Below, piece by piece: positions 1 to 64,000 of a DNA stretch of 64,000 nt. The stretch spans positions 22,232 to 86,231 of IMG/VR virus record IMGVR_UViG_3300048924_000203, one strand, 5' to 3'. How positions within the stretch are numbered: the stretch's first letter is position 1; each line of letters opens with the position of its first letter. The position numbers and the translations under genes are program-made. The notes under the pieces were generated by a model that had not been told where the DNA came from, searched no databases, and worked only from the letters and a program-made list of their open reading frames with translations. This DNA is from a virus (lineage: Duplodnaviria; Heunggongvirae; Uroviricota; Caudoviricetes).

Positions 1-32
1 ACATCGACCACACGCCGGCATATGCCAGCGGC

Positions 33-227
33 ATGGCGCATCTCCGGGAAGTCATGGGCTGGGACTCCACCGATGAGCGCAACACCACCGGAGTAGGGGC
101 CAGCCGCCCCGCCGGGCCACGAACCACACCTGCCACACCCCTTTCACCCGGAGGGGCCCCACGAGGCGCCTGCGGGACGCGTAGCGGCGACTCGGAGTCG
201 GAACCGACGAGAGGCCACAGCGCATGA
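33..227 (+). CDS. hypothetical protein; frame is open to the window start, so it may be the C-terminus of an upstream gene
   Basis: ORF track; stop overlaps the next start as ATGA; Pro/Gly-rich. Confidence 0.3.
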   Translation: MAHLREVMGWDSTDERNTTGVGASRPAGPRTTPATPLSPGGAPRGACGTRSGDSESEPTRGHSA

Positions 228-478
228 GGACCAGGGCGAGCCGCCTCGTGTGGCATGAGACGGCGCAACGCTGGTTCTCGGCGACCGGGGCCCGCGGAAT
301 CTACTCGCTGTTCTGGTCTGGTGGGTGCTGGTGGCTGACCGGTAAGGGCCATGACGGGCTGTTGATGATGGCGCTCCCGCCGTTCGGTCAGCGGTTCGGC
401 GATCGTGATCAGGCGGAGCTGCACGCTGACTGGATCGAATGCCACGGCGCCGAGGGCGAAGTCAGCGGGGCCGGATGA
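224..478 (+). CDS. hypothetical protein (84 aa)
   Basis: ORF track; ATGA overlaps at both ends. Confidence 0.5.
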
Positions 479-1455
479 GCGGGAACGTCACGGCGACAGA
501 CCTTTTCGCTGGCGCCGGTGGATCATCGGAAGGCCTGAGGCAGGCGGGTATCCGCGTCGTCACTGCGGCGAACCACGACCCGATCGCCGTAGCCACCCAC
601 CGCGCCAACCATCCGGACACCGAGCACCGATGTGCTGACCTGTCCGAGACGGACTGGCGAACGTTCCCGCGGACGCAGGTGCTGTGGCTGAGCCCGTCGT
701 GTGTGTGGCATGCACGCTGTGGCGGCCGGAAGCGTCCGCCCGCCGATGTGGAGCGGATGCGCGCCGATGCCGGGGCGATCGACCGGGCCACCGCATTCGC
801 CGCGATCGAAGCTGCCGAGGTTCACCGGTACCCGCTCATTTTCGTGGAGAACGTCCCGGAGTTTCAGGCATGGACCTTGTATCGGTGGTGGCTGGACGGG
901 CTGCGGGCACTCGGCTATCACGTGCAGCCAATGGTGTTGGACGCCTACGACTTCGGTGAGGCGCAGCATCGGAAGCGTTGGTTCCTCGCAGCGACGTTCG
1001 ATGGTCTGCACATCGACCTCACCCCGCCGTACGTGCCGGTCCGGAACGCCGCGGACATCCTCGACGACCACGCGCTGGAGCCGGTGACCCGCCGGTTGTA
1101 CGTGTCTCCGCAGATCGACGCCATCGCAGAACGCGAGGTGCCGCACCTGGTGACCTACCGGCGCAACGCCAGACCGCACCGGACCGACCGGAGGCCGTTG
1201 GCCACGATCACAGCCGGCGGGAACCACCACGCCGTCGCCCTGGTCGACAGCCTCGGCCGGCAGTGGCACCGGCTGCTCACGGACCGGGAATGTGCACGCG
1301 CACAGGGCTTCCCGGACAGCTATGAGTTCGTCGGCACCAGAACACCGGTACCCGAGTTGCATGGCCCGGTGCGCCGCCAGATTGGTAATGCGGTGCCGGT
1401 GGGTATCGCCCGCTGGTTCGGCGAGCGCGCCATCGAAGCGTTGGGGGCGGCATGA
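475..1455 (+). CDS. DNA cytosine-5 methyltransferase
   Basis: Motifs I (DLFAGAGG), IV (SPSC), ENV, QHRKRWF and GNAVPV; start at MSGNV, which overlaps the upstream stop. Confidence 0.9.
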
Positions 1456-1598
1456 CTGACCCGATGTCACCTGAAGCGTGGGCGATCGCACGGATCCGGG
1501 AACTGCACGCCGAGTACTCGAACGCGCTGGAGGTTCCCCGCTACCGCATCGGCTCCATCTTGTCGGACCTTGATCGCGAACAGGCGGCGCAGCCATGA
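1452..1598 (+). CDS. hypothetical small protein (48 aa)
   Basis: ATGA overlap with the methyltransferase stop; below the ORF-track size cutoff. Confidence 0.35.
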
Positions 1599-1627
1599 CG
1601 AACCGGCCCACAATCTTCGGAAATACA

Positions 1628-1710
1628 TTGCACTGCAAGTGGTTTCATCATAGGATGAGCTTGTTGGCAAGCGGAAACGAGTCCGCGAGCGAGACGGAAT
1701 GGAGTCCGAT
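1628..1710 (+). promoter_or_regulatory. Promoter-plus-leader repeat, copy 1: -35 TTGCAC (1628-1633), 17-nt spacer, -10 TAGGAT (1651-1656), conserved structured leader
   Basis: One of five homologous ~90-bp elements; the others are copies 2-5 at 20382, 26594, 31327 and 32703. Confidence 0.55.
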
Positions 1711-2259
1711 TTGAAGCCGATTCTCACCGTTGACCAGCGCTGGCTACTTCGGTCCGTCGGCGGCTGGACGATGCGCGACTGCATGATCAGCCCCGAAGGC
1801 GTCTCTCACCTGATGCAGTCCATGTATGGCAGCAGTGGACACCCGATCGACGGTGGCCCGGCATGGCTGGCCAGCGGATTCCAATGCCGGGGCCGCAAAG
1901 TGGTGTCGAAACAGCCGCCGGTCGTCACTGTGACGGATGTGCAGATCAACCGCTACGCCGCCCAATTGGATGCGCCGCTCAAGGCTGAGTTGGTTGAGTG
2001 CCAGCAGGCTGACCGCGCGGAGAACGACCGCGTGTGGAAGTGGTGCCGCTGCGGACGCGAAGCCGAATGTCTCAGGGCCAACGAGGGTGATCCGTTCTGG
2101 GGCAACAGGTATCACCCATCCGAGGCTGAGGTGCAGGAGCACTACGAGGAGTGCTGGCGGATCCGCGACTGGACGGATGACCTTCTCGACCGGGCGCTCG
2201 GATTCGAGATCGCCGGCGAACAGCTCGGCCAGTTGGAACTTTTCGAGGTAAGCGCATGA
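1711..2259 (+). CDS. hypothetical protein; first gene downstream of repeat copy 1 (alternative ATG start at 1699)
   Basis: ORF track 1699..2259; TTG at 1711 aligns with the second-ATG position of the other copies, 6 nt after GGAG. Confidence 0.55.
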   Translation: MKPILTVDQRWLLRSVGGWTMRDCMISPEGVSHLMQSMYGSSGHPIDGGPAWLASGFQCRGRKVVSKQPPVVTVTDVQINRYAAQLDAPLKAELVECQQADRAENDRVWKWCRCGREAECLRANEGDPFWGNRYHPSEAEVQEHYEECWRIRDWTDDLLDRALGFEIAGEQLGQLELFEVSA

Positions 2260-2312
2260 CCCAACTGCCCGGTCCCGTGCCGGGCCACACGACGGATTGA
2301 AGGAGACAACGA

Positions 2313-2618
2313 ATGGCTGAAATCCCTGTAATCGATGCTGCGAGAAAGGCTGTCGGCCTGGACCGCGAGTCCATCCTCGCCGAGGTCGAAAGCCTGATCC
2401 GTTCGGGCATGCCGGACGCCGTGGTGATGGGCTTCATGAAGGCCAAGGTCGATGACCTGGCCGACCGATACTCGGAGGCGCAGTGGGCTGAGGCCGGCCG
2501 CATCGTCGACGAGCTTGGCCAGACGGTGCACAAGGGCGACCCGATCAAGAGGGCGCGTGTCGAACAGTTCAACCAGATGTTCCTGTCCGAGCTGCGGAAG
2601 CGGCAGGGGGAATCCTAG
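2313..2618 (+). CDS. hypothetical protein
   Basis: ORF track; ribosome binding site GAAGGAGA. Confidence 0.65.
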   Translation: MAEIPVIDAARKAVGLDRESILAEVESLIRSGMPDAVVMGFMKAKVDDLADRYSEAQWAEAGRIVDELGQTVHKGDPIKRARVEQFNQMFLSELRKRQGES

Positions 2619-2872
2619 TGAGCGACAACCTGACCAACGCGTGGATTCGCCCCATTGGCGATGACGAAGCATTCGAGGGAATGCTCGAATGCGAGAGACG
2701 CCGCGACTACGAGGCCGCCGCACTGAACTGTCTTGCTGCAGCGTCTATGACGCCCGAGGGCAGCGGTGAGGGCACTGATCTCGTCCGTATTGCCCAGGTG
2801 TACGCCACGCTTCATCAGGCACAGACGGCGCTGTTTATTGCAGAGAACCGTCAGCCGGTGATTTACCGATGA
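2618..2872 (+). CDS. hypothetical protein (GTG start)
   Basis: ORF track; N-terminal MSDNL shared with the next gene. Confidence 0.5.
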   Translation: MSDNLTNAWIRPIGDDEAFEGMLECERRRDYEAAALNCLAAASMTPEGSGEGTDLVRIAQVYATLHQAQTALFIAENRQPVIYR

Positions 2873-3975
2873 GCGACAACCTGATCGAACGCGCCGACGC
2901 CGCGCTAGTGGGAATCGAGACGTGGGATGTGTTCGGCGACTGGGTGGCAGCGCGGGTCAACCAGTGCACCTGCGCCTGCATCTCTGGGTATGGCCATGAG
3001 CCGGGGTGTGGATACGAACCCGTCGGCAAGGTCGACGAGCCAATCCTGAAACTCGCTGTGGCAGCGCGTGAACTGCTGCCGGAGCTGGTCGAGGCGCTCA
3101 AGCAGGCGCGCTCGTACAAGTCGCTGCCGATCGACATGGTGTGGCAGGACTACTACTCGCCGGACGACGTGCTCAAGATCCGGCGCCCACTCGATGCCGA
3201 GATTGAACGATTGCGTGCTGGCGGGCCTTGGGTTGAGCACGTCGAAACTGTTCGCGCCCTGCAAGAGTCACGGCACGGGGGCTGCATCTGCGACCGCAAC
3301 CCCGAAACCACCAACGGCCCCGAAGAGTACTGCTCGCACCACGGGCGCCCGTACTACGAGGCGGTCGACCGGCTGACGGCTGAGATCGACCTTCTGGTCC
3401 AGCAGCGGCGTGAGTTCACCGACCGGCTCGGGTACGGCGATGGTGTCACCGAACCGGCAGCCGAACTGGCCGACCTCGTCGACCCGATCAAGGAAGCGTT
3501 CTCCGAGGCCCGTGAGCACCACGAGTGCCCGCGTCTGTGTGAGCTGTGCGGGGAGCACCGGGCAACCACACGTTGCCCCGAGTGCCACGGGTCGGGCTGC
3601 CACGCGGCGATGTGCGAAGCATCGGGCGCGTACCGGGAGTGCGAGTACTGCGCCGGCGTCGGCTGGGTCCATGATGGCTGCGCCGAAATGAGTTACGCCG
3701 ACCTGGTCGCCCAGGCCGAGGTGGCGGTACGTCCCGTCGAGGACCCTGACTGGAAGCAGACCGACACCGGAGTCAAGGCCGGAGGAAAGCCCATTGATTG
3801 GTGCCCGAAGTGGTTGCGAGAGTGCTTATGCGCCCAGGCGACCAACGCGCCCGACGACCGAACACGGGCTGAGATTGGCCGGCTGATTCGACTGCTCGAC
3901 CTGCATCGGCCGCTGAGGAATGACGGGAAGCACCGCACCCTTCACACACCGACTTGCGGATGTGACGACCGATGA
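2869..3975 (+). CDS. Cys/His-rich protein with DnaJ-type CxxCxGxG zinc-finger motifs
   Basis: CPECHGSGCH, CELCGEH and CEYCAGVG motifs; ATGA overlap. Confidence 0.6.
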   Translation: MSDNLIERADAALVGIETWDVFGDWVAARVNQCTCACISGYGHEPGCGYEPVGKVDEPILKLAVAARELLPELVEALKQARSYKSLPIDMVWQDYYSPDDVLKIRRPLDAEIERLRAGGPWVEHVETVRALQESRHGGCICDRNPETTNGPEEYCSHHGRPYYEAVDRLTAEIDLLVQQRREFTDRLGYGDGVTEPAAELADLVDPIKEAFSEAREHHECPRLCELCGEHRATTRCPECHGSGCHAAMCEASGAYRECEYCAGVGWVHDGCAEMSYADLVAQAEVAVRPVEDPDWKQTDTGVKAGGKPIDWCPKWLRECLCAQATNAPDDRTRAEIGRLIRLLDLHRPLRNDGKHRTLHTPTCGCDDR

Positions 3976-4178
3976 GCGAGATCACCCGCTATGTCCTGGT
4001 TGGTCAGGACAACACCGAAGGCAGCTTCGAGTACACCGACTACGACGAGGCGGTGCGCGCCGCCACGGCGACTGGGCGCACGGCAGTCATTGAGCGTGTC
4101 TACACCTACGAGGACAGCGGCCTGGTCTGGACGCCGGACGGATCAGGCGTCTGGCCGCCGAAACGAGGGACGAGATGA
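3972..4178 (+). CDS. hypothetical protein
   Basis: ORF track; ATGA overlap. Confidence 0.5.
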   Translation: MSEITRYVLVGQDNTEGSFEYTDYDEAVRAATATGRTAVIERVYTYEDSGLVWTPDGSGVWPPKRGTR

Positions 4179-4492
4179 TTGACCCCGCAATTGAAGCCGC
4201 GCGGCGCGCATGGGTAGAGCGGTACGGCGAAAGCCAACTCGACAAATTCACGGACAAGGTGGATGACGAGGAAGACATCGCAGCATTCGTCACCGCCGCC
4301 GCCCGCGAGATGGCCAAGCCGATCAGGGAACTGCATCGGCCGATGACCCCCGACGAACTGCGCGATACGTGGCCGGGATACGTCGGAGTCGATCGCGCTG
4401 TTTGTGCGGAATGCACCAACGTCGACCGACTCAGGTGGCTGGACGAGTGCCCTACCGCCGATTGCGTCTACACCACCGAGGAGCTGGCGTGA
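4175..4492 (+). CDS. hypothetical protein (paralog A)
   Basis: ORF track; N-terminus MIDPAIEAARRAW. Confidence 0.55.
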   Translation: MIDPAIEAARRAWVERYGESQLDKFTDKVDDEEDIAAFVTAAAREMAKPIRELHRPMTPDELRDTWPGYVGVDRAVCAECTNVDRLRWLDECPTADCVYTTEELA

Positions 4493-4764
4493 GAGATCCC
4501 GCAATTGAAGCCGCACAACGCGTGTGGGATGAGATCGAGGACAACGACGCCACGTTCGACCCTGTGTTGGACATCGAGTGCGCCGAGCTGGTCGACGCTG
4601 CCCGCGAGGCGCTCGCCCCGATCCGGGAGCGTCACCGCCCATACGACCGGCCCATCTACGGCTCCGCTCAGACCGAGCGGGTGTGCCGCCACTGCCTCGG
4701 ACCGATCAAGTGGCCGTGCCCGGACGCCAGGGATGCCTACAGCAGTGAGGAATTGGAACGATGA
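4489..4764 (+). CDS. hypothetical protein (paralog B of 4175..4492)
   Basis: GTGA-overlap start; N-terminus VRDPAIEAAQRVW matches the upstream gene. Confidence 0.5.
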   Translation: MRDPAIEAAQRVWDEIEDNDATFDPVLDIECAELVDAAREALAPIRERHRPYDRPIYGSAQTERVCRHCLGPIKWPCPDARDAYSSEELER

Positions 4765-5201
4765 GTGATTCACTTCCCCCAGCAGAGGCCCAGCATCCGG
4801 CCTGTGGAGCATGCGGCAGCGAAACGCGGTACGACGGTGATCGCTTCATCTGCGAGGACTGCCAACTCGCGTTCAGCACCGACGACTTCCATGCCTTCTA
4901 TCTCGACCCCGAAGATGAGCCATGCGGCAAAGCGTGTGACAACAAATGGCACGGCGACAACAAGATCACACCTGGACACGGATTCGACTGCGGCACATGC
5001 AAACTTCCGACAGAGCACACGTCACCGTGCTGGAGGAACTGCCAGCCACGTGAGGTGCGAACCGAAATCGAAAAGCTAGATGACGCCGTCAAGAATCGCA
5101 CCCGCGGCAAGCTGCTCGGCGAGCTGACGCCGGATGAACTGAAGGCTGCGTTCGCGAGCGGGCCGATCATGTTCCGCGATGGCGAGCTGGTCGAGCCATG
5201 A
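4761..5201 (+). CDS. Cys-rich hypothetical protein (zinc-ribbon-like)
   Basis: ORF track; CGACGSETRY...CEDC motif. Confidence 0.55.
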   Translation: MSDSLPPAEAQHPACGACGSETRYDGDRFICEDCQLAFSTDDFHAFYLDPEDEPCGKACDNKWHGDNKITPGHGFDCGTCKLPTEHTSPCWRNCQPREVRTEIEKLDDAVKNRTRGKLLGELTPDELKAAFASGPIMFRDGELVEP

Positions 5202-5458
5202 GCTGGCGCAAGATCACCTGCGAAGAACGCGACGCCATCTATCAGGCCGAGCGCGACGAGAAGCTGGCCCCGATCTCCAGCTGCACCGACATGTCCGGCG
5301 AATTCCACGGCGGAGAGCCGCAGATGGACATCATCTGGGGCCTTGCGTCCACCGACACCCCGGTCCTGCGCGAGACGCGTTACCCGTCGCGGGATGCGGG
5401 GCAGCCTGACCGTAAGCCCTGTGAGCACTGGACATTTCAGAACGATGGTGACCGATGA
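5198..5458 (+). CDS. hypothetical protein
   Basis: ORF track; ATGA overlap. Confidence 0.5.
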   Translation: MSWRKITCEERDAIYQAERDEKLAPISSCTDMSGEFHGGEPQMDIIWGLASTDTPVLRETRYPSRDAGQPDRKPCEHWTFQNDGDR

Positions 5459-5571
5459 AAGACAAGAGATTCGACGCGCTGTTCTTCGTGCTGATGATCC
5501 TGCTCGCATTCGTAGGGCTGTGCGGGCTCGCCTGGTTCATCTGCGACTACGTGAACGGGGCAATGCCTTGA
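5455..5571 (+). CDS. small membrane protein (38 aa)
   Basis: ATGA overlap; hydrophobic core FFVLMILLAFVGLCGLAWFI. Confidence 0.35.
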   Translation: MKDKRFDALFFVLMILLAFVGLCGLAWFICDYVNGAMP

Positions 5572-6416
5572 GAGGCAAGACATCACCGCCGTTTGCCTAC
5601 TACGGCGGCAAGACTCGTATGGCATCGAGAATCGCGGCCCTGCTGCCGGCGCACGACCATTACATCGAACCGTTCGCCGGGAGCCTCGCAGTGCTTCTGG
5701 CCAAGGAACGCAGCCGCATGGAGACGGTCAACGACATTGACAACCTGCTGATGGCGTTCTGGCAAGTGCTCCGGGACAAGCCCGACGAGCTGGCGCGCGC
5801 CTGCGCGTTGACGCCGCATTCAAGGACGGAGTACTTGGCTGCGCGCGAGGCCTCGCTGGACGATCTCGACGATGTTGAGCGCGCACGCCTGGTCTGGGTG
5901 CAGCTCGCGCAGGGCCGCGGCGGCACACTCCGGAAAACGGGCTGGCGCTGCTACATCGACCCGGCGGGGTGTTCGTCTGGGATGACTCAGTACCTCGCCG
6001 GCTACGTCGATCGCATGGCTGCGTGCGCTGAGCGGCTTCAGCGCGTGAGCCTCGAATGCCTTCCCGGCCTGGAGATCGTCAAGAAATACGGGGCGTACGC
6101 GGACTGCTGCCTGTACGTTGACCCGCCCTACGTCGGGACCACTCGCGCCAGCGGCGGTGGGACGTACCGGCACGAGATGCGTAGCCGTGACGAGCACCTC
6201 GAACTGATTGAGGAGTTGATGGCCTGCCGCGCCTCAGTGGTTGTCTCCGGCTACCCCTCGGAGCTGTACGACGACGCGCTGCGCGGATGGGACCGCGTCG
6301 AGATTCCCACGATGACCGGCCAGGCGAAGACCAATCACTCACGCACCGAGGTTGTTTGGTCGAACCGTCCGATCAGCGAGCAGCAGTCTCTCTTCGAAAG
6401 CGAGCCTGCGTCATGA
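5568..6416 (+). CDS. dam: DNA N6-adenine methyltransferase (Dam family)
   Basis: Motif I PFAYYGGK and DPPY motif; TTG start overlapping the upstream stop; the ATG at 5343 is rejected. Confidence 0.8.
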   Translation: MRGKTSPPFAYYGGKTRMASRIAALLPAHDHYIEPFAGSLAVLLAKERSRMETVNDIDNLLMAFWQVLRDKPDELARACALTPHSRTEYLAAREASLDDLDDVERARLVWVQLAQGRGGTLRKTGWRCYIDPAGCSSGMTQYLAGYVDRMAACAERLQRVSLECLPGLEIVKKYGAYADCCLYVDPPYVGTTRASGGGTYRHEMRSRDEHLELIEELMACRASVVVSGYPSELYDDALRGWDRVEIPTMTGQAKTNHSRTEVVWSNRPISEQQSLFESEPAS

Positions 6417-6447
6417 CCCGTGGCACCACTGAACGATTGGGAGGTCC

Positions 6448-7119
6448 TTGATGTCTGAAACTAAATCCGATGACGAGTTCGTCGATGTTCGGATCGAGTT
6501 GCCGTTGCCGATGGACATCACCGGGACGCTGCTTCAGGTCATTGGGATGACGTGGCCGGGCACGATGATCAAGGACGGCAAAGGGGAGTGGCGTAGCGAT
6601 AGCCGTCTGGTGCTGGCGATCCCGAATGCGGAGCGGCACAAGTCGCCGAAGAAGGCCGAGAAATACGCGAAAGTCAAAGCGCACCTTGATGGTTGGGCCG
6701 ATACGGTGCTCAACGACCTTGGCCCCAGCGGTGTCGGTTTCGGTCTGCCGATGTACGTGGCAGACCTGCTGATCGGTATGTGCCAGGCGCAGTTCGAGCA
6801 GTGCCCCGACGCAGAAAACTACTTCGAATCGACGGTGTACGACCGGGAGAACCACACGCGCTACGTGGTTATCTGCGCGAGGTCCGAGGGCCAGACGCCG
6901 CACGCGCTGCGCCGGCAGGCCGAAGCTGAGCGGGACGATGCGCTGGCCGAAGTCGAACGACTCCGCGCAGCGCTAGATGACCGGAACATCATCACCGATC
7001 ACTACTTCCTGCCAGTGCTCGGCCATCCCGATGACGACGAGTGCACACACCGATCCGACGGCGCCGACTCGACGTACTGCGGCCAGTCGGAATCCGACCA
7101 CGCATGGAGTGACCGATGA
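6448..7119 (+). CDS. hypothetical protein
   Basis: ORF track; ribosome binding site GGGAGG. Confidence 0.6.
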   Translation: MMSETKSDDEFVDVRIELPLPMDITGTLLQVIGMTWPGTMIKDGKGEWRSDSRLVLAIPNAERHKSPKKAEKYAKVKAHLDGWADTVLNDLGPSGVGFGLPMYVADLLIGMCQAQFEQCPDAENYFESTVYDRENHTRYVVICARSEGQTPHALRRQAEAERDDALAEVERLRAALDDRNIITDHYFLPVLGHPDDDECTHRSDGADSTYCGQSESDHAWSDR

Positions 7120-7577
7120 GCGCGATCAACAAGGCTTTCTACATCGACAGCTACGGGAACCGTCATTGGTACCTGATGCTCGATGAGTATCCCGACTATC
7201 GCTACGAAGCGCGCAGGGTTGAGCCGCACGAGCTTCGGCACGGGCGCCCCAATGGCGAGACGCTCTACTGGGCCGAGGTCGGCCCGTTCGTCACGAGCTA
7301 CGTGCATAGCCCCGGGAGTAGGGACGCCTTTGGCGGGAGTGAGATCACGGTTCCCATGAAGGACGGCAGCGCCCGAACGTTCAAGGGTGATCTGTGGAGT
7401 TCTGGGCAGTGGTTGGCGAACCCCAACAGCAAGGGCGTCGCGATTGCATCTGTCGAGCAACTGACGAAGTGCTACGTGTTCTTCGGCGGCAGCCACATCG
7501 ACAACGACTTCTTCGAGCGATGGCTGGACGAGAACCCAGACAAAATCGCGCCGTATGAACGAGGCAGGGTCGCATGA
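7116..7577 (+). CDS. hypothetical protein
   Basis: ORF track; ATGA overlap. Confidence 0.6.
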   Translation: MSAINKAFYIDSYGNRHWYLMLDEYPDYRYEARRVEPHELRHGRPNGETLYWAEVGPFVTSYVHSPGSRDAFGGSEITVPMKDGSARTFKGDLWSSGQWLANPNSKGVAIASVEQLTKCYVFFGGSHIDNDFFERWLDENPDKIAPYERGRVA

Positions 7578-7882
7578 GTCCTTGCAAGCGTTGCCCGACG
7601 TGCCGCAGCTGGATGCTGTGCGTCTGGGGGAAGTGGCAGCACTTCGACGTCGCTACGCAGCGGTGGGTCGACGAATCCCTGGGCTGTCCACTAACGGACC
7701 TAATGGCGGCTGCGGTGACGGCCGGCGACTACCACGTCACGCCCAACGAAGACGTCATCGATCATCCTGCCTCGGATGAATGTCCCTGCGGCCCAACGCT
7801 CGACCCTGTTGAGCGTGACGACGGCAGCATCGGTTGGGTCTACATCCACCACGCCCTGGACGGAAGAGAGAAGGACGAATGA
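7574..7882 (+). CDS. hypothetical protein
   Basis: ORF track; ATGA overlap. Confidence 0.5.
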   Translation: MSPCKRCPTCRSWMLCVWGKWQHFDVATQRWVDESLGCPLTDLMAAAVTAGDYHVTPNEDVIDHPASDECPCGPTLDPVERDDGSIGWVYIHHALDGREKDE

Positions 7883-8103
7883 GCACGTGCGATCCGACCA
7901 TCGACCCCAGCATGCGGTCACGGCTGACGGTGCGTATGGAGATGTTCGAGGTGTACGAGAAATGTGGCGGCGCAATGGCGCTGCTGATGGTCACCTCTGA
8001 TCCGACTACGGCGCTGAAGGCCGCAACGCAGCCGACCGACAAGATCGTCAAACGCTGGTGGGTACGCGAAGGAACCGCATGTGAGGAGCTGGAAATCCGA
8101 TGA
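7879..8103 (+). CDS. hypothetical protein
   Basis: ATGA-overlap start inside ORF 7834..8103. Confidence 0.45.
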   Translation: MSTCDPTIDPSMRSRLTVRMEMFEVYEKCGGAMALLMVTSDPTTALKAATQPTDKIVKRWWVREGTACEELEIR

Positions 8104-8291
8104 AATGGTTCAGCCGCAAACCCAAGCCGCCATCCGGCCCTGAAATCGTGCGCGACACCTGCGACCCGAATCCCGGCGAATGGCAACCCTTCCCAGACAA
8201 TCTCGCCATCGGCCGCAAGGCTCTCCTGCTCTACGACGTCATCGGTGAGACTGATGGCACCGTCTGGATCCGGAAGAAGCCCAATGCCTGA
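8100..8291 (+). CDS. hypothetical protein
   Basis: ORF track; ATGA overlap. Confidence 0.45.
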   Translation: MKWFSRKPKPPSGPEIVRDTCDPNPGEWQPFPDNLAIGRKALLLYDVIGETDGTVWIRKKPNA

Positions 8292-8562
8292 CACGGCAGA
8301 CAGCCCCGAAGACAAGGCGCACGCTGCGTCGATCGCAATCGCCGAGCAGGCCGGGCACCTGTGGATGCTGGCGAACGCGCAGGGCATGAGGCAGGGCATG
8401 GCGGTGACCGCGGAGATGGTGGACGGCACTATCACCGCACTGTCCGGCGACCCGTCATTGGACGCCGGTCAACGGCGCCTATGCAGCTCCGTGCTGACGT
8501 CGTTGCGGGAGCAAATCACCTTGGCGGCGTTGCAGATTGAAGATCCGGAGCCCCGGCCATGA
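8284..8562 (+). CDS. hypothetical protein
   Basis: ATG at 8284 within ORF 8245..8562. Confidence 0.45.
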   Translation: MPDTADSPEDKAHAASIAIAEQAGHLWMLANAQGMRQGMAVTAEMVDGTITALSGDPSLDAGQRRLCSSVLTSLREQITLAALQIEDPEPRP

Positions 8563-8589
8563 CGAACCACCTGAAGGAAGGCGACACCG

Positions 8590-8862
8590 ATGAAACCTGT
8601 TGATATCGAACGCTGGCAGGAGCTGGAGGACCTGAAGTACCGGGCCTCCCTGGTCCAGTGCCGCATCGCCGCCGGCATCACCGTGCATGACATCGCCGTC
8701 GCAGCTGGGGTTTCCGACTCGTTCATCGAGCGCATCGAGGACTTCACCGCAGACCCGCACCTGTCGACGTTGCGCCGGTACGCGGCTGCGATCGGCGCCG
8801 CGGTTCACCACAGTGTCCGCCAGGTGCCCGCCGACGAGGAACCGGAAGGCGACCAGCAGTGA
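8590..8862 (+). CDS. helix-turn-helix DNA-binding protein (XRE-like)
   Basis: Helix-turn-helix segment CRIAAGITVHDIAVAAGVSDSFIERIE; ribosome binding site GAAGGAAGG. Confidence 0.55.
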   Translation: MKPVDIERWQELEDLKYRASLVQCRIAAGITVHDIAVAAGVSDSFIERIEDFTADPHLSTLRRYAAAIGAAVHHSVRQVPADEEPEGDQQ

Positions 8863-9233
8863 GCACCTGCAGCGACTACCCGTGGATCGAGGTGTACCCG
8901 GTCACCCGTCCATCCAAGGCCGACCTTGGTTGGACGCGCGCCGAATGCCAGCGCTGCGGCCAAGATTCATGCGACAACGCGGAGCCGTACACCGAGGACT
9001 GGACCCACGAGCACGCCAAGAAATGCCACCCCCGCTGGACAGTTCGGAAAGGGCGCTGCAAACCGTGTGCTGACAGCAAACCAGGAGCCTGCCTCAAAGC
9101 GTGGGTGATTACCGATTCCACCGGAGCAACCGTTGGATGCAGCGACGACTTTTACGACGCGATCACCTATGCCACTCGAAAGGCTGGCATCTGCCTGCAG
9201 AACGAACTCACCACACTGGGGGTCACATCCTGA
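8859..9233 (+). CDS. Cys-rich hypothetical protein
   Basis: ORF track; GTGA overlap. Confidence 0.5.
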   Translation: MSTCSDYPWIEVYPVTRPSKADLGWTRAECQRCGQDSCDNAEPYTEDWTHEHAKKCHPRWTVRKGRCKPCADSKPGACLKAWVITDSTGATVGCSDDFYDAITYATRKAGICLQNELTTLGVTS

Positions 9234-9598
9234 TGAACGCTGAAGCCCACAACGTGCTCACCGCTGCATTCGCTCACAGCTTGCAGCATGACGCCCGGCC
9301 GATGTCCACCGCGGGGGAGGCCGAGCACTTCACCAATGTCGCACTGTCTGCTCTCACCGCCGGCCACGCCGTCGTGAAACTGCCTGGACGGTGCGAGATC
9401 CCGATCAGCTGGGGCGGCGATTGCTTGGGAGCCTGGCAGGGGCCCGCGCTGAAGGACCCCGTCAGTGCGTGGCCGTCGCGAACCGGTGGCGAGCCGGAGA
9501 TCGCCCTGCCGGACGGCTCGTTCGTGAGCCTCCAAGATGCTCTCGACTTCGCAGGCGCGCTGTTGGCTGCTCTGAAAGCTGTGGAGTCTGTCCGATGA
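9233..9598 (+). CDS. hypothetical protein
   Basis: TGATG-overlap start inside ORF 9101..9598. Confidence 0.45.
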   Translation: MNAEAHNVLTAAFAHSLQHDARPMSTAGEAEHFTNVALSALTAGHAVVKLPGRCEIPISWGGDCLGAWQGPALKDPVSAWPSRTGGEPEIALPDGSFVSLQDALDFAGALLAALKAVESVR

Positions 9599-9762
9599 CC
9601 GGCCGCCACCGCATGTTCGATGCGAAACGCTGCGACGGGTGGATTGTGCACTGGGCCAAGGAAGTTGGCCACTTCATCAAGATTGGTCAGTTTCGGGCGT
9701 TCTTCCCCGGCGGATTCACGGTGCCCGTCATCATCCCCGGCGAACTTGGAGTTGACCGATGA
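9595..9762 (+). CDS. hypothetical small protein
   Basis: ATGA overlaps at both ends. Confidence 0.35.
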   Translation: MTGRHRMFDAKRCDGWIVHWAKEVGHFIKIGQFRAFFPGGFTVPVIIPGELGVDR

Positions 9763-10412
9763 CCGCTGAATCTCTCACTGCCCGCCCACCGATCCCGGCC
9801 ATGTGCGAGCACCGACCGACCACAGGTGGTGTCGTAATCCCCTGGGGCAATGTCCAACTGGCGGACGGCGGCTGCGACTTCCGAGGCCAGCACGAATCCC
9901 GTATCCAACGATGCTGGCTCGAGAACCGCTGCCAGATCTGCGGCGAGACGATGCCGGATCGGCCGATCGTTCTGTTCGGCGGGCCCAACCAGATCCGGCG
10001 CCTGCAGTTCGACGAGCCACCGATGCACCCGGCGTGCGCCGTGTACGCATCGCAGGCATGCCCGATGGTCGCTGGCCGGCAGAGTCACTACGCGGACCGT
10101 GCCACGGTCAGCGACGGGCCGCGGGCGGCGAAATGCCCCGAGCCTGGCTGTGACTGCGGAGGTTTCGTCCAGACCCCGGGACTCACGGCGGCACCCGGCG
10201 GCGACCCGGCGCACAACTGGTACGCGGTCTACGTGTCGGGCATCGCGCTCTGCGTCTCCGAGCATCGGCCCGACCGGATCCACTCCTGCATGGTCTCGCC
10301 GGGCCAGGTGTTGGCGATCCGGCACGTGTCGACGCCCGGTGTTGGCCGTGTGTGGAAACGCACCACGCTGGACCAGGCAGCCAGTAATAGCAAAGGAGCA
10401 CAGGGTGATTGA
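9759..10412 (+). CDS. Cys-rich hypothetical protein
   Basis: ORF track. Confidence 0.55.
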   Translation: MTAESLTARPPIPAMCEHRPTTGGVVIPWGNVQLADGGCDFRGQHESRIQRCWLENRCQICGETMPDRPIVLFGGPNQIRRLQFDEPPMHPACAVYASQACPMVAGRQSHYADRATVSDGPRAAKCPEPGCDCGGFVQTPGLTAAPGGDPAHNWYAVYVSGIALCVSEHRPDRIHSCMVSPGQVLAIRHVSTPGVGRVWKRTTLDQAASNSKGAQGD

Positions 10413-10884
10413 CCTCGAAGCTGTTCGTTCCGCCTATGCGAACGGTGAATCCCGCACCAGCATCGCTGCACGACTCGGCATCAGCTACAACGAGGTCTGG
10501 CGGATCATCCGCGCCGGCACATTCACACCGACTGCCGACGGTCACATCAGCGACCAGCTGCCCCGCAACTCCAGCACCTACACCAACTACCGCTGCCGCT
10601 GCGACGACTGCAGCGCCGCCGGCAGACTGAACTCACGCGAACGCTCCTGCGACTACCGAACCCGCATGCCCGCCGAGGTCCGCGCACGTGCGAAGGCACG
10701 AAAACTCAAGCGCGACCAGCGGTTGCGCGACGAAACCGCCGCTGCCGCTACGAAACACGGACAACCGTGGACGTTCGAGGAGATCGACGTGGCCTGCGAC
10801 CCGACTCTGTCAGCGCGCGAGGCGGCGCTGCGCATCGGCCGGTCGATCGACACCGTCAAGAAGATGCGGCGCCGCCGTGCCTGA
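10405..10884 (+). CDS. DNA-binding protein with two helix-turn-helix-like segments
   Basis: GTG start after AAAGGAG; helix-turn-helix segments SIAARLGISYNEVWRII and LSAREAALRIGRSIDTVKKM. Confidence 0.55.
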   Translation: MIDLEAVRSAYANGESRTSIAARLGISYNEVWRIIRAGTFTPTADGHISDQLPRNSSTYTNYRCRCDDCSAAGRLNSRERSCDYRTRMPAEVRARAKARKLKRDQRLRDETAAAATKHGQPWTFEEIDVACDPTLSAREAALRIGRSIDTVKKMRRRRA

Positions 10885-10911
10885 ACGTCACCCTCGAAGG
10901 AGCAGCCAGCG

Positions 10912-11253
10912 ATGAACCACCAGACGTATCAGGCCAGCGCCGGGCAGACCGAGCTGTCCAAGGCCATCGCCAAACACGCACGCCAACGATTGGAGCACCG
11001 GCTGTTCGCACCCACCAGCAAGGACGTGGCGAAGCCCTGCCGGGTCAGCTACGGCTGGTGCTTCGTGCACATGGCCAAGGAGCTACCTCCCGAGCCGGTG
11101 GTCGCCGTGGGCCAGTTCCAGATCGCCCGTAGCAATGAGCTGGAGATCGACCTGCGGGACGTCCACCCCGAGGTGGTTAGCGCGCTCACCGACCCTACGT
11201 GGGGCATTGACGCCGAGCCCGTGGGGTTCAAGGAGGTCGGCGGCGATGACTGA
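10912..11253 (+). CDS. hypothetical protein
   Basis: ORF track; ribosome binding site GAAGGAG. Confidence 0.55.
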   Translation: MNHQTYQASAGQTELSKAIAKHARQRLEHRLFAPTSKDVAKPCRVSYGWCFVHMAKELPPEPVVAVGQFQIARSNELEIDLRDVHPEVVSALTDPTWGIDAEPVGFKEVGGDD

Positions 11254-11662
11254 CACCCCAATCGAGATCACCTCAGCGGTGGACCAGGAATTCCTGAGCG
11301 ATCCCGACAACGGCATCCTCGGCGACTGCTGGCGCGCCTGCATCGCCACGGTCCTCGGTCTACCGGGCTCGGTCGTCCCGCACTTCATCCGCGACCACGG
11401 CGACGAATGGCTGGAGGCCACTGAGGACTGGCTGATAGCCAACGGGCATCCAAGGCTCTACTATTTCCCGGTTCGATTCCCAATCGCAGACCTGTTGCGG
11501 CCGTTTGTGATCCTCGTCGGGCCAAGCCCCCGAGGAGTAGCCCACGCGGTGGTGGCCGACGCGGACACCGGCGAGATGGTCCACGATCCGCATCCGTCGC
11601 GCGACGGTCTCGTATCCCACGCCGCTGTCTATGCCTTCGATGAGTTCCCGGAGGACGACTGA
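11250..11662 (+). CDS. hypothetical protein (possible papain-like Cys/His fold)
   Basis: ATGA-overlap start; CWRAC ... GVAHAVV motifs. Confidence 0.5.
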
Positions 11663-11892
11663 TGCCGGAGCCCCTCGTTGTCCGCCTGTCCGACCATCCC
11701 GCTGACACCTACATCGTGCCCTGCAGCTGCACACACCAGTTCAGTGACCACGCACGCGGCGGAAACCGGTGCACAGCACCCGACTCCTACGGCTGCCGCT
11801 GCGAGTGCCCCTCGTACGAGCCTGACCCGAATGGCTCGATGCGTGACGTCATCTTCGAAGTGCCTGATTCGACAGTGAGGAAGCTGCGATGA
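11662..11892 (+). CDS. Cys-rich hypothetical protein
   Basis: ORF track. Confidence 0.45.
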   Translation: MPEPLVVRLSDHPADTYIVPCSCTHQFSDHARGGNRCTAPDSYGCRCECPSYEPDPNGSMRDVIFEVPDSTVRKLR

Positions 11893-12311
11893 CCATGCGC
11901 ATCAAGGTCGCCCCGGCCGTCCAGTGCTGGAGCCCAAACATCTACGACGCCAACGGTGTCATGACCTACGAGCTGAAGCCGTTCTCCGAGGACCCCCGAT
12001 GCCTTTTCGGGTGGGGCCCGCCGACGCGCGGCTGCCACTGCATGTTCGGCCACACGTGCATCCGTGAACTCGGGCACCGCGGCAAGTGCGTGGACGGAAC
12101 TGAGGACGGAGCGAAATGCAGTAGCGCACAACGCCCGAAGAACTGGGACTCAAGGGAACGGGAACGCTGCAACGGCTCCTGCCCAGACTGCCACGGACCC
12201 ATCGACATCGGCGGCGCGTCGGACAAGCAGTGCGCGGTTGGACGCTACGGAACCGATAACCCCAACTGCTGCAGCACCTGCGGCGGCTGCTGCTGCGACG
12301 GAGCCTGCTGA
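11889..12311 (+). CDS. Cys-rich hypothetical protein with C-terminal CCSTCGGCCCDGAC
   Basis: ORF track; ATGA overlap. Confidence 0.5.
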   Translation: MTMRIKVAPAVQCWSPNIYDANGVMTYELKPFSEDPRCLFGWGPPTRGCHCMFGHTCIRELGHRGKCVDGTEDGAKCSSAQRPKNWDSRERERCNGSCPDCHGPIDIGGASDKQCAVGRYGTDNPNCCSTCGGCCCDGAC

Positions 12312-12535
12312 TGCGTACACACACCCCGCCTGTCGTCACGACCCGCGAGGACGGCACCAACTCAACACGTCACACCGTCCAACGCGTCTGCAACGGCTGT
12401 CACCGTGGCATCGGCGACGTCACCGAAGACGAGATGAACTGCATCACCTCCGGTCGACCGCTGCCCGATGTTCGGCATGAATGCCCTTGGTGCGCACTGT
12501 TCCTTGCCGAGGAACGGGCGAATGGCCATGCCTGA
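12311..12535 (+). CDS. hypothetical protein
   Basis: ORF track. Confidence 0.4.
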   Translation: MRTHTPPVVTTREDGTNSTRHTVQRVCNGCHRGIGDVTEDEMNCITSGRPLPDVRHECPWCALFLAEERANGHA

Positions 12536-12848
12536 CGAACCTTGCACGCTAACGACCGCTGACCACGCCGAAGCGCTCCACCAAGCATTCCAAGACGGCT
12601 ACGCCGCAGGACGAGCATCACGCGGCGGCATCCTGGACCCATGCCCCGGCAGCGGCCGGCCACCCTCGAAGATCACCCGCGCGATCACCGACCCGCTCGC
12701 CCGCCCGTACCGCGGTCTATGCCCAACCTGCGGTCGCGAATACACGCTCACCGACCGCGGCAAGACTGTCCGCAAGCACCGGAGAAACGAAGCGCCCAAT
12801 CAGGCAGAAAAGGAGAACCGCGATGTCGAAAAAGACGCAGTCCATTGA
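12522..12848 (+). CDS. hypothetical protein (overlaps its neighbours)
   Basis: ATG in ORF 12468..12848. Confidence 0.35.
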   Translation: MAMPDEPCTLTTADHAEALHQAFQDGYAAGRASRGGILDPCPGSGRPPSKITRAITDPLARPYRGLCPTCGREYTLTDRGKTVRKHRRNEAPNQAEKENRDVEKDAVH

Positions 12849-13344
12849 GAACAAGGACAGGGCGCGTAGAGCCGTTGACCTGAAAATCGCCGGGGCCACG
12901 TGGAAGCAAATCGCCGACGAACTCGGGATGGATTCAGAGTCCGGTCCCCGGCTGTTGGTGATGCGGTATTTCGAGAAGACCGCTAAAACGCAATTCGAGG
13001 AAATGCACCCGATCCTCCTCGAACGCTCCGAAGCGCTGTGGCGGAAAGCCTGGGCGAAGTTGAATGCCGTGCAGGCGAACGGGTCAATGGAAGACTGGGA
13101 CAAGGCCATGCGCCGATGCATCGACGTCCTCCAGAGCCTTGCTCGTATCAGCGGTTTGGGTAACGGCCCAGCGATTCAGGTGAACATCACCACCCCTGAG
13201 GACGTAAAGAAGCTCCGCGATGAATTCATGGAATTGCGCGGAATCAGTAATGCCATCGACGCGGAAATCATCGAGGATGAAGAAATGGTCGGAGGCGCTG
13301 AAATCGTCACGGTAAACGACCCGAGTGACGCACCTGTTGCATAG
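12823..13344 (+). CDS. helix-turn-helix DNA-binding protein (terminase-small-subunit-like or sigma region-4-like)
   Basis: Ribosome binding site AAAGGAGAA; N-terminal helix-turn-helix KIAGATWKQIADELGM; AAA/GAA-rich codons unlike neighbours. Confidence 0.55.
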   Translation: MSKKTQSIENKDRARRAVDLKIAGATWKQIADELGMDSESGPRLLVMRYFEKTAKTQFEEMHPILLERSEALWRKAWAKLNAVQANGSMEDWDKAMRRCIDVLQSLARISGLGNGPAIQVNITTPEDVKKLRDEFMELRGISNAIDAEIIEDEEMVGGAEIVTVNDPSDAPVA

Positions 13345-13382
13345 GATTAAAACAGTCAATAACCAGCAGAAAGGCCGCAAGA

Positions 13383-13808
13383 GTGATTCAAATAGCGACG
13401 TGTTCCTACGGGGAATTCAAGCCGGAAATGGGGATGCCGATCCGCACCAGCAACGGATTCCCGAAATGGTTCGCGCACCAGACCGTGGCATGGGAAAGCA
13501 CGTATCCGAAGTGGCACTGGATGAAGCTGCCGTACGAGGACTTCCACTCCCGGTACGTGCGCATGCTGGACGAGGTCGGCGCCGACACGCTCCGCGCCGA
13601 TCTGGAGTTCATGGCCGACACGTACGAGAAACTCACCGGCAGCCGGCCGGAGCGGGCAGTGCTGCTCTGCTACGAGAAGCTGTCCAAGGGCTCCTGGTGC
13701 CACCGCACGATGCTCTCGACGTATCTCACGGAGCACCTGGGCTGCACCGTCGTCGAGCTCGGCGCCGTACCTGTCGCGCTGCCTGATCCCGAGCCGACGC
13801 TGTGGTGA
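13383..13808 (+). CDS. hypothetical protein (possible DUF488-like)
   Basis: ORF track; weak resemblance only. Confidence 0.5.
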   Translation: MIQIATCSYGEFKPEMGMPIRTSNGFPKWFAHQTVAWESTYPKWHWMKLPYEDFHSRYVRMLDEVGADTLRADLEFMADTYEKLTGSRPERAVLLCYEKLSKGSWCHRTMLSTYLTEHLGCTVVELGAVPVALPDPEPTLW

Positions 13809-14050
13809 CAAGCCCGCGCCCGTGCTCGCCGTTCCGGGGACGGCACATCAGCATCCAGATCGGATCGGCCGCCGGCCGCGAAGGCGTCAAGGAACTCGTC
13901 GACAAGGCATTCGAGTACTACGACCGGATCGGGCCGGACGGTACCAACGAAGACGGGAAGCTGATCATGGGCACCGACGTGCCCGGGAACGGCTGCGCCA
14001 TGGTGTACGTGTGGCCACCCGACCACGCGGTGGTGTGCACATGCGAGTGA
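13802..14050 (+). CDS. hypothetical protein
   Basis: ORF track; GTG start. Confidence 0.4.
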   Translation: MVTSPRPCSPFRGRHISIQIGSAAGREGVKELVDKAFEYYDRIGPDGTNEDGKLIMGTDVPGNGCAMVYVWPPDHAVVCTCE

Positions 14051-14466
14051 CTGCTGCCGGAGCGGTGGCTGGCCCAGCTCCGCGTCCTTGCTCTTCGTGC
14101 CCGTATCGGCAGGATGTGCCTTCCGGGATATGGGACGCAAGCGAATACAACAAGCTGCCGGCATACGACCGCGACACCGGTGAGCAGCCAGCCAGCTTGT
14201 TCCTGTGCCACCAAACCAACGCCGATGACGCTAAGTCGGGGTTGTGCGCCGGATGGGTGGCATGCCACGGCCAGGAACTGCTCGCCCTGCGCCTCGCAAT
14301 CACGATGGGCCGCGTCGCCCCAGCGGTCATGGCCTACTCCACAGACATTCCGCTCTTCCAATCCGGTTCAGCCGCAGCGGAACACGGCAAAGCCGAGATC
14401 GCGCATCCTGACCGACGCGCGGTCTCAGCGACTCGCAAGGTCGCCGCGCGAAGGGGACTGGCATGA
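14041..14466 (+). CDS. Cys-rich hypothetical protein
   Basis: ATG inside ORF 13822..14466. Confidence 0.4.
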   Translation: MRVTAAGAVAGPAPRPCSSCPYRQDVPSGIWDASEYNKLPAYDRDTGEQPASLFLCHQTNADDAKSGLCAGWVACHGQELLALRLAITMGRVAPAVMAYSTDIPLFQSGSAAAEHGKAEIAHPDRRAVSATRKVAARRGLA

Positions 14467-14642
14467 CCGCATCTCACGACCGCGGAATCTACTGCCGATG
14501 CGCCGACATGCCCATCCTGCCCGACGTGGGGCGCGCCCTGGGATGTCACCAGAACGGAGGGTGCCCAGAACTGCGCGCGCTTGGTTGCTCAGCAGACGAT
14601 CCTCACCAGCGCTCTTCCGAATCGACTGAAAGAACACGATGA
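14463..14642 (+). CDS. hypothetical small Cys-rich protein
   Basis: ATGA overlaps at both ends. Confidence 0.3.
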   Translation: MTASHDRGIYCRCADMPILPDVGRALGCHQNGGCPELRALGCSADDPHQRSSESTERTR

Positions 14643-15355
14643 AATTCCACGAACTAACCCGGCAGGCCCGCAGCGCAATGCAGAAGCGAGGCTGGATGGA
14701 CAGCCGCCTCGACGACACGCTGCGATCCCGCGTAGCCCGGGCAGCCGGCGACTGGAACCACTGGTGGGATTGGGGCCACCCAGCCATGTGGCTCGTCGGC
14801 CGCTACGACACCGGATCAGCCGGCGTCCCACGCGGCCGCGACCTCTGGTGGATCCCCACCGAGTACGTCGAACACCCACTCGCCGGCTCACTGGTCGCAG
14901 ACTGCGAGCAGCGATTCGGCTGCTACATCACCACCGACTACAACGTTGTCCGCTCGTCGGCCGCCGAAATCGACTGGCGTATCTACGACCTGCAAGACGA
15001 CGGCCGCACCGTCAAGGTCGGGCTCTGGCCCAACCAGCCCGAGCACGGGGGCCGCATGCAGCCGCTGCCGTGGCAGGAGCTGAAGGTCGACCTGTTCCTC
15101 TGGTGGTACGTCTGGCAACACAAGGGAGTCGCCCAGTGGTTCGGCCTGCGCCGCTGGGCGTACTACAAGGCGCTCCACGCGGCGGTCAACAGGAAGGTCC
15201 CGTTCACCTGCCAGCAGGTGCCACCACCGAACTCGGGCGGCTACTCGCACTGGTATTGCCAGCTGAAGCGCCGTCACGCCGGAGACCACCGCGTCGGGGC
15301 CTACACCTGGTCCACGGGCCGTGTTCAGCGCTCGCCAATCGAGGCAAGCAAATGA
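14639..15355 (+). CDS. Trp-rich hypothetical protein
   Basis: ORF track. Confidence 0.55.
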   Translation: MKFHELTRQARSAMQKRGWMDSRLDDTLRSRVARAAGDWNHWWDWGHPAMWLVGRYDTGSAGVPRGRDLWWIPTEYVEHPLAGSLVADCEQRFGCYITTDYNVVRSSAAEIDWRIYDLQDDGRTVKVGLWPNQPEHGGRMQPLPWQELKVDLFLWWYVWQHKGVAQWFGLRRWAYYKALHAAVNRKVPFTCQQVPPPNSGGYSHWYCQLKRRHAGDHRVGAYTWSTGRVQRSPIEASK

Positions 15356-15546
15356 GCGACGAGACCCACGCCACCGAAGACGAAGCTCTCAAAGAGGCGC
15401 GCATCCGGAACAACGAGCGCCACCGGATTGCGTACCTGCTGGAGCAGAGCGGCGACACTCTCGTGAGCTACCTGAGCGATCCGCGTGACGCCGTGAAGCT
15501 GATCGCGTATCTGCTTCGGCTCGAAGCGAACAGGACAGCCGAATGA
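15352..15546 (+). CDS. hypothetical protein
   Basis: ATGA-overlap start. Confidence 0.4.
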   Translation: MSDETHATEDEALKEARIRNNERHRIAYLLEQSGDTLVSYLSDPRDAVKLIAYLLRLEANRTAE

Positions 15547-15740
15547 GCAACGAACCGATCGCGCACGTCTATGCGCAGGAAGACCAAGACGGCAAGTGGC
15601 AGTGGTGGATTACCTCACTCGGCAACAACGCCACCCTGGCCAAATCGGCACGCAAGTACTCCACGAAACGCGCCGCACTCAAGTCAGCACAGAAAGTCGC
15701 GTCACTCGGCGCCCTCGAAATCGATTGGCGGAACCAGTGA
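15543..15740 (+). CDS. hypothetical protein
   Basis: ORF track. Confidence 0.45.
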   Translation: MSNEPIAHVYAQEDQDGKWQWWITSLGNNATLAKSARKYSTKRAALKSAQKVASLGALEIDWRNQ

Positions 15741-16129
15741 GCGACGAACTGCGCGACATCACCCCCGCGAAAGTGCTTGCCGCTCATCAGCAACGGTTTG
15801 ATCCACGAGCCAGCTTCTGGGAAGTGTCCTGCACTTGCGGCGAGTGGAAGGCCGAAGCGAACGACCTGCATGCATCGAAAGTCCAACTGCACGCCGAACA
15901 CCAACTGGCCGCGCTCAAGGCTTCTGGCTACGAGGTGGTGAAACTGCCCGAACCGATGTGTCCTGGACGGCCAGAGATTGCCGCAGGGAACGGCGCCATC
16001 ACTTCACACGACGGCCACGACGTGCTGATCGCATTCCCCGGCGAGGCGCACCGATGGCGGTCACCTCGCATGGCCAGAGTCTTGGCCGGCTCGATCCTGG
16101 CTTCGGCGGCGGATGCGGACGGTGCCTGA
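15737..16129 (+). CDS. hypothetical protein
   Basis: GTGA-overlap start. Confidence 0.45.
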   Translation: MSDELRDITPAKVLAAHQQRFDPRASFWEVSCTCGEWKAEANDLHASKVQLHAEHQLAALKASGYEVVKLPEPMCPGRPEIAAGNGAITSHDGHDVLIAFPGEAHRWRSPRMARVLAGSILASAADADGA

Positions 16130-16410
16130 TGAGCCGATCGCGAATCATCAAGTTCGATGACGGCGGAACTGTCACCCTTCCGGACGTCGAAGCGAATGGC
16201 GTCACCGCGCTCGGTTGCTGGGTCAAGTCGAGCCCCATTCCCGGCACGCTGCCCTGGGAATGGGTGATCACCAACATGCCCGTCTGGGCCGTGACTGGAA
16301 TGTCGGCTGGCTACACGGCAACGCAGTGCGAAGCGCAACAGGCAGCACTGAGGGCGCTCGATTTCTGGGAGTCGTACGGCTACAACGTGAATCGGGACGG
16401 TGCGCGGTGA
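16129..16410 (+). CDS. hypothetical protein
   Basis: TGATG-overlap start. Confidence 0.4.
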   Translation: MSRSRIIKFDDGGTVTLPDVEANGVTALGCWVKSSPIPGTLPWEWVITNMPVWAVTGMSAGYTATQCEAQQAALRALDFWESYGYNVNRDGAR

Positions 16411-16754
16411 GGTACCCGAACGACATCGTCAACGAGGACTACGGGCTGCACCGAATCCACAAGGGACACGGCCTGGATCGGGACATGCTGCTCGTCGACC
16501 TTGAAGAACACGGCGACCGCCGGCGGGCAGGCGATGAACTCGTCGTCAAAGAGGTCTACCTGCGCTACGTGCCCCGCGTGAAGTGGTGCCAGAACTTGGA
16601 CGGCTGGGGCTGCGGGCAGGAGGGGGATTGGCATCCGCACTGGGTTGAGATCAAACAGCACCCCGACCACGCATTCACCGTCGTCCATTGGGGCGATGAC
16701 GACGACCCGCGCAACACCGATTGGACCCACAGCACCGGAAACGAGCCTCGATGA
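16407..16754 (+). CDS. hypothetical protein
   Basis: GTGA-overlap start inside ORF 16215..16754. Confidence 0.4.
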   Translation: MRYPNDIVNEDYGLHRIHKGHGLDRDMLLVDLEEHGDRRRAGDELVVKEVYLRYVPRVKWCQNLDGWGCGQEGDWHPHWVEIKQHPDHAFTVVHWGDDDDPRNTDWTHSTGNEPR

Positions 16755-17155
16755 GCGCCGAATTCCCCAGCCTCGCCGAGGTACTCGCCAAGCACCTGCA
16801 TAACGACGAAGGCGGCGGGCACGTTTGGTGCTCCTGCGAATCACACGCACAGTTCGGCCAGCTAGAGGTAATCAGCGAAGCCACCTACCTCGCGCACATC
16901 GAGCGCCGGTGGTTGGAGGCCCGCACGATCCGCACCGTCGACCAGCTCGACACGCTTCCTCCCGGTGCGATCGTGCTCACGGCCAGCCCACGCCTCATCC
17001 CCAGCTCATGCATCTGGATCAGAGACACCAGCGACGAGCACGGCCACTGGTGGAACTACCGCGGCGACGACTCATTCACCAGCGCTGACGTCCTGTACGA
17101 GAAGCCCGAGATCGCGCTCCTGCTCCACCACCCTGATTGGCCAGTGCCGCAATGA
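16751..17155 (+). CDS. hypothetical protein
   Basis: ATGA-overlap start. Confidence 0.45.
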   Translation: MSAEFPSLAEVLAKHLHNDEGGGHVWCSCESHAQFGQLEVISEATYLAHIERRWLEARTIRTVDQLDTLPPGAIVLTASPRLIPSSCIWIRDTSDEHGHWWNYRGDDSFTSADVLYEKPEIALLLHHPDWPVPQ

Positions 17156-17628
17156 GCGAGAAGCTGACCGGCGACGAGTACATGGAGCTTCTCCAGAGGC
17201 GGCTGGACGAGTACGTGAAGGCGCAGCGTGAGCGGATCGCGGCATCGGGCGTCACCCCACGACTGAGCCCGTTTCCTCCGCTGCTGACGTGGTTCATCCG
17301 GCCCGGCGACGAAGACCTGGTGGAGCTTCCACCCGATCCGGCGCCGAAGGTCCGCGAGCCGCGCCAGTACCGGCCGGCCTCGTACTGGCGCGAGCGGGTG
17401 GCGGCGATCGAGGCAGAGATGGAGGCGGTTGCGGCGCGTGCCAGTGTCGGCGACCGGGCCGCAGCCGGCGGGTGTGCGCTCGGACCGAAGCGCACTGCAG
17501 CCCACCAGAAGCGCGCTGACCAGGCGCTATCGCGGTACGTCGAGCTGGACAAGAAGCTGCAGGTCGCCAAGGGCCGGCTGTGCAGCGCGCAAGCCAGAGA
17601 AGCACGTCACGAAGGAGCACGCAAATGA
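17152..17628 (+). CDS. hypothetical protein
   Basis: ATGA-overlap start. Confidence 0.5.
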   Translation: MSEKLTGDEYMELLQRRLDEYVKAQRERIAASGVTPRLSPFPPLLTWFIRPGDEDLVELPPDPAPKVREPRQYRPASYWRERVAAIEAEMEAVAARASVGDRAAAGGCALGPKRTAAHQKRADQALSRYVELDKKLQVAKGRLCSAQAREARHEGARK

Positions 17629-17960
17629 ACCGAGCGCAACGCCGAGCAGCTGCACGCGAGCCCGACCCGCGCATCTGCGAACACGGAAACCCCAAGAAGA
17701 CCGACGGCAATGGCGAGCCTATGTGTCCGCACGGCTGTGGGTTCGTCGACAAACCAGTGAAGCGTCACCGCTGCTGCGGGAACGCCGCCAGCGGACAGCA
17801 CAGGCCCACTTGCCCACGCCGCCCGACGAAGCGACTCCGTCGGCGCACAAACGACAACGCCGCGGTGGTGGTGCTGATGCCACCTCAGCACGGGCGACCA
17901 CAGACCGCGGTGACGAAGGCCATCCGCAAGTACCTCGACATCAACCTTCAAGGCCGTTAA
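17625..17960 (+). CDS. basic Cys-rich hypothetical protein
   Basis: ATGA-overlap start. Confidence 0.45.
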   Translation: MNRAQRRAAAREPDPRICEHGNPKKTDGNGEPMCPHGCGFVDKPVKRHRCCGNAASGQHRPTCPRRPTKRLRRRTNDNAAVVVLMPPQHGRPQTAVTKAIRKYLDINLQGR

Positions 17961-17974
17961 GCGGGCCGCGTCAC

Positions 17975-17986
17975 GCCCCTTGCATA
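17975..17986 (+). promoter_or_regulatory. GCCCCTTGCATA 12-mer (site A)
   Basis: Exact 12-mer found three times, always intergenic; flanked by GTCAC..GTGAC. Confidence 0.4.
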
Positions 17987-18000
17987 CAGTGACGCTCACT

Positions 18001-18020
18001 CCGCCCGCAAGGCGGGGGAC
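18001..18020 (+). terminator. stem-loop CCGCCCGCAAGGCGGGGG
   Basis: GC-rich hairpin downstream of the stop at 17960. Confidence 0.35.
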
Positions 18021-18127
18021 TGCGCAGTTGGGGTAGTTGAAACCCGGCCCGCTTCCAGCGGGAAGCCTCCAGTTCGTTACTGGGACTGCGCTCAAACAGT
18101 AGGGCCTTGGAAGGGGAAGGAGCCCCA

Positions 18128-19459
18128 TTGTTCGCCGGCACGATCGAAGTCGAAGTCCGGGCAATGGTTCAGGAACACGTCCGGTCATGGGGCGTCAACG
18201 ACGTCTACATCGGCTGCAGCGGCAACTTCAGCATCGAACGGTTCCTCGGCCCGCTCGGGCACCGGATGCACGGCAACGACGTGTCGATCTACACGTGCCA
18301 GCTCGGCAAGTACCTGTCCGGCCAGTTCGTCGACTACACCATCCGCCCCGAGTCCGCGGAGGAGCTGGCGTGGCTCGAACCGTTCATGGAGACGGACGCC
18401 GACCGGATCGCGACCCTGATGCTCGGCACACGGTTCCTGCAGTTCGTCGGCAAGACCGGCGCGTACTTCGACCGGATGCTCGACGGCTTCCAGCGGCAAT
18501 TCCCGGAGATGCACGCCGCGACCAAGGCCAAGGTGGAGGCCGTCGAGACCCGGTTGGCGTCGTTTCACGTCATGGACGTGCGCGACTGGCTCCGCAACAT
18601 CGTCCCCCCAGAGGGCGCCGTGGCCAGTTTTCCACCCTTCGATATTGGTGGGTACGAGACCATGTGGAAGCCCCTCGACCAGCATTTCGAGTGGGCCGAA
18701 CCGGACTACGACATCCTGGACGAGAAGGGTATCCACGACACCCTTGAGCTGATCATGGACCGGGACCACTGGATCCTCGCGTCGAACCACCGCAGGCCGG
18801 AGTGGGAGGAGCGGCTGGTCGGCGTCGTGCAGACGTCGCCGCGGCGCCGGCCGAACTACGTGTATGCGTCGACGGAGAAGACGCGGATCGTGAAGCCCCG
18901 CACAGTGCTTGAGCCGGTCAAGGTCCCACGATTGGGTAGGGGCGACCGGATCGGCGACACCCTGAAGCTCGCGCCTCTCACTCTGCCGCAGTTCAACATG
19001 CTGCGGGCGCAGTACCTGAATCCGAAGATCCGCACCGCCGCGCCATCGGCGTCGTTCGCGGTCCTGTCGGAGGGTCGGATCATCGGCGCCGTCGCCGTGC
19101 TGCCCGGCAAGTTCGATCCGGATGAGATCTACCTGATGTCGGACTTCGCGGTTGCGTCGTCGGACTACTCGAAGTTGTCGAAACTCGTTGTCATGGCTGC
19201 TTGTTCGAAAGAATTGCAGCATTTGATGCAGAACGCGATGTCGCGGCCGATCCGGAAGGTTGCGACAACCGCGTTCACGCAGCGCCCGGTCTCGATGAAG
19301 TACCGCGGGCTGCTCGATCTGTCGAAGCGATCCGATTCCACGGATCCCGAGTTCGCGTACGAGCTGCAGTACGGCGGCACGGTCGGCCGCTGGACCTTGA
19401 CCGAGGCTGTGGCGGAGTGGCGTAAGCGTGGCTGGGACACGGTGAAAGGCGAAGAGTGA
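18128..19459 (+). CDS. hypothetical protein (443 aa); possibly a divergent gamma-class methyltransferase-like N-terminal domain
   Basis: TTG start after GGGAAGGAGCCC; YIGCSGNFS and FPPF motifs spaced as in Dam; GTGA-coupled to the ParB-like gene. Confidence 0.55.
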   Translation: MFAGTIEVEVRAMVQEHVRSWGVNDVYIGCSGNFSIERFLGPLGHRMHGNDVSIYTCQLGKYLSGQFVDYTIRPESAEELAWLEPFMETDADRIATLMLGTRFLQFVGKTGAYFDRMLDGFQRQFPEMHAATKAKVEAVETRLASFHVMDVRDWLRNIVPPEGAVASFPPFDIGGYETMWKPLDQHFEWAEPDYDILDEKGIHDTLELIMDRDHWILASNHRRPEWEERLVGVVQTSPRRRPNYVYASTEKTRIVKPRTVLEPVKVPRLGRGDRIGDTLKLAPLTLPQFNMLRAQYLNPKIRTAAPSASFAVLSEGRIIGAVAVLPGKFDPDEIYLMSDFAVASSDYSKLSKLVVMAACSKELQHLMQNAMSRPIRKVATTAFTQRPVSMKYRGLLDLSKRSDSTDPEFAYELQYGGTVGRWTLTEAVAEWRKRGWDTVKGEE

Positions 19460-20367
19460 AAAGGCATATCGAGGTACTGAAGCTCGCTGACCTCAAGGCG
19501 CAGCACATCAATGCTCGCTACATGAAGTCGGATATGTTCCGGCAGCTGGTCGCGAACCTGCAGAAGGATGGCACACTCACCTCCGTGCCGCTGGTCCGGC
19601 CGGACGGTGACGGTCACCGCATACTCTCCGGACACCACCGCATCGCCGCCGCCATCGAAGCGGGCATCACTGAGTCCGAGTGCTTGGTGCTGGACGAGGA
19701 AATCTCGCGGCAGCAGGAAGTCGCACTCGTCATCTCGCACAACAGCATCGACGGTGAGGACGACCCCGCCACGCTGAAAGCGATGTACGCGGAACTCGAC
19801 GACACGGAGTGGATGGACTACTCCGGTCTGGACGATCGCACCCTCGAACTCCTGGACGAGGTGTCGACGGAAGGGCTGTCGGAGGCGAATCTGTCGTTCT
19901 CCACGATCAACCTGGTGTTCCTGCCGCACGAGAAGGAAGCCGCCGAAGAGGCGCTGTTCGAGGCGACGAAGCAGTACGGCAGCGGCGATAAGTGGCTGGC
20001 TGGGATCGCCCAGTACGAGCCAACTTTGAACGCGCTGGAGACGGTCAAGTCGTCGTACGCCATCGGAAATATCGCCACCGCGCTCGGGATTGTGCTCGCG
20101 GTTTTCGAGAAGAATCTGACGCAGCTGGCTGACGGCTGGGTCGACAAGTCCGGGAAGCCGCGCCGGAAGAAGCCGGTCCCGATGGAGACCGTTTTCGGTA
20201 CGCGGCTGGTGGACAGCACTGTCGCGGCGAAAGTCCTTGCGGCGGTGAAGCAAGCGGAGAAGGCCGGCGATGTGCCCGATGGTGACCCTTGGGCGTTCAT
20301 CGGGTACCTCGCGGACACCTACCTCCTGTCACTACAGGCGGACGACGAGAACGAAAAGGCGTCCTAA
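19456..20367 (+). CDS. ParB-like nuclease-domain protein
   Basis: ParB N-terminal box RILSGHHRIAAA. Confidence 0.7.
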   Translation: MKRHIEVLKLADLKAQHINARYMKSDMFRQLVANLQKDGTLTSVPLVRPDGDGHRILSGHHRIAAAIEAGITESECLVLDEEISRQQEVALVISHNSIDGEDDPATLKAMYAELDDTEWMDYSGLDDRTLELLDEVSTEGLSEANLSFSTINLVFLPHEKEAAEEALFEATKQYGSGDKWLAGIAQYEPTLNALETVKSSYAIGNIATALGIVLAVFEKNLTQLADGWVDKSGKPRRKKPVPMETVFGTRLVDSTVAAKVLAAVKQAEKAGDVPDGDPWAFIGYLADTYLLSLQADDENEKAS

Positions 20368-20381
20368 TTTCACGAAATACA

Positions 20382-20464
20382 TTGCATAGCAAGCTGTTTC
20401 ATCATAGGATGAAGGAGTAAGCAAGCGGAAATGAGTCCGCGAGCCTGACGGAATGGAGTCCGAA
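20382..20464 (+). promoter_or_regulatory. Promoter-plus-leader repeat, copy 2: TTGCAT, 17-nt spacer, TAGGAT
   Basis: Homologous to copies 1, 3, 4 and 5. Confidence 0.55.
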
Positions 20465-20740
20465 ATGCCCCGCACCCGCACCTCACGCCCGGCGGTGGAC
20501 CACGCCGCGCGTCAGCAGGTTATTGAGCGTTTCGATGCGCAGCTCGACGCGCACGTCGCACCCCACGACAGCGCCTACCTCGACGGCGTGTACATGCTGA
20601 CCGCCCGCGGCACAGACGGCGAAGTCAAGATGACCGCCCGCAACCTTTCGATCGTTGACACAACCCGCCGGCTCGCGCTGATCTCGGTGACCAACGGTGC
20701 GACCGACGTCACCCTGAGCGTGCAGGAGTCCGCCCGATGA
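20465..20740 (+). CDS. hypothetical protein (alternative start at 20453, MESEM)
   Basis: ORF track 20453..20740; the second ATG lies 6 nt after GGAG. Confidence 0.55.
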   Translation: MPRTRTSRPAVDHAARQQVIERFDAQLDAHVAPHDSAYLDGVYMLTARGTDGEVKMTARNLSIVDTTRRLALISVTNGATDVTLSVQESAR

Positions 20741-21075
20741 GCACCATCACCATCCCCGCGATCGGCGACTCATTCGCGTACGAAGTGATCGTCTCCCACG
20801 CGAGCCTCCCGCAGGACCACAGCTGGCCCGGCAATCACGGCGTCGTTGGTGAGCACAAGCGTGGCTGGTTCAAGGACGCCAACGGCAAGTCGTACGTCGC
20901 ACACGGCTGCGACCTTGACCGCAAGCGCGCCTGCGCCGAGTGCTTCGACCAGTGGCAGACCCGCACCAGCACCGTGGTTTCCGTGCAGCACTACATGGAC
21001 AACAGCATCGAGGTCGTCCTGGCCGACGGCACCCGCCGCACCGTGGTCGCCCCGAACGGCGACGCCTGCTTCTGA
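20737..21075 (+). CDS. hypothetical protein
   Basis: ORF track. Confidence 0.55.
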   Translation: MSTITIPAIGDSFAYEVIVSHASLPQDHSWPGNHGVVGEHKRGWFKDANGKSYVAHGCDLDRKRACAECFDQWQTRTSTVVSVQHYMDNSIEVVLADGTRRTVVAPNGDACF

Positions 21076-21147
21076 CCCCCTGACCGGTGGGCCGGTCCCT
21101 CACCCCCCCGGGGACCGGCCCACCACTCCAACCGAAAGAGAGAGACG

Positions 21148-21528
21148 ATGTACCTCACGACCAAAGCGTCCGCGAAAGCCACGCTCGACGACCTGATCGC
21201 CCGCCTCACCACCCGCGTCTCGGAGAACCCGCGGCGAGTCACGGAGTACGCCAACGAGATTGAGGAGTGGCGCGGCATCACCGACACACTCTCCGAGTGG
21301 GAGCGATGGGAGTCCGACGCATCCGGCTACTTCAAGAACGCCGCAGAGCTGGTTACGGCGAAATGCGAGTGGATCGGAAGGATGGGCACCGAATCACCGG
21401 ACGATACGTGGTCCGGTCGCGGTAACGACGGACGCCGTGCCTACGCAGACGGGCGGCGCAAGGCGTTGCTATCGATCCGCGAACAGATCAGCGGCGAGGT
21501 CCGCGCGCTGAATGGAGCGTCGGCATGA
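21148..21528 (+). CDS. hypothetical protein
   Basis: ORF track. Confidence 0.55.
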   Translation: MYLTTKASAKATLDDLIARLTTRVSENPRRVTEYANEIEEWRGITDTLSEWERWESDASGYFKNAAELVTAKCEWIGRMGTESPDDTWSGRGNDGRRAYADGRRKALLSIREQISGEVRALNGASA

Positions 21529-22031
21529 CCGCACCCGCCGTGACCCCGACCATGACCGAGGGCCGAAAGAAGTTCCTGCACTACGTGTTCACCACCGCCA
21601 TGGAGGGCGGCATCCGCTACTGGGCCCAATGCGAGACCTACCATTGGGTCAACCCGAACCGTCGGCCTGAGTCGACCGTCATGGACACCGACTACCTCGA
21701 TCTCGACGGCTTTTCCGCGAAGATCACGAGCATCGATGGTGGCTGGGGCACCGACGAGGTATTCCAGTCAGGGCAGGAAGGTCCTCGCGAACTCCGCAAG
21801 AACGAGCCTCTGCGCATCGATGCCGCGGTCATCAACCGTGGCGTCATCATGATGGTCGACAAGGTGATGGAGGCAGCCGAGAGCGAGGACCCCAATGCCC
21901 AATTCAGCTGGAACTACCTGCGTCAGTTCGTGATCCAGTATCTGACCGACGGCGAGGACGGGGACTCAGACGCCACGGTCTGCGACTGGGTGGTCCAGCT
22001 CGGCTTGTTCGGAGCGCAGGTGTACGGCTGA
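21525..22031 (+). CDS. hypothetical protein
   Basis: ORF track. Confidence 0.55.
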   Translation: MTAPAVTPTMTEGRKKFLHYVFTTAMEGGIRYWAQCETYHWVNPNRRPESTVMDTDYLDLDGFSAKITSIDGGWGTDEVFQSGQEGPRELRKNEPLRIDAAVINRGVIMMVDKVMEAAESEDPNAQFSWNYLRQFVIQYLTDGEDGDSDATVCDWVVQLGLFGAQVYG

Positions 22032-22465
22032 TGAGCGATACCACTGTCGACGTGAGTGAGTGCCCCGGTCCGAACGGCTCAACAGTTCCACTGTGCGTAT
22101 TCGAGAACGCTGAGCCGAAATACGGCGGCCGGTTGGCCGTGAGCCTGGCCGACGACATGGCCTTGTTCACGCATCCCGACTATCCGACGGATTTCACCGC
22201 ACGTCCGCGGTTCCTGTCCACGGCAGACCGTCGGGTGCTGGGCTTCCTGCTGATCGAAGGACTGCCGCCGGCGGAGTACTCCGTGGGCGATCGTGTTGGA
22301 ATCCTGGGCCGCACCAAGAGCTGGGGATACGGGACCGTCGTCGCGGTCGAGACGCCGGACCCCGAAGACGTCGACGACTGCGAGCCCGAAATCAGTGTGA
22401 AGTGGGACCGGGTGACCGCGGTACAGACTCACTACCCTTCGGCGCTGTTCCCGGCGGTTTTCTGA
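22031..22465 (+). CDS. hypothetical protein
   Basis: ORF track. Confidence 0.5.
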   Translation: MSDTTVDVSECPGPNGSTVPLCVFENAEPKYGGRLAVSLADDMALFTHPDYPTDFTARPRFLSTADRRVLGFLLIEGLPPAEYSVGDRVGILGRTKSWGYGTVVAVETPDPEDVDDCEPEISVKWDRVTAVQTHYPSALFPAVF

Positions 22466-22674
22466 TGAGCGCCGCGGTCCGAAAGTACGGCAACGTGCCC
22501 CGCGAGTTCTTCGTCGAACAGCGCGTCGAGGCCATAGTCGGAGGCAGATTCCATCCTGGCACCGTCGAGCGCATCGGCCGCAAGTACGTGTACGTGCAGC
22601 TCGACAGCGGCGGCGAGCCTGTCGCTTTCAGTCCGGGCGTCGTGTCGTTCTGGCAGAACAGGGGCGACCGATGA
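22465..22674 (+). CDS. hypothetical protein
   Basis: TGATG-overlap start. Confidence 0.4.
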   Translation: MSAAVRKYGNVPREFFVEQRVEAIVGGRFHPGTVERIGRKYVYVQLDSGGEPVAFSPGVVSFWQNRGDR

Positions 22675-23156
22675 GCGCCGATCTGGTTGACCCCGAGCAC
22701 ATCCACGTCATGCTGTGGGCCGGCATGGAGCGCCGCTACGGCGGCCGGTGCAGCCCGTTGTCCTGGTACTGGGGCAACCCCGACGAGCGGGGCGTCCTCG
22801 ATCACCAGAGCGCTGATGCGGTCGGGCAGATGCTGCTCGACGCCAACGCCGCCAGCGTCAACGCCCGGTACGACGAGGACAACGCCTACGTCTGCCAGTA
22901 CCAGCGCCCGCGGTACCGGTCTTGGCAGCCGGTCGAGCTGCTGAAGGCGATCGAATGCTACGAGTACCAAGCATGCGAGGTCCACGACTGGCCGCAGACC
23001 CAGGCGTACGCGTTCTGCCAGGCCCTGCGCAAGGCCGTGATCCGCGGGATCGCCGACTACAGCGACGCCGGCACCTGGTCGATCACGTCGTCGAGCACGC
23101 CGCTGGCTGAGGTCAAGCGCCTCGCCATGGCACTGGAACGGGGTAGTGCCCGATGA
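22671..23156 (+). CDS. hypothetical protein
   Basis: ORF track. Confidence 0.55.
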   Translation: MSADLVDPEHIHVMLWAGMERRYGGRCSPLSWYWGNPDERGVLDHQSADAVGQMLLDANAASVNARYDEDNAYVCQYQRPRYRSWQPVELLKAIECYEYQACEVHDWPQTQAYAFCQALRKAVIRGIADYSDAGTWSITSSSTPLAEVKRLAMALERGSAR

Positions 23157-23584
23157 ACATCCCCGATTCGGTCATCGACCCGGCCACCGCGGATCTGGAC
23201 GTGTGGGCGTACGTCGTCGCGCTCAAGGACGACGACTGGGTCAACTGGGACTCGCCCGGCCAGATCACGAAGTACAACGGCAGCCGCCACCAAGTCGGCC
23301 GCTGGAACCTGCGTGACCTCTCCACCGGCTCACCGGTCGGGTGGGGCTACACGGACCACGAAGTCGTTGTGCTGCAAGTGATCAGCACGAGCACGGATAA
23401 CCGTGTGAGGGTCGAGGATGTGCGTCCCGGTGACGTGGTGAACGCCAAGTTGGCCCTCAGTGAGGCTGAGCTGGACTACACCGAAGTGGCTGAGGTGCGC
23501 GAACGCCCGCGCGGCAAGACGCTGGTATTCGTGGACGGTCGCACCCGCGACGTTCGCGCTATGGGATGGGTGGCCCGACGATGA
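23153..23584 (+). CDS. hypothetical protein
   Basis: ORF track. Confidence 0.55.
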   Translation: MNIPDSVIDPATADLDVWAYVVALKDDDWVNWDSPGQITKYNGSRHQVGRWNLRDLSTGSPVGWGYTDHEVVVLQVISTSTDNRVRVEDVRPGDVVNAKLALSEAELDYTEVAEVRERPRGKTLVFVDGRTRDVRAMGWVARR

Positions 23585-23847
23585 GCGAGATGGAATCGGT
23601 TGTGGCCGTTGAGGAAATCGAAACGGCGGAGCTGTCACCACGGAAGCGGCACGCGAACCGCATGTTGTTCATCGGCTGGGTCAATGCACGGCCGGGCGAA
23701 CGGTCCAGTTTGGATGTGCTCGGCTCGGTGATGCTGTACGACGCCGAGAAGTACTTCGTGGCCGCGGCGGAGGAGCTGCCCGACGAAGACGCGCTCCGGC
23801 AGCTGCACGCCGGCACCAAGGTCCGCTACTGGTCGCGGGGGATCTGA
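23581..23847 (+). CDS. hypothetical protein
   Basis: ATGA-overlap start. Confidence 0.45.
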   Translation: MSEMESVVAVEEIETAELSPRKRHANRMLFIGWVNARPGERSSLDVLGSVMLYDAEKYFVAAAEELPDEDALRQLHAGTKVRYWSRGI

Positions 23848-24089
23848 TGGCCGGGTTCCGCGTCGGCCAGCGCGTGGTGGTCAAGGCCTGCAACCTCTAC
23901 GACATCGAACCATGTGACGGCATGCCACTCGGAGGTCACTACGGCCATGTGAGTGTGGTGACTCATCGACTGATCAACGTCGAGTTGTCGGGCCGAATCG
24001 ACAAGGCGCACAGCGAATACGTCGGCGCCCGCAGCAGCCGGGACCGCACCTGGCCTTTCATCGCGGACGAGCTGGAGGCGGTGGACTGA
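23847..24089 (+). CDS. hypothetical protein
   Basis: ORF track. Confidence 0.45.
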   Translation: MAGFRVGQRVVVKACNLYDIEPCDGMPLGGHYGHVSVVTHRLINVELSGRIDKAHSEYVGARSSRDRTWPFIADELEAVD

Positions 24090-24298
24090 TGACCAAGGTC
24101 GACTACCCGCCGTGTGTGTGCGGCCATCCCGCCATTGAGCACCATCACAGCCCGTCGGGTTGCGGCACCTCGCGCTGCGAGTTCGACTCCGATCCCGACA
24201 CGGGCGCACCCAACTGCCCGTCCCAGTGCCGCGAGTACGAGCCGGCCGATATGGAGGCATGGGAGCGGGCATATGACATCAACGCGAAAGGAATCTGA
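24089..24298 (+). CDS. Cys/His-rich hypothetical protein
   Basis: ORF track. Confidence 0.45.
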   Translation: MTKVDYPPCVCGHPAIEHHHSPSGCGTSRCEFDSDPDTGAPNCPSQCREYEPADMEAWERAYDINAKGI

Positions 24299-24555
24299 TG
24301 GCGTACATCGACGTTCAGGGGCTGTTCGACGGGCCTGGTCTTGAGTTCCCCACCGACAACGAGTGGGAGCGTTCCGACTCGCTGCTGACGGAGTACGGCA
24401 TCAAGCCCGTCGAGCGCAGACATCCCGACGCGAGCGACGAGGGACTCGCCAGTTTCCTTGCGGGGAAGCCCACCAACCGGGCGTACCTGCGTTCACATAT
24501 GCGGCGGCGACTGGTCAAAGCCGGCCACCAGGTCGATGGGGGAGAAGGCATTTGA
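24298..24555 (+). CDS. hypothetical protein
   Basis: ORF track. Confidence 0.45.
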   Translation: MAYIDVQGLFDGPGLEFPTDNEWERSDSLLTEYGIKPVERRHPDASDEGLASFLAGKPTNRAYLRSHMRRRLVKAGHQVDGGEGI

Positions 24556-24719
24556 TGGAGATTCACACCCTGGTCACGGTGACCGCGGACATGCCGCTCC
24601 CGGACAACCTTCCCCGTGAAGGCTGGCGTGTCATCGGCCATCTGGACCGTGATCGCCTCACCATCGCGCGCAGTGGGCGCCGCATGGAGGTCTACAGCAA
24701 CCAAGTGGAGGCGAACTGA
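24555..24719 (+). CDS. hypothetical small protein
   Basis: TGATG overlaps at both ends. Confidence 0.35.
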   Translation: MEIHTLVTVTADMPLPDNLPREGWRVIGHLDRDRLTIARSGRRMEVYSNQVEAN

Positions 24720-25000
24720 TGGACGGCGCGATGAACGTCATGCAGCACGCCAACCTGCTGGACCGATCCACCGTCGTGGCGAAGCGCAACGGCTTCATTG
24801 AAAGCAAGGAGTACGGCGACGTCGTCGGCCTCGTCCGCCTGGACGTGAACGCGGCCGGTAAGCCGATTTGGCGCGCGCAGGCCGGCGACGTCGGATCGTT
24901 CGACTTCACCCGCGACGGCGCCATTCAACGCGTGATCGACCTGCACAACATGCAGGAGAAAGCGCGACTGTTCGATCTGATGCCGAAGGCGGAACGATGA
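24719..25000 (+). CDS. hypothetical protein
   Basis: ORF track. Confidence 0.45.
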   Translation: MDGAMNVMQHANLLDRSTVVAKRNGFIESKEYGDVVGLVRLDVNAAGKPIWRAQAGDVGSFDFTRDGAIQRVIDLHNMQEKARLFDLMPKAER

Positions 25001-25338
25001 GCGCCGAAGCCTGCGACGATTTCCCCTTCGAGCCGAGCGACTCGCACCCTGCACTCGTCGCGCCACCGCTGTTGCCTCGGAACAACTTCGACCTCGACGC
25101 GCGCAACGACACCGCTCTGGGCGCGAAGCTGCTCGCTGAAATCCTCATGGACGACGAGTGGCACCACGTCGATGACGTTGTCGACGAACTCATGGACGAA
25201 TGCGGACTCACGCTGCGCGGTGCCCGTTCCCTACTCAAGTCCGTCCGATCGCACGGTGACCTGCGGCGTGACGAACGCGGCTGGTTGCGACTCACAACCC
25301 GCTGGCAGGACTGGAACCCCGAGGCGGCTGAGCAGTGA
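24997..25338 (+). CDS. acidic hypothetical protein
   Basis: ATGA-overlap start. Confidence 0.45.
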   Translation: MSAEACDDFPFEPSDSHPALVAPPLLPRNNFDLDARNDTALGAKLLAEILMDDEWHHVDDVVDELMDECGLTLRGARSLLKSVRSHGDLRRDERGWLRLTTRWQDWNPEAAEQ

Positions 25339-25374
25339 TCAGCGGCTCTCCGGCATCAACACGAAAGGAATCTG

Positions 25375-25656
25375 ATGGAAGCGACTGACATCCGGCTCGA
25401 AATGACCTGCGCGGCTTGCCCCGAACAATACGAGGCCTTCATGGGCGCTCAGCAGGTCGGGTACCTGCGACTGCGGCACGGCACCTTCCGGGTCGACGTT
25501 CCCGACGCGGGAGGCCGCTGCGTCTACGCGGCCGAGACGATCGGTGACGGCGAGTTCGAGGACACGGAGCGTGAGTACCACCTGACACGGGCCAAGGAAG
25601 CCATCGCACGGCATGCCGAGCACGACGACTCATCCACCAACGGAAAGGACCGATAA
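25375..25656 (+). CDS. hypothetical protein
   Basis: ORF track. Confidence 0.45.
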   Translation: MEATDIRLEMTCAACPEQYEAFMGAQQVGYLRLRHGTFRVDVPDAGGRCVYAAETIGDGEFEDTEREYHLTRAKEAIARHAEHDDSSTNGKDR

Positions 25657-25658
25657 CC

Positions 25659-26066
25659 ATGAGCACTGAAACGACGGCGGCGAAGTGCCCCCTGTGCACA
25701 GCCGATATGGACCCGACTCCGGTGCGAAATGCCCTCTCTCGCTACGACAATGAGACGTACATCTGCTCTCGCTGTGGGACGGTGGAGGGCCTTGCTATGC
25801 CGACGGTGCATGACCGGCTGCCGGCGGGTGAGCCCCGCACGGTCCTGTACTTCGACGAGGTCATTGGAATTGTCAAGGTCACCGAGAACGAAGCGGGATA
25901 CATACCCGTCTTCATGAGCCCGGCCAACCCGTCGTGGTCCCGCAGCTACGTCGAGAAGGTCAACCAGCGCCTCGGCTGCGACTCGTCGACCGCGTTCAAG
26001 ATCGTGGCCGGCTCCATGGCCGCGCAGAACGACATGGAGGAGTTCCTGGGATTGAGGGAGCGATGA
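25659..26066 (+). CDS. hypothetical protein (zinc-ribbon-like)
   Basis: ORF track; CPLC..CSRC. Confidence 0.5.
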   Translation: MSTETTAAKCPLCTADMDPTPVRNALSRYDNETYICSRCGTVEGLAMPTVHDRLPAGEPRTVLYFDEVIGIVKVTENEAGYIPVFMSPANPSWSRSYVEKVNQRLGCDSSTAFKIVAGSMAAQNDMEEFLGLRER

Positions 26067-26314
26067 CCGCGACCGAGATCGCCTCTGCGGCAATGAACGT
26101 CGTCGAGGTCTTCGCCGACGGCGAGATCGCCGATTCCGTTGGCACATCGCTGACCTGTACCGAGGTCGAGACGCTGGCGGACCTGTTCCGGGCGACCGGT
26201 CACGAGCAGGCCGCCCAGGTATGGATCGACTGCCACGCCGAGGGTGACGACTGCGGCGACAGCCACTGCCGCTGCAAGGACTGCACCAATACCCCCGAAG
26301 GAGCGAAACCGTGA
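26063..26314 (+). CDS. hypothetical protein
   Basis: ATGA-overlap start. Confidence 0.45.
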   Translation: MTATEIASAAMNVVEVFADGEIADSVGTSLTCTEVETLADLFRATGHEQAAQVWIDCHAEGDDCGDSHCRCKDCTNTPEGAKP

Positions 26315-26556
26315 GCGGAATTGTGAAAGTCGAGTGGACTGAAACGTCGCAGTATTGCGCATTCATCGAGCTGCCTGAAGGCGAGACGTTCGAAGACTTC
26401 GACAAGTCCCGCTACGACATGGAGTCCCTTGTGGCGGAATACAACACGGACATCAACTTCGAGGGATGCGAGCGCAGCGACATCGAGATCTACAACCAGC
26501 AGCCCGGCCTCGGCGATGACGTCGAAGAACCGGATTGGGAGATGTTCGAAACGTGA
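26311..26556 (+). CDS. acidic hypothetical protein
   Basis: ORF track; GTGA start. Confidence 0.45.
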   Translation: MSGIVKVEWTETSQYCAFIELPEGETFEDFDKSRYDMESLVAEYNTDINFEGCERSDIEIYNQQPGLGDDVEEPDWEMFET

Positions 26557-26593
26557 CGGCTGGCACCAATGCCGCTATGAGCATCGAAACCCA

Positions 26594-26677
26594 TTGCATA
26601 ACAGTGTGTTTCATCATAGGATGATGTTGTCAGCCAGTCGGGATCGAGCCCGTAGGCGAGAGGGAATGGAGTCCCAC
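26594..26677 (+). promoter_or_regulatory. Promoter-plus-leader repeat, copy 3: TTGCAT, 17-nt spacer, TAGGAT; leader stem carries compensatory changes
   Basis: Inner stem CGGG..CCCG with loop AUCGAG replaces GCGGA..UCCGC. Confidence 0.55.
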
Positions 26678-27163
26678 ATGTCCGCAATGATCAGCACCGA
26701 GCAGTCCTCCGACCAGAAGCTGTGCGCAGGGTGCGGCAAGGCGTTCCGCGGCGACCGCGGTTTGAAGTCGCATCAGAATCACCGGAACGCGGCGCCGGAG
26801 TGCCTGCCGCACAACATCATTGAGCCAGATGCCGCGCCGGTCGAGCCGGTGATCGAGGTGGCCGCGGTGCGCGCCGCTCCGGTCTCGCCTGTGGCCGAGG
26901 CCGGCGACCGCGACGAGTTGATCCGAACGGCCCACACGTACGCGTTCGTGCCTGAGTTCCACACGCTGCTTGTCAAGGTCGACGGCCGTGACAAGTGGGC
27001 GATCCGGATGCTCGCCGAGGACGCCTTCGCTATCGCCCGGACGGCCGACAACAGGGTGCTGGTGCGGCGGACGAAGCATGAGAACAGCACCGAGACGACG
27101 GTGACGGATTACTACTGGAACGACGGCCTGCGGGTCCGCATGACCGAGCGGAATGCCGTCTAG
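26678..27163 (+). CDS. protein with C2H2-type zinc finger (alternative start at 26666)
   Basis: CAGCGKAFRGDRGLKSHQNH fits Cx2Cx12Hx3H. Confidence 0.55.
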   Translation: MSAMISTEQSSDQKLCAGCGKAFRGDRGLKSHQNHRNAAPECLPHNIIEPDAAPVEPVIEVAAVRAAPVSPVAEAGDRDELIRTAHTYAFVPEFHTLLVKVDGRDKWAIRMLAEDAFAIARTADNRVLVRRTKHENSTETTVTDYYWNDGLRVRMTERNAV

Positions 27164-27180
27164 CTACAGAACTCGCCCCG

Positions 27181-27192
27181 GCCCCTTGCATG
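27181..27192 (+). promoter_or_regulatory. GCCCCTTGCATG 12-mer (site B)
   Basis: Second copy of the 12-mer; followed by hairpins CTACCG..CGGTAG and ACCGCCGGA..TCCGGTGGT. Confidence 0.4.
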
Positions 27193-27271
27193 GGGTGTGC
27201 CTACCGTTTCGGTCGGTAGCGGGGCACGGAACCGCCGGAAGAGTCCGGTGGTCGTAGGGAAGGAGCCCTCA

Positions 27272-28303
27272 GTGGCACACGAATTGGACATCACCGACGG
27301 CGTCGCGTCGTTCGCATCCGCCAGGGAGCACGCGTGGCACCGACTCGGCACCGTCCTCCCGGACGCGATGACGGCCGAACAGGCCTTGGCCGCAGCACAT
27401 TTGGCGGGCTGGAACGTCCGCAAGAAGCCCCTGTACGTGGAGGGTGACCCGGTGCTCGCCGAGGACGGTGTCACCCTCGGTGGACCGGTGGAGGTGCCCG
27501 GGAAGTTCGCGACGGTCCGCACCAACCCCATCAACCAGAAGGAGGACGTGCTGGGCGTGGTGGGGGAGCAGTACACGATCATCCAGAACGAAGAAAACGC
27601 AGACATCCTGAACGCGATCGTCGACGAGTCCGGCGCCCACTTCGAGACCGGCGCGGCCCTGTTCGGCGGCCGGCAGACGTTCCTGTCGATGAAGCTGCCC
27701 CGCGCGATCGAGCTGCGCGGCGCGGCGGGCGTCGACGTGACGGAGCTGTACCTGATCGCGCGTAACTCGCACGACGGGTCGTCCGCGTTCCAACTGATGG
27801 TCAGCCCGGTCCGACCGGTGTGCATGAACACCCTGGCCGCGGCGATCCGAGAAGCCAAGTCTCAGTTTGCGATCCGGCACACCACGAACGCCAGGCAGAA
27901 CATCCAGTTGGCCCGCGAGGCACTGGGGATGACGTGGAAGTACGTCGACGTGTTCGAGAAGGAGTTGCAGAAGATGATCCACCGCGAGGTGTCCCGCTCG
28001 GACGCGACGATCACGCTGCGGAAAGTGCTCAAGTTCGACGAGAAGGCGCTGACGGAGCGGTCGGAGAAGAACCAGAACGCCCGCATCGGTGAGATCCTGA
28101 AACTGTGGACCAGCTCGGACACCCTGAACGGATTCCACGGATCCAGCTACGGCCTGTACCAGGCGGTGGCGGAGTGGGCTGACCACTACTCGCCGACGTG
28201 GGCCGGTCAGGGCCAGGCGGAGATGCAGCGTGCTGAGCGGATCGCGAAGGGCGGCGAGATGCAGCGCATCAAGACGGAAACGTTCACACTGCTGACGGTG
28301 TAA
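27272..28303 (+). CDS. DUF932 (TIGR03299-like) phage/plasmid protein
   Basis: GTG start after GGGAAGGAGCCC; motifs AWHRLG and NSHDGSSA. Confidence 0.75.
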   Translation: MAHELDITDGVASFASAREHAWHRLGTVLPDAMTAEQALAAAHLAGWNVRKKPLYVEGDPVLAEDGVTLGGPVEVPGKFATVRTNPINQKEDVLGVVGEQYTIIQNEENADILNAIVDESGAHFETGAALFGGRQTFLSMKLPRAIELRGAAGVDVTELYLIARNSHDGSSAFQLMVSPVRPVCMNTLAAAIREAKSQFAIRHTTNARQNIQLAREALGMTWKYVDVFEKELQKMIHREVSRSDATITLRKVLKFDEKALTERSEKNQNARIGEILKLWTSSDTLNGFHGSSYGLYQAVAEWADHYSPTWAGQGQAEMQRAERIAKGGEMQRIKTETFTLLTV

Positions 28304-28312
28304 CCCCCACTC

Positions 28313-28355
28313 GGGGTGCTCACCGGTCGCCTACGGGATGATCAGTGAGCACCCC
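28313..28355 (+). terminator. perfect 11-bp inverted repeat GGGGTGCTCAC..GTGAGCACCCC
   Basis: Immediately downstream of the DUF932 stop. Confidence 0.45.
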
Positions 28356-28404
28356 AACCCACCTCCCGAACGGAAGGTACGGGGCGGTACAGGCCAGCAG
28401 AGTC

Positions 28405-28431
28405 GGAACCCCAACTACCCGTTGGGGTTCC
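28405..28431 (+). promoter_or_regulatory. perfect 11-bp hairpin GGAACCCCAAC-taccc-GTTGGGGTTCC abutting the ribosome binding site of the XRE gene
   Basis: Inverted repeat 20 nt upstream of the ATG at 28452. Confidence 0.4.
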
Positions 28432-28451
28432 CCGCATAGGAGGAACAACGG

Positions 28452-28760
28452 ATGAGCGAGTACCAGTGGGGCCAGGCAGCACGGATCCGCTGCCTGCGCG
28501 ACTACCTCGGCCTGTCCGTCAACGAGCTCGCCGCCGCGCTGAACGTGTCGACACGCTCCTACCAGAGTTTCGAGTCCGGCCGCGCCGCCATCCCCGCCGG
28601 CGTCATGGCCGACGTCAACGCACTGGTCCACCGCCTCGACGTCCTGGCCGCCGACTACTCGTCGCGCGATGAACTGTCCATCGCAGACATGTCCGCGTTC
28701 GAGCTGCGCGCCGCCGGCATCGCCGCCGCCGCCAACCAGGAACTCCAAATCAGCCAGTGA
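28452..28760 (+). CDS. XRE-family helix-turn-helix transcriptional regulator
   Basis: LRDYLGLSVNELAAALNVSTRSYQSFESGR; ribosome binding site TAGGAGGAA. Confidence 0.75.
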   Translation: MSEYQWGQAARIRCLRDYLGLSVNELAAALNVSTRSYQSFESGRAAIPAGVMADVNALVHRLDVLAADYSSRDELSIADMSAFELRAAGIAAAANQELQISQ

Positions 28761-28784
28761 ACGCCTCGGCAGAAGGTGACGGCA

Positions 28785-28907
28785 ATGGATGACGACGACC
28801 GCGTGGCACTGCGCATCCTCGCCGTGGAGATGCTCATGGCCCTGGTGCTCCTCGCGCTGGGCTTCGGCCTCTCGGCACTCATTGTGTGGCTATTCCTGAC
28901 GAACTGA
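28785..28907 (+). CDS. small membrane protein (40 aa)
   Basis: Single hydrophobic helix; ribosome binding site GAAGGTGA. Confidence 0.3.
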   Translation: MDDDDRVALRILAVEMLMALVLLALGFGLSALIVWLFLTN

Positions 28908-28958
28908 CCCCGCGTCACACGTAGGCGCTGCACTGGCCGCGGCTACACATCTCTACCC

Positions 28959-29165
28959 ATGAGCACCCACGAGTCAGCACAAGCGACTGACCGCCGGTGG
29001 GCCACAGAATCCGAAACCGCCGAACACGCCCGCGTCAGCAACAACACCATCCGACGCTGGCGAGACCGCGGGCTGATCACCGGATACAGGGTCGGCCGCA
29101 CCGTGCGCTACGACCTCTGCGAGATCGACGAACTGCTCATCTCAGGCGCCGGCGTCGCCCCATGA
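28959..29165 (+). CDS. excisionase/MerR-like helix-turn-helix DNA-binding protein (candidate small terminase partner)
   Basis: Helix-turn-helix segment SETAEHARVSNNTIRRWRDRGLITGYRVGRTVRY; ATGA-coupled to terminase. Confidence 0.6.
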   Translation: MSTHESAQATDRRWATESETAEHARVSNNTIRRWRDRGLITGYRVGRTVRYDLCEIDELLISGAGVAP

Positions 29166-30766
29166 CAGCTGTCGTCCCCGACCAGCTCGAAGCATGGTTC
29201 GACAAGCTGGAGAAGCTGGAAGAGCCGAAACGCACCCAGATGCTGAAATGGGTGAAACAGGAACTGGCGCGCGAAAAGTCGCTCGCCACGCACCGGAACG
29301 CAGCCGAGCTCGCGGCCAGCCTCGACCCCAGCTTCGTGATTACGCCGGCCAACCGTCTGATCGCTGAGGCGATCGAAGAGGCGATCGATACGCGCCGCGG
29401 ACGACTCCTGATTACTTGTCCGCCACAAGAGGGCAAAACGACCTTATCTGCTGTGTATGGCGTGGTCAGGGCGCTGCAGAAGCACCCCGAGTGGCGGGTC
29501 ATGCTGGCCTGCTTCGCATCTGGCCTCGCGGAAGATTCCTCGATCGCCGCCCGTGCCGTCATCTCCAAGCACGGCTCGGATGCCGTGGACCCCCTCACCC
29601 AGATGGACGGCACCGACGAGCTGGGCCTCGCCCTCGCATATGACAAGGCCGCGGCGGCTCAGTGGCGGATTCGCGGCCATCGCGGTGGCCTTGTCGCTGT
29701 CGGTCTCGGCGGAACGATCTCCGGCCGGCCAGCGGACTTGCTGATCATCGACGACCCCATCCGCGGCATGGAAGCGTCAAACTCTCCAACCGTCAAGCGC
29801 CATGTGATCGAGAGCTTCCAAGGTGACCTGACGACCCGACTCGCTGCCGGGGCGCCCGTGATCCTGATCCAAACCCGATGGGCGACAGACGATTTAGCAG
29901 GCTGGATCTTGGACCGTGAGGGCAAACTGCCGACGGAGAAGCGGCGGTGGCGGCACCTCAACATCCCTGCTTTGTCTGAGGAAGGCCTCTACGATTCGCT
30001 CGGCCGCCCTCCTGGTGTGTGGTTGGAGTCGGCGCGTGGCCGCACCACCTCGGACTGGGAAGAGACTCGCGACGACGTTGGCTCCCGTGTGTTCGGCTCC
30101 CTCTATCAGGGTTCGCCGTCCCCGCTTGAGGGCGGCCTGATCAAGAAGCAGTGGCTGGAGGACCACCGACTCACACTCCCGCCCGCCAATCCGGAGTGGA
30201 CTGTGGTCGGTGTGGACCCGTGCGACTCCGGGCACGGTGACGATGCCGGTGTTGTCGCTGCCTCGATAGGCACCGACGGGCGCGTGGCGATGATCGCTGA
30301 CCGGTCCGCTCCCATGACGTCGGATGAGTGGGCGAAGACCGCCGTGAAGCTGGCGATCGAGGTCGGCGCCAGCAAGATCGTCGTCGAATCGTTCGCGACC
30401 CGGGAAACCTACCGGCGGGTGCTCGACGAAGCAGTCACCGATGCCAACCCGCCCCACTCGATCGAGATTGTGCCGTGGCCGCCGATCGGGTCCGGGCGCG
30501 GCGGCGGTGACGCGCTGGCCCGCTCCACGGCACTATTGGCGCAGTTGGAGAACGGAAAAACCCGGCTGGTTGGTCACTTCCCGAAGTGGGAGGAGAAGGC
30601 GACGAGCTGGAATGCGGGCCAGCACCAGCCAGACGGTGTCGCGGCCCTGACCGTCGCACATGACGAGCTGCTCCATGCCGCCGGGCTGGAATGGGATTTC
30701 GCGACGCCGTTCGAGACGCCGCAGGACGACGGCGACATGGGGGACTGGATGCAACGCAACATCTGA
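29162..30766 (+). CDS. terL: terminase large subunit
   Basis: Walker A-like LITCPPQEGKTT; C-terminal nuclease VGVDPCDSGHGDDAG; 534 aa. Confidence 0.85.
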   Translation: MTAVVPDQLEAWFDKLEKLEEPKRTQMLKWVKQELAREKSLATHRNAAELAASLDPSFVITPANRLIAEAIEEAIDTRRGRLLITCPPQEGKTTLSAVYGVVRALQKHPEWRVMLACFASGLAEDSSIAARAVISKHGSDAVDPLTQMDGTDELGLALAYDKAAAAQWRIRGHRGGLVAVGLGGTISGRPADLLIIDDPIRGMEASNSPTVKRHVIESFQGDLTTRLAAGAPVILIQTRWATDDLAGWILDREGKLPTEKRRWRHLNIPALSEEGLYDSLGRPPGVWLESARGRTTSDWEETRDDVGSRVFGSLYQGSPSPLEGGLIKKQWLEDHRLTLPPANPEWTVVGVDPCDSGHGDDAGVVAASIGTDGRVAMIADRSAPMTSDEWAKTAVKLAIEVGASKIVVESFATRETYRRVLDEAVTDANPPHSIEIVPWPPIGSGRGGGDALARSTALLAQLENGKTRLVGHFPKWEEKATSWNAGQHQPDGVAALTVAHDELLHAAGLEWDFATPFETPQDDGDMGDWMQRNI

Positions 30767-30773
30767 CCGTCGC

Positions 30774-30785
30774 GCCCCTTGCATA
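30774..30785 (+). promoter_or_regulatory. GCCCCTTGCATA 12-mer (site C)
   Basis: Third exact copy, directly after the terminase stop. Confidence 0.4.
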
Positions 30786-30829
30786 ACGTTCGTAGCGTGC
30801 CTCCGGATCGTTGGGAACCAGATGCTCAC

Positions 30830-31300
30830 ATGATCGACTCGGTGCTGTCTACGCCGAAGTCATCGTGGAAGATGACGGACCTGTCCGGGCCCGACAGATC
30901 GTGGCTGGTCGCAGGCCTGACGTTGGCTGGTGTGACAGCTCAGGACATCGCCGACCGGCTGTCGTGCTCGCTCCGGTTGGTGCGGACGATTCGCGCGGAG
31001 GACATGACGCAGGTCTGCTACCTGGCGCAGCAGCAGCTCAAGACGATGGGTGATGACCTCCGGCAGGCGGAGCTGACGGAGCGACTGACCAGCCGGGAAC
31101 TCGTCAAGTCGCAGTCCGAGACGGACCGGGTACGGCTGCAGCTCGACCAGGTCATCGACGCTCACATTGCCGGCACGCTGGACACCTTCCCGCGGTGTGG
31201 GCATCCGAAGGTCCCGTACAACGTGTACAAGTCGCAGGGCCGCGAGTACTGCCGGGAATGCCGCCGGGACTGGGACAAGAACCACCGGAAACCGGCGTGA
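30830..31300 (+). CDS. helix-turn-helix plus zinc-ribbon protein
   Basis: ATG in ORF 30779..31300; AGLTLAGVTAQDIADRL and CGHP...CREC motifs. Confidence 0.5.
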   Translation: MIDSVLSTPKSSWKMTDLSGPDRSWLVAGLTLAGVTAQDIADRLSCSLRLVRTIRAEDMTQVCYLAQQQLKTMGDDLRQAELTERLTSRELVKSQSETDRVRLQLDQVIDAHIAGTLDTFPRCGHPKVPYNVYKSQGREYCRECRRDWDKNHRKPA

Positions 31301-31326
31301 AGCATGGGCGCGGTCAATGAAATCAA

Positions 31327-31409
31327 TTGCCCTGCAACAGATTTCGGCATAGGATGAATTGGTAGGCAAGCGGAAACAAGTCCGCATGTTCAACGGAAGA
31401 AAGTCCGAA
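31327..31409 (+). promoter_or_regulatory. Promoter-plus-leader repeat, copy 4: TTGCCC, 17-nt spacer, TAGGAT
   Basis: Homologous leader GCAAGCGGAAACAAGTCCGC. Confidence 0.5.
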
Positions 31410-31508
31410 ATGCCCACAGCACCACATACCCACTTACGAGTGGCGTTCAACGCGCGACATTCGGGACCCACCGCAATTCAGGCGGGCGATGAACCGGAAC
31501 GGTGGTGA
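31410..31508 (+). CDS. leader-encoded small ORF (32 aa)
   Basis: ATG at the conserved repeat position. Confidence 0.3.
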   Translation: MPTAPHTHLRVAFNARHSGPTAIQAGDEPERW

Positions 31509-31565
31509 TCAGGCAGACCTCTGACCTCTGTAAACGACCCGAAATTTGAAGAAGGAGACATACCT

Positions 31566-32495
31566 ATGTGGTTAATCGTCTGGACCGTCATCGTCGGTCT
31601 GGTGTTGCTGGCGGCCATCGTGATTGGCGCCATCGCAACCGTGCTGTCAGTAAGGGAACGAGAACCGTTATGGGAGGCAATCGGAACCGCCGTCGGTGTG
31701 GGGCTGATCGGACTCATCATGCTGGTGTTCTCCTCCGCCACCGTGGTGCCAACCCGGGACTACGGCGTGGTGACCAAGTTCGGCCGCCCGGTGGGTACGT
31801 TGCCCAACGGACTGCATTGGGTCGCGCCATGGGAATCCGTCGAGTCGATGGATGGCGCCATTCAGATCGACTGGCACCGGGACACCGACAACAACAAGGA
31901 CACCCACGGCGACGCCATCCAGGTGCGCCTCGGTAACCAGTCCAATGCCTACCTGGACACCTCGGTGCGCTGGGAGATGAAGCAGGACGCAGCCGACGAT
32001 CTATACCTCCAGTACCGGTCATTCGACGCGGTGCGGACCAACCTCATCACGCGGAACTTGCAGACCGCGCTCAACGAGGTGTTCGCGCATTACAACCCGC
32101 TGGCCACCGTCGTCGCAGCTGATCCGAACTTGCCGGCGGACAAGGTCCAGACCGACACCCTTATCTCGCTGGCGGCAAAGGCCACCGAAATCATGAAGTC
32201 CAAGGTCGGTGACCAGGTGACGATCTTTGAGATCCAGATTCCGACCATCGCGTTCGACGAGGAAACGCAGCACAAGATCGACCAGCTCAACCAGCAGAAG
32301 GCTGCCACGGCGGTCGCGGTCGAACAGCAGAAGACCAACGTCGAGCAGTCCAAGGCCAACAACGACCTGGTCGCTTCAGTGAAGGATCCGAACGTGCTGG
32401 TCTCCAAGTGCCTGGATATCGTCCGGGATAAGGGCGGAAGCCCACTCGGATGCTGGCCAGGTGCGGGGGTTGTGCCCACCATCCCCACGAAGTAA
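31566..32495 (+). CDS. SPFH/band-7 (stomatin/HflC-like) membrane protein
   Basis: N-terminal membrane helix plus VVPTRDYGVVTKFGRPVGTLPNGLHWVAPW; ribosome binding site GAAGGAGA. Confidence 0.8.
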   Translation: MWLIVWTVIVGLVLLAAIVIGAIATVLSVREREPLWEAIGTAVGVGLIGLIMLVFSSATVVPTRDYGVVTKFGRPVGTLPNGLHWVAPWESVESMDGAIQIDWHRDTDNNKDTHGDAIQVRLGNQSNAYLDTSVRWEMKQDAADDLYLQYRSFDAVRTNLITRNLQTALNEVFAHYNPLATVVAADPNLPADKVQTDTLISLAAKATEIMKSKVGDQVTIFEIQIPTIAFDEETQHKIDQLNQQKAATAVAVEQQKTNVEQSKANNDLVASVKDPNVLVSKCLDIVRDKGGSPLGCWPGAGVVPTIPTK

Positions 32496-32512
32496 CGCCT
32501 GAGCACGAAGAA

Positions 32513-32545
32513 GGCCCCGCACTCATCTAGTGCGGGGCCTTTCTC
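32513..32545 (+). terminator. rho-independent terminator GGCCCCGCAC..GTGCGGGGCC followed by TTTCT
   Basis: Perfect 10-bp stem plus T-tract after the SPFH gene. Confidence 0.7.
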
Positions 32546-32702
32546 TGTATCTCGGTCGACAGGCCTCTGTCCTGGCCTTCCGTTACCGAGTAACGGAAGT
32601 TCGTCGCGCCTGCTGCATAGGCTTCCCCACGTGGACAGGACGGGCTACGCCGCGCAGGCTCCGGATTACACCGAAAAACATGCGTTGAACTGCATAAACA
32701 TC

Positions 32703-32785
32703 TTGATTAGCACATCTAATTGTCATAGGATGAAGGAGTAAGCAAGCGGAACTGAGTCCGCGAGCCTGACGGAATGGAGTCCGAA
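32703..32785 (+). promoter_or_regulatory. Promoter-plus-leader repeat, copy 5: TTGATT, 17-nt spacer, TAGGAT
   Basis: Leader nearly identical to copy 2. Confidence 0.55.
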
Positions 32786-33106
32786 ATGCCCACCAGCAAC
32801 CACCGACGCGCCTCGGCGCACGCCATCCTCGCCGCCGGCATCGTCATCGGCGCCGCTCTCGGCATCCCCACCGGTGCCATCGTCTCGGCCACATCCGCCA
32901 TCGCCGCCCCGACCGTGACCGAGGACAGCCCCGCGTGGGACTGCATCTTCGACGGGAACCGCATCTGCGGGCCCGGCAACCCTCAGGGCGTGGCCGCCGG
33001 CTGCTACAACGACCGGGGCGCGCTGGTCGCGCCGTGGCCCTGCCATCTGGTCGTCAACCCCGACGGCAGCGCCGACGTCTACACCGGCTCGGCGGTCACC
33101 CGATGA
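32786..33106 (+). CDS. secreted/membrane-anchored Cys-rich small protein (alternative start at 32774)
   Basis: N-terminal hydrophobic signal-like segment; 5 Cys. Confidence 0.55.
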   Translation: MPTSNHRRASAHAILAAGIVIGAALGIPTGAIVSATSAIAAPTVTEDSPAWDCIFDGNRICGPGNPQGVAAGCYNDRGALVAPWPCHLVVNPDGSADVYTGSAVTR

Positions 33107-33402
33107 GCGACCTGAGCAACGTCACCATCGACGGCGTTCCCCAGACCTGGCGGCAGCTCTACGAACGCGAGCACGCGGCCTGTATGCGACTGGAGGACTA
33201 CCGGCGAATGCTCACCGACCTGTCGCGTAACGAGCATGGCCGACATGAGGGCGATATCGACGGCGCGAGCCCATCGCAGGGAAACCCACATCTCAGGACC
33301 GGGGACGTGATCGGCTACGCGATCGGCGGGGCATTCAAGTACGTCGTGCCCGCCCCGGAGCTGCGCGGCGACATCGCGGCGTGGAAGGTGCGGAACCAGT
33401 GA
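33103..33402 (+). CDS. hypothetical protein
   Basis: ATGA-overlap start. Confidence 0.45.
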   Translation: MSDLSNVTIDGVPQTWRQLYEREHAACMRLEDYRRMLTDLSRNEHGRHEGDIDGASPSQGNPHLRTGDVIGYAIGGAFKYVVPAPELRGDIAAWKVRNQ

Positions 33403-33506
33403 CCGCGCCGCCTCGCCGCCGGTTCCGTGACACGCTGTGGCCGCCGGCCATCGTGCTGGTCGTCCTGTGGGCGTTGATCGGCCTCTTGATCTGGTGGCTG
33501 CTATGA
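33399..33506 (+). CDS. small membrane protein (35 aa)
   Basis: GTGA start; hydrophobic. Confidence 0.3.
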   Translation: MTAPPRRRFRDTLWPPAIVLVVLWALIGLLIWWLL

Positions 33507-33790
33507 CCGGCATCGACCGGCAGTCCGCCTACGCGCTCCGGGCCGCCGAGGGCTTTCTCGCCTCGATGAACTACTACGGGCAGGCCTACGTACCCGTGGC
33601 TGCCGTCGGTGGGCCCGCGACACCGACCTACTACCGGAACATGCTCAGCAGGGCCGTTCACGCGCTCGGCGACTACGCCGCATTGTCCGAAGTATCAGCC
33701 GCGGCCACCGCTCGCGACGGGCACGCGTTCTACGCCTGGAACGTCTACGCCGAAGCTGTGATCGCACGATACGGAGGTACTACCCCATGA
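33503..33790 (+). CDS. hypothetical protein
   Basis: ATGA-overlap start. Confidence 0.45.
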   Translation: MTGIDRQSAYALRAAEGFLASMNYYGQAYVPVAAVGGPATPTYYRNMLSRAVHALGDYAALSEVSAAATARDGHAFYAWNVYAEAVIARYGGTTP

Positions 33791-34059
33791 AGCACGACAT
33801 CGACCACAGCGGCCACCACTGGCCGATCCTCGGCGGTCGTGGCATCCCGTGCGTGCTCGTCGAGGCCGACCAGGAGATGACTGGCGGCTGGGTCGTGACG
33901 GCCGGCGAGAAGTTCCCCGTCACGGTGTTGGTGCGCCCGGTGGGCACGCTGGAGTTGGCTCCCGACACCGCGGCTCTGCTGTCCGGCCTGTTCTCGGCCG
34001 ATTACGTCGACGATCTGCTGCACGCGTTGGAGCAGGCGAGGAGGATCGCGGAGTCATGA
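33787..34059 (+). CDS. hypothetical protein
   Basis: ORF track. Confidence 0.45.
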   Translation: MKHDIDHSGHHWPILGGRGIPCVLVEADQEMTGGWVVTAGEKFPVTVLVRPVGTLELAPDTAALLSGLFSADYVDDLLHALEQARRIAES

Positions 34060-34424
34060 GCGCGACGAGCATCGACGCGACCCTCGATTGGCAGGTGGGC
34101 GACCCGGAAGCGCGCGTATGGCGAGCACGTCAGCCGTATTGGGCTGAACACCGCGATGGTGATGGCGTGTACATCGTCACCCGGACGGAAGCGCGGACGG
34201 TGACCGTCCTCGGCGAGCACCTGGACGATCCGTCGGTGTGGCGCGTGTCCTGGCACGCCCGGTCGAGAGACATGGACGCCGTCGTGATGCCTCTCGACCT
34301 GGCTACGCATACGGACCTGGAACTGGTGAAGGCCGCCGCGGCCGCGCACCACGCGGTCGGAAGGCGCGCGAATGCGTGGGCCCGATATATGCGTGAGAAC
34401 GATCCTCCGGAGGTAACCCGATGA
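34056..34424 (+). CDS. hypothetical protein
   Basis: ATGA-overlap start. Confidence 0.45.
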   Translation: MSATSIDATLDWQVGDPEARVWRARQPYWAEHRDGDGVYIVTRTEARTVTVLGEHLDDPSVWRVSWHARSRDMDAVVMPLDLATHTDLELVKAAAAAHHAVGRRANAWARYMRENDPPEVTR

Positions 34425-34900
34425 GCCATATTCGAGATATCAAACTGGTTGGGCACTGCCCGATCTGCGGCGAGTCCACCCTCTACGCCAAGCCAGGCGG
34501 CCTGATCCACTGCGCCAACGCTGAGTGCGCGAACCGCGTCGCCGTGACTGCGATCCTCGGAGAACACGAGACCGAGCACATCGTCACCCTGAACGACGAC
34601 GCCATGACCTGGGTGTTCAACAAGGAGACCGGATACGACGAGCAGGTAAGCCCCGGCGTGTTCTACGGCAGCTTCACCATCCGCCATCCGCTGCGGGAAC
34701 GCGTCGAGCTGGCTGACCTCGCAGACTGCACGCTGCACCCGCGGCTCTCGCGCAACCATCCCGGCGAGGCCGGAACTTACCGGGTGACGCCGACGAGCCG
34801 GGTCCACAACGCCGACCCAGATCCGGACGATCCGCTGGCCGAGTTGGGCCCGAAGCGCGGCGACACCGTCCACGACTGGACCTGGGAAAGGATCGCGTAG
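34421..34900 (+). CDS. hypothetical protein (zinc-ribbon-like)
   Basis: ORF track; CPICG...CANAEC. Confidence 0.5.
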   Translation: MSHIRDIKLVGHCPICGESTLYAKPGGLIHCANAECANRVAVTAILGEHETEHIVTLNDDAMTWVFNKETGYDEQVSPGVFYGSFTIRHPLRERVELADLADCTLHPRLSRNHPGEAGTYRVTPTSRVHNADPDPDDPLAELGPKRGDTVHDWTWERIA

Positions 34901-35016
34901 TGGACGTTCTTGGCGGGCTCATCGCTGCGGCTTTCGGGCTGTTGCTGTCGGTCGTGCTCACGATGGGCGTCGGCTGGCTACTTGGGATGGCTCTCGATCA
35001 GTGGGCTAACAAGTGA
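34900..35016 (+). CDS. small membrane protein (38 aa)
   Basis: GTG start overlapping TAG; hydrophobic. Confidence 0.3.
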   Translation: MDVLGGLIAAAFGLLLSVVLTMGVGWLLGMALDQWANK

Positions 35017-35312
35017 CCGATGCAACGATGACTCGCAGTGAGCGGCGTGAACGTCAGGACGCCGAGACCAAAGCCTTCCTGGAGACCGCGTACGCGAATC
35101 CTGGCGTGTGGTTCAAAGTGCCGCTCCACCTCGGTGTAGTGCCCATCTCCGCCGTGAATCTCGCGCCTGATGGCAGCCGCGTGGAAATCACCGCGGCCCT
35201 GGACCTGTCGGTGTTCGATTTCTACCGTGAGGGCGGCCTTGGCGAGTATGGCCAGGTCTGGGCGCGCCGCAAGAAGCGGCCATTCGACCTCCCGCCGGAG
35301 GGACGCGACTGA
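35013..35312 (+). CDS. hypothetical protein
   Basis: ORF track. Confidence 0.45.
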   Translation: MTDATMTRSERRERQDAETKAFLETAYANPGVWFKVPLHLGVVPISAVNLAPDGSRVEITAALDLSVFDFYREGGLGEYGQVWARRKKRPFDLPPEGRD

Positions 35313-35422
35313 TGGACACCGTGATCCTCGTGCTGTTGGCGCTCGGCGTGCCGGTTGGCGTGGTCCTGTTGGCGTGGCGGTGGGTTTTCACCTCCGATGA
35401 CGAGGGCAACGACGATGCTTGA
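35312..35422 (+). CDS. small membrane protein (36 aa)
   Basis: TGATG start; hydrophobic. Confidence 0.3.
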   Translation: MDTVILVLLALGVPVGVVLLAWRWVFTSDDEGNDDA

Positions 35423-35786
35423 CCCGGACAACCCGAACCTTTGCCTCGGGCATGGACACGTGTTCCCCCGCCCTGACGGTGCGAAGGCGCGGTGCGGTGG
35501 CCCGGCGTTATGCGCTGACTGTCGCCGTGATCAGGCCAAGGCGGATGCGGGCACCACTCACCGGCTGACGGCACAGCAGATCACCCAGCGCAAGGCGGCG
35601 ATGGAAGCCCATCCCGACGAACCGGCGCGGTGGCGCCCATGGCTCGACGACGCGAGCGACGATCTATTTCCCGAGACCGCTATCCCGCCGCTCGGCACCC
35701 CCGGCAACGACGCCACTGCCGTCACGGTGACCGCCAACATGCGAATCCCGCTGCACACGAACGATCCACCGGAGGTAACCCTGTGA
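35415..35786 (+). CDS. hypothetical protein
   Basis: ATG in ORF 35355..35786. Confidence 0.4.
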   Translation: MLDPDNPNLCLGHGHVFPRPDGAKARCGGPALCADCRRDQAKADAGTTHRLTAQQITQRKAAMEAHPDEPARWRPWLDDASDDLFPETAIPPLGTPGNDATAVTVTANMRIPLHTNDPPEVTL

Positions 35787-36268
35787 GCACCTACGCGGCC
35801 GACACCACTGTCAGCAGCGAGAAGTCGCGTGGCGAGATCGAACGGACGCTCAGCCGATATGGGGCGAAGTCGTTCATGTACGGCTACGACGAAACGCACG
35901 CGATGATCCAGTTCGACACCCAGAACCGCCGGGTGCGGTTCGTACTGCCCATGCCCGACCGGAACGCGGCTGAGTTCGTTATGTCGGGCCACACGCCGCC
36001 GCGGCGACGGACGCCGGCCCAGACCGCCGAGGCGTACGAGAAAGCGGTCCGCCAACGCTGGCGCGCCCTGGCCCTGGTGATCAAGGCGAAGCTGGAGGCC
36101 ATCGAGTCCGGAATCTCCACGTTCGACGTCGAGTTCATGGCTCAGCTGGTGATGCCCGACGGTCGGACCGTCGCTGAGGACGTCGTGCCGAAGATAGTTG
36201 CTGCGTACGAGAACCACCGGATGCCGGCACTACTCCCGGCCTACTCGACGAAGGCGATCGAGGCATGA
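35783..36268 (+). CDS. hypothetical protein
   Basis: GTGA-overlap start. Confidence 0.45.
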   Translation: MSTYAADTTVSSEKSRGEIERTLSRYGAKSFMYGYDETHAMIQFDTQNRRVRFVLPMPDRNAAEFVMSGHTPPRRRTPAQTAEAYEKAVRQRWRALALVIKAKLEAIESGISTFDVEFMAQLVMPDGRTVAEDVVPKIVAAYENHRMPALLPAYSTKAIEA

Positions 36269-36438
36269 GCAACACGACACGCGATGCCCAGGCGCTGAAG
36301 GACCTCAAGGAAGCGCAGCGGCTACTGGTCGCAGTCAAGGGCCAGTTCCTCAACGACCATCCCGCCTACACCCTGCTCACAGTGGCGATCAACGACGCCT
36401 ACGAGGCGGAGCGCGCGATTCAGGGGTGGTGGCCATGA
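36265..36438 (+). CDS. hypothetical small protein
   Basis: ATGA overlaps at both ends. Confidence 0.35.
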   Translation: MSNTTRDAQALKDLKEAQRLLVAVKGQFLNDHPAYTLLTVAINDAYEAERAIQGWWP

Positions 36439-36626
36439 GCCGGATCCGGCCTCACACGTGTGGCGACCCCGGACCGTATGACGCTCACTGCACCGACGAT
36501 CCGGGGCACCGCTACTCGTGCTACGACGGCGGCGATGACGTGTCGTTCAACCGTCGGCAGGACTTCCGCCACGACTGCGATGACCCTTCGTGCGACCGAC
36601 AGCACTTCACCAACGAGGGAGATTGA
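36435..36626 (+). CDS. Cys/Asp-rich hypothetical protein
   Basis: ATGA-overlap start. Confidence 0.4.
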   Translation: MSRIRPHTCGDPGPYDAHCTDDPGHRYSCYDGGDDVSFNRRQDFRHDCDDPSCDRQHFTNEGD

Positions 36627-36628
36627 CC

Positions 36629-36793
36629 ATGGCCGGCTCTTCGCGTGTGCAGTGGCCCCAGAGCGTGTACAACGCCTACGTCCAGTTCGGTCCGCGTCCG
36701 CGGTGGCTGCTGAAGCTCATCGCCCGACCGTTCGTTCGCGTAGTGCCTGACGACGAGATGTTGCCGAAGAAGGTGGCCGCTGATGATCGCTAA
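36629..36793 (+). CDS. hypothetical small protein
   Basis: Ribosome binding site GAGGGAG. Confidence 0.35.
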   Translation: MAGSSRVQWPQSVYNAYVQFGPRPRWLLKLIARPFVRVVPDDEMLPKKVAADDR

Positions 36794-37325
36794 CCTGGCT
36801 GGCCAGTCCGTCCCAGACGATGGGGTGAACCCGCCGCCGGTCCGCATCGTGGAGGACACCGCAATTCATGGTGGTCGTGAGCTCAGGTGCTACGTCGGCA
36901 CCACCACGATCGCGACGGCCACGCTGCTCCCCGCGTCGACAGGCTTCGGCAATGGCCGGTGGTCAGTGCTGCCCCACCCAGCGATGGAGCGGCTCGCCGG
37001 TACGCGGGCGGCCTCGTCGGTGGTGCTCGACGAAGACGACGCCCGCCAGGCACTTGGCTTCCTCGCCGGCCTCTACCTAGCTGGTGCTCCAGACATTCCG
37101 CGTCTGCACGCACTCGGCTCGTACGCATCTAGCCAGGGCGTTGTGTACAGCTTCCCGGCTGGCGCTCTCCCTGAAGGAGTCCGTCATGCTCGTCAGCTAA
37201 TCGGCCAGCAGGTGCTGATCGACGGCCTCCGATTCACGGTCCGTGGTGTCGAACACTGGGCGATCGTCTGCCCGCGTGACGGGGCACGGTGCGAGCATCC
37301 GTTCGGCTTGTTGGTCGAGTCATGA
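36783..37325 (+). CDS. hypothetical protein
   Basis: ORF track. Confidence 0.5.
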   Translation: MIANLAGQSVPDDGVNPPPVRIVEDTAIHGGRELRCYVGTTTIATATLLPASTGFGNGRWSVLPHPAMERLAGTRAASSVVLDEDDARQALGFLAGLYLAGAPDIPRLHALGSYASSQGVVYSFPAGALPEGVRHARQLIGQQVLIDGLRFTVRGVEHWAIVCPRDGARCEHPFGLLVES

Positions 37326-37381
37326 GCACGTACGTGTACCTGGAATACGGCGTGCGCCATCCGGTTGAGGAGGAATCGTGA
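37322..37381 (+). CDS. possible 19-aa bridging micro-ORF
   Basis: ATGA/GTGA overlaps only. Confidence 0.2.
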   Translation: MSTYVYLEYGVRHPVEEES

Positions 37382-37968
37382 GCGGGACGGAGCCACGCAT
37401 GGTGCGCGCTGTTCAGGGCTGGCGGTGGATGCCCGGACATTCGCACGTGCAGCAGTCGTTCATCGTGCGTGCCCCGGAGGCCGAGCTGGAGGCGGAGCTG
37501 GCGCGGCAGTGTGCGGCGACTGCAGCTCTGCCTGGTTTGTTGCCGACGCCGTCGATCATCGAGCTACCGGCAGAGGCTCTGTCCGATGACGCTCCCGCAC
37601 CGTCCCTGGTCGATGTGCTGCTGGCGCACCTGGTCCCGTATGGAGGCCACGGAGTACACGTGACGTGCGAATGTGGCTGGGAGACCGGCACTGACGACCT
37701 CCGGGACTGGTGGGTCAAGCACGCTGAGCACGTCGCCCAGGAGGCGAAAGCAGCCGGCCTGATGGTGCTGCCCGCGCCGCGCTCCGACGTCATGGACCGG
37801 GTGATAGCTGAGGTGGCGAGGATCGACGGCCGCGATGAGCCGTTCTGTGTGGACTGCCACGACCGGGAGGTTGGCGTCGACGCGACGCTTGTCACTGAGT
37901 TGGTCGCCGAGGTCGCGCAGTTGCGGGCCGAGCAGGAGCGTGCGATGGCTGAAGGGGACTGGGCATGA
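37378..37968 (+). CDS. hypothetical protein
   Basis: ORF track. Confidence 0.5.
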   Translation: MSGTEPRMVRAVQGWRWMPGHSHVQQSFIVRAPEAELEAELARQCAATAALPGLLPTPSIIELPAEALSDDAPAPSLVDVLLAHLVPYGGHGVHVTCECGWETGTDDLRDWWVKHAEHVAQEAKAAGLMVLPAPRSDVMDRVIAEVARIDGRDEPFCVDCHDREVGVDATLVTELVAEVAQLRAEQERAMAEGDWA

Positions 37969-38282
37969 GTGAGGGGGCGGACTCGCCGCGTATGCGGGAG
38001 TATGACGATCCTTCGGGCCTGCTGGAGGTCGATACAACTGACGCCAATGAAGTGTCGTTCGGCATGGCTGACCGGTTGGGCGACCAGGCTGGCATGCGGC
38101 TCGGCCGGGACGTGGTCGCTGCCTTGCACGCCCAGCTCGGCGAGTGGCTTCGCGTCGACCCGCCGATTGGCAATGTCCCCTGCCCAACCTGCGGCGAATA
38201 CGACCCATACGACTGCACATGCCCAGATCGGCAACGGTCAGCGGGTCGACACGACCACCGAGCGCAGGAAGGTGGTGAGTGA
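37965..38282 (+). CDS. hypothetical protein
   Basis: ORF track. Confidence 0.45.
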   Translation: MSEGADSPRMREYDDPSGLLEVDTTDANEVSFGMADRLGDQAGMRLGRDVVAALHAQLGEWLRVDPPIGNVPCPTCGEYDPYDCTCPDRQRSAGRHDHRAQEGGE

Positions 38283-38575
38283 TGGTCGAGTGGGCGTGGT
38301 GGTTGGGCCTGACCGTACTGAGCGTGGCGGTGGTGCTGGCGCTGGCGCCCCGTCGCGCGAAGCCTCCAGTTGCTCTCGGCCTGGTCGTCGATCGCTACAG
38401 AGTGGCAATCACGGTGGATGGCCGGCGGGTCGCTGAGACGTCCTGCGCGGTCGGGGATGGCGACCTTGTGCGACTGGTTCCGATCCCAGGCGAGCAGTGC
38501 TGGCGGTACGTCGCGATGGTTGGTGATGCACCGGTACTGGAGTGGGCTGACACAGGCGGGCTGGTGCGGCGATGA
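38279..38575 (+). CDS. membrane-anchored hypothetical protein
   Basis: ORF track; N-terminal membrane helix. Confidence 0.45.
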   Translation: MMVEWAWWLGLTVLSVAVVLALAPRRAKPPVALGLVVDRYRVAITVDGRRVAETSCAVGDGDLVRLVPIPGEQCWRYVAMVGDAPVLEWADTGGLVRR

Positions 38576-38868
38576 GTGCGAACGGCGACGAGGTCTACGC
38601 GCTCGCGTCTGTCCTGGGCCACGAACCGGAATGCTGCACCAAACGAGAAGAGGGCGATGGGGAATGCACGCCAGACTGGCCCGACTGCTCACTGTGGGAG
38701 ACGGCCAGCTTGATTCTGCGGTCGAGCAACCTGAATGAGTTGTTGGCGATGGCGTGGCAGCGTGGATTTGAGGCGTGCCAGCAGCGGACAGCCAACGAGC
38801 TACTGGCTCTGTTGCCGCAGGTACGGGATACGACCAACCCGTTTTCCGGTGAGGAGTTGTCGTCATGA
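38572..38868 (+). CDS. hypothetical protein
   Basis: ORF track. Confidence 0.45.
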   Translation: MSANGDEVYALASVLGHEPECCTKREEGDGECTPDWPDCSLWETASLILRSSNLNELLAMAWQRGFEACQQRTANELLALLPQVRDTTNPFSGEELSS

Positions 38869-39554
38869 CCGAGCTGGTGTGCACCTGCCCAACGAATGAC
38901 CAGGGGGTGCGTGTGTCGATCGATCCGGCGTGCCGTCGGCATCCGGGGCACAAGGGCATCGGGTCGCCGGATTGCTGGTGCCTTCAGGATGGGCTGATCG
39001 GCCGATTGGCGACGGCTATGGATTGCCCGCAGCACGGGCGTCCACGCGGAGCGTCACCGATGCCTCGGTACGCGACTGGCGGGCTGATCAGTCCGCGGCC
39101 GGACGATGGCAGCCTGCTGGTTGATCTGTCGCCGGGATACATGCTGCCGGCGGACTATGCGGCCGCGTTGGGTATCGGGTCGGACTTGATGGCGATGCCG
39201 AACGACCACGGCGGCCCGGGTGCGTCCAAACCGGATATGGATTTCTCCAGCCAGGCCCATGCCGAAGCGGAGGCGCGGTGTCGGGCGGAGTTCGCGGAGC
39301 GTGAGTCGAAGGCCCGCGCGTGGCTGCGTGAGCGAGTGCAGGCCGCGTTGATCGACGAGCTGAAACGGCAGACCGCTGCCTATCCGGGTTTCACGGCACA
39401 GACAACGACGCAGCCGAATCTGTTCGTGGTAGACGGCATCTTGTCGGTGGACGAGTTGGCCAGCGCGACGGTCGACGTGTTCCTGGCGATGCTGTCCGAT
39501 CCGCCGGCGATGGTGACTGATCAGGATGGTGTGACTCGGGTGGAACAGCGCTGA
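38865..39554 (+). CDS. hypothetical protein
   Basis: ORF track. Confidence 0.5.
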   Translation: MTELVCTCPTNDQGVRVSIDPACRRHPGHKGIGSPDCWCLQDGLIGRLATAMDCPQHGRPRGASPMPRYATGGLISPRPDDGSLLVDLSPGYMLPADYAAALGIGSDLMAMPNDHGGPGASKPDMDFSSQAHAEAEARCRAEFAERESKARAWLRERVQAALIDELKRQTAAYPGFTAQTTTQPNLFVVDGILSVDELASATVDVFLAMLSDPPAMVTDQDGVTRVEQR

Positions 39555-39856
39555 TGCCTGGCCGCTCGGTCGCGCTGGCGAAGGGTCCGGCGTTGTCGTT
39601 ACACCGGACGTATGTAGCCGAGTGCGCTGATGGTGCCCGAGCGGAGTTCTTTGATGATCTGGCCGGCGCGAAGGCCTGGATTCGGGTGCACGGCGGGACG
39701 ATCCGGTACGGCAATCACGCCGGCGCTCCCGCACGTTGTGATGAGCCGCATTGGTGCCAGGGCTGCGATGAAGTGGTTCATGGCACGTGGATGGCGTGGC
39801 GTGATGGGTTGTGGCGGTGCGCTGAGTGCCGTGGCGTGTGGAAAGCGGTTGTGTAA
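39554..39856 (+). CDS. Cys-rich hypothetical protein
   Basis: ORF track. Confidence 0.45.
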   Translation: MPGRSVALAKGPALSLHRTYVAECADGARAEFFDDLAGAKAWIRVHGGTIRYGNHAGAPARCDEPHWCQGCDEVVHGTWMAWRDGLWRCAECRGVWKAVV

Positions 39857-40188
39857 TGGACGAATTGGATAATCCGGAGGGCCAGGGGTCATACGGGATG
39901 GTGATGCCGTTCGTGACTGTCGCATCGAAGGGTGGACCGCACGACGACGAGTCGTACGCGGCGGGCTTTGAGATGGGTGGTCTGGACGCGACGTTGAAGG
40001 CCTTGGCCCCGTTCACGGCGTTGGTGCGGATGCCGGTGACGATCCGCAGCGTCAATCGTGAGCAGGCGGATTTGATCGCGATGAAGCACGGGTTCACGAT
40101 CGACGATGTGATGTGGACGGACGAGTCGGGGCCCGATGGCTGGGATGTGATTGTCGTCCGCCGCGATGTGGCCGGGGGAGACGAATGA
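39856..40188 (+). CDS. hypothetical protein
   Basis: ATG overlapping TAA in ORF 39826..40188. Confidence 0.45.
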   Translation: MDELDNPEGQGSYGMVMPFVTVASKGGPHDDESYAAGFEMGGLDATLKALAPFTALVRMPVTIRSVNREQADLIAMKHGFTIDDVMWTDESGPDGWDVIVVRRDVAGGDE

Positions 40189-40832
40189 TGAGCGTTTTCG
40201 ACGATGGTGGCCCTGTGACGGGCGCGGGTCCGATCCCTGCGTCGACGGGTGCGCCGGATGCGCGGTTGACCGACGAGCAGCGCGCGGTGTTGTCCGCTTA
40301 TGCGGAGGCGCTGGGCGCGGATGCTGTCCTTGATCGCGAGTACACCGATGAGCAATTGGAGAGCAGCCCGTACGCCGAGATGATGTCCGAAGCTGTACCC
40401 GTTGGTCAGGACGAATACCGCGGCCGACCTGCCGACGGCGGTCCGTCTTCGTTCTCTGCTGGTGGTGTGGTTGTCGGCGGCGTTCGAGTTTCGTACTTGA
40501 GCGGACAGCCGGATGTGCATCTCGCTGAGTCCCAGAGGCAAGCGTTGGTGGGCGAGGCCCAGGAGCAGCTCGACGAGCCGGTCCTGGCGTGCCCGACGTG
40601 CTGGCGCAGTCACGGCTGTGACCTCCCCGCCGGCCATCCTGGCGACGACTACAGCCATGTGTGCGATCCGTGCCCGGATGGCTGTTCAGAGCCGGACCTT
40701 GAAGACTGGCCAGATGGTTGGTCGGCATCGGTGGGCCGCTGTTCGGTGCATTGCGGTGATCATCCGATCAGTGGCGACCGGCTGTTCGACGTGACGCGCG
40801 CGGGTTCGACGAACGAGCGTGTGCTGCCGTGA
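40185..40832 (+). CDS. Cys-rich hypothetical protein
   Basis: ATGATG start. Confidence 0.45.
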   Translation: MMSVFDDGGPVTGAGPIPASTGAPDARLTDEQRAVLSAYAEALGADAVLDREYTDEQLESSPYAEMMSEAVPVGQDEYRGRPADGGPSSFSAGGVVVGGVRVSYLSGQPDVHLAESQRQALVGEAQEQLDEPVLACPTCWRSHGCDLPAGHPGDDYSHVCDPCPDGCSEPDLEDWPDGWSASVGRCSVHCGDHPISGDRLFDVTRAGSTNERVLP

Positions 40833-41089
40833 CGGCGCGGGACGATCTGGCTGAGCGTGTGCGGACGGGTGTGCTGTCTCCGGAGCAGGCTGCTGCGGTG
40901 CGTGCGTCGCTGGAGGCTTCGGGCGCGAGGATGCGGGCGGCTGCGCAGGCGTTCGCTGAGGCAGCGCGGCCGGGGCTGGTGGAGTTCGAGCAGCGGGTGA
41001 ATGACCTGATGGAGGCGGCGCGGCGGTCGCTGCAGGGCCAGAGTGAACCGATTCCGATCCCCTGGGGTGTTGTGCCGGTTACGGTTTGA
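40829..41089 (+). CDS. hypothetical protein
   Basis: ORF track. Confidence 0.4.
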   Translation: MTARDDLAERVRTGVLSPEQAAAVRASLEASGARMRAAAQAFAEAARPGLVEFEQRVNDLMEAARRSLQGQSEPIPIPWGVVPVTV

Positions 41090-41705
41090 CGGTGTCGTCA
41101 GATCGGCGGCCGGGGTGAATCGGGGAGGTTGGGCATGGCCGAGATTGCGGAGGCGACGGACGCGGCGCGTGAGGCGTTGTTGAGGAGGATCGCGAATCTT
41201 GCGCCGCAGTTGAGTGCTGCTGCGGGTGTGCGGGATTTGGCGCAGGCGTTTGCGTTGACGGTTGGTGCGATGCCGGGTCGGTTGCCGGGTGCGTTGGGTG
41301 AGGTGAAGGTCTCGAATTAGGGCGCTGCTGCCGCTGCTGCGGGCTTGTCGGGTCGGTGGTGGTGATGTCGTCGGCGAGGAGCCAGAGCTGCATCGTCACG
41401 GTGGATTTGTCGTTGCCGCTGCGGGCCTCCAACTCCACTACGGCCAACCATGTTCCGTCGTCGCGTAGCAGCCAGGCTGATTGGTGCGCGGGCATCCAGG
41501 GTTCGAGGTGGAGGCCTCCGGCTTTGGCCCACATGGGGATCTGGTCGCGGCGCAGTGGGCCGCGCGGGAATGCTCGGGCGGTGTTGATCCAGACGGGTCT
41601 GTCGACGTGATGGAGGGTGCGGTAGCCGAGCAACTCGCGAGCCCAGTTGTCGAACATGTGTGCGAGTCTGTCAGGTCTGCGCTGGGTTGACCAGGCCAGG
41701 GCCAA
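41079..41705 (-). CDS. reverse-strand hypothetical protein; C-terminal 90 aa are low-complexity and overlap 41129..41320
   Basis: Long reverse-strand ORF with a plausible globular N-terminal 115 aa. Confidence 0.4.
   Translation of the reverse strand: MALAWSTQRRPDRLAHMFDNWARELLGYRTLHHVDRPVWINTARAFPRGPLRRDQIPMWAKAGGLHLEPWMPAHQSAWLLRDDGTWLAVVELEARSGNDKSTVTMQLWLLADDITTTDPTSPQQRQQRPNSRPSPHPTHPATDPASHQPSTQTPAPNPAHPQQHSTAAQDSRSSSTTPHAPRPSPPQSRPCPTSPIHPGRRSDDTVKP
41129..41320 (+). CDS. hypothetical protein; overlaps a reverse-strand ORF
   Basis: Ribosome binding site GGGGAGG; T/G-ending codons with many TTG. Confidence 0.3.
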   Translation: MGMAEIAEATDAAREALLRRIANLAPQLSAAAGVRDLAQAFALTVGAMPGRLPGALGEVKVSN

Positions 41706-41765
41706 TGAAAACCGGCCCTTACCCCTCGGTGGATGGAATCCGTTGAGGGGCAGCGGGGCCGGTGT

Positions 41766-42089
41766 TTATGCGCCTGAGACTACACCCGGATCCAGCGGCG
41801 CCAGCTTGATCGGATCGCCGACCACCGCGCCGGCCTCTTCCCTCGTCGGCCAGAACAGCTCAGGGCTGCCGGTCTCGTCCAAGTACATGATCCAGGTCGT
41901 GCCGTCGTCCCTGGTGCCTTCGATGTATCCGGCGTAGCCACTCTCCGCGGGGACGGGGTAGCGGCCGATCTCGACTCGTTGCATTGGAATGCCCTTCTCG
42001 TGGTGGATGCGGTGGTTGCGCCCCACCTGGGCACGGGATGAACGGTAGCAGCGCCCCGTGACACGAATCTGTCGTCGCAGGTCTTGCAT
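41766..42089 (-). CDS. reverse-strand hypothetical protein
   Basis: ORF track. Confidence 0.45.
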   Translation of the reverse strand: MQDLRRQIRVTGRCYRSSRAQVGRNHRIHHEKGIPMQRVEIGRYPVPAESGYAGYIEGTRDDGTTWIMYLDETGSPELFWPTREEAGAVVGDPIKLAPLDPGVVSGA

Positions 42090-42134
42090 AACCTCACGGG
42101 GTATGGCCTTGGAACCTGGTAGGTGCGTAGCGCG

Positions 42135-43700
42135 ATGACTTCGGAAACCGTCTCGTCTGAATCGTCAGGCAACGCGTCTGATCTGATTGCGACCCTGCTG
42201 CATCGGTCTCCGCGGATCGCGATGGCAGCCGCGTCGGCCCAGTTCGCGTGGCCGCTGGTGAAGCGCGCGCACACGAAGGTCAAGGAGCGCCGCACCTACA
42301 CGGTGAAGGTTCCAGCGACCGACGAAATCTACGACGACCTGCACGAATGGGTGTTGGGTCTGCTGCCCACCGATGAGCAGCGCGCGTTGGTGGCGTGGAC
42401 CTCGAAACGCGACGACCTCGGACCCACCGCCGCGTACCCGGGAAGCAGCGGACCGCCGAAGCCCCCGCGAATTCGCCTGCGGTACGACGGTTCTCGCGAG
42501 CAGATGGTCACCATCGGCGGACACCGCATCAAGGTCGTGATCAACGACGGCGAGGCGTACAAGGACGATGGCCGCTGGAAGCCCGCCGAGCTGATGTTCA
42601 CCATGCACTCGCTCGGCGCCCAACAGGCGCTGCTGCAGGAGATGGCTCAGGTGGCCAAGCGGTCACGCGAAGAGAAGCGCCAGCCCGTGTTCCGGATGCT
42701 CGACAAGTGGGGCGACTGGGCCCGCGTCGACGACCTGCCGGTCCGCGACCTGGACAGCGTCATCCTGGCGGACGGACAGCTCGACAGGCTGGTGGCCGAC
42801 GTCGCCGATTTCCTTGAGCGCGAAGGGGAGTACGCGCGCCGCTGCATCCCGTGGCACCGCGGACATCTCTACGAGGGGCCACCGGGGACCGGGAAGACGT
42901 CGGTGGCCCGTGCAATCGCCAGCCACTTCACGATGGACGTTTGGTACCTGCCGCTGGCTGACATCACGAAGGACTGCAACCTGCTGAACGCGATCAGCCG
43001 GATCACGCCGCGCTCGATGCTGCTGCTCGAAGACGTCGACGTGTTCCACGCAGCCACCCAGCGTGACGAGAACGCCGGCGTCACGCTGTCCGGGCTGCTG
43101 AACGCTCTGGATGGCATCGCCACGCCGCACGGTCTGCTCACGGTGCTGACCACGAACACGCCGGAGGTCCTGGACAAGGCGGTGGTTCGACCTGGCCGCG
43201 TGGACCTGGTCGAGCACTTCGGGTTCGCCACCGCTGATCAGGTCGCACGGTTGTTGAGCCGCTGGTACGACTGCCCTGTCCATCCGGCTGCGGTCAGCCC
43301 GATGGACAGTGTTCCGCCGGCTCAGATCGTGGAGGTGTGCAAGCGCAGCGCCACCATCGATGATGCGTGGCGCGAACTCGACAAGCTCAAGGCGAACAGC
43401 ACCAGCGTGATTACTCCGCCCATTGCCGTGGGATTCCGGACCGTAGGAGAACCGGCACAGGACCGTGAATCCTACCGGCAGCTGAGCTTCACATTCCACA
43501 GCAGCCGCCCGTCGGAGTTCCGCGTTCAGCTGTCGGTCGACGGTGTCGAGGCAGAGTCTGATCCGCTTCCCTACGACGCCGACAATGACGCTGCGAACGA
43601 TGCACGGTTACAGGCGATATCCCGTTGGGAAGAGAAAACGGGTCGCGTGTTGCCAGCAGACGCGAGAGCGTGGCTGCCGATCGAGATGGTGGCGTTCTGA
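42135..43700 (+). CDS. AAA+ ATPase of BCS1-like type
   Basis: Walker A GPPGTGKTS; Walker B LLLEDVD; sensor TTN; Arg finger PGRVDL; SGLLNALDGIA block matches the BCS1 signature. Confidence 0.8.
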   Translation: MTSETVSSESSGNASDLIATLLHRSPRIAMAAASAQFAWPLVKRAHTKVKERRTYTVKVPATDEIYDDLHEWVLGLLPTDEQRALVAWTSKRDDLGPTAAYPGSSGPPKPPRIRLRYDGSREQMVTIGGHRIKVVINDGEAYKDDGRWKPAELMFTMHSLGAQQALLQEMAQVAKRSREEKRQPVFRMLDKWGDWARVDDLPVRDLDSVILADGQLDRLVADVADFLEREGEYARRCIPWHRGHLYEGPPGTGKTSVARAIASHFTMDVWYLPLADITKDCNLLNAISRITPRSMLLLEDVDVFHAATQRDENAGVTLSGLLNALDGIATPHGLLTVLTTNTPEVLDKAVVRPGRVDLVEHFGFATADQVARLLSRWYDCPVHPAAVSPMDSVPPAQIVEVCKRSATIDDAWRELDKLKANSTSVITPPIAVGFRTVGEPAQDRESYRQLSFTFHSSRPSEFRVQLSVDGVEAESDPLPYDADNDAANDARLQAISRWEEKTGRVLPADARAWLPIEMVAF

Positions 43701-43752
43701 TGGCCCGCACGGCGCCGCTGCTCGACCCAGGCATCGCATCGCAGGTCGACTG

Positions 43753-43998
43753 ATGCCCAGGCGCGAGTTGCACACGTACGAGTACGTCTGCGACGGCTAC
43801 CTGCGGCACGACGGCAAGAAATGCACCAGCCGCAAGGTGGTCTCGGCCTATGACGCCAACGCCGCCGACGCGGCGATAACCGAGCCAACGCTGGATTCGG
43901 CCGAGTTGCTCGTCACTGGCCGTTGGGGATGGGCGTTCACGCGGCATGGTTGGTTGTGCCACCTCCCACACCGCGACGATCCGCGAGTACGCGACTGA
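43753..43998 (+). CDS. hypothetical protein
   Basis: TGATG start. Confidence 0.4.
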   Translation: MPRRELHTYEYVCDGYLRHDGKKCTSRKVVSAYDANAADAAITEPTLDSAELLVTGRWGWAFTRHGWLCHLPHRDDPRVRD

Positions 43999-44285
43999 TG
44001 GCCGTCGGGACGCTCGTCCTGCGGCGCCACACAGATGGCGACGACGTCTGGCTGACGGTCGAGACCGCTGACCCGGAGATCCACGTCAATGACGCCATCC
44101 TGGAGGACATCGAGCGATGCCGAGACACGGGCTACATCCCCGGATGCCGACTCATCCGCACTGCCGGCGAGACGGGTTACCGAGGGGCGCTGCTTCACCT
44201 CGACGCGCGTGATCGGCACGTGGTGTACCGCGTCTCTGAATTTGACGAGGCCACTGGGTACTGGATCGCGAGGTGGCCCGACTGA
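43998..44285 (+). CDS. hypothetical protein
   Basis: TGATG start. Confidence 0.4.
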   Translation: MAVGTLVLRRHTDGDDVWLTVETADPEIHVNDAILEDIERCRDTGYIPGCRLIRTAGETGYRGALLHLDARDRHVVYRVSEFDEATGYWIARWPD

Positions 44286-44563
44286 TGAGGTTGCGATTCG
44301 CGTTGTGGATGATGGCTCGCTGCTACCGATTAGTCGAGCTAATTGATCGGCGTGCGGTGCCGAAGTGTTCTCCGTGGGCATTCACGTTCGAAGAGGGCCG
44401 CGGCGCGGTGATCAACAACTCCGGGTCGTCGTTGAACGCCCGCCGTGGCGCTGCGCTCTGGTACACGAACGATCTGGACTATGAGCGAGCATGGTCCGAC
44501 TCGACCACATTCGCCGGCCGCGACGCATTGGCCGAGTTCATGGCTCGGCACGGGATCACGTGA
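44285..44563 (+). CDS. hypothetical protein
   Basis: TGATG start. Confidence 0.4.
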   Translation: MRLRFALWMMARCYRLVELIDRRAVPKCSPWAFTFEEGRGAVINNSGSSLNARRGAALWYTNDLDYERAWSDSTTFAGRDALAEFMARHGIT

Positions 44564-44603
44564 GCGGCATGGGGGCGCACCCTCCGCTCATAACGTCCAG
44601 TCC

Positions 44604-45008
44604 ATGAGCCTTGGACACGTACTCCTGATTCTGTCGATCTACGTGCTGACGGTGGCGAGCGTGACTCGCCTCGTGAACTACGACGTGATCTTCGACCCGA
44701 TCCGCCTGTGGCCGGCCCGCCGCGCCTCGGTCGCCCACGCCGCCGCGAAGGAGGCTGAAGCCAACGGCATGGCCATCGAGCACTCCGCGGCGATGAAGCG
44801 CTACGCCCGCTGGGTCCTGGTGTGCGACTTCATGGCCTGCCCGTGGTGCGTGTCCACGTGGGTCGCCGCCGCCACCGCGCCCGCCGTGATCCTGCTGACC
44901 GGCTGGTCCTGGTGGACCCTCCCGCCGCTCGCGCTCTCCGCCCGCTACCTGGTCGGATTCTGCGACCGCTGGGTAGCGGAGGACCTCACAATCGTCGACA
45001 AGGGCTAA
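44604..45008 (+). CDS. DUF1360-like integral membrane protein
   Basis: Three hydrophobic helices; LVNYDVIFDPIR motif. Confidence 0.5.
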   Translation: MSLGHVLLILSIYVLTVASVTRLVNYDVIFDPIRLWPARRASVAHAAAKEAEANGMAIEHSAAMKRYARWVLVCDFMACPWCVSTWVAAATAPAVILLTGWSWWTLPPLALSARYLVGFCDRWVAEDLTIVDKG

Positions 45009-45017
45009 ACACCCAGC

Positions 45018-47033
45018 TTGGCTACCGTCCGTCTCGTGACGGCCACCAATCTCCGCGTCGTTCGGCGCCCACGCACCCCGCTCGTCGCCGCACTCACGGC
45101 CGCCTCCGCGCCGGTCACGGACCCCACGAAAATCTTCACCGCCACCACAGGCCGCCACAACGCATGGCAGGACGACGCATGGCGCTACACGAAGTGCATC
45201 CCAGAACTCGGCTACTTCGTCCGCTGGCGCTCCAACGCCTGCGCACAGGTCCGCCTCGTCGCATCCGCCATCGACCCCGACACCGGGCTGCCCACCGGCT
45301 CGATCGACGAGAAGGACACTCAGGGCAAGGAGTTCGTCGAGCTGGTCAAGCAGATCGCCGGCGGGCCGCTTGGCCAGAAGCGGCTGATCAAGCGCGCCGC
45401 CACCTGCCTCACCGTCCCCGGCGAACTGTCCATCTGCATCCTGCAGACCGACGACGGCGAGAAGTGGTACGCGATCTCGAAGAAGCAGATCAAGCCGTCC
45501 CAGCAGAAGTCCGACTCGGTCGCGATCAAGCTGCCCGACGGCACCCTCCACGAGTTCGACAAGGGCAAAGACGCGATGTTCCGCGTCTGGAACGAGGACG
45601 CCGAGGACCCCTCCGAAGCTGACTCACCCGTCCGCGCCTGCCTCGACGCGCTCGGCGAGATCGAGCGCGCCACGAAGAAGATCAAGAACGCCGACCGCTC
45701 CCAGCTGCTGAACAACGGCCTGCTCATGGTCCCGTCGGAAGCATCCCTCCCGGACAACCAGGCACCGACCGCCGCAAGGCAGGAAGGCACTCCCACAGCG
45801 GCACAGTCCAAGCGGGTCGCCCAGTCCCTGCAGCGCATGATCGTCCAGGCCGCAGAAGCCTCCGTACGCGACGAGAACAGCGTCGCCGCGGTACTCCCGA
45901 TGGTCGCCGCCGCACCGGGCGAGCACCTCGGCAAGGTCGTCCACATCGAGTTCTCGAAAGAGGCACAGAAGTCCGCTGTCGAGATCCGCGACAGCGCCAT
46001 CGCCCGCACCGCAACAGGCCTGGACATCACCAAGGAACGCCTCCTCGGCATGGGCGAGAACTCCAACCACTGGACCGCCTACCTGCTGGCCGACGAAGAC
46101 GTGAAGCTGCACGTCAACCCGCCCATGGAAGTGCTCTGCCAGGCCATGTACGAGCACACCTTGTCGAACATGCTCGACGCGAAGGGCATCGACTCGTCCA
46201 AGTACACGCTGTGGTTCGACGCCTCGAACCTCACCAAGGACCCGGACCTCACCGACGAGTTCAAGGACGCGTACCAGTCGGGCACCGTCACCAGCACCTC
46301 GTTCGTCGACGGACTCGGCCTCCCCGAACGCGCCCTCTACGACTTCACCACCGAAGAAGGCAAGGCCCAGTGGGCACGCGACCGCGTCTCCGCCGACCCC
46401 AACCTGCTGCCAATTCTGGGGCAGATGATCCCCGAATTCGCAGGCTACGACTTCGGCACCCCACAACCAGCAGCACCGGGCCAGCCCGTCGACGACTACG
46501 GCAACCCCATCGACACCGGACAGGCATACGACCAGTCCACAGACACGAGCACCGACACGGCGACCACCAACCAGCAGACCAACGGACCTGCCGACGTGCA
46601 AGAACCGCAGACCGAAACCAACGACCCCACCACACCCACGTACAGCGTGGAATCACTGGCACGCGCCCGAGCAGAGACCGTCGCCCTCACAGTCGAAGAA
46701 CTCCTCGCCAACCGCGCACTCGAACTGGCCGCCAAGCGACGAATCCACACCAGCGACCGCGCACTCCACGCACGCCTCCGCCACGTCCCCGCACACGAAC
46801 GAAACCGCCACCTACCACCAGTCACACCAGCCGAAGTCCAACGCCTCATCAGGGGATGGGACGACATCCTCACCCCAGAGTTCGCGACCGCCAGCGGCCT
46901 GAACTACAACCGGCTCCACGCCGCTGTCTCCGCCCGGGTGATCGCTGAGCTCACGGCCGGCCAGGTGAACGCCCACGCCACGAACGGGCCGACGGCCACC
47001 TCATCCACCCCGACGAGCCTTGGAGTGTCCTGA
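45018..47033 (+). CDS. portal protein
   Basis: Size, position, acidic C-terminal tail; typical actinophage portal. Confidence 0.8.
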   Translation: MATVRLVTATNLRVVRRPRTPLVAALTAASAPVTDPTKIFTATTGRHNAWQDDAWRYTKCIPELGYFVRWRSNACAQVRLVASAIDPDTGLPTGSIDEKDTQGKEFVELVKQIAGGPLGQKRLIKRAATCLTVPGELSICILQTDDGEKWYAISKKQIKPSQQKSDSVAIKLPDGTLHEFDKGKDAMFRVWNEDAEDPSEADSPVRACLDALGEIERATKKIKNADRSQLLNNGLLMVPSEASLPDNQAPTAARQEGTPTAAQSKRVAQSLQRMIVQAAEASVRDENSVAAVLPMVAAAPGEHLGKVVHIEFSKEAQKSAVEIRDSAIARTATGLDITKERLLGMGENSNHWTAYLLADEDVKLHVNPPMEVLCQAMYEHTLSNMLDAKGIDSSKYTLWFDASNLTKDPDLTDEFKDAYQSGTVTSTSFVDGLGLPERALYDFTTEEGKAQWARDRVSADPNLLPILGQMIPEFAGYDFGTPQPAAPGQPVDDYGNPIDTGQAYDQSTDTSTDTATTNQQTNGPADVQEPQTETNDPTTPTYSVESLARARAETVALTVEELLANRALELAAKRRIHTSDRALHARLRHVPAHERNRHLPPVTPAEVQRLIRGWDDILTPEFATASGLNYNRLHAAVSARVIAELTAGQVNAHATNGPTATSSTPTSLGVS

Positions 47034-47215
47034 TGGGCGTGCGCGAGCGGGTGGTGCAGATCATCGGGGATGCGATCACCGCTGAGGTGATGGCGACGGC
47101 GTTCAACGAGATCGTCGGTGGCTTGGCGGACGGTCAGGGGAAGTACGCGGTGGACGTGGAGAAGGTCGCGGAGGCGGCTGCCGGGCGGTTGGAAGCTGAG
47201 GGGTTGATCCGATGA
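47033..47215 (+). CDS. hypothetical protein
   Basis: ORF track. Confidence 0.4.
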   Translation: MGVRERVVQIIGDAITAEVMATAFNEIVGGLADGQGKYAVDVEKVAEAAAGRLEAEGLIR

Positions 47216-47604
47216 ACGTTGCAGAGGCGATCGCGTGTGCTGGGTTGGCGCACATGGTGGGGGATTACGTGATCCAGTCGGATTGGATGGCGTCGGAGAA
47301 GACGAAGCGGTGGTGGCCGGCCATCGCGCACGGGGTCAGCTATGGGCTGCCGTTTGTGCTGGTGACGCAGTCGATCGTGGCGTTGGCGGTGATCGTCGGG
47401 ACGCACATCCTGATCGACCGCTGGCGTCTCGCTCGGCATGTGGTGTGGTTCAAGAATCAGCTGGCGCCCAAGGTGTTTCGGCCTGGTCACACGCCGACGG
47501 GCATGGGTGTGGGGAAGCCGGACTGGATGGCGGTGTGGCTGCTGATCATCGCGGACAACGTGCTGCACATGCTGATCAACGTCGGTTCGGTGGTGTGGCT
47601 CTGA
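47212..47604 (+). CDS. integral membrane protein (DUF3307-like)
   Basis: ORF track; hydrophobic helices. Confidence 0.5.
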   Translation: MNVAEAIACAGLAHMVGDYVIQSDWMASEKTKRWWPAIAHGVSYGLPFVLVTQSIVALAVIVGTHILIDRWRLARHVVWFKNQLAPKVFRPGHTPTGMGVGKPDWMAVWLLIIADNVLHMLINVGSVVWL

Positions 47605-47783
47605 TGGCCGAGATCGACCGCTCATACCCCGATCGCATCCGCGCGCACACCGAGCATGTGACGGTCACCCTGTACCGACCCGGCCAGCCCGACAGCCGCA
47701 TTGTCCTGGTGACCGACAAGGGGTACCACGTGGACGAGGTCATCGAGGCTGTGTTGGCCGTCCGTGACGAGGTGAACGGCTGA
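47604..47783 (+). CDS. hypothetical protein
   Basis: TGATG start. Confidence 0.4.
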   Translation: MAEIDRSYPDRIRAHTEHVTVTLYRPGQPDSRIVLVTDKGYHVDEVIEAVLAVRDEVNG

Positions 47784-47953
47784 TGCTCAGCGACTTCGAC
47801 CTGGCGCGGAAGCTGTGGTGGGCCGCGCACCAGATGAAGCGGCAGTACCGCGACGCCGGCTTCTGCATCGCCCGCCTCTTCTGCACTGAGCGGGGCATCG
47901 ACGCGGATGCCGCCGAGTACGACGTCGTGCACAGCGGATGGGAGCCGTCCTGA
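47783..47953 (+). CDS. hypothetical protein
   Basis: TGATG overlaps at both ends. Confidence 0.4.
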   Translation: MLSDFDLARKLWWAAHQMKRQYRDAGFCIARLFCTERGIDADAAEYDVVHSGWEPS

Positions 47954-50900
47954 TGTGGCCGAAGCCTGGTCAAGGGCTGGACCGCGTGCTGGCTGGTGAA
48001 GCTGCTGTTGAGGGCCTGTACCGGGAGGCGCTGACCCGCTGGTCGCCGGTCGCGATGGCCGCGGTGCTGCCGACGTTCGGCGCCGCCGTCACCGCGGATG
48101 CCGGCTACCCGCAGGACCCGCAGCTGCCCCCGGACCCTGCGGCTGTCGAGCAGGGCAACGGCTGGGTCACCGTCGCCGAGGTCGTGATCGTGGCGGGCGT
48201 GGCGGCGCTGTTCGCCGCCGCGGTGGTGGAGGCGATGGACGGTCTCGGCATCCCTCTGCCCGGCCTGCCGTCACTGAAACGCCAGGAACGTGCCGGAAAC
48301 CCGCAGGTCGCACCCCCCACGAGCAGCGTGACGGTCACCCGCGACCAGGCAAAACAGTCACACCGGGAAGACCCGAACGGTCCGTCTGCGGCCCGACCAG
48401 ACCCGACAACGCCCCCGCATGGTCCGAATCCCCAGGACGATACGACGAAACCGCTGGTCGCACCCGACCTGGATCCGGCAGTCCTGGCGATCGTCAACAC
48501 GGCGGCCGCCGACATGGACGCCGAACAGCTCCACGAGGCGATGCGCATCGTCGACGAAACCCCCGCCCTGGCGCAGGCCCGCGACCAAGTGGTCCAGGTC
48601 CAGCGCGACGCTGCCGCCCGCACGCCGAAGGTCGTCGCTGAGAAGGTCACCGCCGCGATCCGCGACACCGCTCCCGACGAGGCGGGCACGGTCACGATGG
48701 CCGCGCAACGCTCGGCCGCCGCCGACGTGCTGCAACCCGACAGCGACGCCATGGCCCAGATCGCGGCCACCGCCGGCCACCTCTCGGCCGCCGTGCAGAA
48801 CCACGCCTTGCAGGCCGCCGCCGAACTGTCCGAAGACGCGCCGGAACTCGAGAAATTCTGGGCCTGCACCCTCGACGGCCGGACCCGGGACACGCACTGG
48901 GCCGCCGACGGCGCCCGCGTCCCGCTGGCCGCGCCGTTCATCGTCGGCGGCGAACCACTCATGTTCCCCGCCGACCCGGCCGGCTCCCCGGCTGAGACGT
49001 ACGGCTGCCGCTGCCGCATGGGCATCCTCGCCCGCGACGAGTCCCTGCCGACCGAGGTGGACCGGCACACCGAACGCCTCGACGGCCACGACTCTGTCGC
49101 TGTGCACCGCGGGGGCCGCACCCAGGTAGAGGAAATTGAGGCCCGTGCAGCCCGAGGGAACACCCGGGCGCGCGACAACCGTGACGGAGTCGGGACCGTG
49201 GCATCAGCCGCGCCGGATGATCAGGAGTTGACGATGACCAGTGCCATTGCCGCTGAGGACCTGCCTGACGGCCTGACCATCCGGCCGTCCGCCGAGCTCG
49301 CCGCGACCGCCGAGCCGGCCATCCCTGTCGACGGCGCCACCGGGGAAACCGTCGACGGTGAGACGTTCCTGACGTTCACCGACGCACTGTTCGCCGTCAC
49401 CGGCATCCCCACCGACGACCGCCGAATGCTCCTCTCCACCATCGAGCTTGAGTTCCGGGACTTCCCGCTTCCGCTGCAGTGGAAGGAGAAGACCGGCGAC
49501 GGCCACACTGGCTCTGTCACCGTCGGCGTCATCGAGTCCGGCTCGCTGAACGACCAGGGCGAGATCCGCGGCTCCGGCTACATGCTGAACAACAGCAACG
49601 CGTACAAGGCCCTGGAGCTGATCCAGCACGGCGTGAACCGGCCGTCCATCGACATGGCCGACGCCACCGCCGTCCTCGCGTACGACGACGGCACCGAAGT
49701 CACCGAGGAAAACCTCGACCCCACCCAGCGGATCAGCGAGGCGTACACCCGCGGCACCGTGACCGCATGCACGATCGTCGCCATCCCCGCGTTCGGGCAG
49801 ACCCGACTCGCCCTGAACCCCGAACGCGAGTCGCGGGACGTGGCCATGACCGCAGCCGCCCTGACCGCTGCCGCCGCCTACCAGCAGCCGGTCTACGAAC
49901 CCGCCATGTTCGCCGCCGCCGACCCGAACCTGCTCGCGCCGATGCGCCTGTCGATCGACCCCGACACCGGGCACGTGTTCGGATTTATCGCCACCTGGAA
50001 GGACAAGCACCGCTCCGTTGGCCTCGGCCACATCAAGCCGCCCCGCTCGCACACGAACTACGAGCACTTCCACACCAGCCCGGGTGTGCACCTGTCGAAC
50101 GGCACCGTGCTGCCGGTCGGCAGGCTCACGGTCGGCATCGGCCACGCCCCGACCCGCGGCATCTCCTCGGCCGCCGCGCAGGCGCACTACGACAACGTCG
50201 AAGCGTGCTGGGCCATCGGCCGCATCAGCGAGCACCGGCTGGGCATCTACTTCTCCGGCGTCGTCGCACCCTGGGCCAGCCCCGAGAAGGTCCAGATGGG
50301 TCTCGCATCGCCCGTGTCCGGTGACTGGCGCCCGGTCGGACAGGGCAACGCCCTGGAGCTGGTCGCCGTCCTCAGCGTCAACACCCCGGGGTTCCTGTGC
50401 AAGACGGAAACCGACGCGTCGGGCGCCCCGCTGGCGATGGTCGCCTCCCTGACCGTCGCCGACGACGTGCCGGTCATGTCCTACTCGCTGGACGAGCTGA
50501 AAGCGGTGTTCGCGCAGGTGCTGGCCGAGGACCGTGCCGCAAGCAACGCTGACCGCGCGCAGCTGGTGAACAACGGCGTGCTGATGGCCCCGTCGGAGGC
50601 GTCTCTCCCTGGCCCGCAGGCCAGCGCCGACCCGGCCCCCGCCGCCGACGACACGGCCACGGACACCGACCTGGCCCCTGCCGCCGTCGACGCGACCGAC
50701 CGCATGGGCGAACTGATCGCACAGTTCAGCGGCATCGACGCACCGGCCACGCCGGCCACCCCGGCGGAAGCCGCGCCGGTCGAGCTGACCCCGACGGAAC
50801 GCATGGGCTCCCTGATCAGCGAGTTCAACGGCAAGGTCCGCGACGCCGCCTACTGGGGCAAGCCTGTCGGAACCCCGATCACCCCCGGCATGAAGCCGAA

Positions 50901-51366
50901 GGGCCGGAGCGACCACGACCTGAGCAAGGCATCACACAACCAACTGGTCCAGGGTCTGCACGATGCTGAGGTCCACGGTGACCGAGAGGGCGCAGCCGAG
51001 ATCCGCGCCGAAGCAGAGAAGCGGCCTGCGTCGAAGGGCCAGGTATCGAAGCTCGACGCTGACGGCAAGTTGCAGTACGACTACGGCACCGGCGCCAACG
51101 CCAAGTCCAATGAGCGCCGCGACCGCATTCTCATGGCGCGGTCCGCTCCGGAGCGGTTGTCCACGAAGGACCTCAAGACCGCCCGCACGCACATGCTGGC
51201 CGACCAGAAGCGCATGGCAGACCCCCGCTTCAAACTTCCTGGCGAGGACACGTCCGCGCAGGACAAGAAGCGAGCACAGGAACTGGCCGGTGTGGAGCGC
51301 GAGCTTGAGGCGCGCAAGAAGGCTCCCAGCAGCAAGTCGAGTGGCGGTAGCAGCCCAAAAGCCTGA
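47953..51366 (+). CDS. MuF-like minor capsid (head morphogenesis) protein, probably fused to a capsid maturation protease
   Basis: MuF motif CTLDGRTRDTHWAADG...YGCRCRMG; no separate protease gene between portal and capsid. Confidence 0.75.
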   Translation: MWPKPGQGLDRVLAGEAAVEGLYREALTRWSPVAMAAVLPTFGAAVTADAGYPQDPQLPPDPAAVEQGNGWVTVAEVVIVAGVAALFAAAVVEAMDGLGIPLPGLPSLKRQERAGNPQVAPPTSSVTVTRDQAKQSHREDPNGPSAARPDPTTPPHGPNPQDDTTKPLVAPDLDPAVLAIVNTAAADMDAEQLHEAMRIVDETPALAQARDQVVQVQRDAAARTPKVVAEKVTAAIRDTAPDEAGTVTMAAQRSAAADVLQPDSDAMAQIAATAGHLSAAVQNHALQAAAELSEDAPELEKFWACTLDGRTRDTHWAADGARVPLAAPFIVGGEPLMFPADPAGSPAETYGCRCRMGILARDESLPTEVDRHTERLDGHDSVAVHRGGRTQVEEIEARAARGNTRARDNRDGVGTVASAAPDDQELTMTSAIAAEDLPDGLTIRPSAELAATAEPAIPVDGATGETVDGETFLTFTDALFAVTGIPTDDRRMLLSTIELEFRDFPLPLQWKEKTGDGHTGSVTVGVIESGSLNDQGEIRGSGYMLNNSNAYKALELIQHGVNRPSIDMADATAVLAYDDGTEVTEENLDPTQRISEAYTRGTVTACTIVAIPAFGQTRLALNPERESRDVAMTAAALTAAAAYQQPVYEPAMFAAADPNLLAPMRLSIDPDTGHVFGFIATWKDKHRSVGLGHIKPPRSHTNYEHFHTSPGVHLSNGTVLPVGRLTVGIGHAPTRGISSAAAQAHYDNVEACWAIGRISEHRLGIYFSGVVAPWASPEKVQMGLASPVSGDWRPVGQGNALELVAVLSVNTPGFLCKTETDASGAPLAMVASLTVADDVPVMSYSLDELKAVFAQVLAEDRAASNADRAQLVNNGVLMAPSEASLPGPQASADPAPAADDTATDTDLAPAAVDATDRMGELIAQFSGIDAPATPATPAEAAPVELTPTERMGSLISEFNGKVRDAAYWGKPVGTPITPGMKPKGRSDHDLSKASHNQLVQGLHDAEVHGDREGAAEIRAEAEKRPASKGQVSKLDADGKLQYDYGTGANAKSNERRDRILMARSAPERLSTKDLKTARTHMLADQKRMADPRFKLPGEDTSAQDKKRAQELAGVERELEARKKAPSSKSSGGSSPKA

Positions 51367-51407
51367 CCGCCCGCGCGGCGGCACAACTCGCGCATGTCGA
51401 CCCGGCC

Positions 51408-52400
51408 GTGTTCGACATCTCCCGGATGCCGGCCAGCCTGAAGCAGTACTGGCTGGCGGGCGCCGGCGCAGCGAAAATCCGGTGGGGCGCCGGTGGCGAC
51501 TTCGACCGCTGCGTGACTGCGATCAACGCCGAGATCACCAAGCACGGCCGAAAGCCGTTGCCGGACCACGAGATCAAGGGCCTGTGCGCGAACCTGCACC
51601 GCGAAGCCACAGGCGCGACACCCGGTAACGCGCCGGGGGAGCGGCACCACTCCATCGATGATCCGACTGCGCGGATGGCCGAACTGATCGCCGAGTTCGC
51701 GCAGCGCTTCGTCCGGAACGCCGACTACTGGGGAAAGCCAGTCGGGACGCCGATCAAACCTGGCATGAAGCCGAAGCGCGGCAAGGGCCACGAGTATCGG
51801 CCTGCGAAGCACCGAGGCATCGAAGGCTGGGAGAACCCGCCGACCACGCCCGCTCGCGCCGACGACGCGCACGTGCTGGCGAACATCATCCACCAGCAGG
51901 GCTGGACCGGCCCGATGGACGAACTCGACGACGACGCGTTCGACCGGTTCGCCGCCGACTCCCCGGCCGTCGTCTACCGCGGGCTGACCGGCTTCCTCGA
52001 CCGGACCGGAGGCAAGCGGACACCGCGATCGGCGGAGGAGCTGCACCGCCAGTTCATCGACGAGGACGACCCGTTCATCGGCAGCGGCCACTACGGGTAC
52101 GGCTGGTACACCAGCGACAAGGTTGACCGGGCGAACGAGTACGCCGGCGAGTCGTCGACGGGCAAGGGGGACCGGTCGGCGGTCGGCCGCTCCGTCATGG
52201 AGATGGCGGTCCGCCCCGAAGCTCGAATCCTGGACCTCACCGGGCCCGACGTGAAGAACAGCGACCGACGCGACGACCTTGGGCAGTACGCGGCGCAGCT
52301 CGGCTACGACGGTGTGAAGCTCTCGGGAACGACGCCTCGCGAGTCGTACTATCTGCTGTTGAACCGCTCCGCGGTGGTGGTCAGGAGAATGCGTCAGTGA
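51408..52400 (+). CDS. ADP-ribosyltransferase-like (R-S-E type) domain protein
   Basis: VVYRG (Arg motif), GWYTSDK (STS-like motif); N-terminus repeats a module of the upstream gene. Confidence 0.5.
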   Translation: MFDISRMPASLKQYWLAGAGAAKIRWGAGGDFDRCVTAINAEITKHGRKPLPDHEIKGLCANLHREATGATPGNAPGERHHSIDDPTARMAELIAEFAQRFVRNADYWGKPVGTPIKPGMKPKRGKGHEYRPAKHRGIEGWENPPTTPARADDAHVLANIIHQQGWTGPMDELDDDAFDRFAADSPAVVYRGLTGFLDRTGGKRTPRSAEELHRQFIDEDDPFIGSGHYGYGWYTSDKVDRANEYAGESSTGKGDRSAVGRSVMEMAVRPEARILDLTGPDVKNSDRRDDLGQYAAQLGYDGVKLSGTTPRESYYLLLNRSAVVVRRMRQ

Positions 52401-52681
52401 TCAGTCCAGATGTGAGCCGGGCACTCGGCACGCTGACCGCTGCCGCCACGGATCACCGGTGGCGTGACCGCCCCGAGTTCGAAGGCCTCCGCGGATTCAT
52501 CTTCGACGCCGGCGAACTCGATCCGAGCTGGGACGACGACGACCCGAAAGTGCTCGCAGCGTTCGCCGACAACCCCGAGCGCGTCGATCAGATCCGCAAG
52601 CTGGCGCCGTACCTCGATGAGGCCGGTTGGCACGGCGACATGCCCGCCGCCGCGAAGGCGCTTGGTTTCGAGTACCCGTAG
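52397..52681 (+). CDS. hypothetical protein
   Basis: ORF track; GTGA start. Confidence 0.45.
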   Translation: MISPDVSRALGTLTAAATDHRWRDRPEFEGLRGFIFDAGELDPSWDDDDPKVLAAFADNPERVDQIRKLAPYLDEAGWHGDMPAAAKALGFEYP

Positions 52682-52711
52682 CTGCACGGGCGGCCCATAC
52701 CGTCCCGGGTC

Positions 52712-52891
52712 ATGGGATGCAGCTGCCGAGGTGCTGGTCGTGCCGGTGGAACCACCAGTAGTGGTGCGACGATCACCGGCTACCAGTACACGTCACCGAC
52801 CGGCCAGGTGAAGGTGTTCCTGAACATCAATGAGGCGAAGGCCGAGATGCGGAAGAACGTCGGCGGCGAGATCCGCCAACTCACGTCGTAG
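52712..52891 (+). CDS. hypothetical small protein (MGCSC N-terminus)
   Basis: 59-aa ORF, below the track cutoff. Confidence 0.3.
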   Translation: MGCSCRGAGRAGGTTSSGATITGYQYTSPTGQVKVFLNINEAKAEMRKNVGGEIRQLTS

Positions 52892-52957
52892 ATGACTCGC
52901 GTCCGGCGTTGTGTTGGCGCCGCTACTCGAAACCTACTGTAAAGCTCCGCGCCACCC

Positions 52958-52985
52958 TTGAAAGCCTCTGACCTGCGCCTATGGG
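52958..52985 (+). promoter_or_regulatory. candidate late promoter: TTGAAA, 16-nt spacer, TATGGG
   Basis: AT-richer 225-bp gap upstream of the capsid gene. Confidence 0.3.
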
Positions 52986-53114
52986 TCGCACTCTAAAACT
53001 ACTTGAAGCGTTTGCACCCCGCATTCCTAGCTTCTGCCGAGTAAGAGAGCTTCCGTCGAGAGCTATGTGCCGGGAAGCGATCTGACCGACGTACAGACCG
53101 CTAGGAGCACTCCC

Positions 53115-55235
53115 GTGAAGTTCACGATGCCCGACGACCTCTCCACCCTCACCGTCGCTGAGCTCGATGCCCTCGCCGCCGAAGCTCAGGCCGAGATCAA
53201 CGTCTACGTGGCCCAGCACGCGGCCAAGAAGACGTTCTCTCCCGAGGACGTGGCCGATTTCGAGTTCCTGTCCAACGCGCACAAGACGATCACCACGGCA
53301 TCCGCCGATCTGGTCGCTGCTGAGCAGGCCGACGCCGCCAAGCTGGCCGACCTGATCGAGCAGAACACGCCGAAGCCTGCCGCCCCGGCAGAGCCCGAGG
53401 CTCCGGCAGCCCCCGAGGCAGCGGCCGGTGAAGACACCGGTGGTGACGCGACCATCGCCAATGGCGCGATCGTCGACACCGCGCCGGCTCCTGCCGCCCC
53501 CGCGGCACCGGCTCCCGCAGCAGCACCCGCAGCCGTCCCGGCACCGGCCGAACCCGCACCAGCGCCGGTCGAGCAGCCGGTAGCAGTCGCCGCCGCAGCT
53601 ACCGCGCCGGTGAACTTCGCCGCCGCGACCACCAGCACCCCGGTGCCCACCCCCACGGACAGCAAGCCTGGCCGTAAGTGGAACCTGCTGCCGTCCGCCG
53701 CGAACTTCGCCGAGCACGAAGGCAAGGGCGTCAGCCTCCGCGAGATCGCCATGGGCATCTCCGAGATCGACCTCGGTAGCGGTCACGGCGTCCGGCAGAC
53801 CGGCACCTTCAACGGCATGGCGAAGCAGGCCATCGCCACCATCGCCCGCCCGCAGGTCACCATGGAGGCGACCAGCGAACAGCAGGTCTACGACTTCCTG
53901 CAGACGCTCGGCAAGGAGATCCCCGGCCACGGCGACGCCACGGCCAATGGTCTCGTCGCTGCAGGTGGTTGGTGCGCCCCGTCGCAGCAGCTGTACGACT
54001 TCTGCGACGTCCCCCCGGCTTCGGGCCTGATCTCGCTGCCGGACTTCCCGTTCGACATGTCCCGCGGCGGCGTCCGCGTCCCCGTCAACCCGGACATCTC
54101 GGCCCTGCTGTCCAAGCTGTGGCACTACACCGAGACCGAGCTGGAGGCCACCAACGGCCAGGGCGACCCGACCGCGGTCAAGCCGATCATCGAACTGCCT
54201 TGCCCGGACGAGTTCATCGAGTGGCGGCTGGAAGCGATCGGCTGGGCCGCGAAGGCCGGCATCCTGCAGAAGTCGGCATGGCCCGAAGCCATCGAGAACG
54301 CGCTGCAGCAGATTCAGGTCGCTCACCAGCACCGTGTCTCGCAGCTGTCGATCGGCAAGATGGTCGCCGGCTCCGGCCCAGTGAAGGTCGTCCCGACCGA
54401 CGCCGTACTCGGCGCCACGTCCGGCGCGCTGAACGCTCTGGACATCAACGCCGTCAACCTGCGCATCGACAAGGGCCTCGCCATCGACGCCACCATCGAA
54501 GGCACCGCCCCGATCTTCTTCCGGAACGTGCTGCGCGCCGACCTCGCACTCCGCGAGGACAAGGAGTTCCTGGAAGTCACCGACGCCGATATCGACCGCT
54601 GGTTCGCGGTCCGGAACATCTACCTGCAGTACGTGGTGGATTGGCAGAAGGGTGGCAGCGGCCAGCCCGGCGATCTGAATGCGCAGCGGTGGCCTGGCCA
54701 CGCGGACGTGATGCTGTACCCGGCCGGCACCTGGTTCCGCCAGCTGGCCAACGTCATCACGCTGGGTGTGCAGTACCCGCTGGAGCTGCTGCAGCTGAAC
54801 CAGTACACGCACATCTTCACCGAGGACTCGTTCCAGGTGGGTCGTCGCTGCAACGAGTCGATCAACGTGCGGCTGCCGTTGTGCGTGAACGGCGCGGTCG
54901 GTGCTCGCGAGCGCATCGAGTGCTCCGGCGTCTACAACGAGACGGTGACCAAGACGGTCACCATCGGTGGCACGGTCCTGCCGACCGGCGGCCTGTTCCC
55001 GGTGTCGTTCTCCAACGGCGGCACCGCGAACATCGCGTGGAACTCGACCAACACGCAGGCCAAGACCGCGCTCGGCGCGATCGACGACGGCCACCCGGCC
55101 AGCGAGTTCACCGTCGCTGGCGGCCCGCTGCCGGGCGCTGCGCTGGCGATCACCTACCCGGCCGAGCTGGGTGACCTGTCGGCCACTGAGGTCGGTCTGA
55201 CCGGTGGTACCGGCACCACGGTCACCGTCGCCTGA
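53115..55235 (+). CDS. major capsid protein (HK97 fold) with N-terminal scaffolding domain and Pro/Ala-rich linker
   Basis: GTG after AGGAGC; coiled-coil N-terminus; GGWCAPS motif; C-terminal Ig-like tail. Confidence 0.8.
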   Translation: MKFTMPDDLSTLTVAELDALAAEAQAEINVYVAQHAAKKTFSPEDVADFEFLSNAHKTITTASADLVAAEQADAAKLADLIEQNTPKPAAPAEPEAPAAPEAAAGEDTGGDATIANGAIVDTAPAPAAPAAPAPAAAPAAVPAPAEPAPAPVEQPVAVAAAATAPVNFAAATTSTPVPTPTDSKPGRKWNLLPSAANFAEHEGKGVSLREIAMGISEIDLGSGHGVRQTGTFNGMAKQAIATIARPQVTMEATSEQQVYDFLQTLGKEIPGHGDATANGLVAAGGWCAPSQQLYDFCDVPPASGLISLPDFPFDMSRGGVRVPVNPDISALLSKLWHYTETELEATNGQGDPTAVKPIIELPCPDEFIEWRLEAIGWAAKAGILQKSAWPEAIENALQQIQVAHQHRVSQLSIGKMVAGSGPVKVVPTDAVLGATSGALNALDINAVNLRIDKGLAIDATIEGTAPIFFRNVLRADLALREDKEFLEVTDADIDRWFAVRNIYLQYVVDWQKGGSGQPGDLNAQRWPGHADVMLYPAGTWFRQLANVITLGVQYPLELLQLNQYTHIFTEDSFQVGRRCNESINVRLPLCVNGAVGARERIECSGVYNETVTKTVTIGGTVLPTGGLFPVSFSNGGTANIAWNSTNTQAKTALGAIDDGHPASEFTVAGGPLPGAALAITYPAELGDLSATEVGLTGGTGTTVTVA

Positions 55236-55327
55236 CCGGTGATCCGTCGATAGGACTGGTGGGTCGGGTGTGAGCAACCAAGGCCGTTCACGCCCGACCC
55301 ACCTCCACACCACCGGGAGGCCAAACG

Positions 55328-56107
55328 ATGACCGTAGAGACCGCACCAGCACCGTTTTACTTCGATGCACCGCTGGTCAACCCATCGCCGAACGGCCTCT
55401 ACGGCGCCACGGACTGGGCTGACGAGGGGGAGCCGCACCGGTGGCTCACCGCAGGCGTGCAGATCCGTCCGCACAACTACGGCGGCGAGACAGGGTTCGG
55501 CGTGTGGACCGGCACCTGGTGCGCGCCGCCGATCGACCCGGACGAGAAGAAGGACGGCGAGCGTCCGGACATGGACCCGCCGCCGTTCGATCCGATCGTC
55601 GTGTGGGCTGCCGACAAGTGTGACTTGACTCGTGGGTCGCAGACCGAGGTCGTCACACGCGCACAGCAGAATCTGCGGCTGCAGGAGCAGAACGCAGTGG
55701 AGATGGATCTTGCGGTGCGTGCCCTGGCCGACGCGGGCGCACCCACCGCGGTCGCTGACATCACGGCAGCGGTGTCGAAACTCGAAGAGCTGCTGGCGGA
55801 TACGAACACCGTCGGTCAGATTCACGCGGCGGCGGGCTGGGCGGCGTATGCCGCGCAGGCCCAGCTGATCTTCCGTTCCGGATCGACGCTGAAGACCCCG
55901 TTGGGTCACACGTGGGTGTTCGGCGGCGGCTACAAGGCCGGCCTGGGCGCGAAGCTGGTTGCCACGAGCCCGACGTACGGCTGGCGTGGCGAGGCCAAGA
56001 CACGCACGGCGATCCGGCAGGAGTGGAACCGCTTCGTGGCCATTGCCGAACGCCCGGTTGCTGTCGGCTATGAGAAGGCCGTCGGCGCAGTCACCATCAC
56101 CCCGTAG
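55328..56107 (+). CDS. hypothetical capsid-associated protein
   Basis: ORF track; ribosome binding site GGAGG. Confidence 0.55.
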   Translation: MTVETAPAPFYFDAPLVNPSPNGLYGATDWADEGEPHRWLTAGVQIRPHNYGGETGFGVWTGTWCAPPIDPDEKKDGERPDMDPPPFDPIVVWAADKCDLTRGSQTEVVTRAQQNLRLQEQNAVEMDLAVRALADAGAPTAVADITAAVSKLEELLADTNTVGQIHAAAGWAAYAAQAQLIFRSGSTLKTPLGHTWVFGGGYKAGLGAKLVATSPTYGWRGEAKTRTAIRQEWNRFVAIAERPVAVGYEKAVGAVTITP

Positions 56108-56121
56108 AGGAGCAACAGACC

Positions 56122-56724
56122 ATGCCTGAAGGCATTTCCGTCATCATCGACGACGAGGGCTACGCCAACATCACCTTCGAGAACCGGGCACTCCGCGGCC
56201 CGGCCCTCGACCGGCTGATCGAGATCGGCGGGCCCGGCACTGTGGACAAGAGCACCGAGCACGGATACCCCGTGTACCGGGTGCCGGAAGGCAACGCCCG
56301 CGCCGCCGGCCTGCTCGCCACTGCCGGTGTCGCTGACGATCTCCCCACAGCCACGTTGCTGCCAGATGAGAAAGGCGTTCACACGATCCTGAGTCCTCTG
56401 CCGCCCGAACCTGGCACCGTGCTGACCCCGGCGCAGACCGAGCACGTTGAGCGGCTGACCGAACTGCTGGATAACGGCGGCACTTCGCAGACCGAGGAAG
56501 AGAAGGCCGCTGCCGACGGCACCCAGCCCGCACCGGCCGAAGCCCCCGAGACGCCCGCTGCCCCCGAGGTACCGGGCGCTCCTGCCGAGAAGAAGTACCC
56601 GGAAGGCGAGCCCACCACTGAGTGGAAGCTGCTGCAGCTCAAGGCGTACGCCGCCGACCACGGCAAGGACGCAGAGGAACTGCGCACCAAGGCTGAGGTG
56701 CTGGAGCTGATCAACAGCAAGTAG
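56122..56724 (+). CDS. hypothetical protein with Rho-N/SAP-like C-terminus
   Basis: Ribosome binding site GAGGAG; C-terminal WKLLQLKAYAADHG. Confidence 0.55.
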   Translation: MPEGISVIIDDEGYANITFENRALRGPALDRLIEIGGPGTVDKSTEHGYPVYRVPEGNARAAGLLATAGVADDLPTATLLPDEKGVHTILSPLPPEPGTVLTPAQTEHVERLTELLDNGGTSQTEEEKAAADGTQPAPAEAPETPAAPEVPGAPAEKKYPEGEPTTEWKLLQLKAYAADHGKDAEELRTKAEVLELINSK

Positions 56725-56738
56725 GCCCGAGCACACGA

Positions 56739-56769
56739 CAGCCCAGCAGCCGGGGAAGCTGCTGGGCTG
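56739..56769. terminator. bidirectional terminator hairpin CAGCCCAGCAGC-cgggga-GCTGCTGGGCTG
   Basis: Perfect 12-bp stem between convergent genes. Confidence 0.6.
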
Positions 56770-56776
56770 TCGTGCG

Positions 56777-58930
56777 TCAGAGTGCGAGCAGTGACCGGAT
56801 GAGGTCACGATCGACCGCAGCGGCCGGGTCCTGCTGCTGCCGGAACGCTTCCGCGGCGATGATCGCCATGTCCCCGTACGTCAGCCGGTCCACGCCGATC
56901 TCCGCGGCGATCGCATCAGCGATGGTGCCGCCCAACGAGATCGAGTGCCCCGCAGCCTGCGACCCGTTGGAGGTGTCGACCCAGATCGCCTCACGGCTGA
57001 CCAGATCGACCACCATCGGTGCCACCAGAGTGGCGTCGCAGCTGGACTGGAACGCCGTCGCCACCGTGCGTGGATCGAACTGCTGGCCGGCGTCCCCGTT
57101 CGAGCGGAGCATCGCGCCGGCCAGGTTGTCCACCTTCGACAGGTGCTGACCCGAGAACGAGTTCACCGTCATCGCCACGTACCGCGCCTGCGGGTACATC
57201 CGGAGCGCTGCCGCCATGTCGATGTCGATGAACTCTGCGGCGCCGTGCGGCGGCGGGGCGTCCGTGAGGTCACCGGAGAACGTCGCGAAGTGCCGGTTGC
57301 CGCCATATGAGCGGTAGTCAACGGTCGTGACCTGGCGGAAGTCCTTGTCCAGCAACAGTGCTCCGAGGTCGAGATCGACCCGGCCGTGGCCGTTGTGCCA
57401 GTGCACGAACAGCCGCAGCACACCGTGGTCTCCGCCGATCACGAACCGCTCGCCACGCTCGATCGATCGGTCCGTCGACGAAGCGTCCCGGTTGATCGTG
57501 GAGATCGCGGCCGTGTCGGCGGTGCCGATCACGAGCTCGGCCGGCACCAGCTCGCTGCCGAGCCCGCGCAGTCGGGATGCGAGAGCGCCGCGCACTGCGA
57601 GCTGCAGCAGCACCGCGTCCGCCGCCGACACGACGCTCCGCTGCTCCCGCACGAAGTTCGCCCGGCCAGTGACACGCTGCACCGTCGCCCGGCCCGCAGC
57701 GACCGCAGCCAGCCCGTTGTACGCCGCCACGAGCTGTGTGGCCCGGGCCCGCATCCCGTGATGCTCCACCGCGTCACGCAGGTATCCGAGGTCGCCATCC
57801 AGCGTCGCGAGATGCACGAGCCGCGCTACCAGCTGACCCGGCCGCTGCACCAGCAGGTCCACCGCCGTCCCGAGATGCCCGGCCTCGAACGCCGCCTCCA
57901 TCAGCGACGCGAACGTACGGTACTCGATGTTCGAGTGGATGATGTCCAGCGCACGCCGCTCAGCGTCGGTGGACGCGAACTCGAACGGGTGCACGTACCG
58001 CATCACCCGGCGCCACAGGTTGCGGCGCGTGGCCAGGGTGTCCGCACGGTAGCCCTCGGTGAGCTCGCCGAGGCGCTTCACCAGCAGATGCCGGATCGGC
58101 TTCGGCACCGACCGGACCCGGACCGAGCGGTACGCCGAATCAGCCAGTGCCCGCACCGCACGGTCATGCTCCTGGGCGAGGTCCTCGCGGAGCGGCTCGG
58201 TGTACAGCGTCAGGACAGCGCGGAGAAGGTCGTCGGCGCCCTCTGCCGTGTGCAGCGCGGCGGCGGGCACATTCTCGGTGGACCCGCCGGCACTGGCCAG
58301 CGCTTCGATCACGGTCTGCCAGTTCTCCCGGTTGCGCACGCCCGACACGTCAACGCCGAAATCGGGCCGCCGCTCTGCTCCGTATGAGATGGCCGCGGTG
58401 ACGAACTCGCGGTCGTCGGGGGAGAGTGCGACCGGCCGCCGGATCAGGTCCAGTGCCATGTCGAGCAGCCCGTACCCGTCGGCCACACGGAGGGGCTTCG
58501 ATGACACCAACAGGTCCGCCAACGGCAAGTCCGGCCGGACCTTCACCGACCGGTCCACCATGGCGAACCGGTCAAGCTCCTTGCCCGACGGGTCGAACGC
58601 CACCGACAGGTAGTAGACGATCTGGTCGACGAACAGCTGCAGCGTCGACAAGTCCCGGACCTGCTCCGGAAACCCCGGATACACGGGCAGGTACGTCCGG
58701 TCCGCGCCGGACACCTTCCGCGCCGCGGCCAGGATCGCCCGCATATCCAACTCGGAGAGCCCCTGCAGCTCTGCAGGGTTGGTGAGGTAGCCGAGGTTCA
58801 GCAGCTCGACCGCCACCACGTCTCCGCCGTGCTCGATCGGCTCGTCGCTGGCGTGCAGGCGTGCGGCGATTCCCCGGCGCAGCGCGGACTCAGTGAGCGC
58901 CTGCGAGTGGGTCGTGAGCGTCGTGGTCAT
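56777..58930 (-). CDS. large TerD-domain-containing protein (717 aa)
   Basis: Reverse-strand ORF starting MTTTL after GGAGACA; C-terminal block VHWHNGHGRVDLDLGALLLDKD...FSGDLTDA...EFIDIDM matches the TerD signature. Confidence 0.65.
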   Translation of the reverse strand: MTTTLTTHSQALTESALRRGIAARLHASDEPIEHGGDVVAVELLNLGYLTNPAELQGLSELDMRAILAAARKVSGADRTYLPVYPGFPEQVRDLSTLQLFVDQIVYYLSVAFDPSGKELDRFAMVDRSVKVRPDLPLADLLVSSKPLRVADGYGLLDMALDLIRRPVALSPDDREFVTAAISYGAERRPDFGVDVSGVRNRENWQTVIEALASAGGSTENVPAAALHTAEGADDLLRAVLTLYTEPLREDLAQEHDRAVRALADSAYRSVRVRSVPKPIRHLLVKRLGELTEGYRADTLATRRNLWRRVMRYVHPFEFASTDAERRALDIIHSNIEYRTFASLMEAAFEAGHLGTAVDLLVQRPGQLVARLVHLATLDGDLGYLRDAVEHHGMRARATQLVAAYNGLAAVAAGRATVQRVTGRANFVREQRSVVSAADAVLLQLAVRGALASRLRGLGSELVPAELVIGTADTAAISTINRDASSTDRSIERGERFVIGGDHGVLRLFVHWHNGHGRVDLDLGALLLDKDFRQVTTVDYRSYGGNRHFATFSGDLTDAPPPHGAAEFIDIDMAAALRMYPQARYVAMTVNSFSGQHLSKVDNLAGAMLRSNGDAGQQFDPRTVATAFQSSCDATLVAPMVVDLVSREAIWVDTSNGSQAAGHSISLGGTIADAIAAEIGVDRLTYGDMAIIAAEAFRQQQDPAAAVDRDLIRSLLAL

Positions 58931-59261
58931 GGCGTGTGTCTCCGTTCGTGGAACGTGTGCACACCACGGAGACCGTCGAGCGGAGCAGTGCCTGAACAGG
59001 TTCTGCTCCGCTCGGGGAGTGTGCACGGTGGAAAGGTGTGACGGCTGGGTTCATTAAGAGTGAAGAGCCACCACTATGGCCCCCGTGCAGTAGCAACGGT
59101 AGCAGTCGGGTGCGACGGCACCTCAGCCATTTTCCGGGCGCGCCGACGCGCCGCCGACTGATCCATCCGCACCGGCCTGCTGCCATTTCAGGGCGGATGC
59201 ACCCCGCATTCATAGCGTCAGCCACAACCTTGGACCCCGACGCTATGAGGAGCCGGCCGTC

Positions 59262-60335
59262 ATGGCTATGTACACACTGATCAAGGGCAACCGCCTGCGA
59301 CTCACCAAGGTCAACTCGTGCGGTAAGCCGGTCGCCGGCCCCGCCAACTACCTCGTCACCGACGGCTTCGTCCGTCTCAGCATCGATCCTCAGATGAAGG
59401 AACGTAAGGAGATCGAGCAGGAGAACGCCGAAGGCAAGGTGTGCTTCACCGACACGACGCCCGCGGTACGCAAGTACCACAACGTCAAGTTGGAAATGTG
59501 CAACATCAACACCCACGCGATCACGCTGCTGAACGGCTGGCCGCAGGTCCTGGACTACGCGGATGTGCCGATCGGCTTCGAGGACCTGCCCGACGTTGAC
59601 GGCGACTACGGCGTCATGGTCGAGGTGTGGACCACGGGCCGCTCCGACGAGGACTGCGCGATCCCGCTGACCGACGACGACCTCGCTGACACCGGGTCAG
59701 GCAAGAAGTACGGCTACCTGGCCATCGCCGCGAAGGAATGGGTCCTCGACGGCGGCCTGTCGGTCCAGGCAGACATCTCGACCGTCAACTTCACCGGCAT
59801 CAGCCTCCCGCCGACCGGCTGGGGCCGCGGCCCGTGGAACGTCATGGAGACCGACGCCCTCGGCACCCCGGGTCGTCTGCTGACACCAATGGGCCGCAAC
59901 AAGTCGCACTACCGGTCGTTCCGCACCGGCATCGAGCCGCCCGCCATCACTCCCGGCGACGGCCTGTGCGAGCTGGCGATCGACACGATCTTCACCGCCC
60001 CGGACTTCTACTACGGCGGCACCGCCGGCGCCCCGGCGGCGGATGTCGCTCCGGCGCAGCCGATCTGCGGCGGCAAGAAGTACTCGGTGGTGGTCACCGG
60101 TACCGGCAACTTCAGCCTGAAGGTCGGCACGCCGGACACGGCGCCGATCGCGGTCGGCGCGCTGAAGGGTGCGGTGGAGTCGGCGATCGTTGCCCTGTCC
60201 AACGTCGCCCCGGGCCAGGTGCAGGTGTCCGGTACCGCCGGCAACTACACCGTGACGCTCGACCCGTCGCTGCCGGCGCTGACCGCTGGTGCCACGGTGC
60301 CCACCGGCGGCACCGCGACCGTGACAGCGCTCTGA
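59262..60335 (+). CDS. hypothetical structural protein with C-terminal Ig-like domain
   Basis: ORF track; C-terminal 90 aa resemble the capsid C-terminus. Confidence 0.6.
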   Translation: MAMYTLIKGNRLRLTKVNSCGKPVAGPANYLVTDGFVRLSIDPQMKERKEIEQENAEGKVCFTDTTPAVRKYHNVKLEMCNINTHAITLLNGWPQVLDYADVPIGFEDLPDVDGDYGVMVEVWTTGRSDEDCAIPLTDDDLADTGSGKKYGYLAIAAKEWVLDGGLSVQADISTVNFTGISLPPTGWGRGPWNVMETDALGTPGRLLTPMGRNKSHYRSFRTGIEPPAITPGDGLCELAIDTIFTAPDFYYGGTAGAPAADVAPAQPICGGKKYSVVVTGTGNFSLKVGTPDTAPIAVGALKGAVESAIVALSNVAPGQVQVSGTAGNYTVTLDPSLPALTAGATVPTGGTATVTAL

Positions 60336-60431
60336 CCGGACCTGGAAGTGGTGAAGGTGGCACCTCCCCTGGAGGTGCCACCTCCACAGGCCCGACAACC
60401 TTTCCCGGCAGCTGAGTAGGGGAGTGCGGTC

Positions 60432-61817
60432 ATGGATTTCGTGCCTACGGTCTTTCACGACGATGCACCTCCCGGCGTCTCGGCCAGCGAGCTGGCCAAG
60501 GTCAACGCGGGCGTCGTTGAGGGCATCACTAAAGCTGAGGCGGCGAAGTCGATCGCCGACGCTGCAGCGGTCGCTCCTCAAATGATTGCGGCGACCTGGG
60601 CCGAAACCACCGACAAGCAGGCTGCCCCCGTACGACCGGGCCTTGTAGCTATCGGTGACTCATTCATCGGCCTCACGTACATCACGACTCCGTGGAATGG
60701 GTCCAGCCTGAGCCGTACTGCGGTCTATTACAGCGGTGGGTACCTCGCCACGGCGATGATCTGGACACGTCAGCCGTGCACCTTCATTCCGAAGGGCGTA
60801 TCGGGAGAATCTGCAGCCACCGGGCTGACGCGATTCGACGCTGACGTTGTGGCGAAGCATCCACACGTGGTGTTGATCAACTACGGATCAAACGACATGG
60901 CCCTGAGTCGCACAGCTGCGGATACGTTCGCGGATATGCGGGCCATGTACGCAAAGGCGTGGAGGATTGGGGCGAAAGTCATCGCGACGACGTGCCCGCC
61001 TCGCAACTCGTTCACTTCGACCCAGATGAAAGAAGCCTGCAAGCTCAACACGCTGATGCGGAATTACGCCGCGACCAATCCACAGGACTTTTACCTGGTC
61101 GATCTGTGGCGTGCTCTGGCTGATCCGGCCACCGGAAACTACATCGCGGCCTACACAGCCGATGGTATTCATCCGAACGCCGCTGGTGCATGGCGGCTGG
61201 CCAAGGAGTTCGACAGCGCATTCGGGCGGTTCTTCATGAACCCAACCACCAACCTGGCCCGCTGCAACATCAACGATGACAACCTGCTGGTAAACCCGAT
61301 GTTCATCACCTCAGGCGGCAGCCTCCTGACCGCTGGAATAACTGGCACCGTGGGATCCGGTTGGGCAGCGTTTTCAGACGACGCTGCAACGGTGGTGGCC
61401 AACGTATCGCTAGTCGCTCGCGCCGACGGCCTGGGAAACTGGCAGCAGGTGAATGTCACATCCGATCCGACACCAACGAAGTGCGCTCATTTCCTACAAA
61501 GCATCGCGACAGGATTCGCCGCTGGCGATCTGGTGCAGGCGTGGGTCGAGTTCGAGACCGACTCCGCAGGCTGGACCAACGGATCGGTAGAGATGTTCCT
61601 GATGTGTCAGGACGGGAGCGGGAATCTGCTGCATTTCACTCGAAGCCTCAGCCCCGACACGTCCGTACTTGGGGTTCGCCCAGAGTCAGGGGTGCAGGCC
61701 ACTCCGCCGGTCGTCGTGCCGGCTGGTACCACCCAGATCACGTGCCGACTCAGTAAGGGTGGCACCGGCACCGTGCGATTCGGGCGAGTGTCCATCCGGA
61801 AACTGCCTACGTCGTAG
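60432..61817 (+). CDS. SGNH/GDSL hydrolase with C-terminal beta-sandwich domain
   Basis: GDS block AIGDSF; GSND; DGIHPN; AT-richer codons than neighbours. Confidence 0.75.
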   Translation: MDFVPTVFHDDAPPGVSASELAKVNAGVVEGITKAEAAKSIADAAAVAPQMIAATWAETTDKQAAPVRPGLVAIGDSFIGLTYITTPWNGSSLSRTAVYYSGGYLATAMIWTRQPCTFIPKGVSGESAATGLTRFDADVVAKHPHVVLINYGSNDMALSRTAADTFADMRAMYAKAWRIGAKVIATTCPPRNSFTSTQMKEACKLNTLMRNYAATNPQDFYLVDLWRALADPATGNYIAAYTADGIHPNAAGAWRLAKEFDSAFGRFFMNPTTNLARCNINDDNLLVNPMFITSGGSLLTAGITGTVGSGWAAFSDDAATVVANVSLVARADGLGNWQQVNVTSDPTPTKCAHFLQSIATGFAAGDLVQAWVEFETDSAGWTNGSVEMFLMCQDGSGNLLHFTRSLSPDTSVLGVRPESGVQATPPVVVPAGTTQITCRLSKGGTGTVRFGRVSIRKLPTS

Positions 61818-61871
61818 CCGGTTTCAATCTGCAGCCTGGCCAGAGCACCCGGCGTCGTTACCGTCACCCGC

Positions 61872-62636
61872 ATGTCCTGCGACTGGCCGATCGACCGTGG
61901 TTGCCTTCCGCCACTGCCTGAGCTGTCGGACCCGCCGACCCCCGAAGAGCAGGCCGCCTACGACCGTGCCCGCGCGCAGCAATACGCCGCCGAAGACCTC
62001 GCGGTCTCGGTCATGTGGGCGCTCTCCGGCCGCCAGTTCGGCGTCTGCCCTGTGATCACCCGCCCGTGCCCGCCACAACGGAACTGGGACCGCTACAACT
62101 ACGACTGGCCGACCACCGCGTTCTACGGCCTGTCCGAGCTCGACCGCTACCTGCTCGCGTCGGGCTGCGGCTGCGCCGGGTCCTGCAGCCAGGGCGGCCC
62201 CGCGATGCTGCACCTGCCCGGCCCTGCCCAGTCCGTCACCAAAGTCACCATCAACGGCACCGTGCTCGACCCCGCCGAGTACCGGCTGGAAGGCGACATC
62301 CTGTACCGGCTCGGCGGGGTCTGGCCGTCGCAGAACCTCGGCCTCCCCGCCGGCGAGAACGGCACCTGGACCGTCGAATACCTGCAGGGCACCCCGCCGC
62401 CCGCTGGCACAGCGAAACTCGTCGGCCTGCTCGCGAACGAGTTCCTGGCTGCCTGCAACGGCGGGAAGTGCCGACTCCCGAGGAACGTCACCAACGTGCA
62501 GCGGCAGGGTGTCTCGTTCGACATGTTCAACCCGAACGACATCTACGACTCCGGCAAGACCGGCCTCGCAGAGGTCGACATGTGGCTGGCTGCGGTCAAC
62601 CCGAATCACCTGGCGTGCGCGCCGGAGGTCCTGTGA
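61872..62636 (+). CDS. head-to-tail adaptor/connector protein
   Basis: MSCDWPID N-terminus; position before the gp10-like gene. Confidence 0.55.
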   Translation: MSCDWPIDRGCLPPLPELSDPPTPEEQAAYDRARAQQYAAEDLAVSVMWALSGRQFGVCPVITRPCPPQRNWDRYNYDWPTTAFYGLSELDRYLLASGCGCAGSCSQGGPAMLHLPGPAQSVTKVTINGTVLDPAEYRLEGDILYRLGGVWPSQNLGLPAGENGTWTVEYLQGTPPPAGTAKLVGLLANEFLAACNGGKCRLPRNVTNVQRQGVSFDMFNPNDIYDSGKTGLAEVDMWLAAVNPNHLACAPEVL

Positions 62637-63157
62637 TGGCCGCGGTGTGTACGGATCCGGCGTCGGAGGTCATCAACGCGCTGATCGTTGCGCTGCGGGA
62701 CGCGTTCGACCCAGCGGGGCCCTGCCCGATCGACAGCACGGCGACTCCGACTGTGCGGTTCTTCGCCGGCGACACAGAACCGCCGGCGGCCTGGAACGCG
62801 CACGCCCAAACCGCCGGGTGCGATGAGCCGCTCCTGTGGGTCCGAGTAGTGAAGCGGTACCGGTCTGATCGATTCCCCGATCAGACGACCGTTGTGGATG
62901 ACTGCAAAACGATGCGAGTGGTCGTGGTGGAGGTGGGTATCGCCAGGTGCGCGGTGGTGGACGCGGACCCATCGTGGGACGACTACGCCACTGAAGCTGA
63001 AGTGTCCCTGGACGATTCGCGGCGCATCGAGAAAGCGCTGTGTGCGGCCGTCACTGCACTTAGGCAGGACCATCGGGCTGGTTACGAGAGCATCCTGCCG
63101 TTCGGCCCCGAGGGCGGCATCCTCGGCTGGACCGCGCAGGTCCTCGCGAGTTTCTGA
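62636..63157 (+). CDS. head-tail connector/stopper-like protein
   Basis: TGATG start in ORF 62015..63157. Confidence 0.5.
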   Translation: MAAVCTDPASEVINALIVALRDAFDPAGPCPIDSTATPTVRFFAGDTEPPAAWNAHAQTAGCDEPLLWVRVVKRYRSDRFPDQTTVVDDCKTMRVVVVEVGIARCAVVDADPSWDDYATEAEVSLDDSRRIEKALCAAVTALRQDHRAGYESILPFGPEGGILGWTAQVLASF

Positions 63158-63172
63158 GAAAGGAAGAACGCT

Positions 63173-63520
63173 ATGGCAACAAAGGTGACGATCGAAGGCT
63201 CGCGCATCACCCCGACGGACAAGCTGCCTCGCGGTGTGCGGACCACCGTGGAGCTGACACCGTCAGTGCAGGAGTTCATCAACCGAGGGTTCGCGGTGGA
63301 GATCAGCCGCCAGGAGCTGCCCGACGAACAACCCGTCGAGGTGCCCGATGGCGACCAGACGGGCGATTCGGATGCTGATGAGGCACCGGGCGCAGGGGAG
63401 GCCGACGACTACCCGGCGGCAGCACCTGACCAGGAAGCCGACGCCAAGCCGAATGATGAGTCGGCCGAGAAGCCCAGCCGCGGGCGCCGACCGAAGACGA
63501 CTGAACCGCCCGAGGAGTAG
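63173..63520 (+). CDS. acidic hypothetical protein
   Basis: Ribosome binding site AAAGGAAG. Confidence 0.5.
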   Translation: MATKVTIEGSRITPTDKLPRGVRTTVELTPSVQEFINRGFAVEISRQELPDEQPVEVPDGDQTGDSDADEAPGAGEADDYPAAAPDQEADAKPNDESAEKPSRGRRPKTTEPPEE

Positions 63521-63522
63521 CC

Positions 63523-63954
63523 GTGGCCGGCATCCAAATCACGTCGGTCAGCTTCGAGGTCAACGAGGTAGGCCTGCAGGAGCAGACGCGCCCGATCCTC
63601 CGCACAAGGCACTCATCGCTGACACGGCGGACTGAAGCCCAAGCGAAGATCAACGTCCCGGTCCGGACCGGGCATCTTGGCCGCTCGATCCGCGAAGACC
63701 CGCAGGTGTGGAAGGGCCCGTTCCACGTGTCCGGCGGCGTCACCGCACACGCAGAGTATGCCGCCGCGGTCCACAACGGCCGCAACGGAAACGGGCGGTT
63801 TATCTACCCGCGCAACGGGACGACGCTCAAATTCACCGGCCGTGACGGACGGACGGTGTTCGCACCTCGTGTGCGGATGGGATCCACCAAGCCTCGGCCG
63901 TTCCTGCTGAACGCTGCCCGTCAGGCCGTCGCATCTGACCCGTACATCAGCTGA
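63523..63954 (+). CDS. HK97 gp10-like head-tail joining protein
   Basis: AAVHNG motif; GTG start. Confidence 0.6.
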   Translation: MAGIQITSVSFEVNEVGLQEQTRPILRTRHSSLTRRTEAQAKINVPVRTGHLGRSIREDPQVWKGPFHVSGGVTAHAEYAAAVHNGRNGNGRFIYPRNGTTLKFTGRDGRTVFAPRVRMGSTKPRPFLLNAARQAVASDPYIS

Positions 63955-64000
63955 CCTGGGAATGCCTGCGACTGCAACCAACTGGCCCGTAAGCTCACGC

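What the first reader, a model, noticed from the sequence alone, without database searches (positions are those of the whole stretch)
60432..61817. SGNH/GDSL hydrolase with foreign codon usage between the capsid genes and the head-tail adaptors
All SGNH blocks are present (GDSF, GSND, DGIHPN), followed by a beta-sandwich C-terminal domain. Third positions are much more A/T-rich than in flanking structural genes, which points to recent acquisition. In other phages SGNH esterases on virions deacetylate surface polysaccharides. Here it may be a capsid-displayed or tail-associated envelope-modifying enzyme; LysB-type enzymes use GxSxG instead.
Basis: partly seen in the sequence, partly recalled or inferred. 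Interest (0 to 1): 0.6.

Follow-up and report, generated by a model that had tools for sequence, protein, structure and literature searches.

The report
Swapped-in sugar-esterase gene in phage
A phage of the Mycobacterium/Rhodococcus type carries, between its tail-tube gene and its head-tail adaptor gene, a horizontally exchanged gene for a two-part enzyme (an esterase plus a sugar-binding module) of a kind already annotated in many phages, so it is a solid but fairly ordinary finding.

Summary
ORF 60432-61817 (+, 461 aa) is an intact SGNH/GDSL hydrolase: Pfam PF13472 scores 68.8 bits against a 32.9 cut-off, with S77, G122, N154, D244 and H247 present. It is followed by a confidently modelled beta-sandwich whose best structural matches are carbohydrate-binding modules and the distal domains of phage tailspikes and fibres.

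Its synonymous composition is the strongest outlier in the window: 307 of 439 codons end in G or C, against 382 expected from late genes (z = -10.8).

- The upstream neighbour is the major tail protein, not a capsid gene.
- The acquisition is not shown to be recent. A relative (L005) carries a 77%-identical copy in the same slot.
- The family is already known: PHROG 6102 'lipase', the SEA-PHAGES 'esterase' label, and ReqiPine5 gp21 in the same slot.

The slot after the major-tail-protein hairpin is an exchange hotspot. The closest backbone relatives have nothing there, while ReqiPine5, Belphegor and L005 carry esterase cargo. Between the window and L005, identity steps from about 0.9 to about 0.73 at the tail-protein stop codon, and dS is 1.3 against 0.24-0.41 in the flanks.

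Likely function: a late-expressed esterase acting on host envelope glycans, either carried on the virion or released at lysis. It is not a LysB analogue. Novelty: a new member of a known kind.

The parts
59262..60335 (+). Upstream neighbour: major tail (tube) protein, 357 aa. It marks the left edge of the cargo slot.
   Evidence: phrog_792 'major tail protein', E=2.8e-109, full length. It is 94% aa identical to the L005 orthologue, with dS 0.24.
60355..60383 (+). Perfect 13-bp GC-rich hairpin (AGGTGGCACCTCC / loop CCT / GGAGGTGCCACCT) just after the tail-protein stop. It is probably a terminator, attenuator or RNA-stability element, and the cargo lies downstream of it.
   Evidence: RNA fold of 60330-60435: -51.8 kcal/mol, z=-2.5 against shuffles. 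A strong hairpin occupies the same position after the tail-protein gene in L005 (with sequence differences in the stem), prophi88-1, Pipefish, ReqiPine5 and Belphegor. The window/L005 identity step (about 0.9 to 0.73) falls here.
60418..60424 (+). Shine-Dalgarno-like AGGGGAG, 7 nt upstream of the ATG at 60432.
   Evidence: Read directly from the sequence.
60432..61817 (+). The whole ORF, 461 aa plus stop: a two-domain esterase with a short N-terminal module.
   Evidence: dN/dS is 0.11 against the L005 orthologue. The identical protein is also present on a 53.8-kb Logan contig and a 108.9-kb JGI contig.
60432..60596 (+). N-terminal module, aa 1-55: a conserved motif (F.DD.PPG.SA.EL.K.NAGVVEGI) followed by an Ala-rich helix. 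It is a possible oligomerisation or virion-anchor stalk.
   Evidence: Conserved in orthologues P0002-P0004 (58-82% identity), with a 7-residue (one heptad) indel in the Ala-rich helix. dN/dS is 0.02, but dS is saturated on only 55 codons, so the number is unreliable. As a monomer it is modelled at low pLDDT, with a helix at 34-46. The window sequence itself gives no PHROG hit. The orthologue P0003 N-terminus hits phrog_5711 'head fiber protein' (E=1.7e-4) and phrog_2012 'minor tail protein' (E=8e-3).
60639..61253 (+). SGNH/GDSL catalytic domain, about aa 70-274. Catalytic and oxyanion residues: S77 (60660-60662), G122 (60795-60797), N154 (60891-60893), D244 (61161-61163), H247 (61170-61172).
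   Evidence: Pfam PF13472, E=1.1e-18. Conserved residues in alignment A1. Foldseek matches to GDSL-like acylhydrolases, sialate O-acetylesterase, acetylxylan esterase Axe2 and the phage G7C gp63.1 deacetylase. The best PDB sequence matches are 4iyj, 4ppy and 3p94.
61254..61814 (+). C-terminal beta-sandwich (jelly-roll) domain resembling a carbohydrate-binding module, aa 275-461.
61872..62636 (+). Downstream neighbour: head-tail adaptor, 254 aa. It marks the right edge of the cargo slot.
   Evidence: phrog_783, E=1.9e-96. In Taptic and prophi88-1 this gene directly follows the major tail protein gene, after 27 and 78 nt.

Best explanation
The ORF encodes a functional, late-expressed phage esterase with three parts:
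- a short N-terminal motif plus an Ala-rich helix;
- an SGNH catalytic domain (Ser77/Asp244/His247, with oxyanion residues Gly122 and Asn154);
- a C-terminal domain resembling a carbohydrate-binding module.

It has no signal peptide or transmembrane segment. It can therefore reach the host envelope only on the virion or after lysis.

The most likely mechanism is as follows. The C-terminal domain docks on an envelope glycan or glycolipid of the (probably mycolata) host, and the SGNH domain removes short acyl groups, probably acetyl, from it. I favour, narrowly, that the protein rides on the virion as an accessory fibre through its N-terminal stalk and acts during adsorption. This would resemble the SGNH tail-fibre deacetylases of Gram-negative phages.

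The gene is horizontally exchanged cargo. It sits in a recurrent landing site just downstream of the hairpin that follows the major tail protein gene, and it has an evolutionary history separate from its flanks.

Shown here: domain identity, intact catalytic residues, purifying selection, cargo status and mosaic boundary, and late-operon position. Inferred: glycan substrate, acetyl preference, virion attachment.
For: Enzyme identity. Pfam PF13472 scores 68.8 bits. G75, D76, S77 and G122 are invariant, and N154 and H247 are at least 90% conserved, in 13 homologues. The SGNH fold matches acetyl and carbohydrate esterases, including the G7C gp63.1 deacetylase.

Functionality. dN/dS is 0.11 over 460 codons.

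No export signal. The maximum Kyte-Doolittle hydropathy over 19 residues is 1.35.

Late gene. It has the same strand and operon position as the structural genes and its own Shine-Dalgarno sequence. All annotated homologues also lie in late modules.

Virion association at the family level:
- N-terminal modules of homologues hit tail-fibre, tailspike and minor-tail PHROGs: L011 at E=6e-8, P0018 at 4e-10, P0023 at 1.7e-13, P0145 at 2e-5.
- Larger members carry pectate-lyase-like N-terminal parts.
- The BFVD match list includes a Vibrio phage protein annotated as a tail fibre.
- In the Jasmine-type phage Casserole (Jasmine itself has podoviral morphology), the esterase follows the capsid gene and precedes a 'hydrolase' gene. 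In Jasmine, gene 18, next to the esterase homologue gene 19, is a putative tail spike.
- The Ala-rich helix varies by one heptad between orthologues.

Distant experimental support. The GDSL domain of a nickie-like Pseudomonas phage (25% identical family member) hydrolyses C2-C10 esters and needs its Asp and His (PMC12173070).

Cargo and exchange:
- The slot is empty in Taptic and prophi88-1 and holds only a 36-aa reverse ORF in Pipefish. It is filled with esterases in ReqiPine5, Belphegor and L005.
- GC3 z=-10.8.
- There is an identity step at the tail-protein stop codon, and dS is 1.32 against 0.24-0.41 in the flanks.
- The nearest homologues outside the slot (54-59% identity) sit in unrelated phage contexts. 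GC3 of the L008 and L009 copies is 0.73 and 0.78, similar to this gene.
Against: - The window protein's own N-terminal 70 aa gives no PHROG hit. A profile of that module found nothing in the 5.8-billion-protein database.
- The gene does not lie among tail-fibre or baseplate genes.
- About half of the homologues examined (L008, L009, L011, Kersh, Hum25; also the Pseudomonas phages according to PMC12173070 and PMC8537276) are next to endolysin, LysB or holin genes, which suits a soluble lysis-phase enzyme as well.
- No virion proteomics for any family member was found in the accessible literature.
- Substrate and acyl-chain preference are inferred only from fold neighbours.
- The host is not identified. 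It is inferred only from 74% capsid-protein identity to M. smegmatis phages.
Confidence: 0.45

Rival explanations
1. The enzyme is the same, but it is not a virion component. It accumulates in the cytoplasm late in infection and is released by holin and endolysin. It then strips acyl groups from envelope or extracellular glycans. This would complete lysis, free progeny from debris or capsule, or destroy receptors so that progeny are not lost on dead cells.
For: - Many homologues adjoin lysis genes. L009: SGNH, two small genes, LysA, a cutinase-family gene (faint Pfam hit) in the LysB position, holin. L008: near an Amidase_2 gene. L011: two genes upstream of an endolysin. Kersh: esterase, hypothetical, lysin A, lysin B, holin. 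Hum25: endolysin, holin, hypothetical, esterase. Shocker: next to a glycoside hydrolase and a hydrolase.
- The Pseudomonas phage homologue is described as part of the lysis cassette and shows some antibacterial effect with EDTA (PMC12173070).
- There is no signal peptide.
- The window N-terminus has no detectable anchor homology.
Against: - In the window, L005, ReqiPine5, Belphegor, Ranch and Casserole the gene lies among head and tail genes, away from any annotated endolysin, LysB or holin genes, although Casserole has a lysin A amidase-domain gene four genes downstream.
- In siphoviruses of actinobacteria the lysis cassette directly follows the tail-fibre genes, so adjacency to lysis genes is also adjacency to fibre genes.
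- Tail-fibre N-terminal modules occur in family members.
Confidence: 0.35
2. It is a true lipase or mycomembrane esterase. It would be functionally analogous to LysB, cleaving mycolyl-arabinogalactan, trehalose mycolates or other long-chain acyl lipids of the outer membrane of a mycolata host.
For: - Databases label it 'lipase' (PHROG 6102; ReqiPine5 gp21).
- SGNH enzymes can have broad acyl specificity.
- The backbone relatives infect mycolic-acid bacteria.
Against: - There is no GxSxG and no cutinase-like fold.
- Homologues coexist with a lysin B in Kersh, with a faint cutinase-family gene in L009, and (via Xenia2) in the Gordonia DV cluster.
- The same two-domain family occurs in phages of hosts without mycolic acids: Arthrobacter, Microbacterium, Nocardioides, Pseudomonas, Caulobacter and Vibrio.
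- The nearest structural and sequence neighbours are acetyl and carbohydrate esterases.
- The only tested relative prefers C2-C10 esters.
Confidence: 0.1
3. The low GC3 does not reflect foreign origin. It would reflect weaker codon selection, or deliberate use of rare codons, in a low-copy gene that has always been part of this phage lineage.
For: - Early genes of the same phage also have lower GC3 (mean 0.789, minimum 0.678).
- The large terminase is also depressed (z=-3.9).
- The gene lies downstream of a hairpin and so is probably expressed at a lower level than the tail protein.
Against: - The equally low-copy adaptor and neck genes just downstream have GC3 of 0.78-0.90.
- In eight other phages the esterase GC3 tracks its resident genome (|z| < 2), except Hum25, where it is much higher (+3.7).
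- The slot has no esterase in the closest backbone relatives.
- There is a sharp identity step and a 3-5 fold higher dS than in the flanks.
Confidence: 0.05
4. It is a lysogenic-conversion 'moron', expressed from a prophage to remodel the host's own surface.
For: - It sits in an intergenic cargo position after a terminator-like hairpin.
- Hum25 pairs its esterase with an O-acetyltransferase.
Against: - It is on the same strand as the late operon, and no sigma-70-like promoter was found in 56000-64000.
- It has no signal peptide or membrane anchor with which to reach the surface of a living cell.
- No integrase or repressor was identified in the window, although only 10 of the upstream ORFs were scanned against PHROGs.
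Confidence: 0.03

Closest known systems
Rhodococcus phage ReqiPine5 gp21 'lipase' and the PHROG 6102 / SEA-PHAGES 'esterase' family (for example Gordonia phages Ranch, Lambo and Belphegor gp23; Arthrobacter phages Hum25 and Casserole)
   Same: - The same two-domain architecture over the full length: phrog_6102 E=3.3e-46, aa 57-458 against profile positions 19-439 of 442.
- Foldseek TM 0.76/0.82 to ReqiPine5 gp21.
- ReqiPine5 gp21 and Belphegor gp23 occupy the same slot between the major tail protein and the adaptor.
   Different: - Only 25-29% identical.
- A different N-terminal segment.
- In this window the gene is a compositional outlier, whereas in ReqiPine5 and Belphegor it matches the genome.
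- I found no experimental characterisation of any actinophage member.
SGNH-domain receptor-binding proteins of Gram-negative phages (E. coli phage G7C gp63.1 O-antigen deacetylase, PDB 4qnl; Klebsiella prophage SGNH tail fibres, PMC13123978)
   Same: - An SGNH catalytic domain with an intact triad.
- A structural match to 4qnl (Foldseek E=3.3e-9).
- A modular build with a variable N-terminal part.
- The proposed role of deacylating a surface glycan rather than depolymerising it.
   Different: - It is much shorter (461 aa against 847 aa for G7C gp63.1).
- It has no recognisable tail-attachment domain.
- It is not encoded among the tail-fibre genes.
- Trimer formation, virion presence and substrate are all untested.
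GDSL lipase of nickie-like Pseudomonas syringae phages ('part24' in PMC12173070)
   Same: - A family member by tblastn (25-26% identity over 73-75% of the query) and by fold (TMq 0.71).
- An SGNH domain plus a predicted carbohydrate-binding module.
- Activity on C2-C10 esters, dependent on Asp and His, has been shown experimentally.
   Different: - The host is Gram-negative.
- The gene lies in the lysis cluster.
- The protein is longer (688 aa).
Mycobacteriophage LysB (mycolylarabinogalactan esterase; D29 and Ms6)
   Same: A phage-encoded serine esterase acting on the envelope of mycolata, made without a signal peptide and expressed late.
   Different: - LysB has a cutinase-like alpha/beta-hydrolase fold with GxSxG (PMC6116114). 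This protein has the SGNH fold and no GxSxG.
- LysB sits next to LysA.
- The two coexist in Kersh, and (by cluster membership or a faint cutinase hit) in DV-cluster phages and L009.
Two-domain bacterial carbohydrate esterases (SGNH plus a beta-sandwich, for example the acetyl-mannan esterase CEX 6hfz and CE2 enzymes)
   Same: An SGNH catalytic domain coupled to a beta-sandwich glycan-binding domain. Foldseek hits 6hfz and 6hh9.
   Different: - The domain order is reversed relative to CE2, where the beta-sandwich is N-terminal.
- There is no significant sequence match outside the SGNH core.

Membership tests
SGNH/GDSL hydrolase superfamily (Pfam PF13472/PF00657) | Block I GDS(x) with the nucleophilic Ser | tested here: met
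   G75-D76-S77 are invariant in 13 homologues.
SGNH/GDSL hydrolase superfamily (Pfam PF13472/PF00657) | Block II Gly and Block III GxND Asn (oxyanion hole) | tested here: met
   G122 is invariant. G152-S-N154-D155 are at least 90% conserved.
SGNH/GDSL hydrolase superfamily (Pfam PF13472/PF00657) | Block V DxxH (catalytic Asp and His) | tested here: met
   D244-G-I-H247. His is at least 90% conserved; one homologue, P0008, has Asn instead.
SGNH/GDSL hydrolase superfamily (Pfam PF13472/PF00657) | Profile score above the curated threshold, and the alpha/beta/alpha SGNH fold | tested here: met
   68.8 bits against a 32.9 cut-off. AF2 pLDDT is above 90 over most of aa 70-270. Foldseek probability is 1.00 to many SGNH structures.
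SGNH/GDSL hydrolase superfamily (Pfam PF13472/PF00657) | Esterase activity | not testable with these tools
   This needs a pNP or 4-MU ester assay. A 25%-identical phage relative is active (PMC12173070).
Phage two-domain esterase family (PHROG 6102; ReqiPine5 gp21-like) | Full-length match covering both the SGNH domain and the C-terminal beta-sandwich | tested here: met
   phrog_6102 E=3.3e-46, aa 57-458 against profile positions 19-439 of 442. TM 0.76/0.82 to gp21. 1297 representative clusters match at E<=1e-30, and nearly all of the top 150 span both domains.
SGNH receptor-binding tail fibre/spike deacetylases (G7C gp63.1 type) | N-terminal domain homologous to known virion-attachment modules | tested here: inconclusive
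   The window aa 1-70 gives no PHROG hit. The orthologue P0003 hits weakly (head fiber 1.7e-4, minor tail 8e-3). L011, P0018, P0023 and P0145 hit tail fibre or tailspike families clearly. An N-terminal profile search of the large database returned nothing.
SGNH receptor-binding tail fibre/spike deacetylases (G7C gp63.1 type) | Gene located among the tail-fibre or baseplate genes | tested here: not met
   It lies between the major tail protein and the head-tail adaptor, upstream of the tape measure gene.
SGNH receptor-binding tail fibre/spike deacetylases (G7C gp63.1 type) | Presence in the virion, trimeric fibre, and deacetylation of a surface polysaccharide | not testable with these tools
   This needs virion mass spectrometry, multimer modelling or SEC, and NMR or MS of the treated glycan.
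LysB mycolylarabinogalactan esterase | Cutinase-like alpha/beta-hydrolase fold with a GxSxG nucleophile elbow | tested here: not met
   No GxSxG anywhere in the protein. The fold is SGNH. The LysB definition is from PMC6116114.
LysB mycolylarabinogalactan esterase | Position next to lysA in the lysis cassette | tested here: not met
   No endolysin or holin gene was identified among the genes examined between 53 and 64 kb. Some homologues do lie near LysA, but in addition to a separate LysB.
Beta-sandwich carbohydrate-binding modules (CBM4/16/22/61/70-like) | Jelly-roll beta-sandwich fold | tested here: met
Beta-sandwich carbohydrate-binding modules (CBM4/16/22/61/70-like) | Sequence membership of a CAZy or Pfam CBM family, and demonstrated sugar binding | tested here: not met
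   No Pfam CBM hit at E<=0.01. Identity to structural neighbours is 9-17%. Binding itself cannot be tested here.

The most novel reading that the evidence does not exclude
A roughly 109-kb siphovirus of a mycolic-acid host displays this esterase on its particle, as a neck, tail or head side-fibre held by the 55-aa N-terminal stalk. It would use it to de-acylate a specific envelope glycolipid or glycan before irreversible adsorption. The slot between the major tail protein and the adaptor in B-like phages would then be a dedicated hotspot where such receptor-modifying enzymes are swapped to change host range. This would be, to my knowledge, the first receptor-modifying virion enzyme described for mycobacteriophage-type phages, and it would point to an acylated glycan as their receptor.
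Probability: 0.3. Interest if true: 0.55.

Novelty: new member of a known kind. Interest (0 to 1): 0.3.

Why it matters
Receptors and early adsorption steps of phages infecting mycobacteria and their relatives are poorly known. An envelope-glycan esterase carried by such a phage would name a candidate receptor chemistry (acylated glycans or glycolipids). It would also be a practical reagent for altering the cell surface.

The comparative result is useful for annotation. In B-like actinophages, the site downstream of the major-tail-protein hairpin is a recurrent landing pad for esterase cargo, and 'lipase' or 'LysB-like' labels for this family are probably misleading.

Otherwise the gene belongs to a large family that is already annotated but not yet characterised biochemically in actinophages.

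Tried and rejected
- **Near-identical phage in GenBank.** Megablast of 59000-63000 found nothing. The backbone had to be placed by protein.
- **N-terminal anchor search.** A profile of aa 1-50 from four orthologues against the 5.8-billion-protein database gave no hit at E<=0.01, not even the orthologues themselves, so candidate retrieval probably failed. A local HMM search against the 162 proteins collected found only the near orthologues and P0084. The anchor hypothesis therefore rests on other family members.
- **More homologue contexts.** Scans of genome contigs and viral contigs each returned a single locus (Nocardioides terrigena; one IMG/VR contig). The first did not identify the host.
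- **Second esterase in L005 as a paralogue.** The 478-aa gene shows no significant BLASTP similarity to the window protein, so it is unrelated cargo.
- **Defence-system role.** PADLOC gave no hit for the esterase, for the minus-strand 749-aa gene or for the L005 478-aa gene.
- **Own promoter or terminator.** No sigma-70-like promoter was found in 56-64 kb, and the terminator-like matches (5 found, 3.1 expected) are not convincing. The scan requires a T-run, so it misses the hairpin at 60355-60383.
- **Virion proteomics in the literature.** The ReqiPine5 paper (PMC3020559) is not held. The Arthrobacter and Pseudomonas phage papers give no mass-spectrometry data for the esterase.
- **Shared decoration domain on capsid and tail proteins.** A PHROG profile hit suggests one, but pairwise BLASTP is not significant. 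Left open.
- **First gene-calling heuristic.** My first heuristic picked antisense shadow ORFs and dropped the target. It was replaced by a GC3>GC1>GC2 rule and then by a hand-curated late-gene set.
Full report
**What is there**

The ORF is exactly as reported: 60432-61817, + strand, 461 aa. An AGGGGAG Shine-Dalgarno sequence lies 7 nt upstream of the ATG.

Pfam assigns aa 74-253 to Lipase_GDSL_2 (E=1.1e-18, 68.8 bits, cut-off 32.9). The quoted motifs are at aa 75 (GDS), 152 (GSND) and 244 (DGIHPN), and Block II is G122 within GVSG. In an alignment with 12 homologues, G75, D76, S77 and G122 are invariant, and N154 and H247 are at least 90% conserved.

An AlphaFold2 model built on 16 sequences has mean pLDDT 84.7. 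Only aa 1-50 are poorly defined. Its SGNH domain matches GDSL-like acylhydrolases, sialate O-acetylesterase, acetylxylan esterase Axe2, a two-domain acetyl-mannan esterase and the O-antigen deacetylase tail fibre gp63.1 of phage G7C. By sequence, the closest solved proteins are uncharacterised Bacteroides GDSL-like proteins and acetyl esterases.

- the CBA120 tailspike TSP4 (15.4);
- the Klebsiella phage Kp7 tail fibre gp52 (15.0);
- CBM4 (14.0), CBM16 (13.9), CBM61 (13.8) and CBM22 (11.6) modules;
- a CBM-cenC baseplate protein of phage phi812 (11.5).

The protein has no GxSxG motif. It has no hydrophobic stretch that could be a signal peptide or membrane anchor.

**Composition**

GC3 of the ORF is 0.714. 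Sixteen late genes average 0.843 (sd 0.044, minimum 0.748), and the direct neighbours are at 0.91 and 0.90. The depression is uniform along the gene.

After conditioning on amino-acid content, 307 of 439 informative codons end in G or C. That compares with 381.8 expected from late-gene usage (z=-10.8) and 362.9 expected from all + strand genes (z=-7.2). No other late gene is below z=-3.1, and no other gene in the window is below -4.4.

The compositional claim is therefore correct. One qualification applies: a few short early genes have similar raw GC3, so the phage is compositionally mosaic in general.

**Context**

The window is phage DNA throughout. It holds a DNA methyltransferase, a ParB-like gene, the large terminase at 28997-30766, the portal at 45018-47033, a MuF/protease fusion at 47938-51366 and the major capsid protein at 53067-55235.

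The gene upstream of the esterase is the major tail protein (phrog_792, E=2.8e-109), not a capsid gene. The gene downstream is a head-tail adaptor. This capsid, major-tail, adaptor order is that of the cluster-B-like actinophages. The capsid protein is 74% identical to that of Mycobacterium phages Taptic, Jeon and Megabear, and 66-67% identical to that of M. abscessus prophages. No phage in GenBank is close at the DNA level.

The identical esterase is also present on a 53.8-kb Logan contig and a 108,881-bp JGI contig. A related phage (L005, GCA_049309685.1) lies on a 108,859-bp contig. The genome is therefore probably about 109 kb.

**The slot is a cargo hotspot**

In Taptic and prophi88-1 the adaptor gene follows the major tail protein gene after 27 and 78 nt. 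Pipefish has only a 36-aa reverse ORF there. Three other lineages carry esterase cargo at the same place:
- ReqiPine5 has gp21 'lipase', a full-length homologue at 28% identity.
- Gordonia phage Belphegor has gp22, gp23 (an SGNH homologue) and a reverse-strand 'esterase' gp24.
- L005 has a 77%-identical orthologue, an unrelated 478-aa gene with weak CE2_N and faint GDSL hits, and an HNH endonuclease.

A strong GC-rich hairpin directly follows the major tail protein stop codon in all of these phages. In the window it is a perfect 13-bp stem at 60355-60383. The cargo always lies downstream of it.

**Separate history of the gene**

Against L005, nucleotide identity is 0.88-1.00 across the major tail protein gene. 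It falls to about 0.70-0.77 from about 60340 to the end of the esterase gene. Synonymous divergence is 1.32 for the esterase, against 0.24 (major tail protein), 0.27 (the minus-strand gene), 0.33 (capsid) and 0.41 (adaptor).

The nearest homologues outside the slot (54-59% identity: P0006/L008, P0007/L009, L011) lie in unrelated phage contexts. There they sit after the minor tail genes and before the lysis cassette. GC3 of the L008 and L009 copies is 0.73 and 0.78, close to this gene's 0.71. In eight other phages the esterase GC3 follows the resident genome, except Hum25, where it is far higher.

Together this shows horizontal exchange of the module. It does not show that the exchange was recent.

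**Function**

dN/dS of 0.11 over the whole ORF shows a protein under purifying selection. The estimate of 0.02 for the first 55 codons has a saturated dS and is not reliable. Protein-level conservation of aa 1-50 in three orthologues still supports the upstream start rather than Met51.

The SGNH-plus-beta-sandwich cassette is a large family. A profile search of 1.84 billion representatives gave 1297 clusters at E<=1e-30, and nearly all of the top 150 span both domains. The N-terminal parts vary from about 0 to 760 aa. Some of these N-terminal parts are:
- pectate-lyase-like or Laminin_G_3 domains;
- tail-fibre, tailspike or minor-tail modules: P0018 at E=4e-10, P0023 at 1.7e-13, P0145 at 2e-5, L011 at 6e-8.

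The window's own 55-aa N-terminus gives no such hit. That of its 75%-identical orthologue P0003 weakly matches 'head fiber' and 'minor tail' families. The Ala-rich helix differs by exactly seven residues between orthologues, as coiled-coil stalks often do.

All homologues examined are late genes on the structural strand. Their positions vary:
- major-tail/adaptor slot: four lineages;
- after the portal: Ranch;
- after the capsid gene: Casserole, followed by a 'hydrolase'; in its relative Jasmine the esterase homologue (gene 19) sits beside a putative tailspike (gene 18);
- beside glycoside hydrolases: Shocker;
- at the junction of tail and lysis genes: L008, L009, L011, Kersh, Hum25.

They coexist with lysin B in Kersh and with a faint cutinase-family gene in L009. 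Cluster DV, to which Ranch and Lambo belong, has a lysin B in Xenia2. They also occur in phages of hosts without mycolic acids. The enzyme is therefore not a LysB substitute.

The only experimental data I found concern a 25%-identical member from a nickie-like Pseudomonas phage. Its GDSL domain hydrolyses C2-C10 esters and needs its Asp and His. Its authors note a predicted carbohydrate-binding module and a position in the lysis cassette (PMC12173070). SGNH tail fibres that deacetylate O-antigen or capsule are established in Gram-negative phages (PMC13123978).

**Verdict**

The finding is real and the domain call is right. The gene is horizontally exchanged cargo in a recurrent landing site downstream of the major-tail-protein hairpin.

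The most likely function is de-acylation of a host envelope glycan, guided by the carbohydrate-binding-like domain. Whether the enzyme travels on the virion (my narrow preference, 0.45) or is released at lysis (0.35) cannot be decided from sequence.

It is a new member of an already annotated family (PHROG 6102 and the SEA-PHAGES 'esterase' label; ReqiPine5 gp21 has been annotated in this slot since its 2011 description). It is of modest interest unless virion display and a defined mycobacterial substrate are demonstrated.

Noticed in passing
window 56777-59026 (- strand): A 749-aa gene lies on the opposite strand inside the late structural operon, between the capsid-associated genes and the major tail protein. 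It matches only phrog_33734 (unknown function, E=4.7e-58), with no Pfam or PADLOC hit. It is conserved at about 86% aa identity in L005 and is present in L018. It occupies the place where Taptic, prophi88-1 and Pipefish have several small membrane or holin-like genes. Its GC3 (0.87) matches the backbone.
   Followed up: partly
L005 9414-11561 (relative of the window phage): The same slot in L005 holds two extra genes: a 478-aa protein with weak CE2_N and faint GDSL hits, unrelated in sequence to the window esterase, and a NUMOD4/HNH_3 endonuclease. The HNH gene is inserted into the 5' end of the adaptor gene, leaving a duplicated 24-nt copy of the adaptor start (window 61844-61895 matches L005 10849-10900 at 96%).
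   Followed up: partly
window 60355-60383, and the same position in L001, L004, L005, L012, L013: A strong GC-rich hairpin without a clear T-run directly follows the major tail protein stop codon in all B-like phages checked. The sequence differs but the position is conserved. It is likely an attenuator, terminator or RNA-stability element that sets the ratio of tail protein to downstream genes.
   Followed up: partly
window 53067-55235 (capsid protein aa 629-718) and 59262-60335 (tail protein C-terminus): The C-terminal ~90 aa of the capsid protein hit the C-terminal part of the major-tail-protein profile (phrog_792 positions 260-347, E=3.9e-6). This suggests a shared decoration domain on head and tail, but pairwise BLASTP is not significant. 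The capsid protein also has a long Ala/Pro-rich N-terminal extension (about aa 90-200) that the tblastn matches to related phages do not cover.
   Followed up: partly
L002 7917-11156 (Arthrobacter phage Hum25): The esterase homologue has a much higher GC3 than its genome (0.87 against 0.69, z=+3.7). It abuts a divergently oriented 646-aa O-acetyltransferase next to the integrase region. This looks like a possible acetylate/deacetylate pair for surface modification and superinfection control.
   Followed up: partly
window 28997-30766 and 45018-47033: The large terminase gene lies about 14 kb upstream of the portal gene, with many small ORFs between them. The terminase gene itself has depressed GC3 (z=-3.9).
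   Followed up: no
window 18022-18093: A single tRNA-Gly (anticodon TCC) lies among the early genes, just upstream of a 450-aa protein of phrog_7858 with a weak match to an amidoligase family.
   Followed up: no
window 12823-13344, 5343-6416, 9101-9598, 4761-5201: Several early-region ORFs are also synonymous-composition outliers (z of -4.0 to -4.4 against the rest). The genome therefore carries other patches of lower-GC3 sequence.
   Followed up: no
P0008 (homologue, 50% identity): One family member has Asn in place of the catalytic His (DGTNPS instead of DGxHPN). It may be an inactive, binding-only variant.
   Followed up: no
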